NCBI GenBank assembly: GCA_026393865.1
Contig: JAPKZI010000234.1
Location: 288-64,287, forward strand
Origin: Candidatus Aminicenantes bacterium
Lineage (GTDB): Bacteria; Acidobacteriota; Aminicenantia; Aminicenantales; UBA4085
DNA: 64,000 nt
Reading direction: 5' to 3'
Positions 1 to 64,000 of this stretch are shown in pieces. Below the pieces are notes generated by a model, which saw nothing but the letters and a program-made list of their open reading frames with translations, did not search any database and was not told the DNA's origin. The number at the start of each line of letters is the position of its first letter. The first letter of the stretch is position 1. Made by a program: the position numbers and the translations under genes.

Positions 1-1
1 C

Positions 2-109
2 AACAACGATTTCTACCCGCTGTCTTTCGATAAAATCCGGGCGATCATGCGAGAACGTCCCGATAATCCCAACTTGATCAAGAAGGGCCAACAACCGGGT
101 GGAGAGTGA
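2..109 (+). CDS. C-terminal fragment of an unidentified protein (gene begins upstream of the window)
   Basis: Frame 2 is open from the window edge to TGA at 107-109 (..NNDFYPLSFDKIRAIMRERPDNPNLIKKGQQPGGE*). It is convergent with the next gene. The fragment is too short to assign a family. Confidence 0.25.
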   Translation, partial: NNDFYPLSFDKIRAIMRERPDNPNLIKKGQQPGGE

Positions 110-136
110 CCGGTATTTCGCTGCACTCGATATTGA

Positions 137-1483
137 TCACAATGTCGGAGTCTCCCGGACTTTATGGATCCGGCGCATCAGCAGAAAAACGGGAAAGCCT
201 GTGGCGAACAGGGCCGCCCCGATCAAGGCCTGTTTTGTCTGGGTCAGGAGGACGTTCAGCGATATCCCCAGGAGGAAAAGGACGAAGATGGCCGGCAGAA
301 TGGGGTAGAACGGCGCCTTGTAGCCGTCATAGGACGCTTCGGTCCGGCGGGCTTTCCGCCGCAGAACGAAGATCGTCGACGCGACCAGGGCGATATTAGC
401 GCTGTCGAGGAACATGACGTAGTTGACGATGTTCTCGAACGTGCCCAGGAAAAAAATGGAGATGAGAATCACGGCGCCGAGAAAGAGAAGCCCGGGCGCC
501 TGGGCCTGGGTGCGCGGATGGACCCTCTTAAAGAACTCCGGCAGGGCCCGGTCCTCGGCCATGGCGTAGTAAATGCGCGGCATGTGCATCAGCGTGGCGT
601 TGAGGAATCCCAGGGCCGACAGGACGATGACGAAAGAGACGAAAAGATAGCCGAAGCCGCCGAAGACGACCTTGGCCGTCTCCGCCGCGACGAGCTTCGC
701 CCCGGCCACGCCGGCCAGGCCCAGCACTCTGACGTAGGCGAAGTTGATGGTCAGGTAGCAGGCGATGATGATCAGCACGCCGAGGACGATCGCGCGCGGC
801 ATGTTCCGCCGCGCGTTCCGGACGTCCGCGCCTAGGTTGATCGTGTGATGGTAGCCGCCGTGGGTGTAAAAAACGGAGATGAGGCCCGCGGCCAGGGCCA
901 GGACCCAGGACCCCGGGGAAGGCAGAGGGACGGCCGGGCCGGGGACCGCTCCGCCGCTATAGGAAAAAGCGGCCACGACGATCAGCCCGATCATGCCGAT
1001 CTTGAAGACCGTCAAAATATTCTGAGCCCAGGCCCCGGTCTTGATCCCGAGCAGATTGATGACGAGGAGGAGGAGGGTCAATGCCACCGCGGTCAGCTGG
1101 ACGGCCGTTTGGGTCTGCAGCCGCGGGGGGAGGATGATCGGATTGAGATATTCGGCCCCGATGATGGGGATGGCCGCGACGCCGGCGCCGTTGACGAGGA
1201 TGACGTTCGTCCAGTTGAGCATGAAAGCCGGAGCGCTGCCGTAGTGTTCGGCCACGACCTTGTAGAACGAACCGGGATGGGAATAGCGCGAGCCGATCTC
1301 GGCGAAGGTCAGGGCGCCGAGGAGGCTGATGAAGCCGCCGAGGATCCAGGCGGCGAAAAAAAGGACGGGCTTCCCCGTCCCCTGGGCGACCATGGCCGGA
1401 GTGCGGAAGATGCCGATCCCGATGACGAGGCTGACGACGACCATGGTCGTGTCGAACGTCGTCAGCTTCGCCTTGATGGCCAT
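137..1483 (-). CDS. APC-superfamily amino acid permease
   Basis: 448-aa ORF, hydrophobic throughout. The N-terminal region is typical of amino-acid/polyamine permeases (VVVSLVIGIGIFRTP...AWILGGFISLLGALTFAEIGS). Confidence 0.8.
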   Translation of the reverse strand: MAIKAKLTTFDTTMVVVSLVIGIGIFRTPAMVAQGTGKPVLFFAAWILGGFISLLGALTFAEIGSRYSHPGSFYKVVAEHYGSAPAFMLNWTNVILVNGAGVAAIPIIGAEYLNPIILPPRLQTQTAVQLTAVALTLLLLVINLLGIKTGAWAQNILTVFKIGMIGLIVVAAFSYSGGAVPGPAVPLPSPGSWVLALAAGLISVFYTHGGYHHTINLGADVRNARRNMPRAIVLGVLIIIACYLTINFAYVRVLGLAGVAGAKLVAAETAKVVFGGFGYLFVSFVIVLSALGFLNATLMHMPRIYYAMAEDRALPEFFKRVHPRTQAQAPGLLFLGAVILISIFFLGTFENIVNYVMFLDSANIALVASTIFVLRRKARRTEASYDGYKAPFYPILPAIFVLFLLGISLNVLLTQTKQALIGAALFATGFPVFLLMRRIHKVRETPTL

Positions 1484-1530
1484 TCTTCAGATCAGGCGCG
1501 TCCCTTTCTCGGCCGCCGCGTCGAGTTTAT

Positions 1531-3468
1531 TCACTTCTCCGTTTCGAAGCGCGACAGGATCTCCTGGTTGATCTGGAGGTAGAGGTCGTATTTGACCTTG
1601 ACGCCTATCTCGGTCCTCAGTTTCGCCACGTAGGACTGGAGGAACTTGTTCTTCTTCGACTCGAGGAGCGTGTTCTTTTCGGTCTCCTTGTCCTTTTCGA
1701 AGTCCGTCTTGGCCGCTTCCTTCCGGTCGAGAACCCGGATCAAGGCGTAGCCGTTCTCGAAAGCGATCGGCTCGCTGATCTGTTTGAGCGGCAGGCTGAA
1801 GGCCAGGGCATCGACCTCCTTGTTCTCGCCGATGATCCCGATGTACTGCTCCTTCTTGTGCTCGTCGACGGTCTTGATCTCGAGCTTGTACTTCTGGGCG
1901 ATGTCCTCCCAGTTCTTGTCCGTCAGCTTGGCCCGGGCTTCTTTGATCTTAGCCAGGGCGGCGTCCTTCTTCTTAGCCTCGGTCACGTCCTTCTCGACGT
2001 CGGTTTTCACTTCCTCGAACGTCGCCGCCCGGGGCGCTTCGCTTTTGTTCATCTGGGCGAGTCCCACCCCGCCGTACGTGTAGATCGGCCCGGAGATATC
2101 CTTTTCCTTGAGCTGGAAGAGGGCGGCGCTGATCGATCCCGAGGGGTCGAAATCGCCGAGCTCCTGGCCGCTCTTCAAGAGTCCGGTCGAGGCGACCTTG
2201 AAATTCGCCTTCTTCGCGGCCGCTTCCAGGCTTTTCTCGGCTTTGGCCTCTTTTTCGAGCCGGGTGATGCGCTCCGTGGCCAGCTGCCGGGCCTTTTGGT
2301 CCTGGAGCATGGAGCGGATCTGGGGTTTGGCCGAAGCGAGCGGAGTTGTCGCGGCCGCTTCCTTCTCCGTCACTTTGAGGAACGAGATGCCGCTGTCCTG
2401 GGTGAGCGGATCGGAGACCTTTCCGGCCGCCAGCTTGCCGATCGCGTCCTGCTCCGGCTGGGCCAGCGACCTCCAGTCGTAGAGGCCCCAATCGCCGCCG
2501 TCCTTGGCTTTGTCGTCCTTGGAATACGTCTTGGCCAGCGCGGCGAAGTCGCCGCCGGCCTTGATCTTGGTCTGCACGGCCTGGGCTTCGGCTTGGACGA
2601 GGGTCTTGTCCTTGCCGGCGAAGGGGAGGAAGATCCGGCTGACCTTGACCTTTTCCGGGACCTGGAACTGGGCCTGGTTGTCTTTGTAGTATTTCTCGAT
2701 CTCGGATTCGCTGAGCTCGACCTCTTTTTTCAGGTCGTCGTTCTTGAGGAAGACATAGGCGGCCTCCCTCTTTTCGGGGATCTTGTAGGTCTCTTTGGCC
2801 TTGTCGAAATAGGCGCGGACCTCGGCCGCCTCGGGTTTTTTGTCGAGCTCGACCTTGCTTTTTTCCAAGGCCAGGTATTCGATCTTGGCCGAGTCCTTCG
2901 ATTTCTTGTAGGCGTCCCAGACCTCGTCCGGCGTCGCCGTGACGCCCGCCGTCAGGATCTGGACGGTCTTGGTCAGGATGATCTCCTTGCGGAGGCTGTC
3001 CTCGAAATCGCCCAGATTGATCCGGTTGTATTGAAGCCGCCGCTTGTATTCCTGGAAGCCGATGAACCGGCCGTCCTGTTGGAGGCCCGGAAAGCTCATG
3101 ATCTTGGCGGCCACCTCCTCGTCCGAGGCGCGGATGCCCATCTCGCGGGCCAGGGAGAAGATGAGCGCCTGCTCGATCAGCTGCTGCAGGACCTGCTGCG
3201 GGACCTGGAGCTGTTCGATGAACCCCCGGTTGATCTCCTTGAACTCGGTCTTTAGCGATTCGATCCGGGACCGGAGAGCCTGGGTGTAGGCGGCGGCCGT
3301 GACGCGCTCCCGTCCCGCGGAGGCGAGAGCGCTGGTGGCGGCGCTCTTGCCGAAGAGGCCTTCGCCCGACAGCCCCCAGATGAAGAAGATGGACAGGATG
3401 AAGGTCGCGACGACGAGCCATAAGACCCATTTGAGCGATTGAACGTTCTTTCTCATGGTTTTAAGCAT
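1531..3468 (-). CDS. ppiD: PpiD-like periplasmic chaperone / parvulin-type peptidyl-prolyl isomerase
   Basis: 645 aa with a single N-terminal TM anchor (LKWVLWLVVATFILSIFFIWG), a long SurA-N-like helical region and an internal parvulin-like segment (VKVSRIFLPF...GGDFAALAKTYSKD...GGDWGLYD). Confidence 0.7.
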   Translation of the reverse strand: MLKTMRKNVQSLKWVLWLVVATFILSIFFIWGLSGEGLFGKSAATSALASAGRERVTAAAYTQALRSRIESLKTEFKEINRGFIEQLQVPQQVLQQLIEQALIFSLAREMGIRASDEEVAAKIMSFPGLQQDGRFIGFQEYKRRLQYNRINLGDFEDSLRKEIILTKTVQILTAGVTATPDEVWDAYKKSKDSAKIEYLALEKSKVELDKKPEAAEVRAYFDKAKETYKIPEKREAAYVFLKNDDLKKEVELSESEIEKYYKDNQAQFQVPEKVKVSRIFLPFAGKDKTLVQAEAQAVQTKIKAGGDFAALAKTYSKDDKAKDGGDWGLYDWRSLAQPEQDAIGKLAAGKVSDPLTQDSGISFLKVTEKEAAATTPLASAKPQIRSMLQDQKARQLATERITRLEKEAKAEKSLEAAAKKANFKVASTGLLKSGQELGDFDPSGSISAALFQLKEKDISGPIYTYGGVGLAQMNKSEAPRAATFEEVKTDVEKDVTEAKKKDAALAKIKEARAKLTDKNWEDIAQKYKLEIKTVDEHKKEQYIGIIGENKEVDALAFSLPLKQISEPIAFENGYALIRVLDRKEAAKTDFEKDKETEKNTLLESKKNKFLQSYVAKLRTEIGVKVKYDLYLQINQEILSRFETEK

Positions 3469-3501
3469 CGGTTCACCTCGGATGTCGTTTGTCGATAGCG
3501 T

Positions 3502-3999
3502 TTATCGCTTGCGTGCTTCTTTCTCGAACAGAGGCCGCAGCCGGGCGAAGGTCGCGTCGAGGTCCTCGAGCACGATCTTGGTTCCGCCGACGACGGGCAT
3601 GAAATTGGAGTCGCCCTGCCAGCGGGGAACGATATGCAGATGGAAATGGTCCACGACGCCGGCGCCGGCGCTCCGGCCCAGGTTCATGCCGACATTGAAC
3701 CCCTGCGGGTGATAGGCCTTTTTCAGGACCTTCAGGCTCATCTTCAGCAGGTCGGATATTTCGTCGCGGAGGACCTTGCCGACCCGGTCGAAGGCCGCCG
3801 TGTGGGCGTAGGGCGCGATCATCAGATGCCCGGGCTGATAGGGGAACTTGTTCATGATGACGAAGGCGCGCGCTCCCTGGTAAAGGATCCGGGAGCGCTT
3901 CTCGTCTCGGATGGTCTTGGCGCGGCAGAAGACGCAGCCGGTCATCTTATGGACGTTGCGGACGTAGGTCCCCCGCCACGGCGCGGCGATGTACTGCAT
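3502..3999 (-). CDS. HIT-family nucleotide hydrolase/transferase (Ap4A phosphorylase-like)
   Basis: 165 aa with the histidine-triad motif HFHLHIVPRW near the C-terminus and the NKFPYQPGHLMI nucleotide-binding segment. Confidence 0.8.
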   Translation of the reverse strand: MQYIAAPWRGTYVRNVHKMTGCVFCRAKTIRDEKRSRILYQGARAFVIMNKFPYQPGHLMIAPYAHTAAFDRVGKVLRDEISDLLKMSLKVLKKAYHPQGFNVGMNLGRSAGAGVVDHFHLHIVPRWQGDSNFMPVVGGTKIVLEDLDATFARLRPLFEKEARKR

Positions 4000-4274
4000 T
4001 ACTTGTTGATCAGCTCCTTGAGGAGCTTGCTGGGCTTGAAATAGAGGACCTTTTTCGGCGGGACCTTGACCGGATCGCCGGTCCGCGGATTTCGGCCGGA
4101 GCGCGAAGGCCGGTTCCGGAACCGGAAGCTGCCGAATCCCCGGACCTCGATCTCCTCGCCTTGGAGGATGGCCTCCTTGATCGTGTCAAAAAAGAGATTC
4201 ACCCCGATTTCCGCTTCCTGCTTGGGGATGTTCAATTCTTTGGAGATCTTATTGATCAGATCGGCTTTAATCAT
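3999..4274 (-). CDS. HU/IHF-family DNA-bending protein
   Basis: 91 aa with the HU/IHF beta-arm signature RGFGSFRFRNRPSRSGRNPRTGDPVKVPPKKVLYFKPSK. It overlaps the rpsA stop by 8 nt. Confidence 0.85.
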   Translation of the reverse strand: MIKADLINKISKELNIPKQEAEIGVNLFFDTIKEAILQGEEIEVRGFGSFRFRNRPSRSGRNPRTGDPVKVPPKKVLYFKPSKLLKELINK

Positions 4275-6018
4275 CGGTCTTGTCCTCCTTTTGGGTGGCT
4301 GTCTTTGGGATCTGAAACCTCGTCAGTTGTTCTTTCATCAGTTCGCCCAGCGTCATCCGGTCGTCCTGGCTGTCGACGTATTTCTGATAATCCTGCTTCT
4401 GGATGTCCATCTGGGCCAGGCGGAAGCTGAGCGAGATCTTCTTGTCCTTCGCGTTCAATTTTATGATCTTGGCCGTCTTCTCTTCGCCGACCTTGAACAC
4501 TTCGGCCGGATTGTCGATCTTCTTCTCGTCGAGCTCGGAGAGGAAGACGACGCCCTCGATGCCCGGCAGGATCTCGACGAAGAGGCCGAACTCGGCGATG
4601 CGGACGATCTTGACGTTGACCAGGGCTCCCGTCCGGTGCCGGGCGTAGAAATCCTCCCAGATGTCACCCTCGAGCTGCTTGATGCCCAGGGAGACCTTTT
4701 GCTTTTCTACATCGATGTTGAGGATGACGGCCTCCTGTTCCTGGCCGACCTTCAGCTTGGCCGAGGGGTGCTTGATCTTCTCCCAGGAGATGTCGGAGAT
4801 GTGAATGAGGCCTTCGATCCCGGGCTCGACCTCCAGGAACGCCCCGAAATCGGTGACGCTCGTGATCTTGCCCTTGATCCGGGTGCCCAGCGCGTATTTC
4901 TGCTTGAGGACTTCGAGCGGATGGGGGGAAGACTGCTTGAGGCCCAGGGAGATCCGCTTGGAGGTCGGATTGACTTCGAGGACGGTCACCACGACCTCGT
5001 CCCCGAGAGAGAGGAGCTTCTTGGGATGGATCATCTTCCGCGACCAGCTCAGGTCGGAAACGTGGACAAGGCCTTCCACGCCCTTCTCGAGTTCGACGAA
5101 GGCGCCGAAATCGGTCAAGCTCGTGACCTTGCCGGTCAGCCTCTGGCCGGCCGCGTATTTCTCGGCGATATTGGCCCAGGGGTCGGGCGTCAGCTGTTTG
5201 GCCCCCAGGGAGATCTTCTCGGCCTTCTCATTGAAGTCCAGGACGACGACCTCGACCTCCTGCCCCGGTTTGAAGAGCTCCGAAGGATGGATGGTCTTGC
5301 CCCAGGACATGTCGGACACGTGGAGGAGGCCCTCCACGCCGCCAAGGTCGACGAAGGCCCCGAAATTGGTCAGGGATTTCACCTGCCCTTTGATCCGCTG
5401 GCCTTTGGCCAGATGGCTGAAAACCTTCCGGCGTTTCTTTTCCCGCTCGTCCAGGAGGAAGAGCTTCCGGGAGACGACCGCGTTCTCGGTCTTCCGGTCG
5501 AACTTGATGACCTTGAACTTGAAGGTCTGGCCGATGAGCTTGTCCGGGTCCTTGACGATCCTGAGGTCGGCGTGGGAGTCCGGCATGAAGGCGTCGATGC
5601 CGACGTTCACCGTGAAGCCGTTCCTGTTCTTCTCGCTGACCCGGCCGCTGATGAAGGTGCCGTGGGCGAAGGCCTTCTCCAGGACGTCCAAAGCCCGTTG
5701 GACGTCGGCGCTCTTCTTGGACAGGATGAAGTACCCTTCCTTCGGGTCGGTCTTCTCCAGGACGGCCTCGACCTCGTCCCCCATCTTCGGCTTCACCGGC
5801 GGGACGCCCTCGGCGAACTCCTCGATGGGGATGACGCCTTCGGACTTGAGGCCGATGTCCACGAGCACGTGAGTGGGCGTGACCTTGATCACCCGGCCCT
5901 TGACGATATTGCCGGCGCTGACCTCCTTTGTGCTGTACTGATATTTGTCCAGCAGATTTTCATAATCCTCGGAAGTCATCTTTTCGTCTTTTTCGGGTCG
6001 TTTGGTTATCTCTGACAT
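4267..6018 (-). CDS. rpsA: 30S ribosomal protein S1
   Basis: 583 aa with six repeated S1 OB-fold units (G.V..V..FGAFV.L..G.EGL.H.S. pattern repeated along the protein). Confidence 0.9.
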   Translation of the reverse strand: MSEITKRPEKDEKMTSEDYENLLDKYQYSTKEVSAGNIVKGRVIKVTPTHVLVDIGLKSEGVIPIEEFAEGVPPVKPKMGDEVEAVLEKTDPKEGYFILSKKSADVQRALDVLEKAFAHGTFISGRVSEKNRNGFTVNVGIDAFMPDSHADLRIVKDPDKLIGQTFKFKVIKFDRKTENAVVSRKLFLLDEREKKRRKVFSHLAKGQRIKGQVKSLTNFGAFVDLGGVEGLLHVSDMSWGKTIHPSELFKPGQEVEVVVLDFNEKAEKISLGAKQLTPDPWANIAEKYAAGQRLTGKVTSLTDFGAFVELEKGVEGLVHVSDLSWSRKMIHPKKLLSLGDEVVVTVLEVNPTSKRISLGLKQSSPHPLEVLKQKYALGTRIKGKITSVTDFGAFLEVEPGIEGLIHISDISWEKIKHPSAKLKVGQEQEAVILNIDVEKQKVSLGIKQLEGDIWEDFYARHRTGALVNVKIVRIAEFGLFVEILPGIEGVVFLSELDEKKIDNPAEVFKVGEEKTAKIIKLNAKDKKISLSFRLAQMDIQKQDYQKYVDSQDDRMTLGELMKEQLTRFQIPKTATQKEDKTDD

Positions 6019-6884
6019 TGGACGCGACTCTCCTCTCGTGAATGGGGTTCGAAGATCTGCTGAATTTTCTCGACAGCGGCTTCGATGGCTTCGGGCGGCG
6101 TGGACGCCCCTCCCGATATCCCTATGGTTCTTGCTCCGCGGAGCATTTCCGTCGTGATCTGGCCGGCGCTCTCGATGAAGTAGGTCCGGGGCAGGATGCG
6201 CTTGGAGATCTGGTAGAGCTTGCGCGTGTTGGAGCTGTTCTTCCCGCCGACGATGAAGAGGGCTTCGACCCGGGTGGCCAGCTCGGACGCGGCCCGCTGG
6301 CGCGTCTGGGTCGACTTGCAGATGGTGTTGAAGACCTGGAGATCCTCGGTCTTCTCGATGAGCGAGGCGACGACCTTTTTGAACAGATACAGATCCTGGG
6401 TGGATTGGGCCAGTACGGCCCGCCTCTTCTTGAAGGAGAGGGCGGCCGTTTGGGTTTCGTTCTCGATGATGAGACCCCGTCCTCGGCTGTGGCCGATGAG
6501 GCCCTTGCTCTCGGGGTGATCCTTATTGCCGACGATGATGATCTCTTTGTTCTCCCGGGCCAGCCGGCCCACCAGCTCCTGGATCTTCTGGACGATCGGG
6601 CAGGTCGCGTCGACGACTTCGAGTTTTTTTCTTTTCAGGGCCTTGTAGATATCGGGCGAGACGCCGTGGCTGCGGATGATGACCGTGCCGTGCTCGATGT
6701 CCTTGACGTCTTCGATGGAGCCGACGCCCTTGGCTTTGAGGTCGGCGATGACCTGCGGATTGTGGATGAGGTCGCCGAGGGTCGAGACCTTTCCCTCCCG
6801 GCGGCGCCGGGTTTCCTGGGCGGTCTTCAAGGCTCGCTTGACGCCGTAGCACAATCCCGTGTTCTTGGCGATGATGATTTCCAT
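6006..6884 (-). CDS. ispH: 4-hydroxy-3-methylbut-2-enyl diphosphate reductase (IspH/LytB)
   Basis: The three [4Fe-4S] Cys contexts of LytB are present (GLCYGV, DATCPIV, NTICKST). The track ORF extends to 6905, but MEIIIAKNTGLCYGV (ATG at 6884) aligns with known IspH N-termini and the predicted promoter would start transcription downstream of 6905. Confidence 0.88.
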   Translation of the reverse strand: MEIIIAKNTGLCYGVKRALKTAQETRRRREGKVSTLGDLIHNPQVIADLKAKGVGSIEDVKDIEHGTVIIRSHGVSPDIYKALKRKKLEVVDATCPIVQKIQELVGRLARENKEIIIVGNKDHPESKGLIGHSRGRGLIIENETQTAALSFKKRRAVLAQSTQDLYLFKKVVASLIEKTEDLQVFNTICKSTQTRQRAASELATRVEALFIVGGKNSSNTRKLYQISKRILPRTYFIESAGQITTEMLRGARTIGISGGASTPPEAIEAAVEKIQQIFEPHSREESRVQCQR

Positions 6885-6906
6885 GGCCGGATAAAAATGA
6901 TGCATG

Positions 6907-6935
6907 ATTCTATCTTAACGGAGGCCGATTGTCAA
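6907..6935 (-). promoter_or_regulatory. Putative sigma70 promoter for ispH-rpsA-hu-hit (TTGACA-17-TAGAAT on minus strand)
   Basis: The plus strand reads attcta (6907-6912) and tgtcaa (6930-6935) with a 17-nt spacer, which on the minus strand is TTGACA-N17-TAGAAT. Confidence 0.45.
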
Positions 6936-6960
6936 TGCTAAGTATTGATGAAACCTTGAG

Positions 6961-8097
6961 TTAGCGTAAAAACGCGCCGATCCCCTCGACCCGGACCCGG
7001 TCGGCTGTCGGCAGATCCTCGACCTCCACGGCTTTCCCCGGATCGAGCTCCGTGAGGCCGGCCAGGATAGCCCTGAGCCCGGCCAGATGGCGGGCGACGC
7101 GGTCCCTGAGCGGGATGCCGTCGGGGCCGAACGGCACGAACAGGCGCCCGAGGCGGGCGGCCTTCTCGTAAAACTTATCCTTGCCGTCGATGATGAGCCC
7201 GATCGAGGGCTTCCCTTTGAGGCGGCCGTGGGAGGCGTTGGGGGTTTCCATCAGGATGGCCCGGATCCCGGCGGCGTCGCCCCATTCCCGATGGGACAGG
7301 CCGCGCAGGTTGGGCGGCGAGGCCTCGAGCCGGAACTCGAACCCTTCGGCCTGGAGTTCCATCTGGGCCGTCGCGGCCAGGTCGGCGCTGTTCTCGTGAA
7401 AGACGATGGCGTTGATGACGGGGTATTCGGGCGCCGATTCATGGAGATCGATCCCGAGGTCGATTCGTTCTTTTTTGATGAGTTCCATGATCCCGTAAGC
7501 GACCTTCTCGGTCAGGTTTCCGCCGGCCTTGCCGGGATAGGCCCGGTTGAGGTTCCGCGCTTCGATGCCGGCGAGCGTCTGACCCGTCGGAGTGACGTAG
7601 ATCGTCGGGTCCGGCCACTGATGGATGGGATTGGTGACCCGAGAGCCGAGCCTGAACCACCGTTCCCCGGATGCGGTGGCGATGGGAAAGCGCTGCGGGC
7701 TGCCTTCTTGGGGATCGCTATGGGTGAAGCCGCTGGCGTTCGCCCGGGGGACGATCACGACTTTGCCCCGGACGGCGCGGATATTTTCGGCGAGGACGAC
7801 GGCGGTGACGAAGCCGGCCGGTTCGTTGGGATGGGCGCCGCCGATGACGAGCACGTTTCCACCATCCTTCGGGCCGGCATAAACGTAAACCGGCGTGTCG
7901 CCGGGAGTGCCTTTGAGAGCGGGGAAATAATCGCTCAGGGCGCGGGCCGCCGTCAGGCCCGGGGAGGGATAGATCGCGTCCGCCGCGCGCATGCTCAGGA
8001 ATTCCCGTCCGGACAAAACGCAGACTAAGACGGTTAGCGCGAACAAGAGCGCCGCCCGAACGAACCTATTGAGACTCATCGTTTCGGTACCCGTCAT
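6961..8097 (-). CDS. Exported M14-like zinc carboxypeptidase / AstE-AspA-family deacylase
   Basis: 378 aa with an N-terminal signal/TM segment (AALLFALTVLVCVLSG) and zinc-ligand contexts GGAHPNEPAG (HxxE) and DLHESAP. Confidence 0.6.
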   Translation of the reverse strand: MTGTETMSLNRFVRAALLFALTVLVCVLSGREFLSMRAADAIYPSPGLTAARALSDYFPALKGTPGDTPVYVYAGPKDGGNVLVIGGAHPNEPAGFVTAVVLAENIRAVRGKVVIVPRANASGFTHSDPQEGSPQRFPIATASGERWFRLGSRVTNPIHQWPDPTIYVTPTGQTLAGIEARNLNRAYPGKAGGNLTEKVAYGIMELIKKERIDLGIDLHESAPEYPVINAIVFHENSADLAATAQMELQAEGFEFRLEASPPNLRGLSHREWGDAAGIRAILMETPNASHGRLKGKPSIGLIIDGKDKFYEKAARLGRLFVPFGPDGIPLRDRVARHLAGLRAILAGLTELDPGKAVEVEDLPTADRVRVEGIGAFLR

Positions 8098-8123
8098 CGT
8101 GTCGATTATTTGCTTTCATGATC

Positions 8124-8267
8124 CTATTCCACGAGGAACAATCTCAGAAGGAACATGATCAGGACCAGGACGATGCCGGCCTGCTTCCAGAACTTTTTCT
8201 CCCGGGCGAGATACCAGAGGAAATGGACCGTGAGATAAAGGACGATGAGATGATAAACGATGCGCAT
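8124..8267 (-). CDS. 47-aa small membrane protein (not in ORF track)
   Basis: Manual translation gives MRIVYHLIVLYLTVHFLWYLAREKKFWKQAGIVLVLIMFLLRLFLVE*. The ATG lies 5 nt after the stop of the DctM-like gene. It has two hydrophobic segments separated by a basic loop. Confidence 0.4.
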   Translation of the reverse strand: MRIVYHLIVLYLTVHFLWYLAREKKFWKQAGIVLVLIMFLLRLFLVE

Positions 8268-8271
8268 GTCT

Positions 8272-9540
8272 TCAGATGACCTTATCGAGAAGCGGGGCCA
8301 GCAGCAGAACGCCGATGCCCATGGCCAGGAGGAGAAGGGCCGGGACCAGACAGTAGCGGAGCACCTTGAAAAAACTCCTTTCGCCGACGACCTGGGCGGA
8401 GAAACGCGCGGCCATGGCCGCCGGAGGCATAAGGTCGCCGATCCCGACGATGGCCGAGAGAGCCGACGAGGTGATCAGGGCGTTCTTGTTGATCAGGGCC
8501 AGCAGGAACGGCACGCCGAGGACCGAAGCCGATCCGAACGCCGAAACGCCGCCGAAGAGCGGCAGGCTGACGCCGATGCTCGCGTACAACAGGGCCGGGG
8601 GCAGGGAGAGAAAGGTCATGACCGCCCAGCCCCGCGCTCCCGTCAGCGTCATCACCTGGATGAACATGCCGACCCCGGCCAGGATGGACAGGATCGGCAT
8701 AGCCTCCTCGACGGCCTTTTGGGTGGCCTTAATGAAATTGAAAGGCCGCCCGCAGAAAAGGCCGCTCAGGCTGCCGATGAAAAAGATCGCCGGCAGGCCG
8801 AGATCCCGGATGAGAGGGACGTTCAGGTTCTGGAGGATCATCAGGGCGAGGACCAGGAGAAGGGGAAGGTAGAGCCGGACGCCGTTCTTCTCAAACACGG
8901 ATTCGGGAAGGAGGGCCTTCATTTCGTCGGCGGAGACGGCCTTGAGGTCCTTGAGGCCGAGCCCCAGGGCGATGATGACGGCCAGGGGGACGACGATGAT
9001 CAGCAGCGGCAAGGTCAGCCCGGCATAGGGCATGTCCACGCCGCCGCCCATGATCATGACCAGGATATTGACGGGCGGGGCGATCATGCCCAGGATGGCG
9101 CCCATGGCCACGAAGGCGGCCGTCTTCAGCCGCGGCAGGCCGAGTTTCATCAGGACGGGGGCGACAAGGGGGCCGGTGCTCAGCACGGCCGCGAGCGAAG
9201 ACCCCGTGATCATGCCCGGGAACATCACCAGGAGCATGACGGCCAGAAGAAGGAGGACCTTGTTCCGGTAGAACGTCTTCAAAAGGACCGCCACCAGGCT
9301 GTCGAGAATGCCCGACTCCTGGAGGACCTTCATGAAGATCATGGCCGAGGCGATGATCAGGATGATGTCGAAGAAGCCGAAGGCCCCTTCGACCAGATGG
9401 CGGAGGGCGAATCCCTGGCCGCCGGCGAGCGCCCCGGCCAGGGCGGAGAGGGCGATGGCGAAGCCCATCGGCAGTTTGAGCGGGACGGCGAGGACGATGA
9501 ACACGCCGACCATCAGGAGAAGGATTAAATATTCCGGCAT
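8272..9540 (-). CDS. DctM-family (TRAP large permease-like) transporter
   Basis: 422 aa, polytopic. The segment FPGMITGSSLAAVLSTGPLVAPVLMKLGLP...GAILGMIAPPVNILVMI matches the conserved DctM core pattern (GSS.A.V..G....P.M...G....G.LG.LIPPS). Confidence 0.7.
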   Translation of the reverse strand: MPEYLILLLMVGVFIVLAVPLKLPMGFAIALSALAGALAGGQGFALRHLVEGAFGFFDIILIIASAMIFMKVLQESGILDSLVAVLLKTFYRNKVLLLLAVMLLVMFPGMITGSSLAAVLSTGPLVAPVLMKLGLPRLKTAAFVAMGAILGMIAPPVNILVMIMGGGVDMPYAGLTLPLLIIVVPLAVIIALGLGLKDLKAVSADEMKALLPESVFEKNGVRLYLPLLLVLALMILQNLNVPLIRDLGLPAIFFIGSLSGLFCGRPFNFIKATQKAVEEAMPILSILAGVGMFIQVMTLTGARGWAVMTFLSLPPALLYASIGVSLPLFGGVSAFGSASVLGVPFLLALINKNALITSSALSAIVGIGDLMPPAAMAARFSAQVVGERSFFKVLRYCLVPALLLLAMGIGVLLLAPLLDKVI

Positions 9541-9579
9541 AAATTTCTACTGGTCATCGTGCGGAGCGAAGCCGCCCCG

Positions 9580-10143
9580 TTATTTCTTAAAGATCTTCTT
9601 CAGCGGTTCGACGGCGTCGAGCGATTTGTCGACCTCGACGAGAGGGATGTCCGTGCTCTTGCAGATCTTCGTGAACAACCCGTCCTGATTGCCCGATCTG
9701 AGGATGATGGCCATTTTCGCCGCGGGGAGGAATTCGTTGATGATCTCGTCGGTCAGCTCGCCGCGCCGCTGTGCGCCGCCCAGGTGCATGGCCAGGATGG
9801 GAATGGCTTTCCGCTTGGCCTCGGCGACGAGCTCCCGGATCCGCTCCTTTTCCTTATTCGTGTCCAACCCGGCCGAACCCAGACCCTTCATGCTCGCGCC
9901 GAGGACGAGGACGAGAGTTTTCTGGTTCTCCAAGTCCTTGCTGGTGCCCGCCTTCGAAAGCGTGGCCGTCAAGGACGCTTTCTTGGTCAGCTGCAGGGCG
10001 ATCTGGGCGTCGCCCGAACTTTGGCCGGCCGAGGTGACGAGGAGCGGCTGCTCGAAGACCGCCGGCGGTGTTTGGGCGGGAAGAACCGAGGCGGCGATGA
10101 GGATGAAAAACGCTAGAAATAAAACAGATTGCTTTTTTGTCAT
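9580..10143 (-). CDS. Exported protein of unknown function (alpha/beta, Rossmann-like pattern)
   Basis: 187 aa with a signal peptide (VLFLAFFILIAASVLPAQ). The alternating beta-alpha pattern (TLVLVLGAS..., AIPILAMHLGG..., MAIILRSG...) shows no DctP/TAXI signature that I recognise. Confidence 0.55.
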   Translation of the reverse strand: MTKKQSVLFLAFFILIAASVLPAQTPPAVFEQPLLVTSAGQSSGDAQIALQLTKKASLTATLSKAGTSKDLENQKTLVLVLGASMKGLGSAGLDTNKEKERIRELVAEAKRKAIPILAMHLGGAQRRGELTDEIINEFLPAAKMAIILRSGNQDGLFTKICKSTDIPLVEVDKSLDAVEPLKKIFKK

Positions 10144-10176
10144 GAAAACCTCCGCGATGTGTTTATGAACATTCCC

Positions 10177-11895
10177 TCAATATCCGGCGCCGACGCCGTC
10201 GCGCCGCGAATCCGCTCCGCCGAGAAGGATCTTCTTGTCGCGCAGGATCATGATCCCCTGGGCCCCCCCGAAGTATTTGTCGTAGGGCTCCTTGAGGGCG
10301 ATCTTGTGGCCCAGCGCTCTGAGCGCGGCGAGCGTCGGCTCCGGGAGCCGGGGCTCGACGGAGAGGTCGCGGACCTTGCCGTCCACGGAATAGGAAAAAA
10401 AGCGTGGCGCTTCGATCGCCTCGTCGAGCGACATCCCGAAATCGACGATGTTGATGATGATCTGACCGAGCGAGGGGAAGATGCGGGTCCCTCCCGGAGA
10501 GCCGAGGGTCAGGAACGGCCGGCCGTCCTTGACCATGATCAGAGGGCCCATGTTGCTCACCGGCCGGCGGTCGGGCCGGGGCGCGTTGGGCGAATCGGGA
10601 TCGGTCGAGAAGTCGGCCATGTGATCGTTGAGCAGAAAGCCCGTCCCTTCGGGAACGATCCCCGTGCCGAAGAAGTCATTGATGGATTGGGTCAGGGCGA
10701 CGATGTTGCCGTCCTTGTCGATGACTCCGACGTGGGTGGTGTTCTCCTTTTTGTCCTGGACCGGATCGAACTTGCCGTAGCCATAGGCCCCGGCGGTTTT
10801 GTCGGGGCGGATCTTGTCCCGGACCTCCTTGGCGTAATCCTTGGCCAGGATCCGGGCGAGGGGCATGGCGACGAAGTCCGGATCGCCGTCGTAACGTTCC
10901 TTGTCGGCGAAGATGAAGCGCATGGCCTCGCTCAGATGATGGATATAGGCCGGCGAATTATGCCCCCAGTCCGCGAGCGGCCAGCTCTCGGCGATGTTGA
11001 GGAGTTGGAGGATATGGAGCCCGCCCGTGGCCGGGGGAGGCGGGGTGTAGATCGTATAACCTTTGTAGGTCCCCTGAAGGGGCTCGACCTCGGCCGGCCG
11101 ATAGGCCGCCAGGTCTTGGAGAGACATGATCCCGTCCTTGGCCCGGACGGCGGCCACGATTTTCGGGGCGATGTCGCCTTTATAAAAAACGTCGATCCCC
11201 TCGCGGCCGATCCTCCTCAGGGTCGCGGCCAGCTCGGGATTCTTGTAGACGTCACCCGGCTCATAAGGGACGCCGCCGTTCAAATAGCAGGTCCCTTCCC
11301 CCGCGTTCTTCAAGAGCTTCTCGTATTCGTCCTTGTTGATCTGGCTGAAAGTCGGACCGACCGGAAATCCCGTCTCGGCGATCTCGATCGCCCTCGCGGC
11401 CGCCTCGGACAGGCGTTTCGTCCCGTATTTGGCGAGGGCGTAATCCCAGCCGGCAAGCATCCCCGGCACGCCGACGGCCGTGCCGCGCTCCTGGCGCCAC
11501 TCGGCCTGCTTTTCGCCCTTGTCCCTGAACATCGCCGGCGTGGTCGCGGCCGGCGCTTTCTCCCGGAAATTGATGACCGTCACTTTTTTTGTGGCGGCCT
11601 GGTAGACGACCATGAACCCGCCTCCCCCGATGCCCGAAGCGAACGGCTCGGCGGCGTTCAAGGCAAATGCCGTGGCGACGGCGGCGTCCACGGCGTTGCC
11701 GCCGCTCTTGAGCATGGCCAGGCCGGCTTCGGCCGCCAGCGGATGGGCGGCGACGACCATCCCTTTCGCGCCGATATAATTGAAAGGAGCGTGCCGGTCC
11801 TGGGGCGGTCCGGGCAGCCGCGCTTTTTGCGGCCGGCAGGCGACGCCGAGGACCGCGGCCCAGACGACAAGCCCGATCGCAAAGGCCTGTTTCAC
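10177..11895 (-). CDS. ggt: Gamma-glutamyltranspeptidase
   Basis: 572 aa with a signal peptide. It carries the GGGGFMVV oxyanion region and an autoprocessing/catalytic Thr context ENTTHVGVIDKDGN, plus GSPGGTRI near the C-terminus. Confidence 0.9.
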   Translation of the reverse strand: MKQAFAIGLVVWAAVLGVACRPQKARLPGPPQDRHAPFNYIGAKGMVVAAHPLAAEAGLAMLKSGGNAVDAAVATAFALNAAEPFASGIGGGGFMVVYQAATKKVTVINFREKAPAATTPAMFRDKGEKQAEWRQERGTAVGVPGMLAGWDYALAKYGTKRLSEAAARAIEIAETGFPVGPTFSQINKDEYEKLLKNAGEGTCYLNGGVPYEPGDVYKNPELAATLRRIGREGIDVFYKGDIAPKIVAAVRAKDGIMSLQDLAAYRPAEVEPLQGTYKGYTIYTPPPPATGGLHILQLLNIAESWPLADWGHNSPAYIHHLSEAMRFIFADKERYDGDPDFVAMPLARILAKDYAKEVRDKIRPDKTAGAYGYGKFDPVQDKKENTTHVGVIDKDGNIVALTQSINDFFGTGIVPEGTGFLLNDHMADFSTDPDSPNAPRPDRRPVSNMGPLIMVKDGRPFLTLGSPGGTRIFPSLGQIIINIVDFGMSLDEAIEAPRFFSYSVDGKVRDLSVEPRLPEPTLAALRALGHKIALKEPYDKYFGGAQGIMILRDKKILLGGADSRRDGVGAGY

Positions 11896-12428
11896 GTGTT
11901 TTCCTCCTGCATGAGCTTTCTCAGCTCCTCTTCGGATGGGAGGTCCTCGATGGCGTTCAATCCGAAATAGGCCAGGAATTTCTCCGTGGTCCGGTACAGG
12001 AGGGGCCGTCCCGGCGCTTCTTTCCGCCCGACGATCTTGATCAGCTTGTTCTCGAGCAGCGTATGCAGGGCGTAGGTCGAATCGACGCCGCGGATCGCCG
12101 AGATCTCGGATTGCGTGACCGGCTGATGATAGGCCACGGCCGAGAGCGTCTCGAGCGCTTGGCTGGAGAGTTTCTTTTTCCGCTCGATCTGGAGCAGCCG
12201 CCGGACATGGGGATCGTAGGCCGGTTTCGTCGAAAAGACATAGCCGCCCGCCGTCTGGATGATGCGGATGGCGCCGTCCGCCGATTCATAGCGGGCCACG
12301 AGCTCTTGGAGGGCCTGAACGATGTCCGGCTCGGGGACGTCGGTCAGGACCTCCTTCATTTTTTCCGCCGTCAGCGGCTCGACCGAAATGAAAATGAGGG
12401 CTTCGATGATCTCTTTGAGATTATCCAT
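11892..12428 (-). CDS. scpB: Segregation and condensation protein B
   Basis: 178 aa with the ScpB N-terminus IEALIFISVEPLT and tandem winged-helix pattern. It lies directly downstream of scpA and has a 4-nt overlap with ggt. Confidence 0.85.
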   Translation of the reverse strand: MDNLKEIIEALIFISVEPLTAEKMKEVLTDVPEPDIVQALQELVARYESADGAIRIIQTAGGYVFSTKPAYDPHVRRLLQIERKKKLSSQALETLSAVAYHQPVTQSEISAIRGVDSTYALHTLLENKLIKIVGRKEAPGRPLLYRTTEKFLAYFGLNAIEDLPSEEELRKLMQEENT

Positions 12429-12438
12429 GGACCGTCCC

Positions 12439-13200
12439 TTACGCCGGCGCGGCGTCCTTTCTCGGCCAGACCTTGATCGTGTGGAAGAGCTGTTCCTGGA
12501 TGGCGATGATGAGGCGGGCCTTGATGAGCTCCAAGAGGCAGAAGAAGCTGATGAGCGCCTCCTCGAGCGTTTCCTGGGCGTCGAGGTAATCCAGGAAATC
12601 GAGGACGCCGCGGGCCTTGAGGACCGCGACGATCTCGTTCATCTTGTCGGCCATCGTGATCTCCTTGCCCTTGATGACCCGCTGGTTCTCGCTCTGTTTT
12701 CGCTTCATCAGGGTGAAGAAGGACTCGGCCAGGTCGAACAAAGAGACCTCGATCAGGTCGAGGTCCTCCTCCGGCAGCGGCGCGGTGAGGACCGTCCGTT
12801 TCCAGATATGGGACATCTCGTCCTCTTTCTCCCGGAGGAGCGTCGAAGCGGCCTTGATCTTCTGAAAGTCGACGAGCCGGTCGACGAGCTCTTTCCGCGG
12901 ATCGATATCGGGATCGAGGGGTTGTTCGCGGGGGAGCAGCATCTGGGATTTGATGTGGATGAGCAAAGCGGCCATAAGCAGGAACTCGGCCTCGCGGTCG
13001 AGGTTGAGGCGCTCTTTCCGGCTCAGGTAGTCCAGGTATTCCCGGGTGATGATGGCGATCGGGATGTCGCGGATGTCGATCTTCTTCTTTTTGATGAGGA
13101 AGAGGAGGAGGTCGAGGGGACCTTCGAAAACCTGAAGCTTGATCTGGTAGCCGTCCTCCGGGCCGGGAGTCGAGGAGGAATCCATTTCTGTCGCAATCAT
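12439..13200 (-). CDS. scpA: Segregation and condensation protein A (kleisin)
   Basis: 253 aa with the kleisin N-terminal motif FEGPLDLLLFLIKKKKIDIRDIPIAIIT.EYL. Confidence 0.85.
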   Translation of the reverse strand: MIATEMDSSSTPGPEDGYQIKLQVFEGPLDLLLFLIKKKKIDIRDIPIAIITREYLDYLSRKERLNLDREAEFLLMAALLIHIKSQMLLPREQPLDPDIDPRKELVDRLVDFQKIKAASTLLREKEDEMSHIWKRTVLTAPLPEEDLDLIEVSLFDLAESFFTLMKRKQSENQRVIKGKEITMADKMNEIVAVLKARGVLDFLDYLDAQETLEEALISFFCLLELIKARLIIAIQEQLFHTIKVWPRKDAAPA

Positions 13201-13209
13201 ACGCTTGAA

Positions 13210-14202
13210 TTAGAAGCCCAAGGCCGCCCGGACCGTGTCCATGGTCGCCTGGGCGACTCGGCGGGCCTTGCGGTTGCCTTCTTCGAGGATGTCCCGGACG
13301 CGGCCGGGATTCTTCTCGAACGCCCGGCGGCGTTCCTGGATGGGCTCGAGCGTCCGGATCAGGTATTCGAGCACGACCGCCTTGCAATCGCGGCAGCCGA
13401 TGCCGGCCGTCCGGCAGCCGTGGGCGGCCTCGTCCTGTTTCTCTTTGGGGACGAACGCCCGGTGCAGGGTAAAGACCGGGCAGTCGTTCGGCTCGCCCGG
13501 ATCGCTGCGACGCATCCGGCGCGTGTCGGTGATCATCGGCATGATCTTCTCCCGGATGAGCTCCGGCGGATCCTTGATCAGGATCGAGTTGCCGAAGGAC
13601 TTGCTCATCTTCCGGCCGTCCGTGCCGGCCAGCCGCGGGACCTCGGTGAGGAGAGTCTGCGGCTCGGGAAAGATCGGGCCGAAGATGCGGTTGAAACGCC
13701 GGACGATCTCGCGTGTCAGCTCGAGGTGAGCAGCCTGGTCCTCGCCGACGGGGACGAAATCGGCCTTATAAATGACGATGTCGGCGGCCTGGAGGACGGG
13801 GTAACCGAGGAACCCGTAGGTGTTGAGGTCCTTGTCCTGGAGCTCCTGCTGCATCTCCTTGAACGTGGGCACTCGCTCGAGCCAGGGCAGCGGTGTGACC
13901 ATGGACAGGATCAGGTGGAGCTCGGCGTGCTCTTTGACCTCGGACTGGAGGAACATGACGCACTTGTCCGGGTCGAGGCCGACGGCGAGCCAATCCAGGG
14001 CGACCTCGAAGATGTGGTCCTTGATGGCCTTTGAATTCATGTATTCCGAGCTCAGGGCATGCCAGCCGACGATGGTATAAAAGCACTGATAGACGTCCTG
14101 CAGCCTCAGCCAGTTGCGGAGCGCTCCGACGAAGTTGCCGAGGTGCTGGGGGCCCGTGGGCCGCACCCCGCTGAGGACGATCTTCTTTTGTTGTTCGCTC
14201 AT
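13210..14202 (-). CDS. trpS: Tryptophan--tRNA ligase
   Basis: 330 aa class I aaRS with a HIGH-like PTGPQHLGNFVGA segment and a KMSKS motif. Confidence 0.9.
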   Translation of the reverse strand: MSEQQKKIVLSGVRPTGPQHLGNFVGALRNWLRLQDVYQCFYTIVGWHALSSEYMNSKAIKDHIFEVALDWLAVGLDPDKCVMFLQSEVKEHAELHLILSMVTPLPWLERVPTFKEMQQELQDKDLNTYGFLGYPVLQAADIVIYKADFVPVGEDQAAHLELTREIVRRFNRIFGPIFPEPQTLLTEVPRLAGTDGRKMSKSFGNSILIKDPPELIREKIMPMITDTRRMRRSDPGEPNDCPVFTLHRAFVPKEKQDEAAHGCRTAGIGCRDCKAVVLEYLIRTLEPIQERRRAFEKNPGRVRDILEEGNRKARRVAQATMDTVRAALGF

Positions 14203-15011
14203 CCGAGGAAGATGAAGATCAGGAATTTCAGGGGTTCGATGATGAAGCTCAGGAAACCCATATAGACAAGAAAAATGACGATGATGAATCCATAGGGCCG
14301 GATCCGGTCGTAGCGCTGGGCCGCTTCGTCGGGGAGGATGCCCATTAGGACACCGCTCCCGTCCAGGGGCGGAATGGGGATGAGATTGAAGATGGCGAAA
14401 TAGCAGTTCATGATCAGGAACATGAACAGGAACAGCACCAGCCCTTCAGCCAGATGAAAACCCTGGGGCAGGATGGGGATCATGAAGCCGGCTTTGAGTT
14501 TGAGGATCTCGACCAGGTTCCGCAGGAAGAAGCCCGCTTCCGCGTTGGCCAGTTTCAGGATGAAGAGGAGGAGGAAGGCGGCGGCCGCGGCCATGAGGTT
14601 CGCGGCCGGGCCGGCGAAGGAGATCCAGATGTTGTCCCGCCGCGGATTTTTTAAATTATAGGGATTGACGGGGACGGGCTTGGCCCAGCCGAAGGCCGGC
14701 AGTCCGGCGATCGACATCAGCACGGGCAGCAGGATCGTGCCGATCGGATCGATATGGGCGATGGGATTCATCGTCACCCGCCCCAGTTTGAGGGCCGTCG
14801 GGTCGCCCATCCGGTTGGCCGCCCAGCCGTGGGAGGCCTCATGGATGGTGATGGCGAAGAGGACGATGAACAGCTGCATCACGATGAAGAGGATATTCAT
14901 GATAAACCAGGCCGTATTTATAGCATAAGCGGGAGCCTCAGGCAAGAATGATGCGGCCCGTTTGGGATTAAAGGAAACATTTACCCTTTCTGAGGGTGGG
15001 ATCTTGTCCAC
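14199..15011 (-). CDS. M50-family (site-2 protease-like) membrane zinc metalloprotease
   Basis: HEASHG (HExxH) sits in a TM helix and the protein is polytopic. The track start is 15011, but an internal ATG at 14900 (MNILFIVMQLF..) gives an N-terminus more typical of the family. There is a 4-nt overlap with trpS. Confidence 0.7.
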   Translation of the reverse strand: MDKIPPSERVNVSFNPKRAASFLPEAPAYAINTAWFIMNILFIVMQLFIVLFAITIHEASHGWAANRMGDPTALKLGRVTMNPIAHIDPIGTILLPVLMSIAGLPAFGWAKPVPVNPYNLKNPRRDNIWISFAGPAANLMAAAAAFLLLFILKLANAEAGFFLRNLVEILKLKAGFMIPILPQGFHLAEGLVLFLFMFLIMNCYFAIFNLIPIPPLDGSGVLMGILPDEAAQRYDRIRPYGFIIVIFLVYMGFLSFIIEPLKFLIFIFLG

Positions 15012-15050
15012 CCTCGGAAAGGGTCAAATCACCCCGTGGCTCTGTGCCGA

Positions 15051-15965
15051 TTAAATTTTAATGGCGGCTAGTATTGTGATGGCGTTATGCTTCATCGAGC
15101 CCGTGTCGTCGGAGCCCATCGATTTATTCAGCTTCGATAGGCCGAGCTGATAGGCCAACTTGATCAGGAAATTCATCCCGCTGAGGTTCATTTCGTAGCC
15201 GGCCCCCAAGGAAAGGCCGAAGTGGAATTTGTTGAGATCATCCATGATGTCCGTACTTCCGCCTTCACTTGTGACGGTTTTCGCCGAAAGGATAAGGCCA
15301 AAATAGGGCCCTCCGGCGACAAAGAGGCCGTTGAAACCGTATTTGACGTCCATGGGAATGATGAGGCCGCTCAGGGCGACCGTAGCTTTCCCGCCCTCCC
15401 CATTTAAAACGTTGCCGGCGGTCGAGAAGAGGAGCCCCGGCATGACCGCGAGATTTCCGCCCAAGGGGTATTCATAACCGGCTCCAATCTGAAATCCAAA
15501 CCTCATGCTTTTCGTGATTCCCATGGCCGACATCCCGCTGTCCGTGTTCGAGTCATATGATTGATTGGAGAGGACGGGCCCCAATCCGAAAAAGAAGCCG
15601 CCCGCTTTCGCGGCCGCTCTTGGGGCGGCATAGGCGGGAGCGGCGGCCGTTCTCTGCGGCTGGGCGGGCGCCCCGGGAGCGCCGATCTCCTCGACGACGT
15701 CGGCGTTGATGAAGCCGGTGACGGTCTTCCCGGTCGCATCCGTCACGGCGATCTCAAACCAGTTGCCCGTCTTCTTGATGACCTCGAAGAGCGTGCCGAG
15801 GGCGGCCCGGCTGATGACGGCCGATGTCGCGTCGGGCTGTTGACGGACATTGGCGGTCGTGACCTTGACCTTGATGACGGCGGCGTCGGCGAAAGCGGCC
15901 GCGGCCAAGAAAACAAAGATAACAAAAATCGCGAAAATTATTTTTTTCATCGGGTGTCCTTTCAA
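15051..15965 (-). CDS. Outer-membrane beta-barrel protein with N-terminal SH3b-like domain
   Basis: It has a signal peptide (IFVIFVFLAAAAFADA), an SH3b-like segment (ANVRQQPDATSAVISRAALGTLFEVIKKTGNWFEI), an Ala/Pro linker, and then alternating amphipathic strands (FGFQIGAGYEY, FGLSLGAGYEM) typical of small OMP barrels. Confidence 0.6.
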   Translation of the reverse strand: MKGHPMKKIIFAIFVIFVFLAAAAFADAAVIKVKVTTANVRQQPDATSAVISRAALGTLFEVIKKTGNWFEIAVTDATGKTVTGFINADVVEEIGAPGAPAQPQRTAAAPAYAAPRAAAKAGGFFFGLGPVLSNQSYDSNTDSGMSAMGITKSMRFGFQIGAGYEYPLGGNLAVMPGLLFSTAGNVLNGEGGKATVALSGLIIPMDVKYGFNGLFVAGGPYFGLILSAKTVTSEGGSTDIMDDLNKFHFGLSLGAGYEMNLSGMNFLIKLAYQLGLSKLNKSMGSDDTGSMKHNAITILAAIKI

Positions 15966-16122
15966 TTCATTTCATCTTATTGCTTTGCGAAGCGGCTGTC
16001 AAGCCCGTTTCTATTGAAACAACCGGAGGGATCGGGGAATTTTGAAAACGGGGAGGCGCGCCTTGGGGACACCGCAAAAGCGCTCTGTCCCCAACGCGCG
16101 CGTCTCCCTACAGGATCAAAGT

Positions 16123-17700
16123 CTATCCTTTAAGGATCTTGGCGACTTCGTCCTTGTCCACGTCCAGCACGTACGAAATGCCGCTGATCTCGGCCGCGGG
16201 CTTGGTCAGGGCTGCGATGTCGTCCCGGGTGATGTAGCTCAGGGCGAACTTGCGGTTTCCGGCCATGAGCTGGCGAAGACCCTGGCTCAAGCGGGTGAAG
16301 TAGCTGTACACTCCGATCGCGCCCGGAGGGAGCTCGGCGAACTTCTTGCCGTATTTCCTCTTGAGCTCGGGGGCCGTGACGAAGATCTCCTCGACGGAGC
16401 TGCCGAAACGCTCGACGTAGACCGGGATCTGACCTTCGTTGATGCGCTTGCCGATCGTTTTGCCGACCATGGCCGCGGCCAGGGGGCTGCGGGCCATGTC
16501 CACGGCTTTGACGTAGGGAGCGCCGAGGGCCAGGGCCTTGAAGATCTGGTCCTCGAAGGTGATCCCGCCGCCGTAGACGATGTCGGGCAGGTATTCGCCC
16601 TGCTTGGCCAATTGGTGGGCGAATTTATACGTCAGCGACCAGATCTCGACGCCCGGGACTCCCCATTCGTTCATCATCCGCCAGGGGCTCATGCCCGTCC
16701 CGCCGCCGGCTCCGTCTACGGTCAGCATGTCGAGCTTGGCCTTGGAGGAGAACTTGACCGCCCGGGCCAGGTCGGCCGGCCGGTAGGCGCCGGTCTTGAG
16801 GAAGACGTGCTTGGCTCCCGCCTTGCGGAGCTGTTCGACGCGCTTCATGAAGCTCTCTTCCTCGACCATGCCGAGGCGGGAGTGGCGCTCGAATTCCTTG
16901 AAGCTGCCTTTCTCGAAAGCGGCGATGACGTTCGGGTCCTCGGGGTCGGGGAGGACGATGTATCCGCGCTTCCGGAGCTCCTGGGCTTTCTTGAGGCTCT
17001 TGATCTTGACCTCGCCGCCGATGTCCTTGGCCCCTTGGCCCCACTTGAGCTCGACGGTGTCCACACCCAGTTTGCTCAAGGCATATTCCTGAGTGCCCAA
17101 GCGGGCGTCCTCGACGTTGGCCTGGACGACGACCGTACCGTAGCCGTCATACCATTTTTTGAACAGTCCGACCCTCATCTCCATGTCCGGGCTGCGGAGA
17201 ACCCGGCCGTTCTTGATTTCGGATTCGTCGTCCATGCCGCAGACGTTTTCTCCGACCGTCAGGATCGAGCCCGAGATGGCCGCCCCGATGGCCAGCCCTT
17301 CCCAGTTCTGCTTGGCCACGTTGGTCGAACCCATGCCGCCCATGACGAAGGGAACCTTGAGCTTGATCGATTTGTCCCGGCCGATCGTTTGTTCGATCGT
17401 GACTTTTTCGAAGGTCGCCTTGTCGCTGTCCGCCTCGCAGCCGTGGGCGCCGGCGGCGGTGCCCATGATGCTGAAGTGGGACAGGTCGTATGGGTATTCC
17501 TTTTCCGCCCCCGCGGTGATGATGCCGAACGGCTGGGGGTAGAGGACTTCGGCCGCCCGATAAGCGGACTTGCCGATCTCGCACATCCCGATGCAGCCGT
17601 CCACGCAAGTCACGCACATCCCGCTGATTTGACTGATCGATCCTTCGGTCCTGTTTTTGGTTAAAGTCGCCGCGCTCCGGTTCAGTCTCGTATAAGACAT
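16123..17700 (-). CDS. Glutamate synthase GltB FMN/2-oxoglutarate-domain protein (archaeal-type domain 2) with N-terminal Cys cluster
   Basis: 525 aa with an N-terminal CVTCVDGCIGMCEIG cluster. TIM-barrel FMN-domain hallmarks of GltB are present (GGTGMSPW, VYGGGITFEDQIFKALALGA). An AGGAGG RBS lies upstream. Confidence 0.8.
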   Translation of the reverse strand: MSYTRLNRSAATLTKNRTEGSISQISGMCVTCVDGCIGMCEIGKSAYRAAEVLYPQPFGIITAGAEKEYPYDLSHFSIMGTAAGAHGCEADSDKATFEKVTIEQTIGRDKSIKLKVPFVMGGMGSTNVAKQNWEGLAIGAAISGSILTVGENVCGMDDESEIKNGRVLRSPDMEMRVGLFKKWYDGYGTVVVQANVEDARLGTQEYALSKLGVDTVELKWGQGAKDIGGEVKIKSLKKAQELRKRGYIVLPDPEDPNVIAAFEKGSFKEFERHSRLGMVEEESFMKRVEQLRKAGAKHVFLKTGAYRPADLARAVKFSSKAKLDMLTVDGAGGGTGMSPWRMMNEWGVPGVEIWSLTYKFAHQLAKQGEYLPDIVYGGGITFEDQIFKALALGAPYVKAVDMARSPLAAAMVGKTIGKRINEGQIPVYVERFGSSVEEIFVTAPELKRKYGKKFAELPPGAIGVYSYFTRLSQGLRQLMAGNRKFALSYITRDDIAALTKPAAEISGISYVLDVDKDEVAKILKG

Positions 17701-17761
17701 GTTGATGACCTCCTTTGGGTTATCGTTTCAGATTTGGCCTTGGCCATTTATACGATCGTCC

Positions 17762-18445
17762 CTATTTCCGTTTTTCCTGGACGCAGGTCCCGCACCGGCC
17801 GGCGTCGTACATCCAACACTGCAGCTCGCCGTATTCCTCGAGGCAGGTCGGCTCCATGGTCAGACAGGCGTTGCAGATGTCCGTCTCCGCGGCCGGCCCC
17901 TGGCACCGGAGCTGGCAGGCCGGGCATATGTACATGCACGCGCCGCAGAGCCTGCAGACCTCCGAACGGGCGTCGAACGGCGTCGAGATCTTTCTTTTGT
18001 TGCCGCGATTCTGGAAGCCGATCGCCCGGGCGTCCATCTGCTCCTCGCAGATCCGGACGCACAGACCGCAATAGACGCATTCCTCGTCGCGCGGCTTGAA
18101 CCGCTGATGGGTCAGGCCGTATTTCGAGGCCAGATCCTGCAGCTTCTTGGATCCGGGCGCCGTAGAGAGCATGAGCTCGAGCATCATCCGCCGGGCCCGG
18201 ACGACCCGGGCCGTGTCGGTGTGGACGACGAGGCCCTCTTCGACCGGGTACGTGCAGGAGGAAACCAGCTTGGACCGCGGGCCTTCGCCGATCTCGACCA
18301 GGCATAGCCGGCACCCGCCGAATTCGGTCAGGCCGTCGTTGTGGCAGAGCGTCGGGATCTCGAGCCCATAGAAACGGGCGGCTTCGAGAAGGGTCCAACC
18401 CTCCTCCGCCTGGATCTCCAATCCGTTCATTTTCAGCTGGATCAT
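17762..18445 (-). CDS. NuoG/HydA N-terminal-type Fe-S subunit (2Fe-2S plus multiple 4Fe-4S, no catalytic domain)
   Basis: The start is trimmed to MIQLKMNGLEI (ATGA overlap with the upstream stop at 18442-18445). It has a plant-type 2Fe-2S region (CHNDGLTEFGGCRLCLVEIG) and ferredoxin motifs CVYCGLCVRICE and CRLCGACMYICPAC. It ends about 227 aa in, before any H-cluster or molybdopterin domain. Confidence 0.8.
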   Translation of the reverse strand: MIQLKMNGLEIQAEEGWTLLEAARFYGLEIPTLCHNDGLTEFGGCRLCLVEIGEGPRSKLVSSCTYPVEEGLVVHTDTARVVRARRMMLELMLSTAPGSKKLQDLASKYGLTHQRFKPRDEECVYCGLCVRICEEQMDARAIGFQNRGNKRKISTPFDARSEVCRLCGACMYICPACQLRCQGPAAETDICNACLTMEPTCLEEYGELQCWMYDAGRCGTCVQEKRK

Positions 18446-21400
18446 TTCTTGGCTCCTAGAGAGTTTTTGCCGTCCTCGGTCTCCAGATCGCAGCGGAGGC
18501 ATCGTCTCGCTTCATCGCAGGCCATCCGCTCGGTCAGCCCGAGCTCGACCTCTTTGAAGTTTTTCCGCCGCCTGGCGAGGGACAGATGAGGAGTCTTGGG
18601 ACGCCGGGCTTTGGCCGCTTCCTCAGGAGTCATCTCGGTCGGCCCGGCATAGACCGACGGCCGGGTGAGGCGATAGTCGTGCTCCATAGGCAAACCGCGG
18701 ATGTATTTCTCGATGCTGTCGGCGGCCAGCTTCCCGGCGGCCATGGCCTCGACGACCGTGTTTGGGCCCGTGACGGCGTCGCCTCCGGCGAATATGCCCG
18801 GGCGGGTGGTCGTCGCTAATTCGGGATCGGTGATGATGTTCTCACCGTGGCGCTGGACCTCGTCGCCTTCGCCGATATAGGAGGTGTCGGGCCGTTCGCT
18901 GATGGCCAGGATGAGGATGTCGAGCTTGTAAACGAAGTTCGAGCCCTCGATCGGAATAGGCTTCCTCCGGCCGCTGGCATCCTTATCTCCGAGCCGCATC
19001 CGCACGCACTCGATGGCGACCGCTCTCCCGTTCTTTGTCAGGACTTTGACCGGGGCCACGAGGAACTGGATGTCGATGCCTTCCTCGATGGCGGCGTCCA
19101 CTTCTTCAGCGAGAGCGGGCATCTCAGCCTTGGTCCGGCGGTAGAAGATCGAGACTTTTTCACACTCCTTCTGCCGGAGGGCGGCCCGGGCGGCGTCGAT
19201 GGCCGAGTTCCCCCCGCCCACGATGCATACTTTCTTACCGATCGGGACTTTTTTCCCGAGGTTCACATCGAGCAGATACTCCAGGGAATGGTGGACGCCC
19301 TGGGAGTCTTCACCCGGGATGCCCATGGCCAGCGATTGGCCGGCGCCGGTGGCGCAGAAGACGGCCTTGTAGCCGTCCTTGAACAGCTTGTCGAGGGTAA
19401 AGTCCTTGCCCAGGACCATGTTGGTCCGGATCTCGACGCCCGCGGCCTTGATCTCCTCGATATCCTTAGCCACGACTGACCGGGGAAGACGGTGGTCGGG
19501 GATGCCGACGCTCAGCATGCCTCCGGCCACGGGTAGGGCTTCGTAAATGGTCGGACAGAAACCTTTGCGGGCCAGATAATAAGCGGCCGTCAATCCAGCC
19601 GGGCCTGAGCCGATGACGGCGACCCTCTCCAATCCCTGCTTGACGGGTTCCGGCTCATAGCGCACGTTGTTCTTGGCCGCCCAATCCATGACGAAGCGCT
19701 TGATGGCCCGGATCGAAATGGGCTGGCCCGACTCGCCGGCGCGGCAGGCCTTTTCGCAGGGATGGCTACAGACCCGGGCGCAGACCGACGGCAGGGGATT
19801 GTCCTTCATAATGATGTCGAAGGCCTCTTTGTAATTCCCCTGGGCGACATGGGCGATATAGGTCGAAGCTTCCTGGCCGATGGGGCAGATATAATGGCAC
19901 GGCGAGGAGACGATCTCCTTGCAGACGAGCGCCGGGCATTTCTTGCGCTTGATGTGATATTCGTATTCCTTGCGGAAGTACTTCAGGGTCGATAGAACGG
20001 GATTGGCCGCGGTCTGGCCCAGCCCGCACATCGAGCTGTCCTTGACCGCTTGGGCCAGCTCCTCGAGGAGATCAAGATCGCTCTCTTCGCCCCTGCCGTC
20101 CGAGATCTTCTTGACGATCTCCCACATCCTCTGCGTCCCTTCACGGCAGGAGACGCACTTGCCGCAGGACTCGTCCCGGAGAAAGTTCAGAAAATACTTG
20201 GCGATGTCGACCATGCAGGTCTTGTCGTCCATGACGATCATCCCGCCCGAGCCCATGATTGCCCCGGCCGCCGTCAGGCTTTCGTAATCGATGGTGAGGT
20301 CAAGCTTGGAGCTGGGGAGACAGCCTCCGGACGGGCCTCCGATCTGAACCGCTTTGAACTCCCTCCCCTCGGGGATACCCCCCCCGATGCCGTAGACGAT
20401 GTCCCGGAGGGTGATGCCCATCGGGACCTCGACCAATCCCGTGTTGTTGATTTTTCCGACGAGGGAAAAGATCTTTGTTCCCTTGCTCGTTTCCGTTCCG
20501 AGGCCCGCGAACCAGGCCGCCCCACGCCGGATGATATTGGGCACGGTCGCCCAAGTCTCGACGTTGTTGATCACGGTCGGCATCCCCGCGTAGCCTTTTT
20601 GGGCCGGATAGGGTGGCCGTTGCCGGGGCATGGCGATCCTTCCCTCCACGGACGCGATCAGAGCGGTCTCTTCTCCGGAGACGAATGCTCCCGCTCCCTG
20701 CACGACCTCGACGTCGAAATGGAATCCAGTGTCGAGAATGTTCTTCCCGAGCAGCCCGTACTCTTTGGCTTGGGAGATGGCAATGTCCATTCTGTGCACG
20801 GCCAGCGGGTATTCATGCCGGATATAGATGAATCCTTTTTCAGCCCCGATCGCTTTCGCCCCGATCACCATCCCTTCGAGAACGGTATGAGGGTCGGCTT
20901 CAAGGACCGACCGGTCCATAAAGGCCCCCGGGTCCCCTTCGTCGCCGTTGCAAATGAGGTATTTAGGAGTCTTCTTTGCTTGGCGTCCGATGTCCCACTT
21001 CTTACCGGTCGGGAAGCCGGCGCCTCCCCGGCCCCGGAGGCCGGAGGCGCTGATCTCGGAGACGATCTCTTCGGGCGTCATCTTCGTCAACGCCTTGGCC
21101 AACGCTTCGTAACCGTCGAAAGCAATGTATTCCTCGACCTTTTCCGGGTCGATCCGGCCGCGGTTGCGAAGCACGATCAGGCGCTGGTGTTTGAAGAACT
21201 CGATGTCCTTCATTTTTGGGACCGGCTCTTTCTCGGCGGGCGGGACGTACATCAATTTTTTGACCGGCCGGCCCTTCAGCAGGTGTTCTTCGACGAGGTG
21301 CGGGACGTCTTCGACTGTGAGCCGCTGGTAGAAAATGCCGTCCGGCTGGACGAGGAGGATCGGCCCTCGCTCGCAGAATCCATTGCATCCTGTGGCGATC

Positions 21401-21528
21401 ACGAGGACCTCGTTCTGGAGTTTCCTCTTCTGAATCTCCTGTTCGAGGGCCTCTTTGATCTTAAAGGAGTTGCAGGAGACGCATCCCGTCCCGGCGCAAA
21501 CCAATAAATGAGCGCGATATTTTTTCAA
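18442..21528 (-). CDS. Fusion protein: Trx-like [2Fe-2S] + NuoF (NADH/FMN) core + GltD/NfnB-like NAD(P)H-FAD oxidoreductase
   Basis: 1028 aa. The N-terminus has CAGTGC..CNGFCERGP. The NuoF region has GLRGRGGAGFPTGKKW, CNGDEGDPGAF and ESCGKCVSCREG. The GltD-type helical Fe-S domain (CARVCSHPCEKAC) follows, with two dinucleotide folds VAVIGSGPAGLTAA and VCIVGGGNSAIDAA. Confidence 0.85.
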   Translation of the reverse strand: MKKYRAHLLVCAGTGCVSCNSFKIKEALEQEIQKRKLQNEVLVIATGCNGFCERGPILLVQPDGIFYQRLTVEDVPHLVEEHLLKGRPVKKLMYVPPAEKEPVPKMKDIEFFKHQRLIVLRNRGRIDPEKVEEYIAFDGYEALAKALTKMTPEEIVSEISASGLRGRGGAGFPTGKKWDIGRQAKKTPKYLICNGDEGDPGAFMDRSVLEADPHTVLEGMVIGAKAIGAEKGFIYIRHEYPLAVHRMDIAISQAKEYGLLGKNILDTGFHFDVEVVQGAGAFVSGEETALIASVEGRIAMPRQRPPYPAQKGYAGMPTVINNVETWATVPNIIRRGAAWFAGLGTETSKGTKIFSLVGKINNTGLVEVPMGITLRDIVYGIGGGIPEGREFKAVQIGGPSGGCLPSSKLDLTIDYESLTAAGAIMGSGGMIVMDDKTCMVDIAKYFLNFLRDESCGKCVSCREGTQRMWEIVKKISDGRGEESDLDLLEELAQAVKDSSMCGLGQTAANPVLSTLKYFRKEYEYHIKRKKCPALVCKEIVSSPCHYICPIGQEASTYIAHVAQGNYKEAFDIIMKDNPLPSVCARVCSHPCEKACRAGESGQPISIRAIKRFVMDWAAKNNVRYEPEPVKQGLERVAVIGSGPAGLTAAYYLARKGFCPTIYEALPVAGGMLSVGIPDHRLPRSVVAKDIEEIKAAGVEIRTNMVLGKDFTLDKLFKDGYKAVFCATGAGQSLAMGIPGEDSQGVHHSLEYLLDVNLGKKVPIGKKVCIVGGGNSAIDAARAALRQKECEKVSIFYRRTKAEMPALAEEVDAAIEEGIDIQFLVAPVKVLTKNGRAVAIECVRMRLGDKDASGRRKPIPIEGSNFVYKLDILILAISERPDTSYIGEGDEVQRHGENIITDPELATTTRPGIFAGGDAVTGPNTVVEAMAAGKLAADSIEKYIRGLPMEHDYRLTRPSVYAGPTEMTPEEAAKARRPKTPHLSLARRRKNFKEVELGLTERMACDEARRCLRCDLETEDGKNSLGAKK

Positions 21529-21537
21529 GGAATCCTC

Positions 21538-21954
21538 TCAGTAAGTGGTTTCACTTCCGATCGCTAAAGCATATTCGACGACGAGGTGGCCGCCCAGGAC
21601 ATGTTTCTTGACGATCTGACGGATTTTGGCCGGTGTCAGGTCGACGTATTTGACCGGCGGGTGGCCTTTGATCTCGACCGTCGCCATCGGCTCCCGTCTG
21701 CAGAATCCGGCGCAGCCCGAGGTCGTCACGATCACGTCCTTGACCTTGCTTTTACTCAGCTGGTCAAGAAGGGCGTTCATGATCTCGCGGGCGCCGGCCG
21801 CGATCCCGCACGTGCCCATATGGACCGTGACCCGGCCCCGGCCTTCACCATCCCGGATGGTCATAGTCGCCTTGGCTTTATCCCGGATTTTGGCTAAATC
21901 CTGGATCGTGAGTTTTTTCTGTTTCACTTCGGGCGTTCGCTTTTTTACCGTCAT
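21538..21954 (-). CDS. Thioredoxin-like [2Fe-2S] ferredoxin (HydD-like)
   Basis: 138 aa with Cys contexts HMGTCGIAAG and TSGCAGFCRREP, as in Trx-like 2Fe-2S ferredoxins of HydABC-type operons. Confidence 0.75.
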   Translation of the reverse strand: MTVKKRTPEVKQKKLTIQDLAKIRDKAKATMTIRDGEGRGRVTVHMGTCGIAAGAREIMNALLDQLSKSKVKDVIVTTSGCAGFCRREPMATVEIKGHPPVKYVDLTPAKIRQIVKKHVLGGHLVVEYALAIGSETTY

Positions 21955-21985
21955 ATTCTTTGGAACCTCCTACTGTAGCTCCGAA

Positions 21986-22016
21986 GTTGCCTGGCGATGA
22001 TTTCGCCTCAGGCAAC
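21986..22016. other. Intercistronic GC-rich hairpin (13-bp stem with one bulge)
   Basis: gttgcctggcga (21986-21997) pairs with tcgcc-t-caggcaac (22003-22016), with loop tgatt. It lies between the nuoE-like stop (22022) and the ferredoxin start (21954). Confidence 0.45.
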
Positions 22017-22021
22017 GCGGC

Positions 22022-22525
22022 CTAGGCGTGTTTCGCAACCCGCTTCGTAGCCTTCGGTTTATTTCCGCGTTGATACTTTTTCAGGATCGTGTTGACTCTC
22101 TGGATCGTCGTGTGTCCGTAGTAGTCCCGGTCCACGACGACGACGGGCCCGATGGCGCAGCAGCCCAAACAGGCCACGGTTTCCAGGGTGAACTGTTTGT
22201 CGGGTGTGGTTTCGCCGGGTTCGACGGCCAGCCTCTTCTCGAATTCCGAGAGTATCTTGGGTCCTCCGCGGACATGACAGGCGGTTCCCAGGCAGACCGT
22301 CACCAGATGCCGCCCCCGCGGCTTGAGGCTGAAGGCCCGGTAGAACGTGGCCAAGCCGACGATATCGATCAGCGGCACGGCCAGCTCGGACGCCACAGTA
22401 CGAAGAGCCTCCGGAGGAAGATACGCGTTCTCGGACTGGATATCCAAAAGGATGGCGATCAGATTTTTCTTCAAGCCTTCGTGCTTATGGATGATCGAAC
22501 GGATTTGTTCTTGCATGGCATTCAA
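22022..22525 (-). CDS. NuoE/HydC-like [2Fe-2S] subunit
   Basis: 167 aa with the NuoE pattern (VTVCLGTACHVRG...ACLGCCAIGP). The track start is TTG at 22525 with AGGAGG 7 nt upstream. The alternative is ATG at 22516. Confidence 0.85.
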   Translation of the reverse strand: MNAMQEQIRSIIHKHEGLKKNLIAILLDIQSENAYLPPEALRTVASELAVPLIDIVGLATFYRAFSLKPRGRHLVTVCLGTACHVRGGPKILSEFEKRLAVEPGETTPDKQFTLETVACLGCCAIGPVVVVDRDYYGHTTIQRVNTILKKYQRGNKPKATKRVAKHA

Positions 22526-22722
22526 GATCGTTCCTCCTGGCTGCGGGCTTTAGGACGATGCCGAAAAGCGTACCCGGGACGCCCCTCGTCGAGGACAGGC
22601 AGGGATGCCTTCCGCTTTGGGAGATAAAGGTCGAAGTTCCGTTGATAGAAAGGATCGCCACCGACGCGGATTCTTTATGACGATCGAAAAGCTGCTTGTC
22701 TTGCGCATTAAATAAGAGCAGA

Positions 22723-22752
22723 TTTATAGCAGATAAAATTTGCCTTTGTCAA
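22723..22752 (-). promoter_or_regulatory. Putative sigma70 promoter (TTGACA-18-TATAAA) for the nuoE-like operon
   Basis: The plus strand reads tttata (22723-22728) and tgtcaa (22747-22752) with an 18-nt spacer. This implies a leader of about 190 nt before the start at 22525. Confidence 0.4.
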
Positions 22753-22811
22753 GTCGTGCCGAAAAGTCGCGCCGAAAAGATCTCCGGCCTCGATTTTCCG
22801 CGGTCGAGTCC

Positions 22812-23357
22812 TTAGGTCCGACCTATTTTTTTGAGGCCGGTTTGAAGATTTTTTTTAGCCGCGCGGAAGATCGACGGGCACAGACAGGGCGTGCTTCGGG
22901 GGTCGCCGAGAAACTCGCGGCTGGCGAACCGGAAGACGAGGCCGTTTACTCGGTGGCCGTAGCGAAAATCGATCTCGGGATGGCCGAAAACAAGCGCCGT
23001 GATCGTTGCAACCATCGCCGTCAGGGGGGGGCGATCGATATGACGGTAGCGGAAGCGGGCGGCGACCTTGGTCCCTTGGTTGGGGACCGTCGTCAGGACC
23101 GCGCCGCCGCCACAGTGTTCCGCCGCTTGGGCGAGAAGCGGGAGGCCGAGGCCGGTCCGTTTTCCTTTGGTCGTGAAGAACGGGTCGAGGGCCCGCCGCG
23201 CGTCTTTTTTCGACATGCCCCGCCCGTTGTCCGAAATGCGGACCGTCAGGAGGTTCCGCCGCTCATTCTCATTGATCGTCACGGTGATCCGCGTCGCGTC
23301 CGCCGCGACCGCGTTTTCGACGATGTCGAGGATGTGGAGCGACAAATCCTCCATCAT
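22812..23357 (-). CDS. Stand-alone HATPase_c (GHKL ATPase) domain protein
   Basis: The start is trimmed to MMEDLSLHILDIVENA (ATGA overlap with the PHP gene stop). It has an N-box HILDIVENA, G1 DNGRGM and G2 GLGLPL, with no His-phosphotransfer or sensor domain. Confidence 0.75.
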   Translation of the reverse strand: MMEDLSLHILDIVENAVAADATRITVTINENERRNLLTVRISDNGRGMSKKDARRALDPFFTTKGKRTGLGLPLLAQAAEHCGGGAVLTTVPNQGTKVAARFRYRHIDRPPLTAMVATITALVFGHPEIDFRYGHRVNGLVFRFASREFLGDPRSTPCLCPSIFRAAKKNLQTGLKKIGRT

Positions 23358-24100
23358 GAGCTGCAGACCTTTCTTCCATTTTTGGACCGGAGCGCCATCC
23401 GAATCTCTTCGAACGAGGGGGCCGCAAGGAGGAAGTCCGTGGACGTCCGGCCGATGTCCTCGGGCCGATGGGCGTCGGAGAAACGGACGAGAGGGATCGA
23501 GGCGTTCATCGGGATGGCCGTCCGGGCTTCGGCGATGGTCATGAGAGGAGAGACCTCGAGGGCGTCGAGTTCGATGTCGGAGGGGATGAAGCCCAGTTGA
23601 GAGATGATGCTGAACGCGCCTTTGTCGATATGCGACGCGATCGCCAGGCCGCCGAAGCGGTGGATCAGGGCGACGATCTCGTGGACGTCCAGCCGCGTCG
23701 CGGCCAGGAGACACCGCGGGCTGAAGCCCATCACCTCGTCGTCCTTGTTGACGACCACCTGGTCTTGGACGAAGGCTTTTTTCGTGGGGACCTCGGGAAG
23801 GTTCCGAAAAACCTCGTCCTGGACGGGTCGAATGTCGTCCATGCTTTTGAAGACGCCGAGAATATGGACCTCCTCCTCGGAGGTCAGTTCCATGCCCGGA
23901 AGGACCGTCATTCCCGTCCCTTCCGCGGCCTGGAGCGCGGCCGCGGCGTTTTCCGCGGTGTTGTGGTCGCTGATGGCGATGATATCCAGCCCCGCTTCGA
24001 GCGCCCGGCGGACGATTCGGCGAGGATAATTCGTCAATTCACCGCAGGGGGAGAGGCAGGAGTGGATGTGGAGGTCGGCTCGAAAGCGCCTGAGCCCCAT
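23354..24100 (-). CDS. PHP-domain phosphoesterase
   Basis: 248 aa with N-terminal ADLHIHSCLSPCG and ISDHN metal-binding motifs typical of PHP domains. Confidence 0.8.
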   Translation of the reverse strand: MGLRRFRADLHIHSCLSPCGELTNYPRRIVRRALEAGLDIIAISDHNTAENAAAALQAAEGTGMTVLPGMELTSEEEVHILGVFKSMDDIRPVQDEVFRNLPEVPTKKAFVQDQVVVNKDDEVMGFSPRCLLAATRLDVHEIVALIHRFGGLAIASHIDKGAFSIISQLGFIPSDIELDALEVSPLMTIAEARTAIPMNASIPLVRFSDAHRPEDIGRTSTDFLLAAPSFEEIRMALRSKNGRKVCSS

Positions 24101-24441
24101 CAGGTTCCTTGAATCCCTAATCCATAGACCCTGCCGACGAATTCAAAGGCGGTCAAAGGCGTTCCGATAATGGACACCCGTTCTTTACGGGCCAGCTCGA
24201 CGGTTTCCGCGGCGGGTTCGCGGCCGTTGACAAGGACGATCGCCGCCAGTTCCTTGAAGGCGGCGACGGCGATGATGTTCGGATGGATCTGGAGGGTGAC
24301 CCAGAGTTGGTCTTTTTGGCCGTGGGCGAGGACATCGCTCAAAAGATCGCTGGCGTAGCCGCCGCTGATAGGGCGGGTCAGCTCATTCCGACCTGTATAG
24401 ACCTTGAGGTCCAGCTGTTCGATGAGTTTGGCCAGGGTCAT
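24100..24441 (-). CDS. DRTGG-domain protein
   Basis: The start is trimmed to MTLAKLIEQLDL (ATGA overlap with the upstream stop). It is 113 aa and paralogous in pattern to the 26149-26496 product (ASDLLSDVLA.. / IVLVNGREP.. / IIGT). Confidence 0.65.
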   Translation of the reverse strand: MTLAKLIEQLDLKVYTGRNELTRPISGGYASDLLSDVLAHGQKDQLWVTLQIHPNIIAVAAFKELAAIVLVNGREPAAETVELARKERVSIIGTPLTAFEFVGRVYGLGIQGT

Positions 24442-25712
24442 GTCTCCTCCTTTTTCGCAAACGGGCAGTCGTCGAGGGCCGCTAGGCCGCGAACGATGTC
24501 GTCGGCCAAGGTCCGGCAATCCGGAGCGCCGCAGGCTCCGCAATCCTTGCGCGGCAGCCGTTGGAAGATCTCGTTCCGGCGATTGGCTTTGGAGATCGCC
24601 TGGGCGGGGTCGGCGTCTAAAGGAGGCGACTCCAGGGGTGCGATGGGATGATGGAAGGACAGAAAATCCTTGTGATAGAGCAGGTTCATGTCGGAGCTGT
24701 CGACCACGGTCCGTTCTCCCATTATACTGACGAGACGCAGGATCCGGCTTTTCGCCAGGTAGCGGTTTTCGACCGTCAGGGGGCCCCCGATGCAGCCGTC
24801 CGGACAGACCGTGCATTCCAAGAGGTCCACGTCCTTGAGGAGGCCGAGTTCCACCTGGTTCAAAACGCGGATGGTGTCCCGAACTCCCGAGACGGCCACC
24901 GTTCGATGGTTTTTGAGCCCGCGCGTTTCGCCTCCCGAAAGGGCTGTGCCGACGCCGGTGCCGCTGAAGATAGTCTCCGGGAAGAGATGGGCCATGATCG
25001 TGTCTTCCTTGCTCTGCCGGAGGGTTTGGTAGATCGTTTTAAAAATATCCCTGATCGAAATCGCGCCGTCCAGATAGGATTTTTCCATCGAAGCGGGGTG
25101 GTTGATCGAGACCATTTTCGCCGGACAGGGGGTGATGTGGAAAATCCCGATGTTCGACGCGGGAACCTTGGTCATCCGGGGGAGGTTGGCCCGCAGGATC
25201 TTGGCCGCGTTCTCGCGCGGCGGTTCGATGGGGACGATATGTTCGCACAGCGAGGGAAAACGGCGTTGGATAAGACGGATCACCACGGGGCAAGTCGAGG
25301 AGATGAACGGCCGGGGCTTGGGGTGAGTGGCGAGATACATCTCGAGGGCGGTGTTGTTGAGCTCGCAGATCGTGCTGAGCTCATAGACGTAGTCAAACCC
25401 GACGCGGCGCAGGGCGAAGAGGATCTCGTTCGGCAGGGTTGTGTTGTCGAACTGGCCGTAGAGCACCGTTGCCGGAATAACGACCTTGTACGGGAACGCT
25501 TTGAGGTCCGAGAACGACGTCGTCATCGACTCGACGGCGTCCTGGGGACAAAACCGGAGACATTCCCCGCAGTCGATGCAGAGCTCGTCGATGATTAGCG
25601 CTTTCCCGTTTTTAATCCGGATCGCTTTGGTCGGACAGGCGATCATGCAATGGACACAACCGATGCATTTTTCGGGGTTGATCTGCACAGAATGACGGGT
25701 GTTGTCGGTCAT
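24438..25712 (-). CDS. [FeFe]-hydrogenase-like (putative sensory) Fe-S protein
   Basis: 424 aa with two N-terminal CxxCxxCxxxCP ferredoxin motifs. H-cluster motif equivalents are SSTCPVV (cf. TSCCP), TPCPAKMVS (cf. MPCxxKxxE) and ECTVCPDGCIGGP (cf. ExMxCxxGCxxG). There is a C-terminal CGACGAPDC..C cluster. Confidence 0.8.
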   Translation of the reverse strand: MTDNTRHSVQINPEKCIGCVHCMIACPTKAIRIKNGKALIIDELCIDCGECLRFCPQDAVESMTTSFSDLKAFPYKVVIPATVLYGQFDNTTLPNEILFALRRVGFDYVYELSTICELNNTALEMYLATHPKPRPFISSTCPVVIRLIQRRFPSLCEHIVPIEPPRENAAKILRANLPRMTKVPASNIGIFHITPCPAKMVSINHPASMEKSYLDGAISIRDIFKTIYQTLRQSKEDTIMAHLFPETIFSGTGVGTALSGGETRGLKNHRTVAVSGVRDTIRVLNQVELGLLKDVDLLECTVCPDGCIGGPLTVENRYLAKSRILRLVSIMGERTVVDSSDMNLLYHKDFLSFHHPIAPLESPPLDADPAQAISKANRRNEIFQRLPRKDCGACGAPDCRTLADDIVRGLAALDDCPFAKKEET

Positions 25713-26152
25713 GGCCGTTGTCCGTTGGTCAGGAACGTGAGCTCAAGCCGCGTTCCTCGGCCGACCTCCGAGGTGATCAGGAACGCGTCCGTGTTTTTTT
25801 TGATATTGGCGAGTCCCATGCCGGCGCCGAACCCGAGCTCGCGCATTTCGAGAGTGGCCGTGGAATAGCCTTCCGTCATGGCCAACTCGATGTCTTCGAT
25901 TCCGGGACCGGAGTCTTCGACGACGACGTGGACCCGGCCCGGCGTGACCGACAGAACCAGCCGGCCCTCCCAGGCGTACATGATGATGTTCAGCTCGGCC
26001 TCGTAGCTCGCGATCGCGGCGCGGAGCACGACCGGAGTGCTCAAGCCGAGCTCTTTCAGGAGGTTTTTGATCTCCCAGGAGACTTCGCCCGCCCGGGAAA
26101 AATCGCCGCCTTTGACCGGGAACTCTTGCCGAAAAACGGTGTCCTTCGTCAT
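25709..26152 (-). CDS. RsbW/SpoIIAB-like anti-sigma-type serine kinase (HATPase_c)
   Basis: 147 aa with EAELNIIMYA, DSGPGIEDIE and GFGAGMGLANI motifs of small GHKL Ser kinases. There is an ATGA overlap on both sides. Confidence 0.75.
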   Translation of the reverse strand: MTKDTVFRQEFPVKGGDFSRAGEVSWEIKNLLKELGLSTPVVLRAAIASYEAELNIIMYAWEGRLVLSVTPGRVHVVVEDSGPGIEDIELAMTEGYSTATLEMRELGFGAGMGLANIKKNTDAFLITSEVGRGTRLELTFLTNGQRP

Positions 26153-26496
26153 CGTCTTCCTTTAAGAAAGGACCCGGAGACCCTGGAGCACGCTTCAAAC
26201 ATGGAACATCCCGTGGCGATGATCGGGACGTTGTGTTCCCGGGCCTCGTCGATGACCTTCCGCTCCGGCCTCTTTCCTTGGACGATGACGATGGCCGCGA
26301 CTTCGACCAGGCGCGCGGTGCGGACGACATGCGTGTTCACCAACCCCGTCATGAGGATGGAGCCCGGTTGTATGAACGCCAGCACGTCGCTCATCAAATC
26401 CGAGGCGAAAAATTTCGCACATTCGGTCTCGAGATTCATCTCGGGCGTCAGGAGCTCTCCGTCCAATGCCGTCATCATCCCTTTCAAGGTCAACAT
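26149..26496 (-). CDS. DRTGG-domain protein
   Basis: 115 aa (ASDLMSDVLAF...IVIVQGKRP...IIATG). It is the first gene of the overlapped six-gene set. Confidence 0.65.
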   Translation of the reverse strand: MLTLKGMMTALDGELLTPEMNLETECAKFFASDLMSDVLAFIQPGSILMTGLVNTHVVRTARLVEVAAIVIVQGKRPERKVIDEAREHNVPIIATGCSMFEACSRVSGSFLKGRR

Positions 26497-26537
26497 GGCG
26501 GTCCTCAGAGAGAGCGTCCTTTATCCATCCACCTCTT

Positions 26538-26566
26538 ATTTTATAGGGGAAGAGCGTATTCGTCAA
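26538..26566 (-). promoter_or_regulatory. Putative sigma70 promoter (TTGACG-17-TAAAAT) for the signalling cassette
   Basis: The plus strand reads atttta (26538-26543) and cgtcaa (26561-26566) with a 17-nt spacer. A GAGGA RBS lies 5 nt before the ATG at 26496. Confidence 0.35.
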
Positions 26567-26638
26567 ACGGGGACGGGGCGAGGGGGAGGATTCCCCCGAG
26601 GGTCGACCCCGGACCGAAGGGTGTGGCTTCGCCTGTTT

Positions 26639-28045
26639 TCAGAGGAACGGCAGGTAGCGCCCGATCTCATAATCGCTGACCTGCTTGTCGAACTCCGAGC
26701 CGACGGTCTTCATGTAATCCGCGATCTCTTCCCGCTTGTTGGCGATGAACTTGGCGAAGATGTGTTCGCCGAGCGTCTCGCGGACGAGGACGCTTTTTTC
26801 GGCGAGCTTGACCGCCTCGTCCAGGTTCCGGGGGAGGGTCTGGATGCTGAACTTCTTCTGCCGGGCGTTGCTCATGTGATAGATGTTCTCTTCGACGGCG
26901 GGCGGCAGAGGGAATTTCTCCCGGATGCCCTCGAGACCGGCGGCGAGCATGACGGCGAAGGCGAGATAGATGTTGCAGCCGGGATCGGGCGAGCGCAGTT
27001 CGATGCGGGTCGCGTTTTCCTTGCCGGGTTGATAGCGGGGGACCCGGATGTAGGCCGACCGGTTCCTCTGCCCCCAGGCGATATAGACCGGGGCTTCGTA
27101 TCCTTCGATGAGCCGTTTGTAGGAGTTCACCCACTGGCTGAAGACCGCGGACGCTTCGCGGGCGTGTTTGATCAATCCCGAGATATAGGCCCGGGCCGTG
27201 TCGGACAGATGATGGGCCCCGGCGGGATCGAAGAAGGTGTTTTTGTCGTCCTTCCAAAGCGATTGATGGACGTGCATCCCGCTCCCGTTCTGGCCGTTGA
27301 TGGGCTTGGGCATGAACGTCGCGTACAGGCCGTGCATCCGGGCCACGCGCTTGACCATGTAGCGGAAGAGCATGCCGATATCGGCCATATCGAGAGCGCC
27401 GGTAAAACGGAGGTCGATCTCGTGCTGGCCGTGGGCGGCCTCGTGGTGATCGTATTCCGAAGGGATGCCCATCTTCTTCAGGAGAATCTGGATCTCCTTG
27501 CGAACCTCGCCGTGCCGGCCGGAGAAGAAATAGCCGCCCGAATCGAGCGGGACGGGCTCGTGGTCGTTGGCGAAAAGGAAAAACTCGAGTTCGGGCCCGA
27601 CCTTGAGATCGTCGAATCCGAAATCCTTGTTGGCTCGGAGGAGGACCTGTTTGAGACGGTAGCGCGAATCGCCTTCGTAATGCGTCCCGTCCGGCATCAG
27701 GATATCCCCGAACATCACCGCCTCGCGCCAGGATGTCTCCTCGGCGAACCCTCGGTATTCCCAGGGCAGGACCCGGAAGGTCTTGGCGTCGGGCTTGATG
27801 TTGAGATCGCTTTCTTCGATCCGGACGAATCCCTCGACCGAGGACCCGTCGAATCCCTTGCCGTCGCGGAAAGCCTTTTCGAGCTCCGCGCTGGGGAACG
27901 AGAAATCCATCGGCCGCCCCAGGATGTCGGGGAAAATGACCCGGACGAACTCGATCTTGCGGGCCGGGTCGAGGACTGCTTTCAGGACTTCTTCTTCGCT
28001 CGTAAATCCGAAATTCTTATGCGAAGGATCGCTCGGGTAATACAT
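26639..28045 (-). CDS. glnA: Glutamine synthetase, type I
   Basis: 468 aa with a beta-grasp N-domain (FVRVIFPDILGRPMDFSF) and catalytic-domain motifs (KPINGQNGSGMHVHQSLW, NRSAYIRVP, RIELRSPDPGCNIYL). Confidence 0.9.
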   Translation of the reverse strand: MYYPSDPSHKNFGFTSEEEVLKAVLDPARKIEFVRVIFPDILGRPMDFSFPSAELEKAFRDGKGFDGSSVEGFVRIEESDLNIKPDAKTFRVLPWEYRGFAEETSWREAVMFGDILMPDGTHYEGDSRYRLKQVLLRANKDFGFDDLKVGPELEFFLFANDHEPVPLDSGGYFFSGRHGEVRKEIQILLKKMGIPSEYDHHEAAHGQHEIDLRFTGALDMADIGMLFRYMVKRVARMHGLYATFMPKPINGQNGSGMHVHQSLWKDDKNTFFDPAGAHHLSDTARAYISGLIKHAREASAVFSQWVNSYKRLIEGYEAPVYIAWGQRNRSAYIRVPRYQPGKENATRIELRSPDPGCNIYLAFAVMLAAGLEGIREKFPLPPAVEENIYHMSNARQKKFSIQTLPRNLDEAVKLAEKSVLVRETLGEHIFAKFIANKREEIADYMKTVGSEFDKQVSDYEIGRYLPFL

Positions 28046-28078
28046 TCATGGCCTCCTCATCGGATGTTTATGAACTAT

Positions 28079-28155
28079 TAAATACAGATAAAAAAGATGA
28101 ATGTCAATAAATAATTAACTAAATATTGACAAATGTTGTTATTTATCAATAATAT
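28079..28155. promoter_or_regulatory. AT-rich divergent promoter region for glnA (minus) and lrp/asnC (plus) with palindrome TGTCAATA-N14-TATTGACA
   Basis: tgtcaata (28102-28109) and tattgaca (28124-28131) are exact inverted repeats, and each contains a TTGACA -35 box. On the plus strand, TTGACA (28126-28131) is followed after 18 nt by TAATAT (28150-28155). On the minus strand, TTGACA (28107-28102) is followed after 17 nt by TATTTA (28084-28079). Confidence 0.45.
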
Positions 28156-28175
28156 GAAAACATGGAGGATCGCCC

Positions 28176-28619
28176 ATGATTGACGAACTCGACAAAAAGA
28201 TCATCCGGGTCATGAACCAAAACGCGCGAAAAAGCTTTCGCGAAATCGCCAAGGAGGTGGGGACGTCCGTGACCGCGGTCATTCAGACCGTGAAAAAACT
28301 GGAGGATCTGGGAGCCATCAAGGGCTATGTTCCGATCATCGATCCGCGGCATTTCGGACTGGACATGACCGTCGCGATCGCCCTCCGCATCTCTCAAGGC
28401 AAGCTCATCGAGACCCAGAAAAAGATCGCCGAGGACCCCCACGTGGCCGCGGTATACGACATCACCGGCGAATGGGACTCGCTCGTCATCGCCCATTTCC
28501 GGGGCCGGGACGACCTGAACACGTTCCTCAAAAAGCTGAACACCCTGCCTTGCGTCGACCGGACCGTAACCCATCTCGTGCTCAACACGGTCAAGGACGA
28601 GCGGCGCCTGTTCGTCTAA
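28176..28619 (+). CDS. Lrp/AsnC-family transcriptional regulator
   Basis: 147 aa with an N-terminal HTH (LDKKIIRVMNQNARKSFREIAKEVGTSVTAVIQTVKKLEDLGAIKGY) and a C-terminal RAM/ACT-like domain. Confidence 0.85.
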   Translation: MIDELDKKIIRVMNQNARKSFREIAKEVGTSVTAVIQTVKKLEDLGAIKGYVPIIDPRHFGLDMTVAIALRISQGKLIETQKKIAEDPHVAAVYDITGEWDSLVIAHFRGRDDLNTFLKKLNTLPCVDRTVTHLVLNTVKDERRLFV

Positions 28620-28629
28620 AAAATCGTTC

Positions 28630-28657
28630 TTGACACCCCCCCCGTTTATGCCATAAT
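28630..28657 (+). promoter_or_regulatory. Putative sigma70 promoter (TTGACA-16-CATAAT) for the AdoMet decarboxylase gene
   Basis: ttgaca lies at 28630-28635 and cataat at 28652-28657. A GGAGG RBS precedes the ATG at 28681. Confidence 0.4.
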
Positions 28658-28680
28658 TGATTTTTTGAACGGAGGTCACC

Positions 28681-29127
28681 ATGCCCAAAAAAAAATACGT
28701 CCCCGTCGGACATCACTACATCGTCGAGGCGTCCGGATGCAATCCGAAGGTCATCCGCAGTGTCGAGAAGGTCCAGGACATCCTGGTGAAGGCCGCCGAG
28801 ATCTCCGGGGCCAAGGTCTGGGCGATCTCCTTCAGCAAGTTCCCGCCGAGCGGCGTGAGCGGCGTCGTGGTGATTTCCGAATCGCACATCTCGACCCATA
28901 CCTGGCCGGAGATGCGCTATGCCGCGCTGGACATCTACACCTGCGGCAGCCACGTCGATCCCGAAAAAGCTGTCGTTTATGCCGTCGAGAAGTTCGGCGC
29001 CTCCACGTCGCATATCACCGAGATCACGCGCGGTATCGACGAGGGCGACTGGAAATTCTATCATAGCTTCATCACCTGGGAGGAAAATTTCCAGGAGCAC
29101 TTGAATAACAAATCCGCTAAGAAATGA
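28681..29127 (+). CDS. speH: S-adenosylmethionine decarboxylase proenzyme (pyruvoyl, class 1)
   Basis: 148 aa with the self-cleavage/active-site motif VISESHISTHTWPE characteristic of bacterial/archaeal AdoMetDC. Confidence 0.85.
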   Translation: MPKKKYVPVGHHYIVEASGCNPKVIRSVEKVQDILVKAAEISGAKVWAISFSKFPPSGVSGVVVISESHISTHTWPEMRYAALDIYTCGSHVDPEKAVVYAVEKFGASTSHITEITRGIDEGDWKFYHSFITWEENFQEHLNNKSAKK

Positions 29128-29248
29128 CCGCCCGCCGGGTTCTTGTCGCCTGTAAAAAATAATTACAAAAAGTAAACCGCGGATTTTGATTCCCCGTCTC
29201 TTATCCGATCATTTTATCCGGCCGTCTCTGTCAGGCTCCGGCCATTTT

Positions 29249-29264
29249 TGGCACAAAATGTGCT
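29249..29264 (+). promoter_or_regulatory. Putative sigma54 (-24/-12) promoter TGGCAC-AAAAT-GTGCT
   Basis: tggcacaaaatgtgct has GG (29250-29251) and GC (29262-29263) separated by exactly 10 nt. It lies 24 nt upstream of the M1 peptidase start. Confidence 0.5.
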
Positions 29265-29287
29265 TTTCAATGAGGACGTGAGCCGGA

Positions 29288-31948
29288 GTGATGAAACTGA
29301 CGTCATGGTTCGTCATCTGTTATAATAATAAGGTGAAAGGAACCGTCCGTAACCTTTTATGGGCCTGCGCGGCGGCCGTCCTCCTGGGCCTTCCCCTTTC
29401 CGGACAGACCGTCGACGACCTCCTGACCGGCCTCCAAGGATCGTTCGCTTCCAAGGACGTGGCCGCGTATGCCGGCGTGTTCAGTCCTGAAATCCGGGAG
29501 CGGGAGAGCGCCGCCATGTCCACCTATCTGAACAAGTGGCGGATGAACCAGGTCCTGTTCCATCGGGCCACCCGCGACCCCGACAAGGAAGGTGAACCCG
29601 GGATCTTTCTTCAGGTCTTTTTCCAGAACGACGATTCGGCCGTGCTCGAGATCTGGCGCGTCACGTTCGCCAAGGCCGGGGATGGATGGCGGATCCGGAC
29701 CAAGGAAGTGATGGGGAATATCACCGCCCTGTACAAGATCCGCATCCCCTCCGGGCGCGTCGAACGGGCCGCCCGGGTCGAGATCCGGCATCAGGACATC
29801 CTCATCACCTTCCAAGACGCTTGGATCTTCCATGACAATATCGAGGACCAGGAGACGGCCCTTGTCGTCATCGGCCGGGGACAGTTCCATTTCTCGCCCT
29901 CGAGCGATACCGAGAAGCACCAGCTTGAGCTCCGCTACAGGAAGAATTTCATCCAGGACTCTCTCGAATACGGCTATTTCCGTTTTTCCGACTCCTTCTT
30001 CCGGAGCCATATCACGATCGACAAAGCCCCGCCGGAGAAGACCCCGACGCTCTCCCAAGCCGACTCCAACCGGGCCTATTCGTTGTTCACCCGCTATTAT
30101 CCCAACTCGTTCACGATCGAGAATTCGTTGACGGGCGGCCGCCTTTCGTTCATCCCGCGGGGCGACCAGGCCGTCTTCGAGTTGAAGGGCAAGAAGACGG
30201 GCGATGTGGCCTATATCTATTCGCCGTTCTCCGACGACGAGATCCACTTCGTCGGCCGCAATCCCGATCAGGTCATCAACCTCTATACGCCCGAGATCAA
30301 GGGCGAGGAAGGCCTGAAATCGTTTTTCGTCTCCTTCGGGGAGAAATTCGACGTCCGGCGCTGCGACGTGGAGGTGGATTTCCAGCCGGATAAGCGCTAT
30401 CTCTCGGCCCGGGCCCGGATCGAGGTCAGCGCTCAGATCGACGCCGTCGAAAACCTGAAATTCAACTTCCACCCTGACTTCGAGATCCTCCGGATCTACG
30501 ACCAGGACGGCCGCGAGCTCTTCTATACTTTGGACAAGCAGCGCAAGCTCCTCTATATCTATTTCATCAAGCCCCTCGAAAAGAACGCCACGGGCGCGAT
30601 CGAGATCTACTATCGCGGAGCGATCGAGCCGCCCGGACTGATCCAGGACGTCATCTCCGGCGGCCAGTACAACGAGACGATCTCCTTCACCGAACCCCGC
30701 TACGACACGTTCTTATACAGCCAGTCGGCCTATTGGTATCCCCAGCCGGCGGAGGAAGACTACTTCCTGGCCAGCCTCCATTTCAGCATTCCCCCGGGAT
30801 ACACCTGCATCGCCAACGGGGAACTGGTCGAACAGGGGCGGCTCGAGGCGGTCCGACGCGTCATGACCCTCGAAAAAGTCGGCAACGCCCTCTATCACTT
30901 CGAGACCAAATTCCCCGTCAAATACCTGTCCTTCCTCGTCGGACGGCTCGACCGGATATCCAACGGCAACGGAGGCGGTCCGATCGGCATCCAGGGCTAT
31001 GTGGCTTCGGAGATCCGCGCCCAACGAAAAGGCCTGGTCGAGGATGCTCGAGCGATTGTCCAGAACTACTCGGCCTGGTTCGGCCCGTTCCCCTATGAGA
31101 AGCTGGATATCGTCCAGCGTCTCTGGCCGACGACCGGAGGCCATAGCCCGGCCTCCTTCATCGTCTTGAACGAACTGCCCCGGATCCCCAACGCTCCTCC
31201 TCTGGTCACGGCGAACAGCCCGGTGGACATGCCCCGCTTTCGTGAATATTATCTCGCCCACGAGATCGCCCATCAATGGTGGGGTCAGGCCGTGACCTGG
31301 GAACGTTATCGGGACCAATGGCTCAGCGAGGGACTGTCCCAGTTCGCGGCCGCGCTTCATGTGAGGGCGAAGTTCGGCGAAGAGGCTTACGCGGGCATCC
31401 TCAAGAAATTCTCGCAGTGGACCGAGCGCCTGGCCGATTGGGGGCCGATCACTCTGGGGTCGCGTCTGAGCTACCTCAATTTCGACGCGTACCAGGCCAT
31501 CGTCTATGACAAGGCGACGGTCGCCCTCAACATGCTCCGCGACCTCATCGGCGAGGAGGCGTTTTTCAGGGGCCTGCGCGGCTTCTTCGAGAAATATAAA
31601 TATCGCCCGGCCCGGACGAACAATTTCATCCAGGCCATGGAGCAGACTTCGGGCCGGGACCTCCAAGCTTTTTTCAAAGGCTGGTTCGATACGCACGTCC
31701 TTCCCGAAATTGATACCGCGCACGAGATCTTGAAGCGGGGCGACGCTTACATCGTGAAAATCCGGGTCAACCAGACCCGGGGCAATTTTGTCTTTCCGCT
31801 CTGGGTCCAGTGGGAGGAGAACAAGAAGACGGTCCGGAAGATGATGGAGATCGGCGCGGCGACCCAGGAATTCGAATTTCCGGCGGCATTCCGCCCGGCC
31901 AAGATCAAGATCAATCCCGACAAGCTTGTCCCGGGCAACTTCAAATAA
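29288..31948 (+). CDS. Exported M1-family zinc aminopeptidase with long N-terminal extension
   Basis: 886 aa with HEIAHQWWG (HExxH) followed by WLSEGLSQF (third ligand Glu). It has a signal-like segment LLWACAAAVLLGLPLSG. The track start is GTG at 29288, with ATG at 29291; the true start is uncertain. Confidence 0.8.
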   Translation: MMKLTSWFVICYNNKVKGTVRNLLWACAAAVLLGLPLSGQTVDDLLTGLQGSFASKDVAAYAGVFSPEIRERESAAMSTYLNKWRMNQVLFHRATRDPDKEGEPGIFLQVFFQNDDSAVLEIWRVTFAKAGDGWRIRTKEVMGNITALYKIRIPSGRVERAARVEIRHQDILITFQDAWIFHDNIEDQETALVVIGRGQFHFSPSSDTEKHQLELRYRKNFIQDSLEYGYFRFSDSFFRSHITIDKAPPEKTPTLSQADSNRAYSLFTRYYPNSFTIENSLTGGRLSFIPRGDQAVFELKGKKTGDVAYIYSPFSDDEIHFVGRNPDQVINLYTPEIKGEEGLKSFFVSFGEKFDVRRCDVEVDFQPDKRYLSARARIEVSAQIDAVENLKFNFHPDFEILRIYDQDGRELFYTLDKQRKLLYIYFIKPLEKNATGAIEIYYRGAIEPPGLIQDVISGGQYNETISFTEPRYDTFLYSQSAYWYPQPAEEDYFLASLHFSIPPGYTCIANGELVEQGRLEAVRRVMTLEKVGNALYHFETKFPVKYLSFLVGRLDRISNGNGGGPIGIQGYVASEIRAQRKGLVEDARAIVQNYSAWFGPFPYEKLDIVQRLWPTTGGHSPASFIVLNELPRIPNAPPLVTANSPVDMPRFREYYLAHEIAHQWWGQAVTWERYRDQWLSEGLSQFAAALHVRAKFGEEAYAGILKKFSQWTERLADWGPITLGSRLSYLNFDAYQAIVYDKATVALNMLRDLIGEEAFFRGLRGFFEKYKYRPARTNNFIQAMEQTSGRDLQAFFKGWFDTHVLPEIDTAHEILKRGDAYIVKIRVNQTRGNFVFPLWVQWEENKKTVRKMMEIGAATQEFEFPAAFRPAKIKINPDKLVPGNFK

Positions 31949-32022
31949 ACTCCGCCGGATTTTGCCGCCCTTCCGTCCTTGCCTTACAATAAAAAGCACG
32001 GCCTGTGGTATTAAAGGCTGGC

Positions 32023-32129
32023 CTCGTCAAGGGACGAGCCTTCGGCTCGCCACTCGCCCGTGGTTTGTATCCACGGGCGAGTACGGCGGAAGTGGACGCC
32101 CGGGCAATGCCCGGGGCCCCCGCCGCCGT
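32023..32129 (+). other. Cluster of GC-rich stem-loops in an intergenic region (possible terminator stack or structured RNA)
   Basis: H1 is ctcgtc/gacgag (32023-32038). H2 is cgagcc/ggctcg (32035-32049) and shares its 5' arm with the 3' arm of H1. H3 is an 11-bp stem ctcgcccgtgg/ccacgggcgag (32053-32081). H4 is cccgggc/gcccggg (32099-32115), nested inside H5 acggcgg/ccgccgt (32083-32129). Confidence 0.5.
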
Positions 32130-32132
32130 GGA

Positions 32133-32162
32133 TTGACAGGGATTCGGCCCGAGGACTATAGT
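32133..32162 (+). promoter_or_regulatory. Putative sigma70 promoter (TTGACA-18-TATAGT) for the sigma54 response-regulator gene
   Basis: ttgaca lies at 32133-32138 and tatagt at 32157-32162. The ATG is at 32182. Confidence 0.4.
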
Positions 32163-32181
32163 CTTTTTAGGGAATGCGAGG

Positions 32182-33573
32182 ATGCCGGCAGCGACAATAA
32201 AAGAAGATCGGGCGGATGGCCATGAGATCGTTTCGCCGGCCTCTCTGCGCGTTCTCGTGGTCGATGATGAGCTCAACATCCGCAGGACCCTCACGATCTG
32301 CCTCGAATCGGACGGCCATCGGGTCACGTCCGTCGCCAACGTCCAAGACGCCCTGGCGGAGGCCTCGCGACGGAGCTTCGATTTGGCCTTCGTGGATATC
32401 CGGCTGGGGACGGAGGACGGCCTCGATCTGATCCCGGCCCTGCGGGCGACGGCGCCCTGGCTGAAGATCATCATCATCACCGCGTACGCCTCCATCGATT
32501 CGGCCATCGAAGCCATGCGGCGCGGCGCGACCGATTACATCCCGAAGCCGTTCACACCCGCTCAGATCCAACTGGCCGTCCGAAAGGCCTTCGAGATGCG
32601 GACGCTCGAACAGCGGGTGGCCAGCCTTCAGGAGGATCTCGGCCGGGCCCATCCCGAGATCGATTTTTCGAGCGCTTGTCCGGCCATGCAGCGGGCGGTG
32701 AATCTCGCCCGCCAGGCGGCCGCGTCCGACGCGACGATCCTTCTGCGCGGGGAGAGCGGGACCGGAAAAACCTTCCTGGCCAGGGCGATCCATGCATGGA
32801 GCCGCCGGGCGGAGAAGACCCTTGGGGTCGTTTCCTGTCCCTCCTTTTCCCGGGAGCTCTTGGAAAGCGAGCTTTTCGGGCATGTGAAAGGGGCCTTTAC
32901 CGGCGCCGTCCGCGACAATCCCGGCCGCCTCGCCGCCTGCGAGGGCGGGACGCTGTTCCTGGACGAGATCAGCGACCTTCCTCTAGCCTTGCAACCGAAA
33001 CTGCTTCGCTTCGTCCAGGACAAGGAATACGAGCGCGTCGGCGAGGCCGTGCCGCGCAAGGCCGAGGTGAGACTGATCGCCGCCACGAATATCGTCCTGG
33101 AGAAAGCGGTCAAGGAAGGCCGGTTCCGGGAGGACTTGTATTATCGGATCAACGTGATCCAGATCGAGATCCCGCCCCTGCGCGAGCGTCCAGAGGATGT
33201 GGTCACCCTGGCCGGGCGTTTGCTGGCCTTTCACGGCCGGAACAATCACCGGCTGGACCTGGCCTTCACGAACGAGGCGCTCGAAGCGCTCCGCCGGCAT
33301 GCTTGGCCGGGAAACGTGCGCGAACTGAGCAACGTAGTGGAACGGGCGGCCATCCTGTGCCGGACAAACCGGATCGGAATCGAAAGCCTCCCCGCCGTTC
33401 TTGTGCCCGGCGACGCCGCGCCGAAGATCGGCGATCCGGTGACGCTCGAGCGGATCGAGGAAGAGCACGTCCGTCGCGTCCTGGCCGGCGCGAGATCGCT
33501 TCAAGAAGCGGCGGACATCCTCGGCATCGACCAAGCCACCCTCTGGCGGCGCCGAAAAAAATACGGCCTCTGA
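32182..33573 (+). CDS. Sigma54-dependent response regulator (REC + AAA+ EBP + Fis-type HTH)
   Basis: 463 aa with a REC domain (VLVVDDE...DLAFVDIRL), Walker A GESGTGKT, the GAFTGA sigma54-contact motif, and a C-terminal HTH (AADILGIDQATLWRRRKKYG). Confidence 0.9.
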   Translation: MPAATIKEDRADGHEIVSPASLRVLVVDDELNIRRTLTICLESDGHRVTSVANVQDALAEASRRSFDLAFVDIRLGTEDGLDLIPALRATAPWLKIIIITAYASIDSAIEAMRRGATDYIPKPFTPAQIQLAVRKAFEMRTLEQRVASLQEDLGRAHPEIDFSSACPAMQRAVNLARQAAASDATILLRGESGTGKTFLARAIHAWSRRAEKTLGVVSCPSFSRELLESELFGHVKGAFTGAVRDNPGRLAACEGGTLFLDEISDLPLALQPKLLRFVQDKEYERVGEAVPRKAEVRLIAATNIVLEKAVKEGRFREDLYYRINVIQIEIPPLRERPEDVVTLAGRLLAFHGRNNHRLDLAFTNEALEALRRHAWPGNVRELSNVVERAAILCRTNRIGIESLPAVLVPGDAAPKIGDPVTLERIEEEHVRRVLAGARSLQEAADILGIDQATLWRRRKKYGL

Positions 33574-33701
33574 GCGTTTCTCTACCTCCTATCTTGCAAG
33601 ATGAAAGGGTCTTTTTTCCAGTTCTTGCGATTTTCAAGGCGCGGATTTTGAATATAAACTGTAATCTATTTATTATCAATAGGATAAGATGAATTTCTAA
33701 T

Positions 33702-33717
33702 TGGCATAATTCGTGCA
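33702..33717 (+). promoter_or_regulatory. Putative sigma54 (-24/-12) promoter TGGCAT-AATTC-GTGCA upstream of the kinase-kdp operon
   Basis: tggcataattcgtgca has GG (33703-33704) and GC (33715-33716) separated by 10 nt, 25 nt upstream of the ATG at 33742. A perfect 12-bp palindrome ATCTTGCAAGAT (33591-33602) and a related TTCTTGCGATTTTCAAG lie about 80-110 bp upstream, where EBP sites are expected. Confidence 0.55.
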
Positions 33718-33741
33718 AAGAATCCGGCCAGGGAGAAAAAA

Positions 33742-35583
33742 ATGTTCGGACTCCGACAAAAATTGGCTTTGGGATTCGGTGTTCTTTTTCTCATCATGGT
33801 CGCCATCGGCGTGCAAAGCATCCTCAATCTTACGAAATTGGGGGAATCGATCGACGTCATCCTTCGGGAGAACTATCGCAGCGTCATCGCCTGCCAGCAG
33901 ATGAAAGAAGCCTTGGAACGGATCGACAGCGGACTCCTCTTCGTCCTCCTAGGAGACGGCCGGAGCGGTGAAGAGATGATCCTTAAAAATCAAGGGATCT
34001 TCGAAAAGGCTCTCCAGGTTGAGCTGAACACCATCACCTTGCCCGGCGAAGGCGAGAAGGCCGCGAATCTCAGGGACCTTTACGAGCGGTACAAAAATTC
34101 GCTGGCCGCCGTCAGGGATCCGGCGGCCTCGGCGCTGCAGCGCCACGACGCTTATTTTCTGATCCTCCTTCCCCTCTTCGGGCAGATCAAAGCGGTATCG
34201 GACGAGATCCTCCAGATGAATCAGCAAAACATGAGCGATGCCAACAACGAGGCTCGCGACAGCGCGGCCAGGGCTCGACAGCAGATGTACGGCCTCCTGC
34301 TGATCGGGACGATCGCCGCGGCAGCGTTAATGGCCTTCGCCGGACGATGGATCCTGCGTCCCATCCGGCGCCTGATCCGTTCCACGGACGAAATCCGGCG
34401 GGGCAATCTCGATCTGGTTGTTCCCGCCGGCGCCCGGGACGAGATCGGCCATCTGTCCGAGTCCTTCAACGCTATGACGGCGAGCCTGCGGGAATTCCGC
34501 CGGACCGATCAGGCCAAGCTCTTGCGGGTCCAGCAGGCTACTCAGCAGGCGTTCGACAGCCTTCCCGACGTTGTCGCCGTGATTGACCCGGAGGGAAAAG
34601 TGGAAGTGGCGACGGCATCGGCTAAAAACATCTTCGGCTTATGGCCCGAGGCGACGATCATGGACCTGCCGTTCCCGTGGATCACGGACCTCTTCCGCGG
34701 CGCTTTCACGGAAGGACGCCGCATAACGCCCAAGGACCAGCCCCTGATCCAGCAATTCGTGCAGGGCGATGAGCGCTATTACCGGCCGGAAGCGGCGCCT
34801 ATCCTGAACAAGGAACGGGGAGTGACGGGCGTGATCCTGGTCTTCCAGGACGTCACCCAGCTCCGCCAGCAGGATGAGCTCAAACGGGACGTCATCCGGA
34901 CGGTCTCGCATCAACTTAAAACCCCTCTGACATCCATCCGCATGGCCATCCACCTCCTGCTCGAAGAGCGGGTCGGCGGCTTGACCGAAAAACAGGCCGA
35001 GCTCCTTGTCGCGGCCCGGGAGGACAGCGATCGCCTCTCCGGCATCCTCAACAATCTTCTCGATCTCAGCCGTATGGAATCCGGGAAAGGCCGGCTCGAA
35101 TTCCGGGCCGCTTCACCGCAGTCGATCGCCATGGACGCGCTGGAATCCGTCCGGCGAACCGCCCAGGACCAAGGCTTGAATCTCGGCGCCGAACTGAGGG
35201 GCGATCTGCCGGATGTCTGGGTCGATCCGAGCCGGATCAGCCATGTCTTCGGCAACCTGCTCTCCAACGCGCTCAAGCACACCTCTCCCGGCGGTCGGAT
35301 CACCCTCTCCGCTCGGGCGGAAGAAGAGTTAGTCCGTTTTTCGATCTCCGACACCGGAGCTGGTATTCCGGCCGAATGCCTGACGAAAGTGTTCGAGCCG
35401 TTCTTCCGCGTCCCCGGCCGCGGCAACGAGCAGGGCGCGGGACTCGGCCTGACCATCGCCAAGGAGATCGTCGAGGCTCATGGCGGAACGATCGGCGTGG
35501 AAAGCCGCGAAGGCCAGGGCGCCGTTTTCACCTTCACTCTGCGGCGGGCCGACCGCATCGGGAACGCGGAGCGTCCCTCATGA
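33742..35583 (+). CDS. Sensor histidine kinase (periplasmic four-helix-bundle-like + HAMP + PAS + HisKA/HATPase)
   Basis: 613 aa with two TM segments flanking a helical periplasmic region and a HAMP domain (WILRPIRRLIRST...LSESFNAMTASL). It has H-box VSHQLKTPLTSI and ATPase boxes LSNALKHT, DTGAGIP and GAGLGLTIAKEIV. Confidence 0.85.
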   Translation: MFGLRQKLALGFGVLFLIMVAIGVQSILNLTKLGESIDVILRENYRSVIACQQMKEALERIDSGLLFVLLGDGRSGEEMILKNQGIFEKALQVELNTITLPGEGEKAANLRDLYERYKNSLAAVRDPAASALQRHDAYFLILLPLFGQIKAVSDEILQMNQQNMSDANNEARDSAARARQQMYGLLLIGTIAAAALMAFAGRWILRPIRRLIRSTDEIRRGNLDLVVPAGARDEIGHLSESFNAMTASLREFRRTDQAKLLRVQQATQQAFDSLPDVVAVIDPEGKVEVATASAKNIFGLWPEATIMDLPFPWITDLFRGAFTEGRRITPKDQPLIQQFVQGDERYYRPEAAPILNKERGVTGVILVFQDVTQLRQQDELKRDVIRTVSHQLKTPLTSIRMAIHLLLEERVGGLTEKQAELLVAAREDSDRLSGILNNLLDLSRMESGKGRLEFRAASPQSIAMDALESVRRTAQDQGLNLGAELRGDLPDVWVDPSRISHVFGNLLSNALKHTSPGGRITLSARAEEELVRFSISDTGAGIPAECLTKVFEPFFRVPGRGNEQGAGLGLTIAKEIVEAHGGTIGVESREGQGAVFTFTLRRADRIGNAERPS

Positions 35584-35663
35584 CCGACCTCATCTATATC
35601 GCCCTGGCGGTTCTTTTTTTCGGCCTCTGCGGCCTGTACGCGCGGGCCTGCGAAAGGCTGTGA
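35580..35663 (+). CDS. 27-aa hydrophobic peptide (not in ORF track), possible KdpF-like accessory
   Basis: The sequence is MTDLIYIALAVLFFGLCGLYARACERL*. Its ATG overlaps the kinase stop (ATGA at 35580-35583) and it lies immediately upstream of kdpF. Confidence 0.35.
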   Translation: MTDLIYIALAVLFFGLCGLYARACERL

Positions 35664-35666
35664 CCC

Positions 35667-35750
35667 ATGGGAGATCTGCTCGGGATCATCGTTGCGCTTC
35701 TCTTGATCGTTTATCTGTTCGCCTCGATCCTGCGGCCGGAGAAATTCTAG
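35667..35750 (+). CDS. kdpF: K+-transporting ATPase subunit F
   Basis: The 27-aa sequence MGDLLGIIVALLLIVYLFASILRPEKF* is a single TM helix ending in the KdpF-typical LLRPE(K/R)F tail. It lies 7 nt upstream of kdpA. Confidence 0.7.
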   Translation: MGDLLGIIVALLLIVYLFASILRPEKF

Positions 35751-35757
35751 GAGGCGT

Positions 35758-37509
35758 TTGAACATGGACCTTTACGGGTGGATTCAGCTGGCCCTTTTCC
35801 TCGGCCTCCTTGGTCTTCTGGCCAAACCCGTCGGCCTTTATCTTGTCCGGGTTCTGGACGCCCAGGGAAAAACATTTTTAGACCGCGTTCTTAAGCCCGT
35901 CGAACGGAGGCTATACCGTTTTATGGGGGTTGACCCGCGGAAAGAGCAGGATTGGATACACTATACGGTCTCCTTATTGGCCTTCAGCCTGGCCGGGCTT
36001 TTGTTCACGTTTGCCGTTCTCCGGCTCCAGCACTTCCTTCCGTTGAATCCCCAAAAACTGGGTCCGGTCGGTCCGCACCTCGCCTTTAACACCGCGGTCA
36101 GTTTCACGACCAACACGAACTGGCAAAACTATGCCGGCGAGACCACCTTATCCTATTTTTCCCAGATGGTCGGTCTCGTCTTCCACAATTTCGTCTCTGC
36201 GGCCGCCGGGATCGCCGCCGCGGCGGTCCTCGTCCGCGGGATCGCCCGTCATTCGACGAGGGCCCTCGGCCATTTCTGGGTCGATCTCGTCCGGGTGAAT
36301 CTCTACCTGTTGCTGCCGGCCAGCCTGATCTTCTCGATCTTTCTAGGATCGCAGGGCGTCGTCCAGAATTTCAATCCCGCCGTCATAGCCGCGGCCGTTG
36401 AAACCGCGTCTCCTCGAGATTCAAGAACGGAGGCCGGCGCCCAGACTATCGCCCAAGGCCCTGCGGCCTCGCAAGTGGCGATCAAAATGCTGGGGACGAA
36501 CGGAGGAGGCTTTTTCAACGCCAACGCCGCCCATCCGTACGAGAACCCGACGCCCCTGTCCAACTTCATCCAGATGCTTTCCATCTTGTTGATTTCGAGC
36601 GGCTTGACTTATTATCTGGGACGGACCGTCCGGAACCAAGGCCACGGCTGGGCCGTCTGGTCGGCCATGGCCCTGCTCTTCCTTGCTTCGGTCCTGATCT
36701 GCTGGCGGGCGGAAAGCGGGGGCAATCCCCGCTGGACGGCGCTCGGCGTGGACCCGGCCGCCGGGAACATGGAGGGTAAAGAGGTCCGTTTCGGGGCTTT
36801 CGATTCCGCCCTCTTCGCCTCCGTCACCACGGCCGCCTCCTGCGGCGCGGTGAATTCCATGCATGATTCGTTCACGCCGCTCGGAGGGCTCATTCCGCTT
36901 TTCAACATCCAATTGGGGGAGGTCGTGTTCGGCGGCGTGGGCGCCGGTCTTTACGGGATGTTGGTCTTCGTCGTGCTGGCCGTATTCCTGACAGGGCTGA
37001 TGGTCGGCCGATCGCCCGAATATCTAGGCAAGAAAATCGAAGCGTATGACGTCAAGATCAGCGTCCTCGCCGTCGTCATCCTCTTTTTCAGCATTCTCGG
37101 CTTTTCGGCCTGGGCGGCCGTCACCCAATGGGGAACGTCCGCCCTGCACAACGCCGGGCCGCACGGCCTGAGCGAGATCCTCTACGCGTATTCGTCCGGA
37201 ACTGGCAACAACGGGAGCGCTTTCGCCGGGCTGAACGGAGACAGCCCGTCCTACAACGTCACGTTGGCTTTGGCCATGCTTGCCGGTCGCTTCCTGATGC
37301 TGGTCCCCGTGATGGCCTTGGCCGGGAGCTTGGCGACCAAGAAAAGAATACCCCCCTCCGGGGCGAGCTTTCCCGTCGCCGGATGGATGTTCACCATTAT
37401 CCTTGTCGCCACGGTTCTGATCGTCGGAGCGCTGACATTCCTTCCGGCCCTCGGCCTCGGCCCGATCGTCGAGCACTTCGTCATGACGGGGTCGTCGCTT
37501 CTCTATTAG
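35758..37509 (+). CDS. kdpA: K+-transporting ATPase subunit A
   Basis: 583 aa, polytopic. KdpA selectivity-filter-like segments are present ([39 protein letters not shown]). The track start is TTG at 35758, with an in-frame ATG at 35764. Confidence 0.9.
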
Positions 37510-37519
37510 CGGGGAAAAC

Positions 37520-39541
37520 ATGGCCGCCATCCACCATTCCCTCTTTGACCGGCGCATTGTCGGCCGGGCGATGCTTGATTCCTTCAAGAAACTGAACCCG
37601 CTGTCGCTCCGGAAAAATCCGGTCATGTTCGTAACCGCGGTCGGCGCCGTCATGACGACGCTCGGCCTCGTCGTCCGCTCCGGGAAGGAATCCGCCGGCT
37701 TCGTCTTTCAGATCAGCCTCTGGCTGTGGTTCACGGTGCTCTTCGCGAATTTCGCCGAAGCCATGGCCGAAGGGCGCGGCAAGGCCCAGGCGCGGGAGCT
37801 GCGCAAGACCCGCACTTCGACCATCGCCAACCGCCTTCGGGAGGACGGAACGATCGAGGCGGTCCCGGCGGAACGCCTGCGGAAGGCCGACCTCGTTCTC
37901 GTCGTCGCCGGCGAGATCATCCCGGCGGACGGTGAGATTATCGAGGGCGCTGCTTCTGTGGATGAATCCGCCATCACGGGCGAGTCCGCCCCCGTCATCC
38001 GGGAAGCGGGCGGAGACCGGAGCGCGGTCACCGGCGGGACGCGGGTCCTTTCCGACCGGATTAAAGTCCGCGTCACGGCCGACCCGGGAGAGAGCTTTTT
38101 GGACCGGATGATCAATCTCGTCGAAGGCGCCGAGCGCCGCAAAACGCCGAACGAGATCGCCCTGACGATCCTCCTCTCGGCGCTGACGATCATTTTCCTG
38201 GCAGTCATACTCACCTTGGGACCGCTCGGCCGTTATTCCGGCGTGTCGTTCACGATCACGAGTCTCGTCGCGCTCCTCGTCTGCCTCATCCCGACCACGA
38301 TCGGCGGCCTCCTCAATGCCATCGGCATCGCCGGCATCGATCGCATGGTCCAGAAAAACGTCCTAGCCATGAGCGGCCGGGCGGTCGAAGCGGCAGGGGA
38401 TGTGGATGTCCTTCTTCTCGATAAGACCGGGACCATCACCCTGGGCAACCGCCAGGCCGCCGCCTTTCTCCCGGCGGCCGGCGTGACCATCGACGAATTG
38501 GCCAACGCCGCCCAGCTCGCCTCGCTGGCCGATGAAACGCCCGAGGGACGGAGCATCGTTGTCCTGGCGAAGACATACGGCTTCCGCGGCCGGGCCCTGT
38601 CCGAGCTGCCCGAAGCGAAATTCATCCCTTTTTCGGCCCAAACGCGGATGAGCGGCGTGGATATCGACGGCCGGCGGATCAGGAAGGGCGCTCCCGATGC
38701 CGTCCGGGCGTTCATCGGGCAGAACGTTCCCGCCGAAGTCCTGGATTCGATCAGCGTCATCTCGTTTTCCGGCGGGACCCCGCTTCTCGTGGCCGAGGGA
38801 AGCCGGGTCCTTGGCGCCGTTCATTTGAAGGACATCGTCAAGGGAGGGCTCAGAGACCGCTTCGAGAGGTTCCGGGCCATGGGTATCAAGACGGTGATGA
38901 TCACCGGCGACAACCCGCTCACTGCGGCGGCCATCGCCCGGGAAGCGGGCATGGATGATTTCGTCGCCGAGGCCAAGCCGGAGGACAAATTGAGATTGAT
39001 CCGGAGCGAACAGGCGGCCGGGCACCTCGTGGCGATGACCGGGGACGGGACCAATGATGCCCCCGCTTTGGCCCAGGCCGACGTGGGCGTGGCTATGAAC
39101 ACAGGGACGCAGGCCGCCAAGGAGGCCGGGAACATGGTCGACCTCGATTCGAACCCGACCAAGCTGATCGAGGTCGTCGAGATCGGCAAGCAGATGCTCA
39201 TAACCCGGGGGGCCTTGACGACATTCAGCATCGCCAATGATGTGGCCAAATACTTCGCCATCATCCCGGCCATGCTGGTCGGCGCCTTCCCGGTCATCGC
39301 CCCTCTGAACATCATGGGCCTCCGGTCGCCGGCGAGCGCTATCCTGAGCGCCGTCATTTTCAACGCCCTTATCATTATCGCCCTGATCCCACTGGCCCTG
39401 CGCGGGGTGCGCTTCCGTCCCCTGGGCGCGACGGCGCTGCTCAAACGGAATCTCCTGATTTACGGCCTCGGCGGTCTCCTTGCTCCATTTGCCGGGATCA
39501 AACTGGTGGACATGGTAGTGAATGCGCTCCATCTTATATAA
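37520..39541 (+). CDS. kdpB: K+-transporting P-type ATPase subunit B
   Basis: 673 aa with the phosphorylation motif DKTGTIT, the hinge [17 protein letters not shown], and TGES in the actuator domain. Confidence 0.95.
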
Positions 39542-39562
39542 AATGGAAAGAGGCCCTGGATA

Positions 39563-40156
39563 ATGAAGGACTGGATATCGGAGATACGGACCTCGGCGGC
39601 GGCGGTCATTTCCTTGGCCGTCCTGTTGGGCGGCTTCTATCCTCTTGCCGTCTGGGTCTTGAACCAGGGATTGTTCCCGGCCAAGGCCAATGGTTCGCTG
39701 GTCCTTCGGCAGGGACAGGTCGTGGGATCGAGCCTCATCGGCCGGGATTTCTCGGGTCCAGCCTATTTTCATCCGCGGCCTTCGGCCGCCGGCCGGGGTT
39801 ATGACGCCCTTCGTTCCGGTGGCAGCAATCTCGGTCCCACGTCGCGGGAATTGATCGAGGCGGTCCGCCGGCGCGTCGCGGCATACCGGGCCGAAAACAA
39901 TCTTGCCGCGGACGTCCTCGTGCCCGCCGACGCGGTCACCGCTTCGGCAAGCGGACTCGACCCCCACATTTCCTTGGCGAATGCGTTCTTGCAGGCTCCT
40001 CGAGTGGTTGCAGCGCGGGGCCTGTCCGAAGAAGCTGTGCGCAAGCGGATCGAAGCCTGCGCCGAAGGCCGGGACCTGGGCTTCCTGGGACAGCCTCGGG
40101 TGAATGTCCTGAAATTAAACCTAGCCCTGGACGGAGTTCATGATGGCGGACGATAG
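39563..40156 (+). CDS. kdpC: K+-transporting ATPase subunit C
   Basis: 197 aa with an N-terminal TM anchor. The KdpC pattern is present (GSSLIGRDF..PAYFHPRPSA...SGGSNLGPTS...VPADAVTASASGLDPHIS). Confidence 0.9.
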   Translation: MKDWISEIRTSAAAVISLAVLLGGFYPLAVWVLNQGLFPAKANGSLVLRQGQVVGSSLIGRDFSGPAYFHPRPSAAGRGYDALRSGGSNLGPTSRELIEAVRRRVAAYRAENNLAADVLVPADAVTASASGLDPHISLANAFLQAPRVVAARGLSEEAVRKRIEACAEGRDLGFLGQPRVNVLKLNLALDGVHDGGR

Positions 40157-41843
40157 GGCCGGCGCCTTTCTCCAGATGATTCGCCGCTCGCAGCGCGGGC
40201 GGCTGAAAGTCTATCTCGGGTACTGCGCCGGCGTGGGCAAGACCTATCAAATGCTTCAAGAAGGCCATCGGCTGAAGAACGAAGGCATCGATGTCGTCAT
40301 CGGGCTGCTCGAGACGCACGGCCGGTCCGCTATCGCCGGTTTGGCTGAAGGCCTGGAGGTCGTTCCTCGCCGCCGGCAGGAATATCACGGCATAGCCGTG
40401 GACGAAATGGACATAGAGGCTGTGTTGGCCCGCAAACCGCAGGTGGCTCTTATCGACGAGCTCGCCCATCCCAACGTTCCGGGCAGCCGGAACGCGAAAC
40501 GATACGAGGATGTTCAAGATATTCTGGCAACGGGAATCCATGTCATCACCACGCTGAACGTCCAGCATCTGGAGAGCCTCTACAACGTCGTGGAACAGGC
40601 TGTGGGCGTCAAAGTCCGCGAGCGCCTGCCGGATTCGGTCCTGGCCGAGGCGGACCAGATCGTCGATGTCGATCTGGCGACCGAGGACCTCCGGAAACGG
40701 TTGGAGGAGGGCAAGATCTACTCGGCCGACCGCATCGGGACCGCCCTGGCTCATTTCTTCGTCCCCTCCAATCTGGAAAAGCTCAGGGAGCTCACCCTCC
40801 GCGAACTCGCCTCGCAGATCGATCTCCGGCGGCGCGAGACGCAGGACGATGGGCAGAGCACGGCGGACCAGATCATGGTCTGCTTGAGCGCGCACGGTCC
40901 CAACAGCGAGAAACTGCTGCGCTACGGATCGCGCTTGGCCGGGAAGCTCAACCGGAATTGGTATGCCGTTTATGTCCAGACACCGTCGGAAGAAGCCACG
41001 GTCATCGACGCTCAAACCCAACGCTTCCTCTCGGACGCGCTAACCCTGGCCAAGCAGCTGGGCGCCGTCGTGTTCACGTACAAGGGCGAGGATATCGCCG
41101 ATACCGTCCTTCGCTTCGCCCAGGAATATCGCGTGGGTCATATCGTCGCCGGGAGGTCCCGGCCGAAGCCGTTCTGGAAAAGGTTCGGCCGGAACAAGGC
41201 CGTCGTCGAGACGCTCCTCAAGAACGCCGAAGGAATGACGGTGATCGTTCTCGATACGTGCGGGGATATGCCTCCGCCCTCCACCCGGACGGCCATGGAG
41301 ATGCCGGATAACGAGGGTCCGGCGGAGCCGGATAGAACCCGCGGGAGCCCGTTCGCAGAGGTTCTTCGCCTGAGCGCCTGCCTATCCGCGCGCCGCATCG
41401 TGATCTGGGATGGACCGATCCGCAAAGAGGACGTCCTGAGAACACTGGCGGCGGCCGCCGTGGACGAGAACCGGATCGAGGACGCGGAGGGCTTGTTCGG
41501 CGATATCATGAAAAGAGAGGCCCAGGGGTCGACCTTTTTCAACGAGGGAGCGGCGTTCCCGCACGTCCGCGTCGCGGGCTTGTCCGCGCCGGTCGTCGCC
41601 GTGGGATTGACGAAACGGGGCGTATCCGACGTCTCGACGGAAAAGCCGATCGAGATCGTCTTTCTCATTCTCTCGCCGGCCGATACTCCAGATATGCAGG
41701 TCAAACTTTTAGGCTGGGCCAGCCGGGCCGCCCAAAACCGACAACTCTTCCAGACGCTTAAAGCCGGCCGATCTCCCCAGGATGTTTTAACGGCCATCCT
41801 CCGCTGGGAAAATCCGACGGTCTTTGTGCGTCCGAAGGATTGA
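40140..41843 (+). CDS. Kinase-less KdpD N-terminal sensor + Usp domain fused to a PTS EIIA(Ntr)-type domain
   Basis: 567 aa with the KdpD N-domain (GRLKVYLGYCAGVGKTYQML...VITTLNVQHLESL) and a Usp-like domain (IMVCLSAHGPNSEKLLRYGSRLA). The C-terminal PtsN-like EIIA domain has GAAFPHVRV (phospho-His context) and IEIVFLILSP. There is no TM, HisKA or HATPase region. Confidence 0.85.
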   Translation: MMADDRAGAFLQMIRRSQRGRLKVYLGYCAGVGKTYQMLQEGHRLKNEGIDVVIGLLETHGRSAIAGLAEGLEVVPRRRQEYHGIAVDEMDIEAVLARKPQVALIDELAHPNVPGSRNAKRYEDVQDILATGIHVITTLNVQHLESLYNVVEQAVGVKVRERLPDSVLAEADQIVDVDLATEDLRKRLEEGKIYSADRIGTALAHFFVPSNLEKLRELTLRELASQIDLRRRETQDDGQSTADQIMVCLSAHGPNSEKLLRYGSRLAGKLNRNWYAVYVQTPSEEATVIDAQTQRFLSDALTLAKQLGAVVFTYKGEDIADTVLRFAQEYRVGHIVAGRSRPKPFWKRFGRNKAVVETLLKNAEGMTVIVLDTCGDMPPPSTRTAMEMPDNEGPAEPDRTRGSPFAEVLRLSACLSARRIVIWDGPIRKEDVLRTLAAAAVDENRIEDAEGLFGDIMKREAQGSTFFNEGAAFPHVRVAGLSAPVVAVGLTKRGVSDVSTEKPIEIVFLILSPADTPDMQVKLLGWASRAAQNRQLFQTLKAGRSPQDVLTAILRWENPTVFVRPKD

Positions 41844-41876
41844 ACGGGAGTCGCGGACCAGACTTCAAACGGATGA

Positions 41877-42941
41877 TCAGCGGCGATCCAGGACCAGGGT
41901 CTGGCCGAACTTCATGACCAGGAACTCCTCCGGCCGCAAGCCCGCCTCCTTTACCGCCCGGCGCAGATAGAGCGGCGGCTCGCCGAGAGGTTCCTCGGTC
42001 TGCTTGAATGTTCCCCAATGCATACCGATGGAAAGGGCTGAGCCGAGATCCCGGTGGGCGAGCACCGCCTCCACCGGATCCATGTGCATGGGGCGCATGA
42101 ACCACCGCGGGCGATAGGCGCCCAGAGGGAGGAGAGCCAATCGGATTGGGCCGAATCGGCTCCCGATCTCCTTGAAATGGGGGGCGTACCCCGAGTCCCC
42201 GGCGAAGCAGATATTTCCCTGTTTTGTTTCGATCACCCACCCTGCCCACAGCTCATGGTCGAACGAGAACGGCCCGCGGCCGGAGAAATGCTGGGCGGCG
42301 ACGGCGTGAAAGAGGACATCGTCTATGAAAGAGGTCTGTCCCCAATCCAGCTGGGAGACCCGGCTGATCCTCAGCGCCGCGAACCAGCCTTGGAGCCCGA
42401 GCGGGACGAAATAGCGGGGTTTGTTCCCCAAATTCTTTATCGTCGACTTGTCCAGGTGGTCGTAGTGGTTATGGCTGATGAGAACCGCGTCGATACGCGG
42501 CAGATCGTGGAAGGGGATGCCCGGCGGCGCTTTCCGCTTGGGCCCGGCGAAAGACACGGGCGAGATCCGGTCGCTGAAGACGGGATCGGTCAGGATGTTG
42601 AGCCCGCCGACTTGGATCAAAAAGCACGAGTGGCCGATCCAGGTGAGTTGGATCTTCGCCGGATCCGGATGGCGGATAAGGTTCAGATCGGGAGGGACGA
42701 TCTCCGGCGCATAGGGCGGAACCTGGTCCGGAGGGATGGGCGGGATCTCCTTGGGCCCAAAACCCAACAGCCAGCGGAGAACGCTGCCGAAGCCGCGGCG
42801 CTCGGGCACCTCGTAGAGATTCTTGAATCCGTTCTTCGTGTGATGGAGCGGCCGGTCCGATAGAGAGACGGGCGTCTGGGACACGAAGCAGGCCAGGACC
42901 GAGAAGGAGAGGACGACGGTCAGGATCGTCATTGTTCTCAT
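41877..42941 (-). CDS. Exported MBL-fold metallo-hydrolase (NAPE-PLD-like)
   Basis: 354 aa with a signal peptide and the metallo-beta-lactamase motif LISHNHYDHLD. WIGHSCFLIQ is present in the N-terminal part. Confidence 0.8.
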   Translation of the reverse strand: MRTMTILTVVLSFSVLACFVSQTPVSLSDRPLHHTKNGFKNLYEVPERRGFGSVLRWLLGFGPKEIPPIPPDQVPPYAPEIVPPDLNLIRHPDPAKIQLTWIGHSCFLIQVGGLNILTDPVFSDRISPVSFAGPKRKAPPGIPFHDLPRIDAVLISHNHYDHLDKSTIKNLGNKPRYFVPLGLQGWFAALRISRVSQLDWGQTSFIDDVLFHAVAAQHFSGRGPFSFDHELWAGWVIETKQGNICFAGDSGYAPHFKEIGSRFGPIRLALLPLGAYRPRWFMRPMHMDPVEAVLAHRDLGSALSIGMHWGTFKQTEEPLGEPPLYLRRAVKEAGLRPEEFLVMKFGQTLVLDRR

Positions 42942-42989
42942 CTCACCCCGGCCGATTCTCCAGGAATCGAAAATCCCTCGAGCCTCGGC

Positions 42990-44366
42990 CTAGAATTCGC
43001 CGGCGTCGATCCCGAGCCGTTTGATCATCTCGTTGAGCGTCGTCGGCTTCACGTCCAGCATCAGGGCCGCAGTCTTCTGGATCCCCTTGGCCTTCTTGAG
43101 GGCCGTTTCGATGAGCCGCTTCTGGAAGGCGAGCGTCTGATCGCGCAGGTTCAATCCCTCGCCGGCGATATCGCCCTCTTTCTTCGCCGGCGACAACAGG
43201 ATCTCGGGCAGGTTGTCGCGCGTGATCGTCCTGGACTTGGCGAACACGACGGCCCGCTCGATGAGGTTCTCCAGCTCGCGGACGTTCCCGGGCCAGGCGT
43301 TCTTCTCCAGGATCTCCAGGACGTCCTCGGAGACGCCGTCGATCTCCTTTTCGTTCTCCTTGGCGTAGATCGCCAGGAAATGCTTGACGAGGAGGGGGAT
43401 GTCCTCCTTCCTCTCGCGCAGAGGAGGGAGCTCGATCTTGATGACGTTCAACCGATAGTAGAGGTCCTTGCGGAACGCCTTCTGCCGAATGAGCTCCTCG
43501 AGATCGGTGTTGGTCGCGGCGATGATCCGGACGTCGACCCTGAGGGTCTTGATCCCGCCCAGGCGCATGAACTCCCGGTCCTGCATGACCCGCAGGAGCT
43601 TGGCCTGCGTCTCCAGCCCGATCGAGGAGATCTCGTCGAAGAAGATCGTCCCTTTGTCGGCCGCCTCGAACAGGCCCTGCTTCTCGCTCACCGCGCCGGT
43701 GAAGGCGCCCTTGACGTGGCCGAAGAGGTGGCTCTCGAGCAGGTCGGGCGGGAGCGACCCGCTGTTGACGACGATGAACGGGAAGCCGGCCCGGTTCGAG
43801 TTCTCGTGGATGGCCCGGGCGACGAGCTCCTTGCCCGTTCCGCTCTCTCCCTGGACGAGGATCGTGCTTCGCGTCGGCGCGGCGGCCTTGACCAGATCGA
43901 AAACGTTTATCATGACCTGGCTCTTGCCGATGATGTTCCCGAAGCTGAACTTTCGCTTGAGCTCGTCGCGGAGGCGGAGGTTCTCCTCCCGGAGGTTCTT
44001 GTGCTCGAGGGCCCGGGCGACGATCAGCAGGAGCTCCTCGTGTTTGAAGGGCTTTTGGACGTAATCGAAGGCGCCGATCTTCATGGCCTCGATGGCCGAT
44101 TCGACCGAGGCATAGGCGGTGATGATGACGACGACCGCCTGGGGCTGGATTCGTTTGATGGCCCGGAGCACCTCGATGCCGTCCATGCCCGGCATCAGCA
44201 GGTCGAGGAGGACGAGGTCGAACCGCTGAGAGGCGTATTTCTCGAGCGCCTCCTCGCCCGAGGCGGAGATCTCGACATCGTATCCCTCCGAGGTCAGGAG
44301 CTGGGTGAGGATGTCGTGGATGACGGGTTCGTCGTCGATGATATGGATCAAACCTTGGCTGCTCAT
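42990..44366 (-). CDS. Sigma54-dependent response regulator (REC + AAA+ EBP + HTH), PilR/AtoC-like
   Basis: 458 aa with a REC domain (IHIIDDE...DLVLLDLLMPGMDG), Walker A GESGTGKE, GAFTGA, and a C-terminal HTH (AALMLDVKPTTLNEMIKRLGI). Confidence 0.9.
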   Translation of the reverse strand: MSSQGLIHIIDDEPVIHDILTQLLTSEGYDVEISASGEEALEKYASQRFDLVLLDLLMPGMDGIEVLRAIKRIQPQAVVVIITAYASVESAIEAMKIGAFDYVQKPFKHEELLLIVARALEHKNLREENLRLRDELKRKFSFGNIIGKSQVMINVFDLVKAAAPTRSTILVQGESGTGKELVARAIHENSNRAGFPFIVVNSGSLPPDLLESHLFGHVKGAFTGAVSEKQGLFEAADKGTIFFDEISSIGLETQAKLLRVMQDREFMRLGGIKTLRVDVRIIAATNTDLEELIRQKAFRKDLYYRLNVIKIELPPLRERKEDIPLLVKHFLAIYAKENEKEIDGVSEDVLEILEKNAWPGNVRELENLIERAVVFAKSRTITRDNLPEILLSPAKKEGDIAGEGLNLRDQTLAFQKRLIETALKKAKGIQKTAALMLDVKPTTLNEMIKRLGIDAGEF

Positions 44367-44379
44367 GGGTCCCGCTTTC

Positions 44380-47229
44380 TCAGGATTTGGTTTTCTCGGC
44401 TTTGGCCTGGCCGAGCTTCCGGTCGTCGAGGTCCTCGGGAATGACGATGATGAAACTCGTGCCCTTGCCCACCTCGCTCTCGACGCTGAGGCGGCCCTCG
44501 TGCTCCTTGACGATGGCGTAGCTGATGGACAGCCCCAGGCCCGTCCCTTTTCCCACGCCCTTGGTCGTGAAGAACGGGTCGAAGATGTGAGGCAGATGCT
44601 GTTCCTTGATCCCGTGACCGGTGTCCGAGATCCGGATCACGGCGTCGATGCCGATCTCGGCCAGCTCGATCCTGAGCGTGCCGCCCTGGGGCATGGCGTC
44701 GATGGCGTTCAGGATGATGTTGATGAACACCTGCTGGAGCCGCTCACCCTGGGCCCAGATGGGCTTCACAGGCGCCAGGACCAGCTCCAGGCGGATGTTC
44801 ATGGTCTTCAATTTGTAATCGATGAGGGAGATGATCTCCTGGAGGTTCTCCTTGAGGTTGACGCGGTGGAAGGCGAGGTCGGAGGGATTGCGGGCGAAGC
44901 TCAGCAGGTTCTTGATGATCCGGGAGACGCGGTCGGTCTGCGTCTCGATCTTCTCCAGGATCCGGGCGAAATGGACGTCGGTGATCTTTTTTTGGAGTAT
45001 CTGGACGTAGCTCGAGATGCCCGTCAGCGGCGTGTTGATCTCGTGGGCCACGCCGGCCGAGAGCAGCCCGATGGAGGCCAGCTTCTCGGAGGTGACGAGC
45101 TGCTGCTGGAGGTTGATCTTGTCCGTGATGTCCTCGAAGACAATGACCGTGCCGTACGGATTGAGGCGATTGTCCAGGAGGGGCGTCTTGGCGATGTCGA
45201 AGATCCTCTTGTCTCCCGAAGGCAGGTCGAGGCGGATCTCGCTCATGAGATGAAAATCCTGCTGGGTATCGGGCGGGTAGACGGCGGCGAAATTCTCGGG
45301 CCCCAGGATCCTGAGCAGGGTCTCGCCGAGGATGTCCTCCTTTTTCTTGGCGAACGCCTCTTCGAGGACCCGGTTCCAGCCGATGACCCGGCCTTTCTGA
45401 TCGAGGACGGCCACCCCGACGGGCAGGCTCTCGATGATATTCTCGCTGTAGTCCTTCAACCGCTCGAGCTCCTGGGCGCGGAGGCCGGCCTGATTATATA
45501 GGGTGGCGTTCTCCAGGGCCAGGGCCAGGGGCGAGGAGATCGTTGTCAGCAGCTCCCAGTCCTCCCTGGTGAGGAACGTGGCGTCTGTTTTCTTGCCCAT
45601 GGCCAGACAGCCGGTCATCTTGTCCTCGACCTTAAGGGCGAGGATGTGCTCGAATCCCAGTGTCCTGAGGTCCTCGAACTTTTCCTGAAGCTCCCGTTTC
45701 TCGCTCAGGGAATACAGGGAGAGCGAGTTGTTGGTCGTCAGGTCTTCGAAGAGCTCCGGGGAGATGGCCAATCGGCCGGGCAGGGCGGCGAATTCCCCCC
45801 GGGAGCTGAAGATGGAGAAGGCGCGGGGCTCGTTCTCGACGGGCAGGAGCAGGGCGATGTTCCGCAGCGAGAGAGCGTTGGCGGTGAGCTCCAGCATCGA
45901 TTTGGACAGGTTCTCCAGGTTCCGCTCGCGGCTGAGCTCCTTGCTGATCGAGAGAAGGGTCTTCCGGTATTGATAGCTGCGCTTATAGAAAACGCGGTCG
46001 AAGAGCGATTGGAACAGCTTCTTGATCGGCGTGAACAGCGTCGCGCCCAGGACGATGGCCAGAATCCAGAGCAGAAGCGGCTTCAGCTTGTTCTCCGAGA
46101 AGAACCTGATCTGGGTCCCGACGGCGAGATAGAGGAGGGCCAGGACGAAATACGAAACGATGAGTGTCGCGGCCTTTTTGAGGATGACCTCGATGTCCAT
46201 CAGCTTGTAGCGGGAGATGGAATAGGCGAACGAGATGGGGATGAAGGCCTGGAGCAGGACGGTCAGTTCGGCCACCTGGGTCGGGGCGCTCCCGACCAGA
46301 AAGGGGATCACGTAGAGCAGGGTGAAGGGAATAACGCCGGCGCCGAGGCCGTAGACGATCCACTTGAGCTGCTTGCGGACCAGGAAACTGGAATGGCGGA
46401 AGTAGCTGTCCGAGATCGTGGCCAGGGTGATGAAGGTGAACAGAGCGAAATGGAAGAGGTCCGCTTTCTCCAGCGTCCCGTAGGCCCGGAGGATAAGGTT
46501 GTTGTCCAGGCCGCTGAGATACGGCAGGTGCAGGAGGACCTTGGCCAGGAGGAGAAGGACGGCCGGCGCGTAGAACAGATAGATGGCGGTCGGCCGGTCT
46601 TTCAGGAACTTCTTGCGCTGGGGAAAGATCAGAAAATAGTGTAGCAGGAGCGGGGGGAAGGCGAGGAACGAGACCTTGTCCAGCCAGAAGAAGACGCTGT
46701 CGAGGAGGTCGAGCTCGCCCGTCGGTGAGAAGATGTAGAAGGAATAGAGGATGATCGAAAGGAAATAGAAAAAGATATTGGGGACGGCATAGGGTTTGGC
46801 CGAATTGAAAAAGACGATCAGGCCGATGATGAGCGTCGTCAGCCCGATCAAGGCCAGGTAAAAGTAGTAGAGGCTGACGCCCTTCTGGATCAAGGTCAGG
46901 GACGGGAAGAAGATCTCGCCCTGACGGTTGATCTGGTAAGCGACCATCTGGCCGGAGTTCGCCGCCTCCCAGAGGTTCTTGACCAGCTCGATTTCATTGC
47001 TGATCCGGTTGTTGTTGATGGAGAAGAGGACGTCGCCCTTCTTGATCCCCGCATAGATATAGGCCGGCCCGTTGGGGTCGACCTTGACCGCCGTCAGGCC
47101 GCCCGCCTTGCTCTCCCAGACGACGCCGTCCGTCGGCTCCTTCCAGCCGATCTTGCGATAGATATTGAGCCCCCCCAGGACGAAAAGGGCCGTCAAGGGG
47201 ACCAGGAGCCAGGCTGCCTTTTTTCTCAT
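44380..47229 (-). CDS. Sensor histidine kinase: N-terminal PDZ-like domain + multi-TM block + GAF-like + PAS + HisKA/HATPase
   Basis: 949 aa with a PDZ-like segment (GLTAVKVDPNGPAYIYAGIKKGDVLFSINNNRIS...GQMVAYQINRQGE) after the first TM, followed by about 8-10 hydrophobic helices. It has H-box SAGVAHEINTPL and ATPase boxes NIILNAIDAM, DTGHGI and GTGLGLSISY. Confidence 0.85.
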   Translation of the reverse strand: MRKKAAWLLVPLTALFVLGGLNIYRKIGWKEPTDGVVWESKAGGLTAVKVDPNGPAYIYAGIKKGDVLFSINNNRISNEIELVKNLWEAANSGQMVAYQINRQGEIFFPSLTLIQKGVSLYYFYLALIGLTTLIIGLIVFFNSAKPYAVPNIFFYFLSIILYSFYIFSPTGELDLLDSVFFWLDKVSFLAFPPLLLHYFLIFPQRKKFLKDRPTAIYLFYAPAVLLLLAKVLLHLPYLSGLDNNLILRAYGTLEKADLFHFALFTFITLATISDSYFRHSSFLVRKQLKWIVYGLGAGVIPFTLLYVIPFLVGSAPTQVAELTVLLQAFIPISFAYSISRYKLMDIEVILKKAATLIVSYFVLALLYLAVGTQIRFFSENKLKPLLLWILAIVLGATLFTPIKKLFQSLFDRVFYKRSYQYRKTLLSISKELSRERNLENLSKSMLELTANALSLRNIALLLPVENEPRAFSIFSSRGEFAALPGRLAISPELFEDLTTNNSLSLYSLSEKRELQEKFEDLRTLGFEHILALKVEDKMTGCLAMGKKTDATFLTREDWELLTTISSPLALALENATLYNQAGLRAQELERLKDYSENIIESLPVGVAVLDQKGRVIGWNRVLEEAFAKKKEDILGETLLRILGPENFAAVYPPDTQQDFHLMSEIRLDLPSGDKRIFDIAKTPLLDNRLNPYGTVIVFEDITDKINLQQQLVTSEKLASIGLLSAGVAHEINTPLTGISSYVQILQKKITDVHFARILEKIETQTDRVSRIIKNLLSFARNPSDLAFHRVNLKENLQEIISLIDYKLKTMNIRLELVLAPVKPIWAQGERLQQVFINIILNAIDAMPQGGTLRIELAEIGIDAVIRISDTGHGIKEQHLPHIFDPFFTTKGVGKGTGLGLSISYAIVKEHEGRLSVESEVGKGTSFIIVIPEDLDDRKLGQAKAEKTKS

Positions 47230-47238
47230 GAAAAGCTT

Positions 47239-47267
47239 ATTATAAGACCTTTACGCCGGGAATCCAA
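47239..47267 (-). promoter_or_regulatory. Putative sigma70 promoter (TTGGAT-17-TATAAT) giving a near-leaderless kinase mRNA
   Basis: The plus strand reads attata (47239-47244) and atccaa (47262-47267). The -10 box ends only 9 nt before the ATG at 47229, and no SD is visible. Confidence 0.4.
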
Positions 47268-47307
47268 AAAATTGAATCCTCTTCGCAAAAAATATATGTC
47301 CTTGGGC

Positions 47308-47568
47308 TCAGTCAAGGATATGCCGGGCGACCGCCCGGACGGCCCAGCTGATGCGGGGTTGTTTGTTGAGACGGGTCAAGATCGGATTGTCTTTTAGACC
47401 CAGCGGTTTCGTGTTCCTCTGGATGATCGCGTTCATATAATCGGATACGGCCTTTTTCGGAGGTTCGCTCTGAGGGAGGGGATGGAGGCCCGGCGAATTT
47501 AAGGAGAAAGCGAGAAAAAGGAACGACAGGCTCAGGAATCTCCTCCGCCCGGTTCTTTGATCCTTCAT
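47308..47568 (-). CDS. Small exported hypothetical protein
   Basis: 86 aa with an RRRFLSLSFLFLAFSL signal-like N-terminus. It lies in a locally lower-GC region. No family was recognised, and an alternative overlapping frame exists (47312-47605). Confidence 0.3.
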   Translation of the reverse strand: MKDQRTGRRRFLSLSFLFLAFSLNSPGLHPLPQSEPPKKAVSDYMNAIIQRNTKPLGLKDNPILTRLNKQPRISWAVRAVARHILD

Positions 47569-47639
47569 TTTTCTTAAACATATATCGCCCCTCCCCGTTT
47601 GTCAATCTCCTCTCCCTTTTCTAACCTTCCTTAACCTAT

Positions 47640-47668
47640 TTGACAAAATTTCGATAATACCCTATATA
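47640..47668 (+). promoter_or_regulatory. Putative sigma70 promoter (TTGACA-17-TATATA) for the pilus/secretion cluster
   Basis: ttgaca lies at 47640-47645 and tatata at 47663-47668, about 80 nt upstream of the ATG at 47752. Confidence 0.4.
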
Positions 47669-47751
47669 GATGGCCCATACTCAGCGAAGATTTTCAGCGG
47701 GGACATGACGCGGCTGAGGATGGATCATGAGGCGAGGACAGAAGCGAGGCC

Positions 47752-48960
47752 ATGCCCTATTATTTCTGCCGCTTGGCCGCCGAAGACGGCCGCGTTGTGA
47801 CCGAATCCTATTTGGCCACGACGCTCGACGAATGCCGCCGGCATTTCGAAGCCGAGGGCTTCTGCGTCCTGTCCGTCAAAAAAGATTGGAGGAAGCAGCG
47901 GCTGTCCTCGCTGTCCTCGAAAAAGAAGATCAAGGACCGCGATTTCATCATGTTCAACCAGGAGCTCATGGCCCTGATCCGGGCGGGGTATCCGGTCCTG
48001 CGCAGCATCGAGGTCATCGCCAACCGGGTCAAGAACCTCTATCTCAAGGAAGTCCTGCGCAAGGTCGAAAACGATATCCGCCACGGCAAGTCTCTCTCGG
48101 AATCATTCGCCCCGTTCGAAAAGCGGTTCTCGAAGATTTACACGGCCGCCCTCATGGCCGGTGAACAGAGCGGCAACTTGCCCGAAACCATCAGCCAGTT
48201 CAATCAGTACGCCAAGGTCGTCGCCCGGACGAAGGCCCGGATCCGTTCGGCGCTCACCTACCCGACCATGCTCCTGGTCTTCTCCCTTGCGCTGCTGGCC
48301 ATCCTGATCAATTTTGTCCTGCCCAATTTCGCCGATTTTTACCGCGATTTCGAGGCGCAGCTGCCGCTCCTCACGACGATGCTGATGGACTTTTCGAAGT
48401 TCATCCGGGGTCACTGGTCGCTCTGGATCGCCCTGACCGCCCTGCTCGTCCTCGGTTATATCCAGATGAGAAGGAACGAGCGGGCCCACCTTTGGCTTGA
48501 GGAGAAGAAGCTCAAGATCCCCCTCGGCCGCGTCATCTGGACCGAGTCGGCCGTCTCTCTCTTCTCCCGCACCCTGTCGCTCCTTCTCCAGGCCGGCGTC
48601 CCCCTCTTGAGCGGCGTCGGGCTGGCCTCGCAGGCCATGCCCAACAAGTTCCTCACGGCCCGGACGGCGACGCTTCCGGCCAGCATCAAGAACGGCGAAA
48701 GCCTGTCCGAAGCGCTGACGAAAACCGGCATCTTCCCACCCCTGTCGCTCGACATGGTCCGGATCGGCGAGACCTCGGCCAATCTCGGGGGCATGCTGAA
48801 GGAAGTGGCCGACGTCTACGACGAAAGCATCCAGAGCCGGATCGACACGTTCGTCTCGCTCATCGAGCCCATTACCATCATCTTTATGGGGGTGCTCGTG
48901 GCGCTCATGCTTCTCTCCGTCTACGTGCCCATCTTCAATATCATCAAGGTCGCCCGATAA
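47752..48960 (+). CDS. GspF/PilC-family inner-membrane platform protein
   Basis: 402 aa with a duplicated T2SSF domain pattern (FTRQLATLL-type repeats: FNQELMALIRAGYPVLRSIE and LFSRTLSLLLQAGVPLLSGV) and three TM segments. Confidence 0.9.
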   Translation: MPYYFCRLAAEDGRVVTESYLATTLDECRRHFEAEGFCVLSVKKDWRKQRLSSLSSKKKIKDRDFIMFNQELMALIRAGYPVLRSIEVIANRVKNLYLKEVLRKVENDIRHGKSLSESFAPFEKRFSKIYTAALMAGEQSGNLPETISQFNQYAKVVARTKARIRSALTYPTMLLVFSLALLAILINFVLPNFADFYRDFEAQLPLLTTMLMDFSKFIRGHWSLWIALTALLVLGYIQMRRNERAHLWLEEKKLKIPLGRVIWTESAVSLFSRTLSLLLQAGVPLLSGVGLASQAMPNKFLTARTATLPASIKNGESLSEALTKTGIFPPLSLDMVRIGETSANLGGMLKEVADVYDESIQSRIDTFVSLIEPITIIFMGVLVALMLLSVYVPIFNIIKVAR

Positions 48961-48961
48961 C

Positions 48962-50572
<1,611 letters not shown>

Positions 50573-50575
50573 ACG

Positions 50576-51514
50576 ATGGCCGCGCTGTTCGACCGCTTGG
50601 CGAATTTTTTCCACGAGCCGATCTACCCGCCGGACGCCTACCAGCTGGCCCGGACCTATCTCAGCGGCGTTCATTACTCGAAGAAAGAGAAAAAGATCAC
50701 CTCCCATATCGTCCGGCCGCTCCCGGCCGGCGTCCTCGATCCCTCCTTCGACAAGACCAACATCACCGATCCGGCCGGGCTGGAAAAGGCCGTCCGCGAG
50801 GCGGCCTTCAAGCTCGGCCCGGTCGGCGGCGCCGTCTCCCTGCTCCTTCCCGAAGCCTGCCTCCGGGTGTTCATCCTGACGTTCGAAGGGCTTCCATCGT
50901 CGATGGCCGAACGCGAGGAGATCCTGCGCTGGAGGCTCAACAAGCTCGTCCCGTTCAAGCCCGGGGACATGCGGCTCTCCTACGACGTCCTCAGATCGAA
51001 CGGCCAGGCCAAGGTCCTTCTCGCCCTGGCCCGGACGGACGTGGTCCGGGAATACGAAAGCCTGTTCGGCCGTCTCGGGCTGAAGATCAGGACCGTCGGC
51101 GTTCCCGTGCTCAATCTTCTGAGCCTTGTCCGCCTCGAGCCGCCCGGCCACGCCATAATCGTCAACATCGAAGAGGACGCCCTCGGCCTGCTCGCCGTCC
51201 TCGACGGAGAGGTCTCTCTTTACCGGTTCAAACCGTTCCTCCAGGACGCCCAGAGTCCGATGAGCTCCGACCGGAAGATGGACCAGGTGGCCAACGAGAT
51301 CGACAATACGGTCCGTTTCCTCGAAGACCGGGAGAAGAAAGGGATCTCCTCGGTCTGGGTCCGGTCGGCCGTCGAAGGCACGGAGGATGAAACCCTGGCC
51401 GCTCTGAAAGAGCGCCTGTCGCCCCTGGCCTTCGCCGAATTCTCGAGCCCCTGGCCGCTGACCTTCCGGGACCGGCAGGTTCTTTCTCCTTTGATCGGGC
51501 AGGTGCTGCGATGA
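50576..51514 (+). CDS. PilM/GspL-like cytoplasmic assembly protein
   Basis: 312 aa. The position (after the ATPase, before the PilN-like gene, 4-nt overlap) and an actin-like repeat pattern support the call, but no clear ATP-binding motifs were recognised. Confidence 0.5.
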   Translation: MAALFDRLANFFHEPIYPPDAYQLARTYLSGVHYSKKEKKITSHIVRPLPAGVLDPSFDKTNITDPAGLEKAVREAAFKLGPVGGAVSLLLPEACLRVFILTFEGLPSSMAEREEILRWRLNKLVPFKPGDMRLSYDVLRSNGQAKVLLALARTDVVREYESLFGRLGLKIRTVGVPVLNLLSLVRLEPPGHAIIVNIEEDALGLLAVLDGEVSLYRFKPFLQDAQSPMSSDRKMDQVANEIDNTVRFLEDREKKGISSVWVRSAVEGTEDETLAALKERLSPLAFAEFSSPWPLTFRDRQVLSPLIGQVLR

Positions 51515-52071
51515 ACGGCAAGAAGGCGAAGGTGAACCTGGCCAGCCATCCCCTCCGCAACCGCCGTTTCTTTTTCGCCCTCCTGGCCTCGGCCGCCGGG
51601 ATTTTTCTGCTCGTGGCCGCCCTGACGCTGCTGTCCGCAGCCAAAAGCCGCTCGCGGGAAGCGGCCCTCCGCGACTCCCTGGACCGGATGACGGGTTTGA
51701 CCCGGACGGCGCAGAAGGAAAAGGACGACTGGAGCCTGCAGGTCCGCGATCTCTCGAAAAAAAATAAGGACCTGCTCGGCTCGATCAACGGCATCATCCT
51801 GGCCAAGACGTTTTCCTGGGTCGATTTCTTCTCGAGGCTCGAGGAGGCCCTTCCGGCCGGGAGTTTCATTTCGTCGATCATCCCGGTCCAGGCCGTCGAG
51901 GGGAAGATCGAACTGCGATTCAAGGTCGTCTCCCAAAACCTCAACGATCTTCTCGCCCTTATCCAGAAACTGAACGCCCTGGGCTTCAAGAACATCTCGG
52001 TGAAGAACGAGTCCTCCCAGGACGGGCAATTGATTTCGGAGATCCTTCTGACCCATGAAAGAGCTATTTAA
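51511..52071 (+). CDS. PilN-like bitopic assembly protein
   Basis: 186 aa with the conserved N-terminal VNLASHPLRNRR (PilN-type INLLP-like motif), followed by a single TM and a periplasmic coiled-coil/ferredoxin-like region. Confidence 0.6.
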   Translation: MNGKKAKVNLASHPLRNRRFFFALLASAAGIFLLVAALTLLSAAKSRSREAALRDSLDRMTGLTRTAQKEKDDWSLQVRDLSKKNKDLLGSINGIILAKTFSWVDFFSRLEEALPAGSFISSIIPVQAVEGKIELRFKVVSQNLNDLLALIQKLNALGFKNISVKNESSQDGQLISEILLTHERAI

Positions 52072-52615
52072 CCTGTTGAACCTGAAGGAGCGCCGGGCGG
52101 CGGCCGTGGTCGGCGCCGTCCTTGGAGCGGGGGCTCTCCTGCTCCTCTTCGCCTCCATCCGGGAACATCGCTCGGCGAGCCGGGCCGCGGCCGAACTCCA
52201 GACGATGGAACAGGCCTACCAAATCCTCAGCCGGACCCGGAACGAGGTCAGGAAGGAATGGCAGGGCTGGATGGACGCCCAGAAGGACATGGCCGCGCTT
52301 CGGGCCGGCCGTTTTTTCGAGGGCAAGAAGATCACTCAGGATCTGCGCCTGACACTCCAACAGATCTTCGACGAGGCGGGGATCCCCGTCTCGGATATCG
52401 CTTACGGCTATACCGAGTTCGTCAAGGACAGTATCCAGAAGGTCTCCGTCGATTTCCGTTTCACGGGCAACTACATGATGCTCAAACGGCTGCTGGACAC
52501 GATCGAGCGGCATCCCCGGTTCCTCCATGTGGAGAAGATCGATTTTCAAAGCATCGGGAAGCAGCCCGGCCTGCTCGAGGTCAAGATCAGCTTGGCGGGA
52601 TACTATGAAAACTAG
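52055..52615 (+). CDS. PilO/GspM-like bitopic assembly protein
   Basis: 186 aa with one TM (AAAVVGAVLGAGALLLLFA), a coiled coil and then an alpha/beta C-domain. The call rests on gene order. Confidence 0.5.
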   Translation: MKELFNLLNLKERRAAAVVGAVLGAGALLLLFASIREHRSASRAAAELQTMEQAYQILSRTRNEVRKEWQGWMDAQKDMAALRAGRFFEGKKITQDLRLTLQQIFDEAGIPVSDIAYGYTEFVKDSIQKVSVDFRFTGNYMMLKRLLDTIERHPRFLHVEKIDFQSIGKQPGLLEVKISLAGYYEN

Positions 52616-53102
52616 GAACATCTCATGGCTTTTGGCCTTTGCCGTGGTCGCGGCGGCCGCCTCGCCGGCCCAGGACAAAGCGGGCCCGGCCGACAAAAAA
52701 GCCGCCCCGACGATCTCGTTGATCCGGATGGACTTGCTTCAAAACAAGGAGCGGCCAAGTGCCGCGGTGAAGCGGGATATTTTCATCCCGCAGAGTCAGT
52801 CCGGCCCGATGGGAATGCCGATGGGGACCATGATGGACAAGCGGCCCCCGCTCCCAACTGTGGCCGAGGCCGCGGCCATGGAATCGCAGGAAGCGTCGTT
52901 CAACGCGCGCTACGTCGGATACATCCGGGGCAAGAAAAGGATCACCGCCATCATTCTTTATGAGAACCAGGCCGTGGCCTTGGAGGAAGGGGACATGCTC
53001 GGCCCGATCTGGAAGGTCGTCAAGATCACGGCCGAGGGGGTCGAAATCCAGGGATCGGACGGGGCCTCGCGGACGCTCCCCCTAGAAGGAGAACGGAAAT
53101 GA
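52605..53102 (+). CDS. PilP-like periplasmic protein
   Basis: The start is trimmed to MKTRNISWLLAFAVVAAAASPAQ (signal peptide). The C-terminal beta-domain pattern (YVGYIRGKKRITAIILYENQAVALEEGDMLG..WKVVKITAEGVEI) resembles PilP/GspC HR domains. Confidence 0.45.
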   Translation: MKTRNISWLLAFAVVAAAASPAQDKAGPADKKAAPTISLIRMDLLQNKERPSAAVKRDIFIPQSQSGPMGMPMGTMMDKRPPLPTVAEAAAMESQEASFNARYVGYIRGKKRITAIILYENQAVALEEGDMLGPIWKVVKITAEGVEIQGSDGASRTLPLEGERK

Positions 53103-55270
53103 AGAAGATCGCTCTCGTGATTGTCCTAGCCCTGGGGGCGTGGGCTTGCGCGGGCCTCAGCTCGCAGTACCGGTTGGGCACGCAGTCCGAGATGAACAAG
53201 AAGTGGGACGAGGCCATCCAGTATTACGAAAAGGCCAGCCTGGAGAACCCCAAGGAGTCTGTCTACCGTCTGGCCTTGGACCGGGCCAAATTCTCGGCCA
53301 GCCTCTATCATCTCCAGGAGGGGCGCCGGTACGCCGCCCTCGGCAAGAAGGAAGAGGCCAAGGCCGCCTACGCCAAAGCCGTTTTCTACAATCCGCGGGA
53401 CACGGCCATCGTCAGGGAGGCCCAGGCGGCGGTCGCGGAAGCCCCCAAAGAGGCGGCGCCCAAGTCGGAGAAGATCGAGTTCCCCATCAAGCTCAAATCC
53501 AAGGAAGAGAGCCTGATGCTCAAGTTCCCCGTCGAGACAAGCCTCAAGTCGATCTTCCTCGCTCTCGGAAAAACGGCCGGCATCAGCCTCGTCTTCGACG
53601 AGCAGTTCCGCGACATCCCCTTCACCACGGACCTGACCAACATGACAGTCGAGAAAGCCATCCGCTCTCTCTGCGTGGCGACGAAGAACTTCTACCGGAT
53701 CCTCGACGAGCGGACGGTGATGATCATCCCCGACCAGCAGATGAAGAGGATGCAGTACGAGGTCAACTGCATCAGGACCTTCTATATCTCCAATGTCGGC
53801 GCCCAGGAGATGCTGGGCTCGCTCTCGACGATGCTTCGCTCGGCGACCAAGGTCCCCTCCATCATCGCCGACAAGACCCTCAACACCCTGACCATCCGGG
53901 GGACGCCGCAGGAGGTGGAACTGGCCGAAAAGCTCATCCGGCTCTGGGACAAGCCCAAGGGCGAGGTCGTCATCGACCTGGAGATCATGGAGGTCTCGCG
54001 GCTCAAGCTCAGGCAGCTGGGGGTCAGCTTCGACCAGAACACGATCGGCCTCCGATACGGCGCTCCGCCGACGTCGACCGGTACGACCACGGACACGACC
54101 TCGACCTCGGGCTGGTTCAACCTGAAAGGCCTCGATTTCTCCAAAGCCGAAAATTTTTCGATCAGCCTGCCCGTCTCGTTCCTCCAGTTCCTGGAGTCGG
54201 ACACGGACACCAAGGTCATCGCCCAGCCGCGCCTCCGCGGCCTCTCGGACGAGGACATGCGGCACCTCGTCGGTCAGAAGATCCCCATCCCGCGGACGAC
54301 GTTCTCGCCGTTCGCGGCGGGCGGCTACGCCTCGCAGCCGCTGACGAACTTCGAACAGCAGGACGTCGGCATCGAGATCAAGATCAAGCCGACGGTCCAT
54401 CAAGAGAGGGAAGTGACGCTCGAACTCGAGCTGAAGGTCACCTCGATCGGGGGCAAGGGCTACGCCGACATTCCGATCATCAACACCCGGGAGGTCAAGA
54501 ACAAACTCCGCCTCCGGGACGGCGAGACGAACCTCATCGCCGGGTTGCTGCGGGACGAAGAGAGAAAAGCCCTCAAGGGCATCCCCTGGCTCAAGGACCT
54601 TCCTTTGCTGGGCCGGCTCTTCGGCGCGGAAGACTCGTCCCTCGAGCAGACCGATGTCATCCTCATGATCACGCCCTATATCATCCGCAGCATCCCCATG
54701 AGCCCGGACGACAGCAAGCCTCTCTGGGTGGATGTGGATGAGCCGGTGGCGGCCGCCGGCGTGGGAGGCATGTTCGAAGCGGACATCCTCGACCGCGAGC
54801 TCGACATGCGGGGCGCGGAGCGGGCGCTGCAGTCGATGCGGCCGCAGGCGAGGGGGGCGAACCAGGTCTCGCTCAGCCCGGTCAATTTCGAGCTGCGGCC
54901 CAAAATCGAATTCCGGATCTCGGTCAATCTCAACACCGACCAGGAGATCGGCAACATGTCCCTGGTCATCAATTACAATTCCAAGCTGATGAACCTCAAG
55001 GACGTGGCCGAGGGCGGGCTGACGCGGCAGTCCGGCGAGAAGGCGCCGTTCCTCAAGAACATCGACAACGCCTCGGGCGCTTGCACAATCGGGTTCTCCA
55101 GCCCGGGGACCGGAAAAGGCATCAAGGGCGGAGGGACCCTGGCGACTCTTCTCTTCGAATCGATGGAGCCGGGCGAAGGTTTTATCACCGTCTCCAGCGT
55201 GATGGCCACGGGCGCTACCGGCGGGAGCGTCAACCTGACCACCGGCCAATCCCGAATCGTCATCAGGTAA
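53099..55270 (+). CDS. Secretin (GspD/PilQ family) with N-terminal TPR region and C-terminal cohesin-like domain
   Basis: 723 aa with a lipoprotein-like signal (LALGAWAC) and TPR-like helices (WDEAIQYYEKA..., KEEAKAAYAKAVFYNP). It has N0/N1 secretin_N domains and a secretin core (LRDGETNLIAGLLRDEERKALKGIPWLKDLPLLGRLFG). The C-terminal ~150 aa is a beta-rich segment (VINYNSKLMNLKDVAEGG...GTLATLLFESMEPGEGFITVSS). Confidence 0.85.
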   Translation: MKKIALVIVLALGAWACAGLSSQYRLGTQSEMNKKWDEAIQYYEKASLENPKESVYRLALDRAKFSASLYHLQEGRRYAALGKKEEAKAAYAKAVFYNPRDTAIVREAQAAVAEAPKEAAPKSEKIEFPIKLKSKEESLMLKFPVETSLKSIFLALGKTAGISLVFDEQFRDIPFTTDLTNMTVEKAIRSLCVATKNFYRILDERTVMIIPDQQMKRMQYEVNCIRTFYISNVGAQEMLGSLSTMLRSATKVPSIIADKTLNTLTIRGTPQEVELAEKLIRLWDKPKGEVVIDLEIMEVSRLKLRQLGVSFDQNTIGLRYGAPPTSTGTTTDTTSTSGWFNLKGLDFSKAENFSISLPVSFLQFLESDTDTKVIAQPRLRGLSDEDMRHLVGQKIPIPRTTFSPFAAGGYASQPLTNFEQQDVGIEIKIKPTVHQEREVTLELELKVTSIGGKGYADIPIINTREVKNKLRLRDGETNLIAGLLRDEERKALKGIPWLKDLPLLGRLFGAEDSSLEQTDVILMITPYIIRSIPMSPDDSKPLWVDVDEPVAAAGVGGMFEADILDRELDMRGAERALQSMRPQARGANQVSLSPVNFELRPKIEFRISVNLNTDQEIGNMSLVINYNSKLMNLKDVAEGGLTRQSGEKAPFLKNIDNASGACTIGFSSPGTGKGIKGGGTLATLLFESMEPGEGFITVSSVMATGATGGSVNLTTGQSRIVIR

Positions 55271-55297
55271 GCTTGGACAAAGGAAAGGCCGCGGCGA

Positions 55298-55316
55298 CGG
55301 GGTCGGCCCCGGTTTT
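55298..55316 (+). terminator. Possible intrinsic terminator after the secretin gene
   Basis: cgggg-tcgg-ccccg (55298-55311) is followed by gtttt. The stem is short (5 bp), so support is modest. Confidence 0.35.
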
Positions 55317-55349
55317 GACTTTCGCTTCGTCCTCCCGTATCTTTAATTC

Positions 55350-56135
55350 ATGATCTTCATCTTGACGGGAGCGGTTGGGTCCGGGAAAACGACGTTCCTC
55401 CGCGGACTGGTCGATGAACTGCGCGCCTCGGGCATGCCTCTCGACGGATTTCTGAGCCTGAGAGTGATGATGGGCGGAGAAATCGGGGGATATGATCTGT
55501 TCGGAATTCGAGACGGTCAGTCCCAGCCGTTCCTCCGGCGGACGGGTCCCGGAGAGGCCCAGAGGGTCGGACCTTACGTCATGCTTCCCGCAGGGTTGGC
55601 CAAGGCGAACGAGATCATCCGGCGGAGCCGGGCCGGCGAACTTCTGATCGTGGACGAGATCGGCCTTCTCGAGCTCGAAGGCCGGGGTTTCTGGCACGCT
55701 CTCAAAGACGTGCTGTTCGATGAACAGCGGAGGTCTTTGGTCGTCGTCAGGGAAAGCCTGTTAGAGCAATTCCGGATCCTCTTCGCCCGGGTTCAGGTGA
55801 GTGTCTTTGAAAAGAAGGACTGGCCGGAGCTTTCGAATCTTCTGCGGGGCGCAGGCGGGTTCTCCGTCAAGATCAAATTCTTCGCCTATTTCCGGGAGAT
55901 GTTCGGGACAAAAGAAAAAGATCTGAACGCGCCCCCCGGTTCGTCCCTCCGCTCGGTTCTCGAGATCCTGGCTGATACGCCCGCCCGCCGGGCCGGGATC
56001 TTCGCCGGCGACGAGCTCCAACCTCACCTCGTGGTCATGATCAACGGAGCGGCCCTCCAGGCTTCGACCGGCTTGGAGACCGCGCTCAAGGGCGGCGATG
56101 TCGTGGCCATATTCCCCCTCATGGGCGGCGGATGA
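55350..56135 (+). CDS. Fusion of a P-loop NTPase (THEP1/DUF2478-like) with a MoaD/ThiS-type beta-grasp sulfur-carrier domain
   Basis: 261 aa with Walker A GAVGSGKTT at residues 7-15 and Walker B LLIVDEIG. The C-terminal ~85 aa (VKIKFFAYFREMFG...GDVVAIFPLMGGG*) ends in Gly-Gly like MoaD. Confidence 0.7.
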   Translation: MIFILTGAVGSGKTTFLRGLVDELRASGMPLDGFLSLRVMMGGEIGGYDLFGIRDGQSQPFLRRTGPGEAQRVGPYVMLPAGLAKANEIIRRSRAGELLIVDEIGLLELEGRGFWHALKDVLFDEQRRSLVVVRESLLEQFRILFARVQVSVFEKKDWPELSNLLRGAGGFSVKIKFFAYFREMFGTKEKDLNAPPGSSLRSVLEILADTPARRAGIFAGDELQPHLVVMINGAALQASTGLETALKGGDVVAIFPLMGGG

Positions 56136-56424
56136 GGCTCGCTCGAAGCGGGCGAACGCTCTCCTTGTCGCGGGTCCTGTTGACAAGATCGGAAAACGGC
56201 TTCGCTCCCGACTCGGGTTCTTAACGCCGTTTCCTCACCGTCCTTCTCGGCGACGAAGTCTTTGGTCGCCGCGTCGACCATTTGTATCAGCCGCCGATAA
56301 AACCGAACGATGCAGGCGGCAAGATTTCCGCCAGGGAGCGAGCTTCTTCCCCGAGCCCTCCTCCTTGTCAATAGGCCGCTGATTTAGTATCCTTTTAAAT
56401 CGAAGATTAAAGTAAGAAGCCAAG

Positions 56425-58278
56425 ATGCCTGAACCCCTCTACGGCTTTCACGGCCGCTATCTCGAGATCGATCTGACGAGGGGTGAATCCCGCGTCCGGC
56501 CGCTCGCGGCCGGCCTCATCGCCGATTATTTGGGGGGTCGCGGCCTGGCCACGCGTCTCTTCTATGACGCCGTCGATCCGCTCGTCGATCCCCTTGGCCC
56601 CGAGAATGTCTTCGTCATCGCCGCGTCGCCTTTGATCGGGACGAACGCCCCGACCGCCGGCCGCGGCCACATGGTCTTCAAATCCCCGCTCACTGGCGTC
56701 ATCGGGACCTCTAACTCGGGTGGGACGTGGGGCGCCGCGTTCAAGGCCACGGGCTATGACGCAGTCCTGGTCAAAGGACGCGCCCCGTCGCCCGTGTTCA
56801 TCGACATCACGCCCGAGCGGACGGAAATCGTGCCGGCGGACCGGCTTTGGGGTCTTGACGCCCACCAGACGACGGACGCCCTGACCGCGGATGTCGAGTC
56901 CGGCGTCCGGCCTAAAGTGCTGTGCATCGGCCCGGCCGGCGAGAACCTCGTCCGGATCGCCGCCGTCGTCAACGACAGGAACCGGGTCTACGGCCGCTGC
57001 GGCCCCGGGGCGGTCTGGGGAAGCAAGAACCTCAAGGCCATCCGCGTCGCGGGCAAGGCCAAGATCCAGGTCCACGATAAGGAGCGCTATCAGTCCGGCT
57101 ACGACCAGGCGCTCTACCTGATGAAGCAGGCGCCCGTGACCAAGCGCCTTTTACGCGAGCTCGGGACGTCGGGGCTCGTCGAATTGATCAACGTCATCAA
57201 CATGCTCCCGCACCGGAACTTCCAGGACAGCCTGCACGTCGAGGAGAACCTGGAGGCCATCTCCGGCGAGAGGCTGGCCAAGACCTTGCTCGAACGCGCC
57301 GGCGGTTGTTTCCTGTGTCCGATCGGCTGCCAGCGGCACACGCGGATCGAGTCGGAGGACGGCACGAGCGAGAAGGGCGAGGGCCCGGAGTATGAGACCG
57401 TGGTCATGATGGGCGCCGTCTGCGACATCTATGACCTCGAAGCGATCACCCGGGCGAACTACCGCTGCAACGAGCTCGGCCTCGACACGATGAGCTTCGG
57501 CGGCACGGTCGCCTGCGCCATGGAGCTTTTCGAGAGCGGCCGTCTGCGGCCCGAGGAGGCCGGCGGCTTGGACCTCCGCTTCGGGAACGCCGCCCTGCTG
57601 GAGCCGCTCGCCCGCGAGACGGCCGTCCGCCGGGGCGCCGGCGCGCTCATCGCCGAGGGCTCCTTCCGCCTGGCCGAACGGTGCGGACGGCCCGACCTGT
57701 CCATGTCCGTGAAAAGGCTCGAGATCCCCGGCTACGACCCTCGTGCCTCGTTCACCCAGGCCCTCGGCTACATGACCTCGCCGAGCGGCGCCTGCCATCT
57801 GCGCGGCGGTTACGCGGTCTCGCTGGCCTTCTTCGGCGGGACCAAGGAGATCCCCCGCTTCAGCCTCCTCCAGTCCCCCCTGTCGGTTCGCGCCATGCAA
57901 AACAAGGGCATCCTCCAGGACAGCCTGGGCGTCTGCCGCTTCACCGGCTTCGCTTTCGATGTCGGGCCCTGGGCCCGGATGATGACCGGGGTGACAGGCC
58001 TGGATTTCTCCGAAGCGAGGCTCGAAGAGATCGCCAATCGCATCGCGACGCTGGAGCGTTTGTTCAACGTCGAGGCGGGCGTGAGCGTCGAGGACGATCT
58101 CCTCCCGCCGCGGTTCAGCGAGATCCCGATCGTCGTCGCCGGCGAGGAACGGGTCGTTTCGCGCGACGCCCAGGAACGGATGCGGCGGGATTACTATATC
58201 GTCCGAGGCTGGGATGCGGATGGGCGGCCGACGGAGAGCACGCTCAGGGAGCTAGGGATCAGGAGGGGAAGATCATGA
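56425..58278 (+). CDS. aor: Aldehyde:ferredoxin oxidoreductase family (tungstopterin) enzyme
   Basis: 617 aa with the AFOR N-domain (GFHGRYLEIDLT...GGRGLA) and the [4Fe-4S]/pterin region (GGCFLCPIGC...GPEYETV). Confidence 0.9.
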   Translation: MPEPLYGFHGRYLEIDLTRGESRVRPLAAGLIADYLGGRGLATRLFYDAVDPLVDPLGPENVFVIAASPLIGTNAPTAGRGHMVFKSPLTGVIGTSNSGGTWGAAFKATGYDAVLVKGRAPSPVFIDITPERTEIVPADRLWGLDAHQTTDALTADVESGVRPKVLCIGPAGENLVRIAAVVNDRNRVYGRCGPGAVWGSKNLKAIRVAGKAKIQVHDKERYQSGYDQALYLMKQAPVTKRLLRELGTSGLVELINVINMLPHRNFQDSLHVEENLEAISGERLAKTLLERAGGCFLCPIGCQRHTRIESEDGTSEKGEGPEYETVVMMGAVCDIYDLEAITRANYRCNELGLDTMSFGGTVACAMELFESGRLRPEEAGGLDLRFGNAALLEPLARETAVRRGAGALIAEGSFRLAERCGRPDLSMSVKRLEIPGYDPRASFTQALGYMTSPSGACHLRGGYAVSLAFFGGTKEIPRFSLLQSPLSVRAMQNKGILQDSLGVCRFTGFAFDVGPWARMMTGVTGLDFSEARLEEIANRIATLERLFNVEAGVSVEDDLLPPRFSEIPIVVAGEERVVSRDAQERMRRDYYIVRGWDADGRPTESTLRELGIRRGRS

Positions 58279-59597
58279 TCCACCGCTCTTGGACGGTCCG
58301 AGAGGACATTCTTGAATTGTTCCGGTCCATCGGCCGGGCCTCGATGACTTACGACATCCAGGACAGCCACAGCGGCAACATGGCCATCCGTCTCCTGGAT
58401 GCGTCGGGCGGGGACCAGATCATCATCACCGCCACGGGATCGCAGAAGGGCGACCTCGATCCGAGCCAGATCTGTGTTCTCTCGGCGACGGAGACGGATT
58501 ACGGCTATTACAAGGCTTCCTCCGAGACCGACATCCATCAGCGCATCTTGAGCATCGAGGGCGTCCGCGCCTCGATCCATGCCCATACCAAAGACTTGAC
58601 CATCGCCACTCTCGACGACGCCGACAAGCCCAACCGTCCGCCGGATTTCGTGCCCATCGATCCTCTCGGTTTTCATCATCTCGGCGATCACGTCCACGTG
58701 GATTGGATCGCCGTGCCGAGCGGTTCGCCCGAGATGGCCGATCTCATCCCCAAGCGCCTGGCCGATCATCCGGCGACCGTCATTCAGGCTCACGGGACGT
58801 TTGCCCGGGGCCGGACTCTGAAGGAGGCCTTCTTCCTCCAGTGCGTCGCCAATAACGCCGGCGCGGTCATCAGGGCGGCGAAAACGCTGGATGTGAACGT
58901 CGAAGAGCTCCGGCGCCGGATGAAGGCCGACGCCGGCGCGTTCTTCGCTTATCCACCCGTTCCCTATGCCGTCGAAGGCGACGAATTCAGCGAATTTCCC
59001 GAGGAGTCCGAGATCCTCAAAGAATTCCACAAAACGGGGGCCCGCGTCTTCGAGTCGTGGCTGTCGCCGTTCCATACGGGGTCGATGTCGGTCCGCGGCG
59101 TAAGCGATCTGCTGTACGCTCCCAAGGCGTCCATGCCCCGCGACGTCGGCGGCCCGCTGCTTAAGGTCCCGCTGCGGCCCGACTCTTCAGATCCCCCCGA
59201 GCTTGCCCTGCACAAGACGATCTACGCCGAGACCGACTTTCAGACCGTGATGCACTGCTACCTGCCGGAGGCCGAGGCCTATGCCCATTTCCGCTATCCG
59301 GGGGAGGACGCGCCGGCGGACCGGATCGTGCCGATCGACGCCGAAGGGAGCTTCCTATACCTGGTCATTCCCGTTGTTCCGCCCAAGACCGACGCGGAAA
59401 CGCTCATCCGGCTGCTTCACGATTACAAGCTCGTGGTCGTCCGGGGCGGAGGGGTGTGGTCGGTCGGGAGCCAATCGCTGTCCGAGGTCCTTCACCATCC
59501 GTCCTCGCTGCGCGAGATCTGCCTTTATCGGATCGGCGCTTTCGAGCAGGGACTCGACCTGCGGAAGATGGAACCCAAGAAAGCGAAGAAGTGGTAA
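58275..59597 (+). CDS. Tandem class II aldolase/adducin-fold protein (second copy degenerate)
   Basis: The start is trimmed to MIHRSW (ATGA overlap with the aor stop). Domain 1 keeps FucA-type motifs SGNMA, TGSQKG, SSETDIH, IHAHT and AHGTF. Domain 2 has TGSMS, ELALH, MHCY and RGGGVW, so it lacks two metal-binding His. Confidence 0.75.
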   Translation: MIHRSWTVREDILELFRSIGRASMTYDIQDSHSGNMAIRLLDASGGDQIIITATGSQKGDLDPSQICVLSATETDYGYYKASSETDIHQRILSIEGVRASIHAHTKDLTIATLDDADKPNRPPDFVPIDPLGFHHLGDHVHVDWIAVPSGSPEMADLIPKRLADHPATVIQAHGTFARGRTLKEAFFLQCVANNAGAVIRAAKTLDVNVEELRRRMKADAGAFFAYPPVPYAVEGDEFSEFPEESEILKEFHKTGARVFESWLSPFHTGSMSVRGVSDLLYAPKASMPRDVGGPLLKVPLRPDSSDPPELALHKTIYAETDFQTVMHCYLPEAEAYAHFRYPGEDAPADRIVPIDAEGSFLYLVIPVVPPKTDAETLIRLLHDYKLVVVRGGGVWSVGSQSLSEVLHHPSSLREICLYRIGAFEQGLDLRKMEPKKAKKW

Positions 59598-59625
59598 GGA
59601 TTAAGGAACGCGGCGCGGGTCCTGC

Positions 59626-59708
59626 CACCGATCAGCCCCAGCGTTCTCGCTCCTCACCCACCTTCGGGGGGTCCCATCCGCTTCGAACGCTGGGGCGCCC
59701 GATCGGTG
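59626..59708. repeat. Long imperfect inverted repeat / hairpin in the aldolase-lutC spacer
   Basis: caccgatc-a-gccccagcgttc (59626-59646) pairs with gaacgctggggc-gcc-cgatcggtg (59685-59708). This gives 12 + 8 bp of pairing around a 38-nt loop. Confidence 0.5.
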
Positions 59709-59730
59709 TCACCCCCGCCGCATTTACTTA

Positions 59731-60264
59731 ATGATGATGAGTGCAAACGTAGAAAATTTCATCGCCAAGGCTCAGCTGGCCGGGGCTGAGGTCGAACAAT
59801 TCTGCACGATCCAAGACGCGGCGGATTTCCTCCAAACTTTTTTTCGGGAGAATAAGATCGAAACGGGGCTCATCTCCTCCGGCCTGAAAGCGGCCGGCCC
59901 ATTCGCCGAAGCGTTCCCCCATTTCGAGACGCGGCTGGCGCCGGAGTCCCTTTGGATCGAGGCCGGCCTGGTCGCCGCGGACCACGGCGTCGCCGAGACC
60001 GGCACGCTCGTCCATTTCGATCTGGGGGACGACGAAAAGAACGTCTGGACCCTTCCCGAGATCTGCCTCTGCCTTCTCGAGAAGGCGAAAATCGTTCCCG
60101 ACCTGGAAGCGCTTGCGCCGCGGATCGCCGGACACCTGTCCCGGACCGGCCTTCCCTCGCCGCAAGTCTCGCTCGTCACCGGGCCGAGCCGGACCGCCGA
60201 CATCGAATGTCAGCTGACCATCGGCGTCCACGGTCCCTCCAGATTGATCATTTTGCTCATATGA
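59731..60264 (+). CDS. lutC: LutC/YkgG-like LUD-domain protein
   Basis: 177 aa with the LUD-domain pattern (AADHGVAETGTLVH...PSRTADIE). It lies immediately upstream of, and overlapping, the LutB-like gene. Confidence 0.75.
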   Translation: MMMSANVENFIAKAQLAGAEVEQFCTIQDAADFLQTFFRENKIETGLISSGLKAAGPFAEAFPHFETRLAPESLWIEAGLVAADHGVAETGTLVHFDLGDDEKNVWTLPEICLCLLEKAKIVPDLEALAPRIAGHLSRTGLPSPQVSLVTGPSRTADIECQLTIGVHGPSRLIILLI

Positions 60265-62345
60265 AAAAGATCGACCCCGGCCTCAAAAAAATCCTGCAGG
60301 ACTTCTCTAAAAGCTACCGGGCCAAGCGGCGGATCGTTCTTGAAGGATATGACTTCGAGGACCTGCGGACGGCGCTTGCGGAACTGAAAGACCGCTCGCT
60401 CGACCAAAATGCCGAACTTCTCGACCGGTTCGCGGACCGGGCCCGTGCCCACGGGGGGATCGTCCTCCGCGCGCGGGACGGCGGCGAGGCAAACGCCATG
60501 GTCTTCAAGATCTGCCGGGACCACGGCGTCCGGACAATGGTCAAGAGCAAGTCCATGGTCAGCGAGGAGACCGGTCTGAACGGCTTCCTCGCCGGCCATG
60601 GCATCGAGGCGCGGGAGACCGACCTCGGCGAATGGATCGTCCAGCTCGCCGCCGAGCGGCCGACGCACATGGTCATGCCGGCCATTCACCTGACCCGGCG
60701 CGACGTGGCTGCGCTTTTTATGGCGAGGACCGGCCGGCCCGTCCCTGACGACATCCCCGCGCTCGTCCGCATCGCCCGCGCCGAAATCCGCAAGGAGATC
60801 TTCGCCGCCCAGGCCGGCCTGACCGGGGCGAACGCCCTCATCGCCGAGAACGGGGTGATCATGCTGGTGACCAACGAGGGCAACGGGCGGCTGGTGACAT
60901 CCATCCCGCCGGTCCACATCGTCCTGGCCAGCATCGAAAAGGTCCTGCCGACCGTCGTCGATGCGCTGACCCTTCTCCGGCTCCTGCCGCGGAACGCCAC
61001 CGGCCAGACGATCACGAGCTATGTCTCGTTCATCGCCGGGCCGCACCGCGGTCCGCAATACGTCATCCTCCTCGATAATCACCGCTCGGAGATGCTGGCC
61101 GATCCGCGGTTCCGCGAGGCTCTGCGCTGTGTCAAATGCTCGGCCTGCCTCAACGTCTGTCCCGTCTATCAGATCATCGGCGGCGAGGAATATTCGCACA
61201 TTTACATGGGTGGCATCGGGACGCTGTTCACGGCCTGGATCCATGGACTTAAAGCCTCCCGGGACCTGGCCAAGGTCTGCCTGCGCTGCCACCGCTGCGA
61301 AGACTACTGCGCGACGAAGATCCCGATCGCCGACCTGATTACGGCGTTGGCCGGGCGGATTCGGGACAAAGGCGGGGCGCCGCTCTGGAAACGTTTCGCC
61401 TTCGACGGAGTGATGGCCAGCCCGCGGCTCCAGCGGACCGCTTTCAAAGCGGCCCGGTCGGCCCGGAAGATTATTTCCAAGAAGGACGGATTTTCGCGGA
61501 ACCTTCCGGCCCGGATGAAGAAATACGACCGCTTTCGGGCCCTGCCCGCGCCGGCGGCCGCGGCCTTCTCGAAGCTGTTCAAGGCGGAGTTTGGGGCGCG
61601 GCGGGCGGCGGCGAAGCCGGCCAAAGGACCGGTGACGATCTTCGGCGGCTGCCTGGTCGAGCATTTTTATCCCGAGATCGGCCTGGCCGCGGGGCGCGTT
61701 CTGTCGAAGCTCGGCTATGAGGTGAGGATCGCGCCCGGGATGTGCTGCGGATTTCCGCCCTCGAACGCGGGTTTCGAAAAAGCGGCCGGCGAGGCCTTCG
61801 CCGCGCTGGTGAAGAAGATCAAGATCGCCGGGCCGCTCATCACCGTTTGTCCGACCTGCACGACCATGCTGGCGAAGCGCGGGGCGGAGATCGCCGGTTC
61901 CGAGAAGGCGAAAGACCTGGCCGCGCGGGTCGTTCCGTTCAGCCGGTTCGTGGCCGAGAACGAGATGGATTCGCTCGCCCGGCTCTTGACGAAGGAGCGG
62001 CCGGCGCTCTCGGCGACCTATCATGACTCCTGCCATCACAAGAACCTGCTCAAGGCCGAACGGGCTTCGCGAACGCTCGTCGAAGCCGCGACGCGGAGCG
62101 GGATCCGGGAGATGGACGAGCCGGACGTCTGCTGCGGGTTCGCCGGGACCTTCAGCCTCGACAATCCCGAGATCTCGGCCGAGCTTCTCGCCGACAAGCT
62201 CGGCGCGATCGAACGGACCGGCGCCGACGTCGTGGCGATGGACTGCCCCGGGTGTCTTCTTCAGATCCGCGGGGGTTATCAGCGGAAAGGCCTGGCCGTC
62301 CGGTCCGCTCACACGGCCGAGCTTTTGGACGAAGCCATGGAATAA
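60261..62345 (+). CDS. LutB-LutA fusion: LUD domain + 2x[4Fe-4S] + two CCG cysteine-rich domains
   Basis: The start is trimmed to MKKIDPGLKK (ATGA overlap). The LutB part has CVKCSACLNVCPVY and CLRCHRCEDYCATKIP. The LutA part has two CCG motifs (PGMCCGFP and PDVCCGFAG) with CPTC/CPGC partners. Confidence 0.85.
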   Translation: MKKIDPGLKKILQDFSKSYRAKRRIVLEGYDFEDLRTALAELKDRSLDQNAELLDRFADRARAHGGIVLRARDGGEANAMVFKICRDHGVRTMVKSKSMVSEETGLNGFLAGHGIEARETDLGEWIVQLAAERPTHMVMPAIHLTRRDVAALFMARTGRPVPDDIPALVRIARAEIRKEIFAAQAGLTGANALIAENGVIMLVTNEGNGRLVTSIPPVHIVLASIEKVLPTVVDALTLLRLLPRNATGQTITSYVSFIAGPHRGPQYVILLDNHRSEMLADPRFREALRCVKCSACLNVCPVYQIIGGEEYSHIYMGGIGTLFTAWIHGLKASRDLAKVCLRCHRCEDYCATKIPIADLITALAGRIRDKGGAPLWKRFAFDGVMASPRLQRTAFKAARSARKIISKKDGFSRNLPARMKKYDRFRALPAPAAAAFSKLFKAEFGARRAAAKPAKGPVTIFGGCLVEHFYPEIGLAAGRVLSKLGYEVRIAPGMCCGFPPSNAGFEKAAGEAFAALVKKIKIAGPLITVCPTCTTMLAKRGAEIAGSEKAKDLAARVVPFSRFVAENEMDSLARLLTKERPALSATYHDSCHHKNLLKAERASRTLVEAATRSGIREMDEPDVCCGFAGTFSLDNPEISAELLADKLGAIERTGADVVAMDCPGCLLQIRGGYQRKGLAVRSAHTAELLDEAME

Positions 62346-62348
62346 TCA

Positions 62349-62492
62349 GGTCCATATTCCGAATTGCGCAGGGATCATTTAACATTATATGATTAGCGGC
62401 GGTTCAATATATCGGGTACACATACCGAATTGCAAATGAGTATTATAAGCTTGTGCGAATATTAATCGGCGTGTAATTCGGTATGTGTACCC
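62349..62492. repeat. Three copies of a ~20-nt motif (CAyATwCCGAATTrC), two forming a 21-bp inverted repeat
   Basis: ggtccatattccgaattgcgca lies at 62349-62370. gggtacacataccgaattgca (62414-62434) is the reverse complement of tgtaattcggtatgtgtaccc (62472-62492) with one mismatch. The loop is 37 nt and AT-rich. Confidence 0.6.
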
Positions 62493-62514
62493 TATTTATT
62501 GTAAGGAGGTCCGT

Positions 62515-64000
62515 ATGGAAAAAAAGATCGTGGCGGCCTTGGTTTTGATGGCTCTGCTCGTGCTTCCCGCCTGCAAGAAGGCTGAAAACATCGTTTACCC
62601 CGTGACCGCGAAAGGCGCTCAGGTCGACGACTATTTCGGAATGAAGGTCGCCGATCCCTACCGCTGGCTGGAGGACGACAAGTCGGCCGAGACGGCCAAA
62701 TGGGTCGAAGCGCAGAACGCCGTGACCTTCGGCTATCTCCAGAAGATCCCTTATCGCGATAAGATCAAAAAACGCCTGACCGATATCTTCAACTATCCCC
62801 GCTATTCCTCGCCCTTCCGCGTCGGCGAATATTATCTCTTTTCCAAGAACGACGGGCTGCAGAACCAGGCCGTGATCTATATCCAGAAGGGGCTGGAGGG
62901 GCCGCCCGAAGTCCTGATCGATCCCAACCAGCTCTCGCCCGACGGCACGATCCGGATCGGGCTGATCGGTTTCTCGGGCGACAAGAAGTACGCGGCCATT
63001 TCGCGGAGCGAGTCCGGCTCGGACTGGTCCGAGATCCGCGTCCTCGAGCTCTCCGCGAAAAAGGAGTTGCCCGACCGCATCCAGTGGAACAAGTTCTCGG
63101 GCGCGGCCTGGAAAGGGAACGGATTCTATTACAGCGGCTACGACAAGCCGGCTCCCGGTACCGAGCTGACCGCCAAGAATGAGTTTCAAAAGGTTTTCTA
63201 CCACAAGCTGGGCGATCCGCAGGACAAGGACGCGCTCGTGTATGAGGACAAGAAGAATCCGCTGCTCTATTTCGGATTGGGCGTCAGCGAGGACGAGAGG
63301 TTCGCCTTCCTCAGCGTCTCTAAGGGGACGTCCGGGACCGAGCTTTATTATAAGGATCTGGCCAAACCGGCTATGGCTTTCGCGCCCCTGATCCAGGGAT
63401 TCGACTTCGACAGCGCGGCGATCGACAATGTCGGGGACAAATTCCTCGTCTACACCAACGTCTACGCGCCCAATTTCAAGGTCGTCCTCATCGACCCGAA
63501 AAAACCGGCCAAGGAAAACTGGACGACGGTCATCGCCGAGAAACCGGAAGTCCTGAGCTCGGCCAACACGGCCGGCGGGCGGCTGTTCGCCGGCTATCTC
63601 AAGGACGCCAACACCAAGGTCTATCAGCACGACCTCGACGGCAAGCTCGACCGGGAGATCGCCCTTCCGGCGCTGGGGACCGCGAGCGGGTTCGGCGGCT
63701 GGAAGGACGACAAGGTCCTTTTCTTCACGTTCACATCGTTCACCTTCCCGCCGACGATCTATAAGTATGATATCGCCGCCGGCGCGTCCGAGATCTTCCG
63801 CAAGGCCGAGGTGAAGTTCAATCCTGAGGACTATGAGGTCAAACAGGTCTTTTTCGAGAGCAAGGACAAGACCAAGGTCCCGATGTTCATCGTTCATAAG
63901 AAGGGGTTGGCCCTCGACGGCGGGAATCCCTGCTTTTTGACGTCTTACGGCGGCTTCAACATCAGCCTCCAGCCGGCCTTCAGCCCGGCGTCCATCGTTC
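62515..64000 (+). CDS. Prolyl oligopeptidase (S9A) lipoprotein, N-terminal part (runs off the window)
   Basis: The frame is open from ATG 62515 (GGAGG RBS) to the window end. It begins MEKKIVAALVLMALLVLPAC (lipobox), followed by VDDYFGMKVADPYRWLEDD..TAKWVEAQN, the hallmark N-terminus of prolyl endopeptidases. It is missing from the track because no stop lies within the window. Confidence 0.85.
   Translation, partial: MEKKIVAALVLMALLVLPACKKAENIVYPVTAKGAQVDDYFGMKVADPYRWLEDDKSAETAKWVEAQNAVTFGYLQKIPYRDKIKKRLTDIFNYPRYSSPFRVGEYYLFSKNDGLQNQAVIYIQKGLEGPPEVLIDPNQLSPDGTIRIGLIGFSGDKKYAAISRSESGSDWSEIRVLELSAKKELPDRIQWNKFSGAAWKGNGFYYSGYDKPAPGTELTAKNEFQKVFYHKLGDPQDKDALVYEDKKNPLLYFGLGVSEDERFAFLSVSKGTSGTELYYKDLAKPAMAFAPLIQGFDFDSAAIDNVGDKFLVYTNVYAPNFKVVLIDPKKPAKENWTTVIAEKPEVLSSANTAGGRLFAGYLKDANTKVYQHDLDGKLDREIALPALGTASGFGGWKDDKVLFFTFTSFTFPPTIYKYDIAAGASEIFRKAEVKFNPEDYEVKQVFFESKDKTKVPMFIVHKKGLALDGGNPCFLTSYGGFNISLQPAFSPASIV

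What the first reader, a model, noticed from the sequence alone, without database searches (positions are those of the whole stretch)
16123..22525. HydABC-style NuoE/Fdx/NuoF/NuoG(N) electron-bifurcation chassis coupled to glutamate-synthase modules instead of a hydrogenase
Five co-directional, tightly packed minus-strand genes make up this operon.
- A NuoE-like [2Fe-2S] subunit.
- A Trx-like [2Fe-2S] ferredoxin.
- A 1028-aa protein with a NuoF core (GLRGRGGAGFPTGKKW, ESCGKCVSCREG) fused in-frame to a complete GltD/NfnB-like module (CARVCSHPCEKAC, VAVIGSGPAGLTAA, IVGGGNSAIDAA).
- A NuoG/HydA N-terminal Fe-S module that stops after about 227 aa with no catalytic domain.
- A 525-aa GltB FMN/2-oxoglutarate-domain protein with its own N-terminal Cys cluster (CVTCVDGCIGMC).

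The E-Fdx-F-G(N) set is the hallmark of NADH/ferredoxin electron-bifurcating HydABC-type enzymes. Here the H-cluster domain is absent and GOGAT parts occupy its place. No glutamine amidotransferase (GltB domain 1) or GXGXG domain is encoded in the window.

Inference: this is a multi-flavin (FMN-NADH, FAD-NAD(P)H, FMN-substrate) ferredoxin-linked glutamate-synthase-like complex, possibly bifurcating or confurcating. Its substrate set (Gln vs NH4+) is unclear. glnA lies 4 kb upstream on the same strand.
Basis: partly seen in the sequence, partly recalled or inferred. Interest (0 to 1): 0.8.

Follow-up and report, generated by a model that had tools for sequence, protein, structure and literature searches.

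The report
Hydrogenase-type chassis driving glutamate-synthase-like enzyme
This five-gene operon from an uncultured Aminicenantes bacterium joins the NADH/ferredoxin "electron-splitting" core known from bifurcating hydrogenases to a flavin subunit distantly related to glutamate synthase; the same module occurs in at least 590 anaerobe genomes, and I found no description of it in the literature I could search.

Summary
Five co-directional minus-strand genes (22525-16123) encode:
- a NuoE/BfuC-like subunit;
- a small thioredoxin-like ferredoxin homologue;
- a 1028-aa BfuB(NuoF)::GltD fusion;
- a 227-aa short BfuA (HydA/NuoG N-terminus only);
- a 525-aa PF01645 flavoprotein.

- Residues 3-540 of the fusion score 786 bits against a structurally solved bifurcating HydB and carry the published Bfu signature motifs. 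However, the ferredoxin-binding C-terminal domain is replaced by GltD.
- The short BfuA is closest to WorA, the "plug" subunit of the tungsten aldehyde oxidoreductase Bfu complex.
- The 525-aa protein is not a canonical GltB domain. It belongs to a separate, strongly conserved clade that lacks the internal Fe-S motif and has an N-terminal four-Cys motif instead.
- In 78 of the 80 best-matching genome loci, spanning many phyla including archaea, this gene follows the short BfuA, with NuoE and BfuB upstream.
- GltD is fused in only 40 of the 69 loci where a BfuB was found, so it is an accessory.
- No amidotransferase or GXGXG gene occurs in the window or in any of the 80 loci.
- Neighbours (glutamate dehydrogenase, glutamine synthetase) and stand-alone paralogues inside nitrogen-assimilation clusters point to glutamate/2-oxoglutarate chemistry.

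Substrate, direction and bifurcation itself are untested.

The parts
22022..22525 (-). BfuC/HydC (NuoE-like) subunit, 167 aa, with the four Cys of the C1 [2Fe-2S] cluster. TTG start 7 nt after an AGGAGG.
   Evidence: PF01257 E 7e-49; NuoE NF005722 147 bits against a cut-off of 141; present upstream of BfuB in 65 of the 80 related loci.
21538..21954 (-). Small thioredoxin-like ferredoxin homologue (HydD-like), 138 aa. It has only three Cys (C49, C81, C85) plus a conserved His46.
   Evidence: Weak PF01257 (24.6 bits) and fdxn_Clost E 1e-6. Orthologues occur only in the related lineage L006, L012, L015, L017 and L076, with HMGTCG and SGCAGxC conserved.
19951..21528 (-). BfuB (HydB/NuoF-type) part of the 1028-aa fusion, residues 1-526, followed by the hinge to about residue 540. 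Contains the N-terminal Trx-like [2Fe-2S] (B5), the FMN/NADH site, SLBB, the B1 [4Fe-4S] and the B2 His/Cys hinge (HIKRKKCPALVC).
   Evidence: 786 bits to 7t2r_B and 741 bits to 7q4v_B over residues 3-542; Pfam; AFM, GGPSG and AFVSGEE motifs compared with PMC12018979.
18442..19905 (-). GltD/NfnB-like module fused in frame (residues 542-1028): two [4Fe-4S] (Fer4_20), FAD and NAD(P)H Rossmann folds. It takes the position of the ferredoxin-type B3/B4 domain of canonical BfuB.
   Evidence: Fer4_20 E 3e-25 and Pyr_redox_2 E 3e-32. Best solved matches are the GltD-like parts of 9bov_A, NfnA (9n5u_A) and 8oh5_C. E. coli GltD tblastn E 2e-67. Fused in 40 and absent in 29 of the related clusters.
17762..18445 (-). 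Short BfuA (called BfuA' here), 227 aa. It has the A1 [2Fe-2S] and two [4Fe-4S] (A2 and A4), no His-ligated A3 motif and no catalytic domain. A family-specific C-terminal stretch carries eight conserved Cys. Its start overlaps the BfuB::GltD stop codon (ATGA).
   Evidence: Fer2_4 E 3e-17 and Fer4_7. Best solved match is WorA 9mqx_A, E 2.4e-38 over residues 4-206. All 20 Cys are conserved in 70-78 of 78 orthologues.
16123..17700 (-). GltB-FMN-like flavoprotein, 525 aa, the presumed catalytic subunit. It is a TIM barrel with QGAK and DGAGGGTGMSP motifs and an N-terminal C29-x2-C32-x3-C36-x3-C40 motif. It has no internal GltB-type Fe-S motif.
   Evidence: PF01645 67.5 bits. hhalign to a canonical split GltB2: probability 93.7%, E 2e-7, 338 columns. 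AF2 model pLDDT 72, pTM 0.80. It is the most conserved gene of the module, median 68% identity across phyla.
22723..22752 (-). Promoter-like TTGACA-N18-TATAAA in the 287-nt gap upstream of the NuoE-like gene. It would give a leader of roughly 200 nt.
   Evidence: Read from the sequence. It was not picked up by the consensus scan. No Rfam family matches the leader. This is weak evidence.
22812..26496 (-). Upstream co-directional regulator-like cluster, in order: DRTGG protein, HATPase_c, [FeFe]-hydrogenase H-domain homologue with altered motifs (SSTCP / TPCPAK / CPDGCIGGP) and a C-terminal PF04060 Fe-S domain, a second DRTGG-like ORF, PHP, HATPase_c. Possibly a redox- or H2-sensing module controlling the operon.
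   Evidence: Pfam; PDB matches to [FeFe]-hydrogenases. The same gene set accompanies the module in L006, L012, L017 and L076, upstream in some and downstream in others. A promoter-like site lies at 26566-26538.
26639..28045 (-). Glutamine synthetase (glnA), upstream on the same strand. This is context and not part of the complex.
   Evidence: Gln-synt_C E 2e-112. glnA is also near the module in 8 of the 80 related loci, mostly Aminicenantes plus one archaeon.

Best explanation
The operon encodes one soluble multi-subunit flavo-iron-sulfur oxidoreductase of the Bfu (HydABC-derived) family.

Proposed arrangement:
- A NuoE-like BfuC and a BfuB (FMN, NADH site) form the core.
- A short, WorA-like BfuA acts as an iron-sulfur 'plug'. 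It wires the core to a 525-aa FMN subunit from a distinct clade of the glutamate-synthase FMN-domain superfamily.
- The contact is probably made through BfuA's conserved eight-Cys tail and the flavoprotein's N-terminal four-Cys motif.
- In this organism a GltD-type FAD/NAD(P)H module with two [4Fe-4S] clusters is fused to BfuB, in place of the domain that binds ferredoxin in canonical Bfu enzymes.

Most likely chemistry: two-electron reduction of 2-iminoglutarate, formed from 2-oxoglutarate and free ammonia because there is no amidotransferase, to L-glutamate at the GltB-like FMN. Electrons would come from NADH together with a low-potential donor (ferredoxin and/or NADPH via GltD). The reverse reaction is also possible.

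What is shown: gene content, domain and motif content, conserved gene order, and clade structure.
What is inferred: physical complex formation, the electron path, the substrate, the direction, and whether the energy coupling is truly bifurcating or confurcating.
For: 1. Domains and motifs are as described.
2. The BfuB part scores far higher against solved bifurcating enzymes than against non-bifurcating NuoF or FdsB: 786, 741, 660 and 659 bits against at most 381 bits. It contains the B5 Cys, the B2 His/Cys hinge, and the AFM, GGPSG and Phe signatures that PMC12018979 reports as absent from non-bifurcating homologues.
3. BfuA' is most similar to WorA (9mqx_A, E 2.4e-38). In WorABCSL, WorA lacks A3 and uses its C-terminal part to recruit the catalytic module.
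In 78 of the best 80 loci the gene follows BfuA'. Of the 57 loci with enough upstream sequence, 51 show the whole NuoE-BfuB-BfuA'-flavoprotein set. The record titles name about 20 phylum-level groups, including Thermoplasmata-type archaea.
5. The BfuB stop and BfuA' start overlap as ATGA.
6. Both putative interface Cys sets are near-invariant.
7. Link to GltB: PF01645 above the cut-off. A profile-profile alignment to a canonical split GltB2 aligns the QGAK loop (Q222, K225) and the GGTG FMN loop.
8. Link to nitrogen and glutamate metabolism:
   - Glutamate dehydrogenase lies within 10 kb in 14 of the 80 loci, from different lineages and on either side of the module.
   - glnA is nearby in 8 of the 80 loci and in the window.
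   - Sigma-54 response regulators lie upstream in 25 loci.
   - Stand-alone paralogues at 52-56% identity sit in clusters with Amt, P-II, GS, NrpR-like or GAF-ANTAR regulators and a canonical GOGAT.
9. A relative fused to an F420-type FrhB module (P0225) shows that this flavoprotein family is served by interchangeable electron-input modules.
Against: 1. There is no biochemical evidence for any member. I found no paper describing the module.
2. The flavoprotein is remote from proven GltB. GltB2-like proteins with non-GOGAT function exist, for example N-methylglutamate synthase MgsC.
3. Canonical GOGAT coexists with the stand-alone paralogues. The family's role is therefore not simply 'the GOGAT FMN domain'.
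4. Thermodynamics (my own knowledge): the 2-oxoglutarate+NH4+/glutamate couple is near -0.13 V, far above the roughly -0.4 V 'mid-potential' third substrates of characterised Bfu enzymes. A NADH + ferredoxin confurcation onto it would waste energy, and NADPH alone suffices in ordinary GOGAT.
5. In the window's version the B3/B4 ferredoxin-type domain, which forms the low-potential path to ferredoxin in solved Bfu enzymes, is missing.
6. MAG taxonomic labels are taken as deposited.
Confidence: 0.45

Rival explanations
1. The GltB-like subunit acts on a different substrate, not 2-oxoglutarate/glutamate. Candidates are another imine, 2-oxo acid or N-compound, perhaps with a much lower redox potential that would actually need NADH plus ferredoxin. 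The Bfu module then serves an unknown reductase.
For: - Only remote similarity to proven GltB.
- Foldseek gives alpha-hydroxy-acid oxidases, IPP isomerase type II, FabX and DHODH ahead of GltB.
- The family carries its own FERHSR insertion and an N-terminal Cys motif.
- It coexists with a complete canonical GOGAT.
- MgsC of N-methylglutamate synthase is a precedent for non-GOGAT GltB2-like enzymes.
- Characterised Bfu third substrates lie near -0.4 V (PMC9304861).
Against: - The QGAK catalytic loop and the overall barrel align with canonical GltB2.
- Repeated, independent neighbourhood links to GDH, GS, Amt/P-II and nitrogen regulators.
- Nothing in the 80 loci suggests an alternative pathway.
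Confidence: 0.25
2. It is a non-bifurcating NAD(P)H-dependent, ammonia-utilising glutamate synthase. The NuoE/NuoF/short-BfuA proteins, and GltD where present, are simple electron-input modules in the manner of Hox or Fds diaphorases. Ferredoxin plays no part.
For: - GltD plus a GltB-like FMN subunit reproduces the core electron path of NADPH-GOGAT.
- The reaction needs no low-potential donor (my own knowledge).
- The ferredoxin-type B3/B4 domain is missing from the window's BfuB.
Against: - BfuB has every other signature of the bifurcating clade and is much closer to bifurcating than to non-bifurcating homologues.
- 29 of the 69 orthologous clusters keep the canonical B3/B4 ferredoxin domain and lack GltD.
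- The N-terminal B5 domain and the B2 hinge are retained.
Confidence: 0.2
3. It works in the catabolic direction as a ferredoxin-assisted glutamate oxidase. Glutamate (about -0.13 V) and reduced ferredoxin together reduce two NAD+. This is analogous to the Ldh/Etf lactate dehydrogenase of acetogens, and would allow amino-acid fermenters such as Aminicenantes to oxidise glutamate.
For: - The mean potential of glutamate and ferredoxin matches NAD+/NADH (my own knowledge).
- The hosts are anaerobes, many of them fermentative or syntrophic lineages such as Syntrophales, Smithella and Syntrophorhabdus.
- GDH lies adjacent in 14 loci.
- Peptidase and gamma-glutamyltranspeptidase genes lie elsewhere in the window.
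Against: - In solved Bfu enzymes the BfuA path is the mid-potential branch, not a high-potential donor.
- Paralogues are embedded in assimilatory clusters (GS, Amt, P-II, NrpR).
- Ordinary GDH already performs glutamate oxidation.
Confidence: 0.15
4. The first four genes form an Nfn-Bfu/Stn-type NADH-ferredoxin:NADP+ transhydrogenase. The 525-aa flavoprotein is an independent enzyme that merely shares the operon.
For: - All Nfn-Bfu cofactor modules are present (BfuC, BfuB, BfuA N-terminus, GltD-like FAD module).
- The GltD part is most similar to the corresponding parts of 9bov_A, NfnA and 8oh5_C.
Against: - The flavoprotein follows BfuA' in 78 of 80 loci, including the 29 clusters that lack GltD and so cannot be transhydrogenases.
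- It is the most conserved gene of the set.
- BfuA' has a family-specific conserved Cys tail.
- GltD sits on BfuB, not on BfuA as in Nfn-Bfu.
Confidence: 0.07

Closest known systems
WorABCSL, the tungsten aldehyde oxidoreductase Bfu complex of Acetomicrobium mobile (PDB 9mqx; PMC12318220), a 'Type 2' Bfu enzyme
   Same: - A BfuBC core plus a short BfuA (WorA, 247 aa) that has A1, A2 and A4 but no A3 and no alpha/beta/alpha catalytic domain.
- WorA's C-terminal Cys-containing part recruits a separate catalytic module.
- The window's BfuA' aligns to WorA over residues 4-206 at E 2.4e-38.
   Different: - The recruited module is an FMN TIM-barrel protein rather than WorSL tungstopterin subunits.
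- The BfuA' tail has eight conserved Cys, against a four-Cys zinc finger in WorA.
- The window's BfuB carries GltD instead of the ferredoxin-type domain.
NfnABC / StnABC (Nfn-Bfu) transhydrogenases (PDB 9n5u, 8oh5; PMC12018979, PMC10482914)
   Same: - A BfuBC core with the FMN/B1/C1 site.
- A GltD-like FAD/NADP(H) module with two [4Fe-4S]; it is the best solved match for residues 542-1014.
   Different: - In Nfn-Bfu the GltD-like module is inserted in BfuA and BfuB keeps its B3/B4 ferredoxin domain. Here GltD is fused to the C-terminus of BfuB.
- An additional flavoprotein subunit is present here.
- 29 of the 69 orthologous clusters with a BfuB have no GltD at all.
HydABC electron-bifurcating [FeFe]-hydrogenases and NiFe-HydABCSL (PDB 7q4v, 7p5h, 7t2r)
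   Same: - The closest solved relatives of the BfuB part (741-786 bits).
- Same NuoE-like partner.
- Same optional small Trx-like ferredoxin gene, and the same kind of HATPase/PHP/DRTGG/H-domain regulator genes upstream.
   Different: - No H-cluster or NiFe subunits in the complex.
- BfuA is truncated after the ferredoxin-like clusters.
HydB with a glutamate-synthase (GltA/GltD) domain in archaeal hybrid [FeFe]/[NiFe] hydrogenase complexes (Cell 2024, PMC11216029)
   Same: A NuoF-type diaphorase subunit carrying a GltD-type domain, proposed there to be the site of the low-potential acceptor. This is a published precedent for the BfuB::GltD architecture.
   Different: Those complexes contain hydrogenase catalytic subunits and no GltB-like flavoprotein. 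I did not compare the sequences directly.
Glutamate synthase: bacterial GltBD and the split archaeal-type GltB1/GltB2/GltB3
   Same: - FMN TIM barrel of the PF01645 family with the QGAK and GGTG loops.
- A GltD module able to pass electrons from NAD(P)H through two [4Fe-4S] clusters.
- Nitrogen-metabolism neighbourhoods.
   Different: - No amidotransferase, no GXGXG domain and no internal [3Fe-4S]-type Cys motif.
- It forms a separate clade on a long branch from canonical GltB.
- It occurs alongside complete canonical GOGAT in some genomes.
N-methylglutamate synthase MgsABC (PMC6237917)
   Same: [quoted passage not shown]
   Different: MgsC works with GltB1-like and GltB3-like partners, which are absent here. 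It has no Bfu module. I made no sequence comparison.

Membership tests
Bfu (BfuABC/HydABC) electron-bifurcating family, as defined in PMC9304861 and PMC12018979 | BfuB with the NuoF FMN/NADH domain, SLBB and the NuoF [4Fe-4S] (B1) domain | tested here: met
   Complex1_51K E 1e-48, SLBB, NADH_4Fe-4S E 3e-34; 786 bits to 7t2r_B.
Bfu (BfuABC/HydABC) electron-bifurcating family, as defined in PMC9304861 and PMC12018979 | BfuB C-terminal ferredoxin-type domain with two CX2CX2CX3CP motifs (B3/B4; IPR017896), the low-potential path and ferredoxin docking site | tested here: not met
   In the window the sequence after the hinge (residue ~540) is a GltD Fer4_20 domain, and no Fer4-type hit is found. 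The criterion is met in 29 orthologous clusters that lack GltD.
Bfu (BfuABC/HydABC) electron-bifurcating family, as defined in PMC9304861 and PMC12018979 | [quoted passage not shown] | tested here: met
   CAGTGC...GCNGFC at residues 11-52. TCMVD plus HIKRKKCPALVC align with A. mobile and A. woodii HydB.
Bfu (BfuABC/HydABC) electron-bifurcating family, as defined in PMC9304861 and PMC12018979 | Signature residues around FMN/NADH reported as absent from non-bifurcating homologues (AFM motif, Phe in the GAGAF loop, GGPSG loop) | tested here: met
   DPGAFMDRS, GAGAFVSGEETAL and QIGGPSGGC are in the translation, compared with the text of PMC12018979.
Bfu (BfuABC/HydABC) electron-bifurcating family, as defined in PMC9304861 and PMC12018979 | BfuC: NuoE-like subunit with a [2Fe-2S] cluster (C1) | tested here: met
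   PF01257 E 7e-49. The four Cys are in CLGTAC...CLGCC.
Bfu (BfuABC/HydABC) electron-bifurcating family, as defined in PMC9304861 and PMC12018979 | BfuA with at least a [2Fe-2S] and ferredoxin-type [4Fe-4S] domains | tested here: met
   Fer2_4 and Fer4_7. The Cys of A1 and of two [4Fe-4S] clusters are conserved in 75-78 of 78 orthologues. There is no His-ligated A3 motif, so it is Type-2-like.
Bfu (BfuABC/HydABC) electron-bifurcating family, as defined in PMC9304861 and PMC12018979 | Coupled reduction or oxidation of NAD(H) and ferredoxin with a third substrate | not testable with these tools
   Needs anaerobic enzymology.
Glutamate synthase (GOGAT) | Class II (Ntn) glutamine amidotransferase domain or subunit (GltB1) | tested here: not met
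   No tblastn hit with E. coli GltB in the window or in the 80 related loci. It could still be encoded elsewhere in the genome, which I could not examine.
Glutamate synthase (GOGAT) | FMN-binding domain of the PF01645 family with the substrate/FMN loops | tested here: met
   PF01645 67.5 bits against a cut-off of 20.4. hhalign probability 93.7% to a canonical split GltB2, with QGAK and GGTG aligned. It is nevertheless remote: E 0.08 to solved GltB, and it forms a separate clade.
Glutamate synthase (GOGAT) | Fe-S cluster ligated by Cys within the FMN domain (the C-x5-C-x4-C type region after the GGTG loop) | tested here: not met
   There is no Cys in the aligned region. Instead, an N-terminal C-x2-C-x3-C-x3-C is invariant in the family.
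Glutamate synthase (GOGAT) | GXGXG beta-helix domain or subunit (GltB3) | tested here: not met
   No hit with E. coli GltB or a split-type GltB3 in the window or the 80 loci.
Glutamate synthase (GOGAT) | GltD beta subunit (FAD, NAD(P)H, two [4Fe-4S]) | tested here: met
   Residues 542-1014. It is fused to BfuB and is dispensable in 29 orthologous clusters.
Glutamate synthase (GOGAT) | Glutamine- or ammonia-dependent reductive amination of 2-oxoglutarate | not testable with these tools
   Only neighbourhood evidence is available.
Nfn-Bfu / Stn transhydrogenase | GltD-like FAD/NADP(H) module carried by BfuA, which also keeps its C-terminal alpha/beta/alpha domain (A5) | tested here: not met
   GltD is on BfuB. 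BfuA' ends at 227 aa.

The most novel reading that the evidence does not exclude
This is the founding example of an unrecognised functional class of Bfu enzymes, which could be called 'Glt-Bfu'. It is present in at least 590 species-level genomes of anaerobic bacteria and archaea. In it, the NADH/ferredoxin flavobicluster core is coupled through a WorA-like plug to a glutamate-synthase-type flavoprotein. That would give a direct, possibly energy-coupled (bifurcating or confurcating) link between the ferredoxin, NADH and NADPH pools and amidotransferase-independent glutamate formation or glutamate oxidation. The BfuB::GltD version would carry two potentially bifurcating modules in one polypeptide.
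Probability: 0.3. Interest if true: 0.85.

Novelty: new variant of a known kind. Interest (0 to 1): 0.68.

Why it matters
- Bfu enzymes are the most widespread class of flavin-based bifurcating enzymes. The 2022 survey left many BfuB clades without a third substrate and names neither glutamate nor GltB anywhere in its text or its held supplement.
- This module is a well-defined, very widespread candidate for one of those missing functions. It would connect the low-potential electron pools of anaerobes to the 2-oxoglutarate/glutamate node, the entry point of nitrogen into biomass.
- If the substrate is glutamate/2-oxoglutarate, it would be a route of ammonia assimilation (or glutamate catabolism) that uses neither glutamine nor the classical GOGAT architecture. 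Nitrogen and redox budgets inferred for Aminicenantes, Zixibacteria, Dehalococcoidia, syntrophs and some archaea from metagenomes would then need revision.
- If the substrate is something else, the enzyme is an unknown low-potential reductase of similar reach.
- The natural pair of variants (BfuB with the ferredoxin domain, BfuB with GltD) is also a ready-made experiment on what the B3/B4 domain does in bifurcation.

Tried and rejected
- **Canonical GltB domain.** I first treated the 525-aa protein as one and rejected that. phmmer against PDB found nothing. tblastn with E. coli GltB found nothing in the window or the 80 loci. A family profile reaches only E 0.08 to GltB.
- **Fold search.** I hoped it would settle the family. 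The AF2 model (pLDDT 72) matched only generic FMN TIM barrels at TM 0.3-0.56, which is uninformative.
- **GltB1/GltB3 partners near the gene.** None were found in any of the 80 loci. They do occur near a 52% paralogue, but together with a separate canonical GltB2, so the paralogue is not the GOGAT FMN subunit.
- **Stn/Nfn-Bfu rearrangement.** I rejected this as the whole story because GltD is absent from 29 of the 69 orthologous clusters with a BfuB.
- **Sigma-54 promoters and riboswitches.** TGGCAC-N5-TTGC matches were at chance level and none was upstream of the operon. There was no meaningful Rfam hit.
- **Literature.** Seven searches and one supplement search for a prior description found none. 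The library lacks most subscription journals, so absence is not proof.
- **Technical failures.** The first search for related loci attempt with the 14-sequence alignment failed for lack of conserved stretches. A second homologue search with the profile returned mostly the same close relatives. A short split-type GltB1 fragment was translated in the wrong frame, so that query was not a test.

Full report
**1. What is in the sequence**

ORF listing and translation confirm five co-directional minus-strand genes between 22525 and 16123. Pfam and NCBIfam assign them as follows.
- 22525-22022: a NuoE-type thioredoxin-like [2Fe-2S] protein (E 7e-49).
- 21954-21538: a weak thioredoxin-like ferredoxin homologue.
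- 21528-18442: a 1028-aa protein. It has an N-terminal Trx-like 2Fe-2S domain, the NuoF FMN domain, SLBB and the NuoF 4Fe-4S domain, followed by Fer4_20 and Pyr_redox_2, i.e. a complete GltD/NfnB-type module.
- 18502-17762: a Fer2_4 plus 4Fe-4S dicluster protein.
- 17700-16123: a 525-aa PF01645 (Glu_synthase) protein.

Further details:
- The fourth gene most plausibly starts at Met20 (18445).
- Other gaps between the genes are 9 to 67 nt.
- A TTGACA-N18-TATAAA promoter-like site lies in the 287-nt gap upstream of the first gene. No Rfam family matches the leader.
- Best homologues of the 525-aa protein are 82-94% identical and come from Candidatus Aminicenantes MAGs.

**2. The surroundings**

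Downstream are unrelated housekeeping genes: an OMP/SH3 protein, an M50 peptidase, TrpRS and ScpAB.

Upstream on the same strand is a six-gene regulator-like cluster. In order it holds:
- a DRTGG protein;
- an HATPase_c protein;
- a 424-aa [FeFe]-hydrogenase H-domain homologue with altered cluster motifs and a PF04060 Fe-S domain;
- a second DRTGG-like ORF;
- a PHP protein;
- a second HATPase_c protein.

glnA follows at 28045-26639. But a sensory-type hydrogenase homologue sits 2 kb away. The same regulator set travels with the module in four related loci, in different positions relative to it.

**3. The chassis is of the bifurcating (Bfu) type, with one important deviation**

- Residues 3-540 of the fusion score 786 bits against HydB of the A. 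mobile NiFe-HydABCSL. They score 741 bits against A. woodii HydB and 630-660 bits against WorB, NfnB, the B chains of 9bov and 8oh5, and T. maritima HydB. Non-bifurcating FdsB and Nqo1 reach at most 381 bits.
- The sequence contains the four Cys of the N-terminal B5 site and the B2 hinge (TCMVD ... HIKRKKCPALVC). It also contains the AFM, GAGAF and GGPSG signatures. PMC12018979 describes these as conserved in bifurcating enzymes and absent from non-bifurcating ones.
- The deviation: immediately after the hinge, the ferredoxin-type domain with clusters B3/B4 is replaced by GltD. In solved enzymes that domain forms the low-potential path and one wall of the ferredoxin-binding site.
- The GltD part is most similar to the GltD-like inserts of 9bov_A, NfnA and 8oh5_C.
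- A NuoF-type HydB carrying a GltA/GltD domain has been reported in archaeal hybrid hydrogenases (PMC11216029), so the fusion as such has a precedent.
- The fourth protein is a short BfuA. It has A1 and two [4Fe-4S] clusters, no His-ligated A3 motif and no catalytic domain.
- Its best solved match (E 2.4e-38, residues 4-206) is WorA of WorABCSL. In that complex WorA's C-terminal zinc finger and adaptor helix plug the catalytic WorSL module into the core.
- Here the C-terminal tail has eight Cys, each conserved in 70-78 of 78 orthologues.

**4. The 525-aa protein is a distinct relative of the GltB FMN domain**

How remote it is from canonical GltB:
- It passes the Pfam threshold for PF01645, but only over part of the model.
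- phmmer finds no solved structure.
- E. coli GltB does not detect it by tblastn.
- A family profile reaches only E 0.08 against GltB structures.
- The exhaustive representative search finds only 1061 clusters at E <= 0.001. Canonical GltBs are therefore mostly out of reach of that search.

What links it to GltB:
- A profile-profile comparison with a canonical split-type GltB2 gives 93.7% probability over 338 columns.
- That alignment matches the QGAK loop (Q222, K225; the counterparts of the catalytic Gln/Lys of GltB, from my own knowledge of the Synechocystis and Azospirillum structures) and the DGxxGGTG FMN loop.

How it differs:
- The Cys-rich segment of canonical GltB2 has no counterpart.
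- Instead, C29-x2-C32-x3-C36-x3-C40 is invariant.

The AF2 model (pLDDT 72, pTM 0.80) has a confident TIM-barrel core. Foldseek returns only generic FMN barrels. A rough NJ tree puts all Bfu-linked sequences in one clade. IclR-linked and nitrogen-cluster paralogues are successive relatives, and canonical GltB is a distant outgroup.

**5. The module is conserved and widespread**

The best 80 loci are 65-86% identical at the flavoprotein.
- Their record titles name Aminicenantes, Zixibacteria, Ignavibacteria/Bacteroidetes, Planctomycetota, Dehalococcoidia, Syntrophales, Smithella, Syntrophorhabdus, Elusimicrobiota, Latescibacterota, Actinomycetota, Bacillota and Thermoplasmata-type archaea, among others.
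- In 78 of the 80 loci the gene is directly preceded by the short BfuA. Of the two exceptions, one is a contig end.
- Of the 57 loci with enough upstream DNA, 51 show NuoE, BfuB, BfuA' and the flavoprotein in that order.
- BfuB is fused to GltD in 40 clusters. It is unfused in 29, where it ends in the canonical two-CX2CX2CX3CP ferredoxin domain.
- The invariant unit is therefore BfuC-BfuB-BfuA'-flavoprotein. GltD, the small ferredoxin-like protein and the regulator cluster are lineage-specific additions.
- The flavoprotein is the most conserved member: median identity 68%, against 59% for BfuA', 57% for BfuB and 54% for NuoE.

**6. Clues to the substrate**

- No GATase or GXGXG gene lies in the window or in any of the 80 loci.
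- Recurrent neighbours of the module:

| Neighbour | Loci (of 80) | Note |
|---|---|---|
| Sensor kinase | 27 | |
| Sigma-54 response regulator | 25 | upstream of the module |
| Small Cys-rich protein | 20 | |
| Glutamate dehydrogenase | 14 | different lineages, either side of the module |
| glnA | 8 | |

- Stand-alone paralogues at 52-56% identity sit in nitrogen clusters:
  - One lies at the end of a GltB1-GltB2-GltB3-Amt-PII-GATase-NadE-GS-regulator-NrpR-like cluster.
  - One lies next to an NrpR-like gene.
  - One lies between GAF-ANTAR and GAF-sigma54 regulators, GS, canonical GltB+GltD and carbamoyl-phosphate synthase.
- A more distant relative is fused to an F420-type FrhB module.
- Together these place the family in nitrogen/glutamate metabolism, served by interchangeable electron-input modules. 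They also show it is not redundant with glutamine-dependent GOGAT.

**7. Most likely mechanism, and its weak points**

I propose a Type-2-like Bfu complex.
- NADH binds at the BfuB FMN.
- The BfuA' clusters connect B1 to the flavoprotein's N-terminal cluster and FMN.
- At that FMN, 2-iminoglutarate made from 2-oxoglutarate and free ammonia is reduced to glutamate.
- The low-potential branch goes to ferredoxin through B3/B4 in the unfused variants.
- In the window's variant it goes into the two GltD clusters and FAD. That branch may exchange with NADP(H), or, as in NfnSL, still pass electrons to ferredoxin.

Shown: parts, motifs, synteny and clades. Inferred: everything about electron flow and chemistry.

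The main difficulty is energetic (my own knowledge). The glutamate couple lies near -0.13 V, so confurcating NADH and ferredoxin onto it is wasteful. The alternatives are listed as rivals:
- NADH bifurcation, with 2-oxoglutarate as the high-potential acceptor and ferredoxin as the low-potential one.
- Ferredoxin-assisted glutamate oxidation.
- A different, lower-potential substrate.
- A plain non-bifurcating enzyme.

N-methylglutamate synthase shows that GltB2-like proteins can have non-GOGAT roles.

**8. Novelty**

- The Bfu family is known to be modular. The survey that defined it lists hydrogenase, Fdh, Nfn, F420, Wor, Bam, Codh, Por, Mbh, Nuo and Rub modules and leaves clades 1-17 unassigned.
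- Neither its text nor its held supplement mentions glutamate, GltB or GltD.
- Seven literature searches found no description of this module.
- I therefore class it as a new variant of a known kind: a Bfu complex with a new type of third-substrate subunit, plus a BfuB::GltD fusion that removes the canonical ferredoxin domain.
- The library misses most subscription journals, so prior mention elsewhere cannot be excluded.

**9. Verdict**

'GOGAT modules in place of the hydrogenase' needs correcting to 'a distinct GltB-like flavoprotein plugged in by a WorA-like BfuA, with GltD as an optional fusion that displaces the ferredoxin domain'. Interest is 0.68.

Noticed in passing
window 22812-26496 (minus strand): A regulator-like cluster lies directly upstream of the operon: DRTGG, HATPase_c, a 424-aa [FeFe]-hydrogenase H-domain homologue (motifs SSTCP / TPCPAK / CPDGCIGGP, two 4Fe-4S, C-terminal PF04060 Fe-S domain, no PAS), a second DRTGG-like ORF, PHP, HATPase_c. 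It looks like a sensory-hydrogenase-type control module. It accompanies the module in L006, L012, L017 and L076, either upstream or downstream of it.
   Followed up: partly
window 21538-21954 (minus strand): The small 'Trx-like ferredoxin' has only three Cys. A strictly conserved His (HMGTCG) sits where BfuB's N-terminal domain has its first Cys. Its cluster, if there is one, would be His/Cys3-ligated or absent. Orthologues occur only in the lineage that also carries the regulator cluster.
   Followed up: partly
L024:4693-5007, L070:12195-12557 and 18 other loci (cluster 7): A protein of roughly 100 aa with a duplicated C-x2-C-x4/5-C...C-E-E-F motif and no Pfam match is encoded immediately upstream of the NuoE-like gene in 20 of the 80 related loci. 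It is not present in the window. It may be an extra subunit or an electron carrier of the complex.
   Followed up: no
L016:11809-13152, L014, L015, L017, L032 and others (cluster 9): Glutamate dehydrogenase (ELFV_dehydrog) lies within 10 kb of the module in 14 of the 80 loci from several phyla. It is directly downstream of the flavoprotein gene in some and upstream of NuoE in others.
   Followed up: partly
P0225 (800 aa; representative search): A relative of the flavoprotein is fused to two 4Fe-4S motifs and an FrhB/FdhB (F420-binding) module. This suggests an F420-dependent version of the same enzyme.
   Followed up: partly
L057:9989-11581 and L022:4084-5709: Paralogues of the flavoprotein (59-65% identity) sit next to IclR-type regulators without any Bfu genes. 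In Dethiobacter (L022) this copy lies 2.5 kb upstream of a complete Bfu-linked copy.
   Followed up: no
window 18442-21528 compared with L006, L012, L004: The window's BfuB part is 81% identical to an unfused BfuB (L006) but only 60% identical to the BfuB part of another fused Aminicenantes protein (L004). Its GltD part is 69% identical to L004 and 54% to L012. The fusion looks mosaic, as if modules have been exchanged between two BfuB lineages.
   Followed up: no
window 10177-11895, 6961-8097, 29288-31948: Other glutamate- or peptide-related genes lie in the window but outside the operon: gamma-glutamyltranspeptidase, an AstE/AspA-family (succinylglutamate desuccinylase-like) protein, and an M1-family peptidase.
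   Followed up: no
window 22526-22722 (minus strand): If the TTGACA-N18-TATAAA site is the promoter, the operon has an untranslated leader of roughly 200 nt. It has no Rfam match, and I did not test its conservation in related loci.
   Followed up: partly

Follow-up and report, generated by a model that had tools for sequence, protein, structure and literature searches.

What a hydrogenase-like protein encoded among kinase-like and phosphatase-like genes might sense, and on which enzyme it might act, is the question raised by a locus of Candidatus Aminicenantes bacterium. The whole 64-kb stretch examined is referred to as the window, and all coordinates are window positions. At 22812-26496 on the minus strand, the ORF listing and direct reading reveal six overlapping genes, which encode, in order, a DRTGG-domain protein (DRTGG1), a SpoIIAB-like kinase, a 424-aa [FeFe]-hydrogenase-like protein (HydS), a DRTGG1 paralogue (DRTGG2), a PHP phosphoesterase and a GHKL ATPase. 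Four junctions read ATGA on the minus strand (26149-26152, 25709-25712, 24438-24441 and 23354-23357), while the DRTGG2 and PHP genes meet in TGATG and have base 24100 in common; the gene order and all five overlaps are thus exactly as described in the first-pass annotation. The same 4/4/4/1/4-nt pattern is found in L001, a relative with a 79% identical HydS. As tight overlaps are usual in operons, they are real here and unremarkable by themselves.

The cluster is a real six-gene unit in which kinase-like and phosphatase-like partners surround an iron hydrogenase of the hydrogen-sensor type, and it is orthologous to a widely conserved cassette of six genes with a group D (M2e, 'HydS') [FeFe]-hydrogenase-type sensor at its centre. 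The cassette itself is not peculiar to the window; what differs here is the neighbouring partner enzyme. The best explanation of the locus, to which we assign a probability of roughly 0.55, is a HydS-centred sensor switch that acts on a co-inherited Bfu-type enzyme.

A sensor-type hydrogenase homologue

HydS (24438..25712, minus strand) contains two Fer4 domains, Fe_hyd_lg_C (85.8 bits) and PF04060 'FeS' in Pfam and NCBIfam searches, arranged as two N-terminal [4Fe-4S] motifs, an H-domain and a C-terminal Cx2Cx4Cx16C motif (C391-x2-C394-x4-C399-x16-C416). Alignment to the solved [FeFe] hydrogenases 7qv7_D and 7q4v_A places SSTCP, TPCPAKMVS and ECTVCPDGC on TSCCP, MPCxxKxxE and ExMxCxxGC, and C141, C196, C303 and C307 on the four H-cluster cysteine positions. 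In the same alignment Thr replaces the proton-relay Cys and Ser replaces the Glu of MPCxxKxxE, which bears out both substitutions and the four ligands proposed earlier. The four-Cys cluster at the end of the protein and its lack of a PAS domain are likewise confirmed. Of the 16 cysteines, all conserved, 15 are invariant and one (C19) is kept by at least 90% of the closer homologue set A2. The L1, L2, L3 and C-terminal motifs are kept in the window's Aminicenantes clade (17 genomes), with no decay of the H-cluster pocket, and the family is large, with 343 clusters at the 50% identity level at E<=1e-30.

The sensor-type assignment made at first reading can be specified further. By its motifs the 424-aa protein falls clearly within group D (M2e, "HydS"), the putative sensory [FeFe] hydrogenases, and it has every defining feature that PMC8163306 and PMC13104023 give for the group, of which TamHydS is the only characterised member; compared with the TamHydS coding sequence it is 37% identical (E 1e-59) with the motifs in register. 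TamHydS binds [2Fe]adt, responds to H2 and catalyses reversible H+/H2 interconversion with low turnover, while its C-terminal cluster is insensitive to H2; its partners and signalling are described as unknown in that work (PMC8163306, PMC13104023). Under the preferred reading, HydS would hold an H-cluster and three accessory [4Fe-4S] clusters without a fast proton relay and, for want of that relay, would react slowly and reversibly with H2, as TamHydS does, and then change conformation.

H-cluster maturation in this organism is putative, since neither HydE/F/G nor a catalytic hydrogenase was found across the 64-kb window. The missing maturase genes would also suit a protein that senses redox state or Fe-S status rather than H2, either lacking the [2Fe] subcluster, as Nar1-like proteins do, or reporting the redox state of ferredoxin or NAD(P)H through its N-terminal clusters. 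However, the four H-cluster cysteines, the PCxxK Lys and the GCxGGP loop vary little or not at all, both family-wide and in the window's clade, TamHydS does take up [2Fe]adt and respond to H2, and one clade member (L013) has a further H-domain sensor, in fusion with HisKA-HATPase. A purely redox-sensing HydS therefore appears unlikely.

The kinase-like and phosphatase-like partners

None of the six cassette proteins has a PAS, receiver or HTH domain in Pfam and NCBIfam searches, in line with the first-pass annotation, which had seen no DNA-binding or receiver domain. The state of HydS would be read by its translationally coupled partners: the first DRTGG protein and the serine kinase of SpoIIAB/RsbW type lie on one side, the second DRTGG protein, the PHP phosphoesterase and the GHKL ATPase on the other, and jointly they would form an opposing kinase/phosphatase-type switch.

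DRTGG1 (26149..26496, minus strand, 115 aa) is a stand-alone DRTGG-domain protein (PF07085, 36.9 bits) that weakly matches AF_1212 (2ioj) and the DRTGG insert of CBS-pyrophosphatase in the PDB, and its SDLxSDV and Thr motifs are conserved in about 150 homologues. DRTGG2 (24100..24441, minus strand, 113 aa) has the SDLxSDV motif as well and scores 20.7 bits with PF07085 and 22.2 bits with Hpr_kinase_N, each under its own cut-off; despite this, its 34% identity to DRTGG1 (E 3e-20) marks it as a clear paralogue. DRTGG domains also occur in phosphotransacetylase regulatory regions. Their presence in regulatory parts of CBS-pyrophosphatases would fit a redox-sensing role of the cassette, with nucleotides or dinucleotides as possible ligands of the DRTGG proteins.

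The 147-aa SpoIIAB/RsbW-like protein of GHKL serine-kinase type (25709..26152, minus strand; HATPase_c 34.1 bits, HATPase_c_2 26.6 bits) has TIGR01925 SpoIIAB as its best NCBIfam match (E 3.7e-11) and anti-sigma F factor SpoIIAB as its sole PDB matches, with conserved ATP-binding motifs (N-box YEAELN, G1 DSGPGI, G2 GFGAGMGL). Kinase activity is predicted by homology. Although the kinase type is common to the cassette and to partner-switching (SpoIIAB/RsbW) systems, no STAS protein, PP2C partner or sigma factor is found with the cassette, so the analogy is only partial.

The 248-aa PHP-family metal-dependent phosphoesterase (23354..24100, minus strand; PF02811 PHP and PF13263 PHP_C) retains the metal-ligand motifs HxH, DHN, GME, EEVH, H and SDAH and a CLSPC pair across 76 homologues, and a phosphatase activity is likewise presumed. 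Its PDB matches are PHP phosphoesterases, a 5'-3' exoribonuclease and EndoQ. PHP enzymes are frequently nucleotide or nucleic-acid phosphoesterases, an observation that weighs against a phosphoprotein switch.

The last gene encodes a 181-aa GHKL ATPase with a small C-terminal alpha/beta domain (22812..23357, minus strand; HATPase_c 61.6 bits, HATPase_c_3 40.7 bits) and no HTH. It had been described as an HATPase_c-only protein, and the domain is indeed there, but the AF2 model (pLDDT 87.9) is at least as close to a MutL/TopoVI-B-type GHKL ATPase as to a kinase domain, and probably closer. Foldseek alignments to histidine-kinase CA domains span about 100 columns, those to N-terminal fragments of MutL, PMS2, MLH1 and TopoVI-B 170-208 columns at TM 0.51-0.59.

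DRTGG1 is fused to the kinase in L019 and L020, and the PHP protein to the ATPase in L061, L073 and L080. These fusions, together with the conserved ATP- and metal-binding motifs, count for functional coupling among the partners.

The MutL/TopoVI-B-like ATPase, the nucleotide-directed relatives of the PHP protein and the position of the ATPase gene in Firmicutes, between structural genes (nuoE and hydD), could also point away from signalling, to proteins that help to assemble or maintain Bfu-type Fe-S flavoenzymes, such as an ATP-dependent clamp and a phosphoesterase working on a cofactor. HydABC enzymes have, however, been purified and solved without cassette proteins; 7q4v, 8a6t and 7p5h, which are PDB matches of HydS, are presumably such HydABC structures with no cassette protein among their subunits. 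As signalling is also favoured by the SpoIIAB-like kinase and by a hydrogenase of sensor type, such a role is very improbable.

The co-inherited Bfu-type operon

Downstream of the cassette on the minus strand lies an operon that, by domain content, is a NuoE / HydD-like / NuoF(-GltD) / HoxU-like (Bfu/HydABC-type) complex with a divergent PF01645 protein. It comprises a 167-aa NuoE/HydC/BfuC-like [2Fe-2S] subunit (22022..22525; PF01257 165.8 bits, NuoE/HoxE NCBIfam models) and a 138-aa thioredoxin-like [2Fe-2S] protein of HydD/BfuD type (21538..21954; PF01257 24.6 bits, 2Fe-2S ferredoxin NCBIfam models), whose gene has the same position in most loci. The third, 1028-aa protein (18442..21528) fuses a NuoF/HydB/BfuB-like subunit (nuoF_fam 490.8 bits) to a GltD-like FAD/NAD(P)H module, with Complex1_51K, SLBB, NADH_4Fe-4S, Fer4_20 and Pyr_redox_2 domains and gltD-type NCBIfam models, whereas NuoF of close relatives ends in a 2x[4Fe-4S] tail (L001). 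It is followed by a HoxU-like, HydA-N-terminus-like Fe-S subunit (minimal BfuA; 17762..18502, up to 246 aa, start uncertain) with Fer2_4 and Fer4_7 but no H-domain, which matches HoxU at 125.2 bits and the N-terminal 206 positions of FeFe_hydrog_A6 at 125.6 bits.

The last member is a 525-aa glutamate-synthase-family FMN protein with an N-terminal CxxCxxxCxxxC (16123..17700). It matches PF01645 partially (67.5 bits), with no NCBIfam family fit and no PDB sequence match; among the 120 matches listed, identity is 82-94%, C29, C32, C36 and C40 are invariant, and the named sources are Aminicenantes. The clade's predicted Bfu-type operon is without a hydrogenase subunit and has the HoxU-like Fe-S protein and the FMN protein in its place, a module absent from the published Bfu catalogue. 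The earlier label 'GOGAT-like operon' holds for the GltD-like and Glu_synthase-family parts; the rest is of Bfu/HydABC type, and no amidotransferase or GXGXG domain is present in any ORF scanned.

Across 80 species-level loci, with context labels taken from HMMs built on window proteins (independent Pfam annotation agrees in L001-L003), the DRTGG-kinase-HydS-DRTGG-PHP order is found in 68, mostly beside NuoE/NuoF (Bfu/HydABC-type) operons. The GHKL ATPase gene is contiguous with the cassette in 50 loci and lies between nuoE and hydD in 11 Firmicute-type loci; the stored flanks include NuoF in 51 cases. Comparable cassettes beside HydABC operons, as anticipated at first reading, do occur: full HydA lies in the stored flank of 24 loci, and Halanaerobium Halsa_1862-1871 is listed descriptively as a cassette beside a HydABC-type operon (PMC4237134). 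Within the clade, the GltS-type operon directly adjoins the cassette in 13 of the 17 genomes, on either side (the Bfu operon is upstream in 8 loci, opposite to the window order), and three genomes (L010, L013 and L016) have the cassette without an adjoining Bfu operon. Poudel et al. in 2016 reportedly found regulatory genes near those for HydABC and saw that purified enzymes were phosphorylated.

Quick neighbour-joining distance trees of HydS and NuoF, built without support values, have the same clade structure, and the third module next to the cassette varies (HydA, GltD/Nfn-type, molybdopterin or GltS-like), which suggests that the cassette travels with the Bfu core and not with HydA. That it tracks an NAD(H)/ferredoxin-handling core whichever the third substrate, and adjoins non-hydrogenase complexes of molybdopterin and GltD type, is also what a redox sensor would predict. 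For the HydS-centred switch, the likeliest target would be the adjoining NuoE/NuoF-type NAD(P)H/ferredoxin oxidoreductase. In the Aminicenantes clade this enzyme would have lost its hydrogenase subunit and would use the HoxU-like and FMN proteins instead, so that the cassette would match its electron flow to H2/redox status. The module is widespread yet functionally unexplained, and its hydrogenase-free Bfu partner is the distinctive point here.

Since the adjoining Bfu operon has no H-domain, HydS might alternatively be a catalytic hydrogenase that docks in trans onto the HoxU-like subunit, feeding H2 electrons to the NuoEF/GltS-like complex or venting them from it, as an H2-linked glutamate-synthase-like enzyme. 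The BfuA-like subunit is cut down to the HydA N-terminus, HydA is absent within 10 kb of the cassette at all 17 clade loci, and yet the cassette adjoins the Bfu operon in both gene orders, and the reversible chemistry of TamHydS and the two N-terminal [4Fe-4S] clusters fit electron transfer. Against this stand the missing relay Cys and Glu, the low turnover of TamHydS, translational coupling to five signalling-type partners and a promoter-like site of the cassette's own. Moreover, the same cassette accompanies complete HydA in 24 loci, which argues that HydS is not generally the catalytic subunit, and docking in trans is hence doubtful.

Promoter-like sites and the glnA context

Upstream of the cassette lie glnA, encoding a type I glutamine synthetase (26639..28045, minus strand; Gln-synt_C 375.8 bits, TIGR00653 451 bits), and, divergent from it, an Lrp/AsnC-family regulator gene (28176..28619, plus strand; HTH_AsnC-type and AsnC_trans_reg). 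With the GltD-like and Glu_synthase-family modules of the neighbouring operon, and a GltS-like protein as conserved among the matches listed as a core enzyme should be, this could mean that nitrogen assimilation is tied to H2/redox sensing through the cassette, which would co-regulate glnA and a GOGAT-type enzyme. The glnA neighbour noted at first reading is real in the window, but glnA adjoins the cassette in only 6 of 17 clade genomes (the window and five relatives), and the cassette family overall has no nitrogen context. In addition, the 525-aa protein fits no NCBIfam GOGAT model. Given this limited adjacency, the promoter-like sites between the units and the lack of an amidotransferase domain, the nitrogen link is weak, and co-regulation of this kind is quite improbable.

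Candidate promoters precede both the cassette and nuoE, so co-transcription with glnA is not implied. A sigma-70-like candidate, TTGACG-17-TAAAAT, lies in the gap between glnA and DRTGG1 (26538..26566, minus strand) and is a consensus match only (10/12 positions); TTGACG and a -10-like element also occur in the relatives' glnA/cassette gap, where the surrounding sequence is unconserved. Upstream of the nuoE-like gene, direct reading reveals TTGACA-18-TATAAA with TGn (22723..22752, minus strand). The window, L004, L006 and L036 share the block cTTGACAaa...ttcTGcTATAAAt in a spacer that is otherwise unconserved. The arrangement of glnA with the divergent Lrp/AsnC gene is also found in L001.

The cassette and its hydrogenase-like protein

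The six genes of the cassette lie on the minus strand (22812-26496) at the positions proposed in the first-pass annotation, as confirmed by the ORF listing and a reading of that strand. They encode a DRTGG-domain protein (DRTGG1, 26149-26496), a 147-aa GHKL kinase-type protein (25709-26152), the 424-aa hydrogenase-like protein HydS (24438-25712), a second DRTGG protein (DRTGG2, 24100-24441), a PHP protein (23354-24100) and a 181-aa HATPase_c protein (22812-23357). Pfam and NCBIfam recognize all of them except DRTGG2, which falls below the Pfam cut-off and is an unambiguous paralogue of DRTGG1 (34% identity, E 3e-20). All five junctions overlap, four through ATGA and one through TGATG with base 24100 common to both genes, and the pattern is identical in L001, a related locus whose HydS is 79% identical to that of the window. 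What the parts are, and that they are linked, is thus shown. As had been noted, neither an HTH nor a receiver domain is found in the six proteins by Pfam and NCBIfam, and the same searches detect no PAS domain in any of them.

HydS consists of two N-terminal 4-Cys ferredoxin motifs, a Fe_hyd_lg_C domain (85.8 bits) and a C-terminal PF04060 'FeS' domain (Pfam). The N-terminal [4Fe-4S] motifs (C16/C19/C22/C26 and C45/C48/C51/C55) have Fer4 matches and are conserved in the family, and the C-terminal cluster (C391-x2-C394-x4-C399-x16-C416; PF04060 44.4 bits) is invariant in the family alignment. HydS has no Pfam or NCBIfam match to PAS, and the protein stops 8 residues past the last Cys. In the HMMER alignment, C141, C196, C303 and C307 fall on the ligand Cys of 7qv7_D and 7q4v_A, with SSTCP on TSCCP, TPCPAKMVS on MPCxxKxxE and ECTVCPDGC on ExMxCxxGC, hence the four H-cluster Cys are retained. 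The same alignment places Thr140 at the proton-relay Cys, Ser at Glu361, Thr194 at Met353 and Thr at Met497, and the corresponding family consensus is ISSxCP and ITPC.

Land et al. described Cx2Cx4Cx16C as the C-terminal motif of the M2e and M2f subclasses (PMC8163306). Group D (M2e) is defined by two N-terminal clusters, an H-domain and a C-terminal cluster, together with the absence of PAS, the loss of Cys299 and a hydroxyl residue at position 353 (PMC8163306, PMC13104023). The window HydS displays every one of these sequence features and is therefore a group D HydS. The sensor-type assignment of the first-pass annotation, which rested on the altered proton-relay Cys and Glu positions, was thus correct and can be refined to group D on the basis of motifs, architecture and similarity to TamHydS, the characterized member from Thermoanaerobacter mathranii.

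TamHydS shares with the window protein the two N-terminal [4Fe-4S] clusters, the H-domain, the C-terminal Cx2Cx4Cx16C and the lack of PAS (PMC8163306, PMC13104023). A tblastn search against its coding sequence, recovered by OCR from the supplement of PMC13104023 and carrying frameshifts, gave 37% identity over 312 aa (E 1e-59), with the L1, L2, L3 and C-terminal blocks in register. The proton-relay Cys is replaced in both proteins, by Ala in TamHydS and by Thr in the window HydS, and Met353 is likewise replaced by a hydroxyl residue, Ser and Thr, respectively. The hosts differ, since TamHydS comes from a Firmicute, whereas the window HydS is an Aminicenantes protein known from its sequence. 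Downstream of the TamHydS gene, a bifurcating group A hydrogenase of three subunits is encoded, and a gene for a histidine-kinase-like ATPase is a neighbour as well (PMC8163306). Group D enzymes are termed 'putatively sensory', and the partners of TamHydS are stated to be unknown (PMC13104023, 2026). Furthermore, its C-terminal cluster does not respond to H2, and a redox change of this cluster has been ruled out as the signal (PMC13104023).

Group C (M2f) proteins, such as TmHydS and the Ruminococcus albus HydS, also combine a sensor H-domain lacking the proton relay with a C-terminal 4-Cys cluster and, as in group D, are linked in the genome to bifurcating hydrogenases and to kinases or phosphatases. 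Unlike the window HydS, in which Pfam and NCBIfam find none of these domains, they carry a fused PAS, or HisKA/HATPase or PP2C; the putative transducers of the window HydS are encoded as proteins of their own and belong to different families (DRTGG, PHP). The regulatory [NiFe] hydrogenase system HoxBC-HoxJ-HoxA represents the same concept, a slow, inhibitor-tolerant H2 sensor coupled to a kinase. It belongs to a metallo-enzyme family unrelated to HydS, and its signal passes via a histidine kinase with PAS to a response regulator, neither of which is present in the cassette.

HydS is a large family, with more than 5000 matches at E <= 1e-10 among 8000 candidates scored in a 90%-clustered database, and with 343 clusters (50% identity) at E <= 1e-30, nearly all of them full-length. 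The nearest matches are from Aminicenantes and Acidobacteriota metagenome-assembled genomes. In an alignment of 38 members, 15 of the 16 cluster Cys are invariant, including all four of the H-cluster, and the remaining one, C19, reaches at least 90% conservation in a closer set of 10 sequences.

A regular-expression search for radical-SAM and HydF signatures, as a probe for the maturases HydE/F/G, retrieved a single unrelated radical-SAM ORF from the window and 83 loci, and Pfam scans of the remaining large ORFs of the 64-kb window revealed neither maturases nor HydA. No HydA lies within 10 kb of the cassette in any of the 17 loci of the window's clade. The H-cluster pocket, as judged from motif conservation, has not decayed in this HydA-less clade. 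In addition, L013, a clade locus, encodes 6 kb from its cassette a 720-aa protein (2282-4444, minus strand) with two Fer4 motifs, an H-domain, FeS, HisKA and HATPase_c, in which a hydrogenase resembling group C is joined to a histidine kinase. The undecayed pocket and this second H-domain sensor argue that the clade organisms do make H-clusters. The window HydS is predicted to load an H-cluster and to respond to H2. That HydS instead senses a redox signal other than H2 is a doubtful alternative; the missing local maturases sit comfortably with it, the intact pocket does not.

The putative signalling partners

The kinase-type protein retains the N, G1 and G2 boxes. Its best NCBIfam model is SpoIIAB (E 3.7e-11, 43 bits against a cut-off of 135), it scores 26.6 bits for HATPase_c_2 against a Pfam cut-off of 27.4, and its PDB matches are exclusively SpoIIAB structures, which points to a resemblance to the SpoIIAB/RsbW type rather than to equivalence. 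Both DRTGG proteins contain a strongly conserved SDLxSDV motif and one conserved Thr, and show a weak similarity to AF_1212 and to the DRTGG domain inserted in CBS-pyrophosphatases. The PHP protein has kept all metal-ligand motifs as well as a conserved CLSPC pair, and its relatives are nucleotide and nucleic-acid phosphoesterases (NCBIfam, PDB). A defence-system origin of the PHP protein was considered and rejected, because the TrlF and Ppl matches in NCBIfam span only the PHP domain and remain far below their cut-offs.

The AF2 model of the 181-aa protein is confident (pLDDT 87.9). Histidine-kinase CA domains match only about 100 residues of it, whereas N-terminal fragments of MutL, PMS2, MLH1 and TopoVI-B match over 170-208 alignment columns (TM 0.51-0.59). 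The protein is therefore a GHKL ATPase to which a small domain of transducer-like character is attached, and judging from the model it is not obviously a kinase and has no DNA-binding fold. The possibility that it is the kinase domain of a split two-component system was rejected on account of this longer MutL/TopoVI-B likeness and the lack of DHp/HisKA.

Gene fusions tie the partners into two sub-modules on either side of HydS. DRTGG and the kinase are fused in L019 and L020, and the PHP protein and the ATPase form one ORF in three Acidobacteriota genomes (L061, L073 and L080, at ~11600), a Rosetta-stone sign that hints at joint action of the two proteins. L019 (~6100-9300) and L020 (~2000-5500) each contain two HydS cassettes in tandem; the first has the DRTGG~kinase fusion and is devoid of PHP and ATPase, and NuoF, a Fer2_4 protein and a GltD-type protein follow downstream.

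Partner-switching modules (SpoIIAB-SpoIIAA-SpoIIE and RsbW-RsbV-RsbU) offer an analogy for such an arrangement, as they too bring together, in a tight operon, a SpoIIAB-type small GHKL Ser-kinase, small alpha/beta proteins and a phosphoesterase. However, they possess a STAS antagonist, a PP2C phosphatase and a sigma factor. Neither STAS nor PP2C is found in the six cassette proteins by Pfam and NCBIfam, and neither the cassette nor any window ORF that was scanned encodes a sigma factor; the DRTGG and PHP proteins occupy those places and, by analogy, would fill the STAS and PP2C roles.

In the preferred scheme, the cassette would operate as an H2/redox-responsive phospho-switch, with HydS as the input and with the predicted enzymatic activities of the DRTGG/kinase arm and the DRTGG/PHP/ATPase arm opposing each other. 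That the accessory proteins are assembly factors instead is highly improbable; the likeness of the ATPase to MutL/TopoVI-B speaks for that role, the presence of a sensor-type hydrogenase and a SpoIIAB-like kinase for signalling.

The adjacent NuoEF operon

A 286-nt gap separates the cassette from the next operon on the minus strand. This operon encodes a NuoE-like protein (BfuC, 22022-22525; PF01257 165.8 bits), a small thioredoxin-like 2Fe-2S protein (HydD/BfuD-like ferredoxin, 21538-21954), a 1028-aa fusion of NuoF with a GltD-like module (BfuB, 18442-21528; Complex1_51K 165.4 bits, SLBB, NADH_4Fe-4S 117.1 bits), a HoxU-like Fe-S protein resembling the HydA N-terminus and lacking an H-domain (minimal BfuA, 17762-18502; Fer2_4 62.7 bits plus Fer4_7, HoxU-like 125 bits), and a 525-aa Glu_synthase-family FMN protein (GltS-like, 16123-17700; PF01645 67.5 bits, partial). 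The longest HoxU-like ORF shares 61 nt with the end of the NuoF-GltD gene; its Pfam match begins at residue 19 and the L001 orthologue is 230 aa long, thus the true start is probably further downstream.

These subunits correspond to those of the BfuABC family of NuoE/NuoF-based enzymes, which comprises HydABC, NfnABC and the Fdh-, Wor- and Por-linked complexes (PMC9304861), and family features such as a BfuB with an N-terminal 2Fe-2S domain and a BfuA with 2Fe-2S and 4Fe-4S are present. The catalogue of attached modules lists Hyd, NiFe, Fdh, Nfn, Por, Codh, F420, Wor, Bam, Rub, Mbh and Nuo; a type with glutamate synthase is not among them, nor does this enzyme appear anywhere in the text (PMC9304861). 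The window operon therefore looks like the Bfu subunit logic minus the hydrogenase domain plus a new module absent from the published catalogue. The group A (bifurcating) hydrogenase that is a frequent but not obligatory neighbour of group D is missing here, as no H-domain subunit is encoded in the operon or elsewhere in the window outside HydS, and unlike in the TamHydS locus a Glu_synthase-family protein stands in its place. HydS might alternatively serve in trans as the catalytic module of this HydA-less complex; the vacancy in the operon would accommodate such a role, which the substituted proton-relay Cys and Glu and the presence of a full HydA beside the cassette in 24 other loci render unlikely.

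The 525-aa protein has no NCBIfam model and no PDB sequence match, and an invariant CxxCxxxCxxxC marks its N-terminus. It is 82-94% identical over the at least 120 matches listed, whose named sources are Aminicenantes, and is far more tightly conserved than HydS. Its AF2 model is poor (pLDDT 47), since homologues that are all at least 82% identical make the alignment too shallow. The description of the operon as GOGAT-like holds for two modules only, the GltD-like one, which is strong in NCBIfam, and the partial PF01645 match, for which no NCBIfam GOGAT model is found. Neither the class II amidotransferase nor the GXGXG domain of GltB is detectable in the operon proteins or any window ORF scanned, and the remainder is of the Bfu type.

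In the window, Fer4_20 and Pyr_redox_2 (GltD-like) directly follow the NuoF part in place of the 2x[4Fe-4S] tail (IPR017896), whereas the NuoF of L001 (gene 14121-15890) keeps the canonical Fer4 tail despite the close relationship of the two loci. The fusion of NuoF to the GltD-like FAD/NAD(P)H module recurs in L006, L012, L014 and L036, and the 2x[4Fe-4S] tail without GltD in L001/L004, L007, L009, L015, L017 and L027. With such differences between close relatives, members of one clade may have complexes that differ in their specificity for cofactor or nucleotide.

Two promoter-like elements flank the cassette genes. TTGACG-17-TAAAAT precedes DRTGG1 (26566-26538, minus strand), and a near-consensus TTGACA-18-(TGc)TATAAA lies within the 286-nt gap (22752-22723, minus strand), ~200 nt upstream of nuoE. 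The latter is conserved in four genomes, and the rest of the long leader or spacer is not. A terminator scan of the two intergenic gaps revealed nothing convincing on the minus strand, and Rfam detected no RNA family anywhere in the window. The cassette had been described as wedged between glnA and the operon, and this geometry is right. A single transcript is nevertheless not what the sequence suggests, which points to three promoters, each separate from the others.

Distribution, inheritance and possible function

A scan of one genome per species confirmed 476 relatives, and the 80 best loci among them were analysed with HMMs built from the window proteins; the labels were checked against Pfam annotation in three loci. 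The DRTGG-kinase-HydS-DRTGG-PHP order is present in 68 of these 80 loci, with the GHKL ATPase directly next in 50, and a Firmicute-type order, in which the ATPase gene separates nuoE from the gene of the small ferredoxin, in 11. NuoF lies within the stored flank in 51 loci and a full HydA (Fer2_4 plus H-domain) in 24. Among the groups represented are Acidobacteriota, Aminicenantes, Chlorobiaceae, Sumerlaeota, Thermodesulfobacteriota, KSB1, WOR-3, Fermentibacteria and Firmicutes. A stand-alone GltD-like gene is found immediately upstream of the cassette in 24 loci (~8200-9100; e.g. L030-L032, L037-L039, L051, L053, L056-L058, L080 and L081), and those with a sufficiently long stored flank are mostly of the HydABC type; the window differs in that its GltD-like module forms one protein with NuoF.

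A matching gene list has been printed, uninterpreted, for Halanaerobium hydrogeniformans (Halsa_1862-1871; PMC4237134). This operon and the Firmicute-type loci L043, L049, L062, L065, L070 and L076 share an ORF/DRTGG, an anti-sigma-type Ser kinase, an Fe-S hydrogenase-like protein and PHP, followed by NuoE, a 'histidine kinase' ATPase, a ferredoxin-like protein and NuoF. They end in a catalytic HydA and have the ATPase between nuoE and hydD, while in the window the ATPase is the last cassette gene, a promoter-like element comes next and HydA is replaced. Together with the TamHydS locus and the 24 loci with full HydA, these examples bear out the proposal that comparable cassettes stand beside HydABC operons. 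Our literature search retrieved no analysis of the accessory genes, 'DRTGG' and 'hydrogenase' co-occurring only in unrelated contexts, and nothing usable on Aminicenantes/Saccharicenans hydrogenases. The cassette itself is thus a known and widespread module that is functionally unexplained.

In a quick neighbour-joining tree of HydS, built like the NuoF tree by distance and without support values, the window and 16 other genomes constitute one clade of 17, in which L015 and L025 are counted on the basis of their locus annotation. All members are Aminicenantes by protein similarity, some records having another or no taxon label. In L015 and L025 (~9800-11400) HydS is split in two ORFs, possibly owing to a frameshift, to pseudogene formation or to an error in long-read assembly. 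The GltS-type operon is directly adjacent to the cassette in 13 of the 17 genomes, lying upstream rather than downstream in eight loci; three genomes (L010, L013 and L016) have the cassette without it, and one contig is too short to judge. The glnA gene adjoins the cassette in 6 of the 17. Sister lineages combine the cassette with a GltD/Nfn-type BfuA (L019, L020, L024 and L026) or a molybdopterin enzyme (L002/L003), and more distant ones with HydA. The NuoF-domain tree reproduces the clade structure of the HydS tree, which points to joint inheritance of the cassette and the NuoE/NuoF core and to exchange of the third-substrate module. Co-diversification of the cassette with this core, whatever catalytic module is attached, is suggestive rather than proven.

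The co-inherited Bfu-type complex would be the most probable target of the phospho-switch. Purified HydABC-type enzymes were reportedly found to be phosphorylated by Poudel et al. in 2016, which would fit a post-translational target. A nitrogen link is plausible but weakly supported, and a cassette that specifically regulates nitrogen assimilation is quite improbable; the glutamate-synthase-family subunit and the glnA neighbour speak for it, and the lack of a nitrogen context in the cassette family as a whole and the infrequency of glnA against it. Both this explanation and that of a non-H2 redox sensor overlap with the phospho-switch scheme in the predicted target.

Taken together, these data can be combined into a joint reading, to which we assign a probability of about one in five. 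The HydS cassette would be a general H2/redox controller of Bfu-type enzymes and not of hydrogenases as such; in the window's clade it would be wired to an uncatalogued Bfu class with a glutamate-synthase-family FMN module, either controlling that enzyme or feeding it H2-derived electrons, and in the glnA-adjacent subclade the H2/redox status would gate glutamate-type nitrogen assimilation. What sets this clade apart is that the enzyme associated with the cassette is not a hydrogenase but a Bfu-type complex absent from the catalogue, one of whose subunits is of the glutamate-synthase family. The Aminicenantes version thereby represents a natural experiment, in which the sensor cassette was kept and the hydrogenase subunit was swapped for a glutamate-synthase-family protein. 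Should the cassette still be H2-responsive, H2 sensing would regulate redox enzymes other than hydrogenases, and the Bfu family would gain a new functional class in a widespread uncultured phylum. For group D in general, the two DRTGG proteins, the SpoIIAB-like kinase, the PHP protein and the MutL-like GHKL ATPase are candidate signalling partners.

Several other genes of the window deserve mention. Beside kdpA/kdpB, a 567-aa protein (40140-41843, plus strand) joins the KdpD N-terminal sensor to a PTS EIIA-2 (PtsN-like) domain and has no histidine-kinase part; as PtsN binds KdpD in E. coli, it looks like a fusion of both partners. A 261-aa fusion of NTPase_1 and a ThiS/MoaD-like domain is encoded directly upstream of an aldehyde:ferredoxin oxidoreductase (AFOR_N/AFOR_C; 55350-58278, plus strand). 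Finally, two sigma-54-dependent response regulators each adjoin a PAS/HAMP histidine kinase (32182-35583, plus strand; 42990-47229, minus strand), and one of these pairs is located at the matching place in L001.
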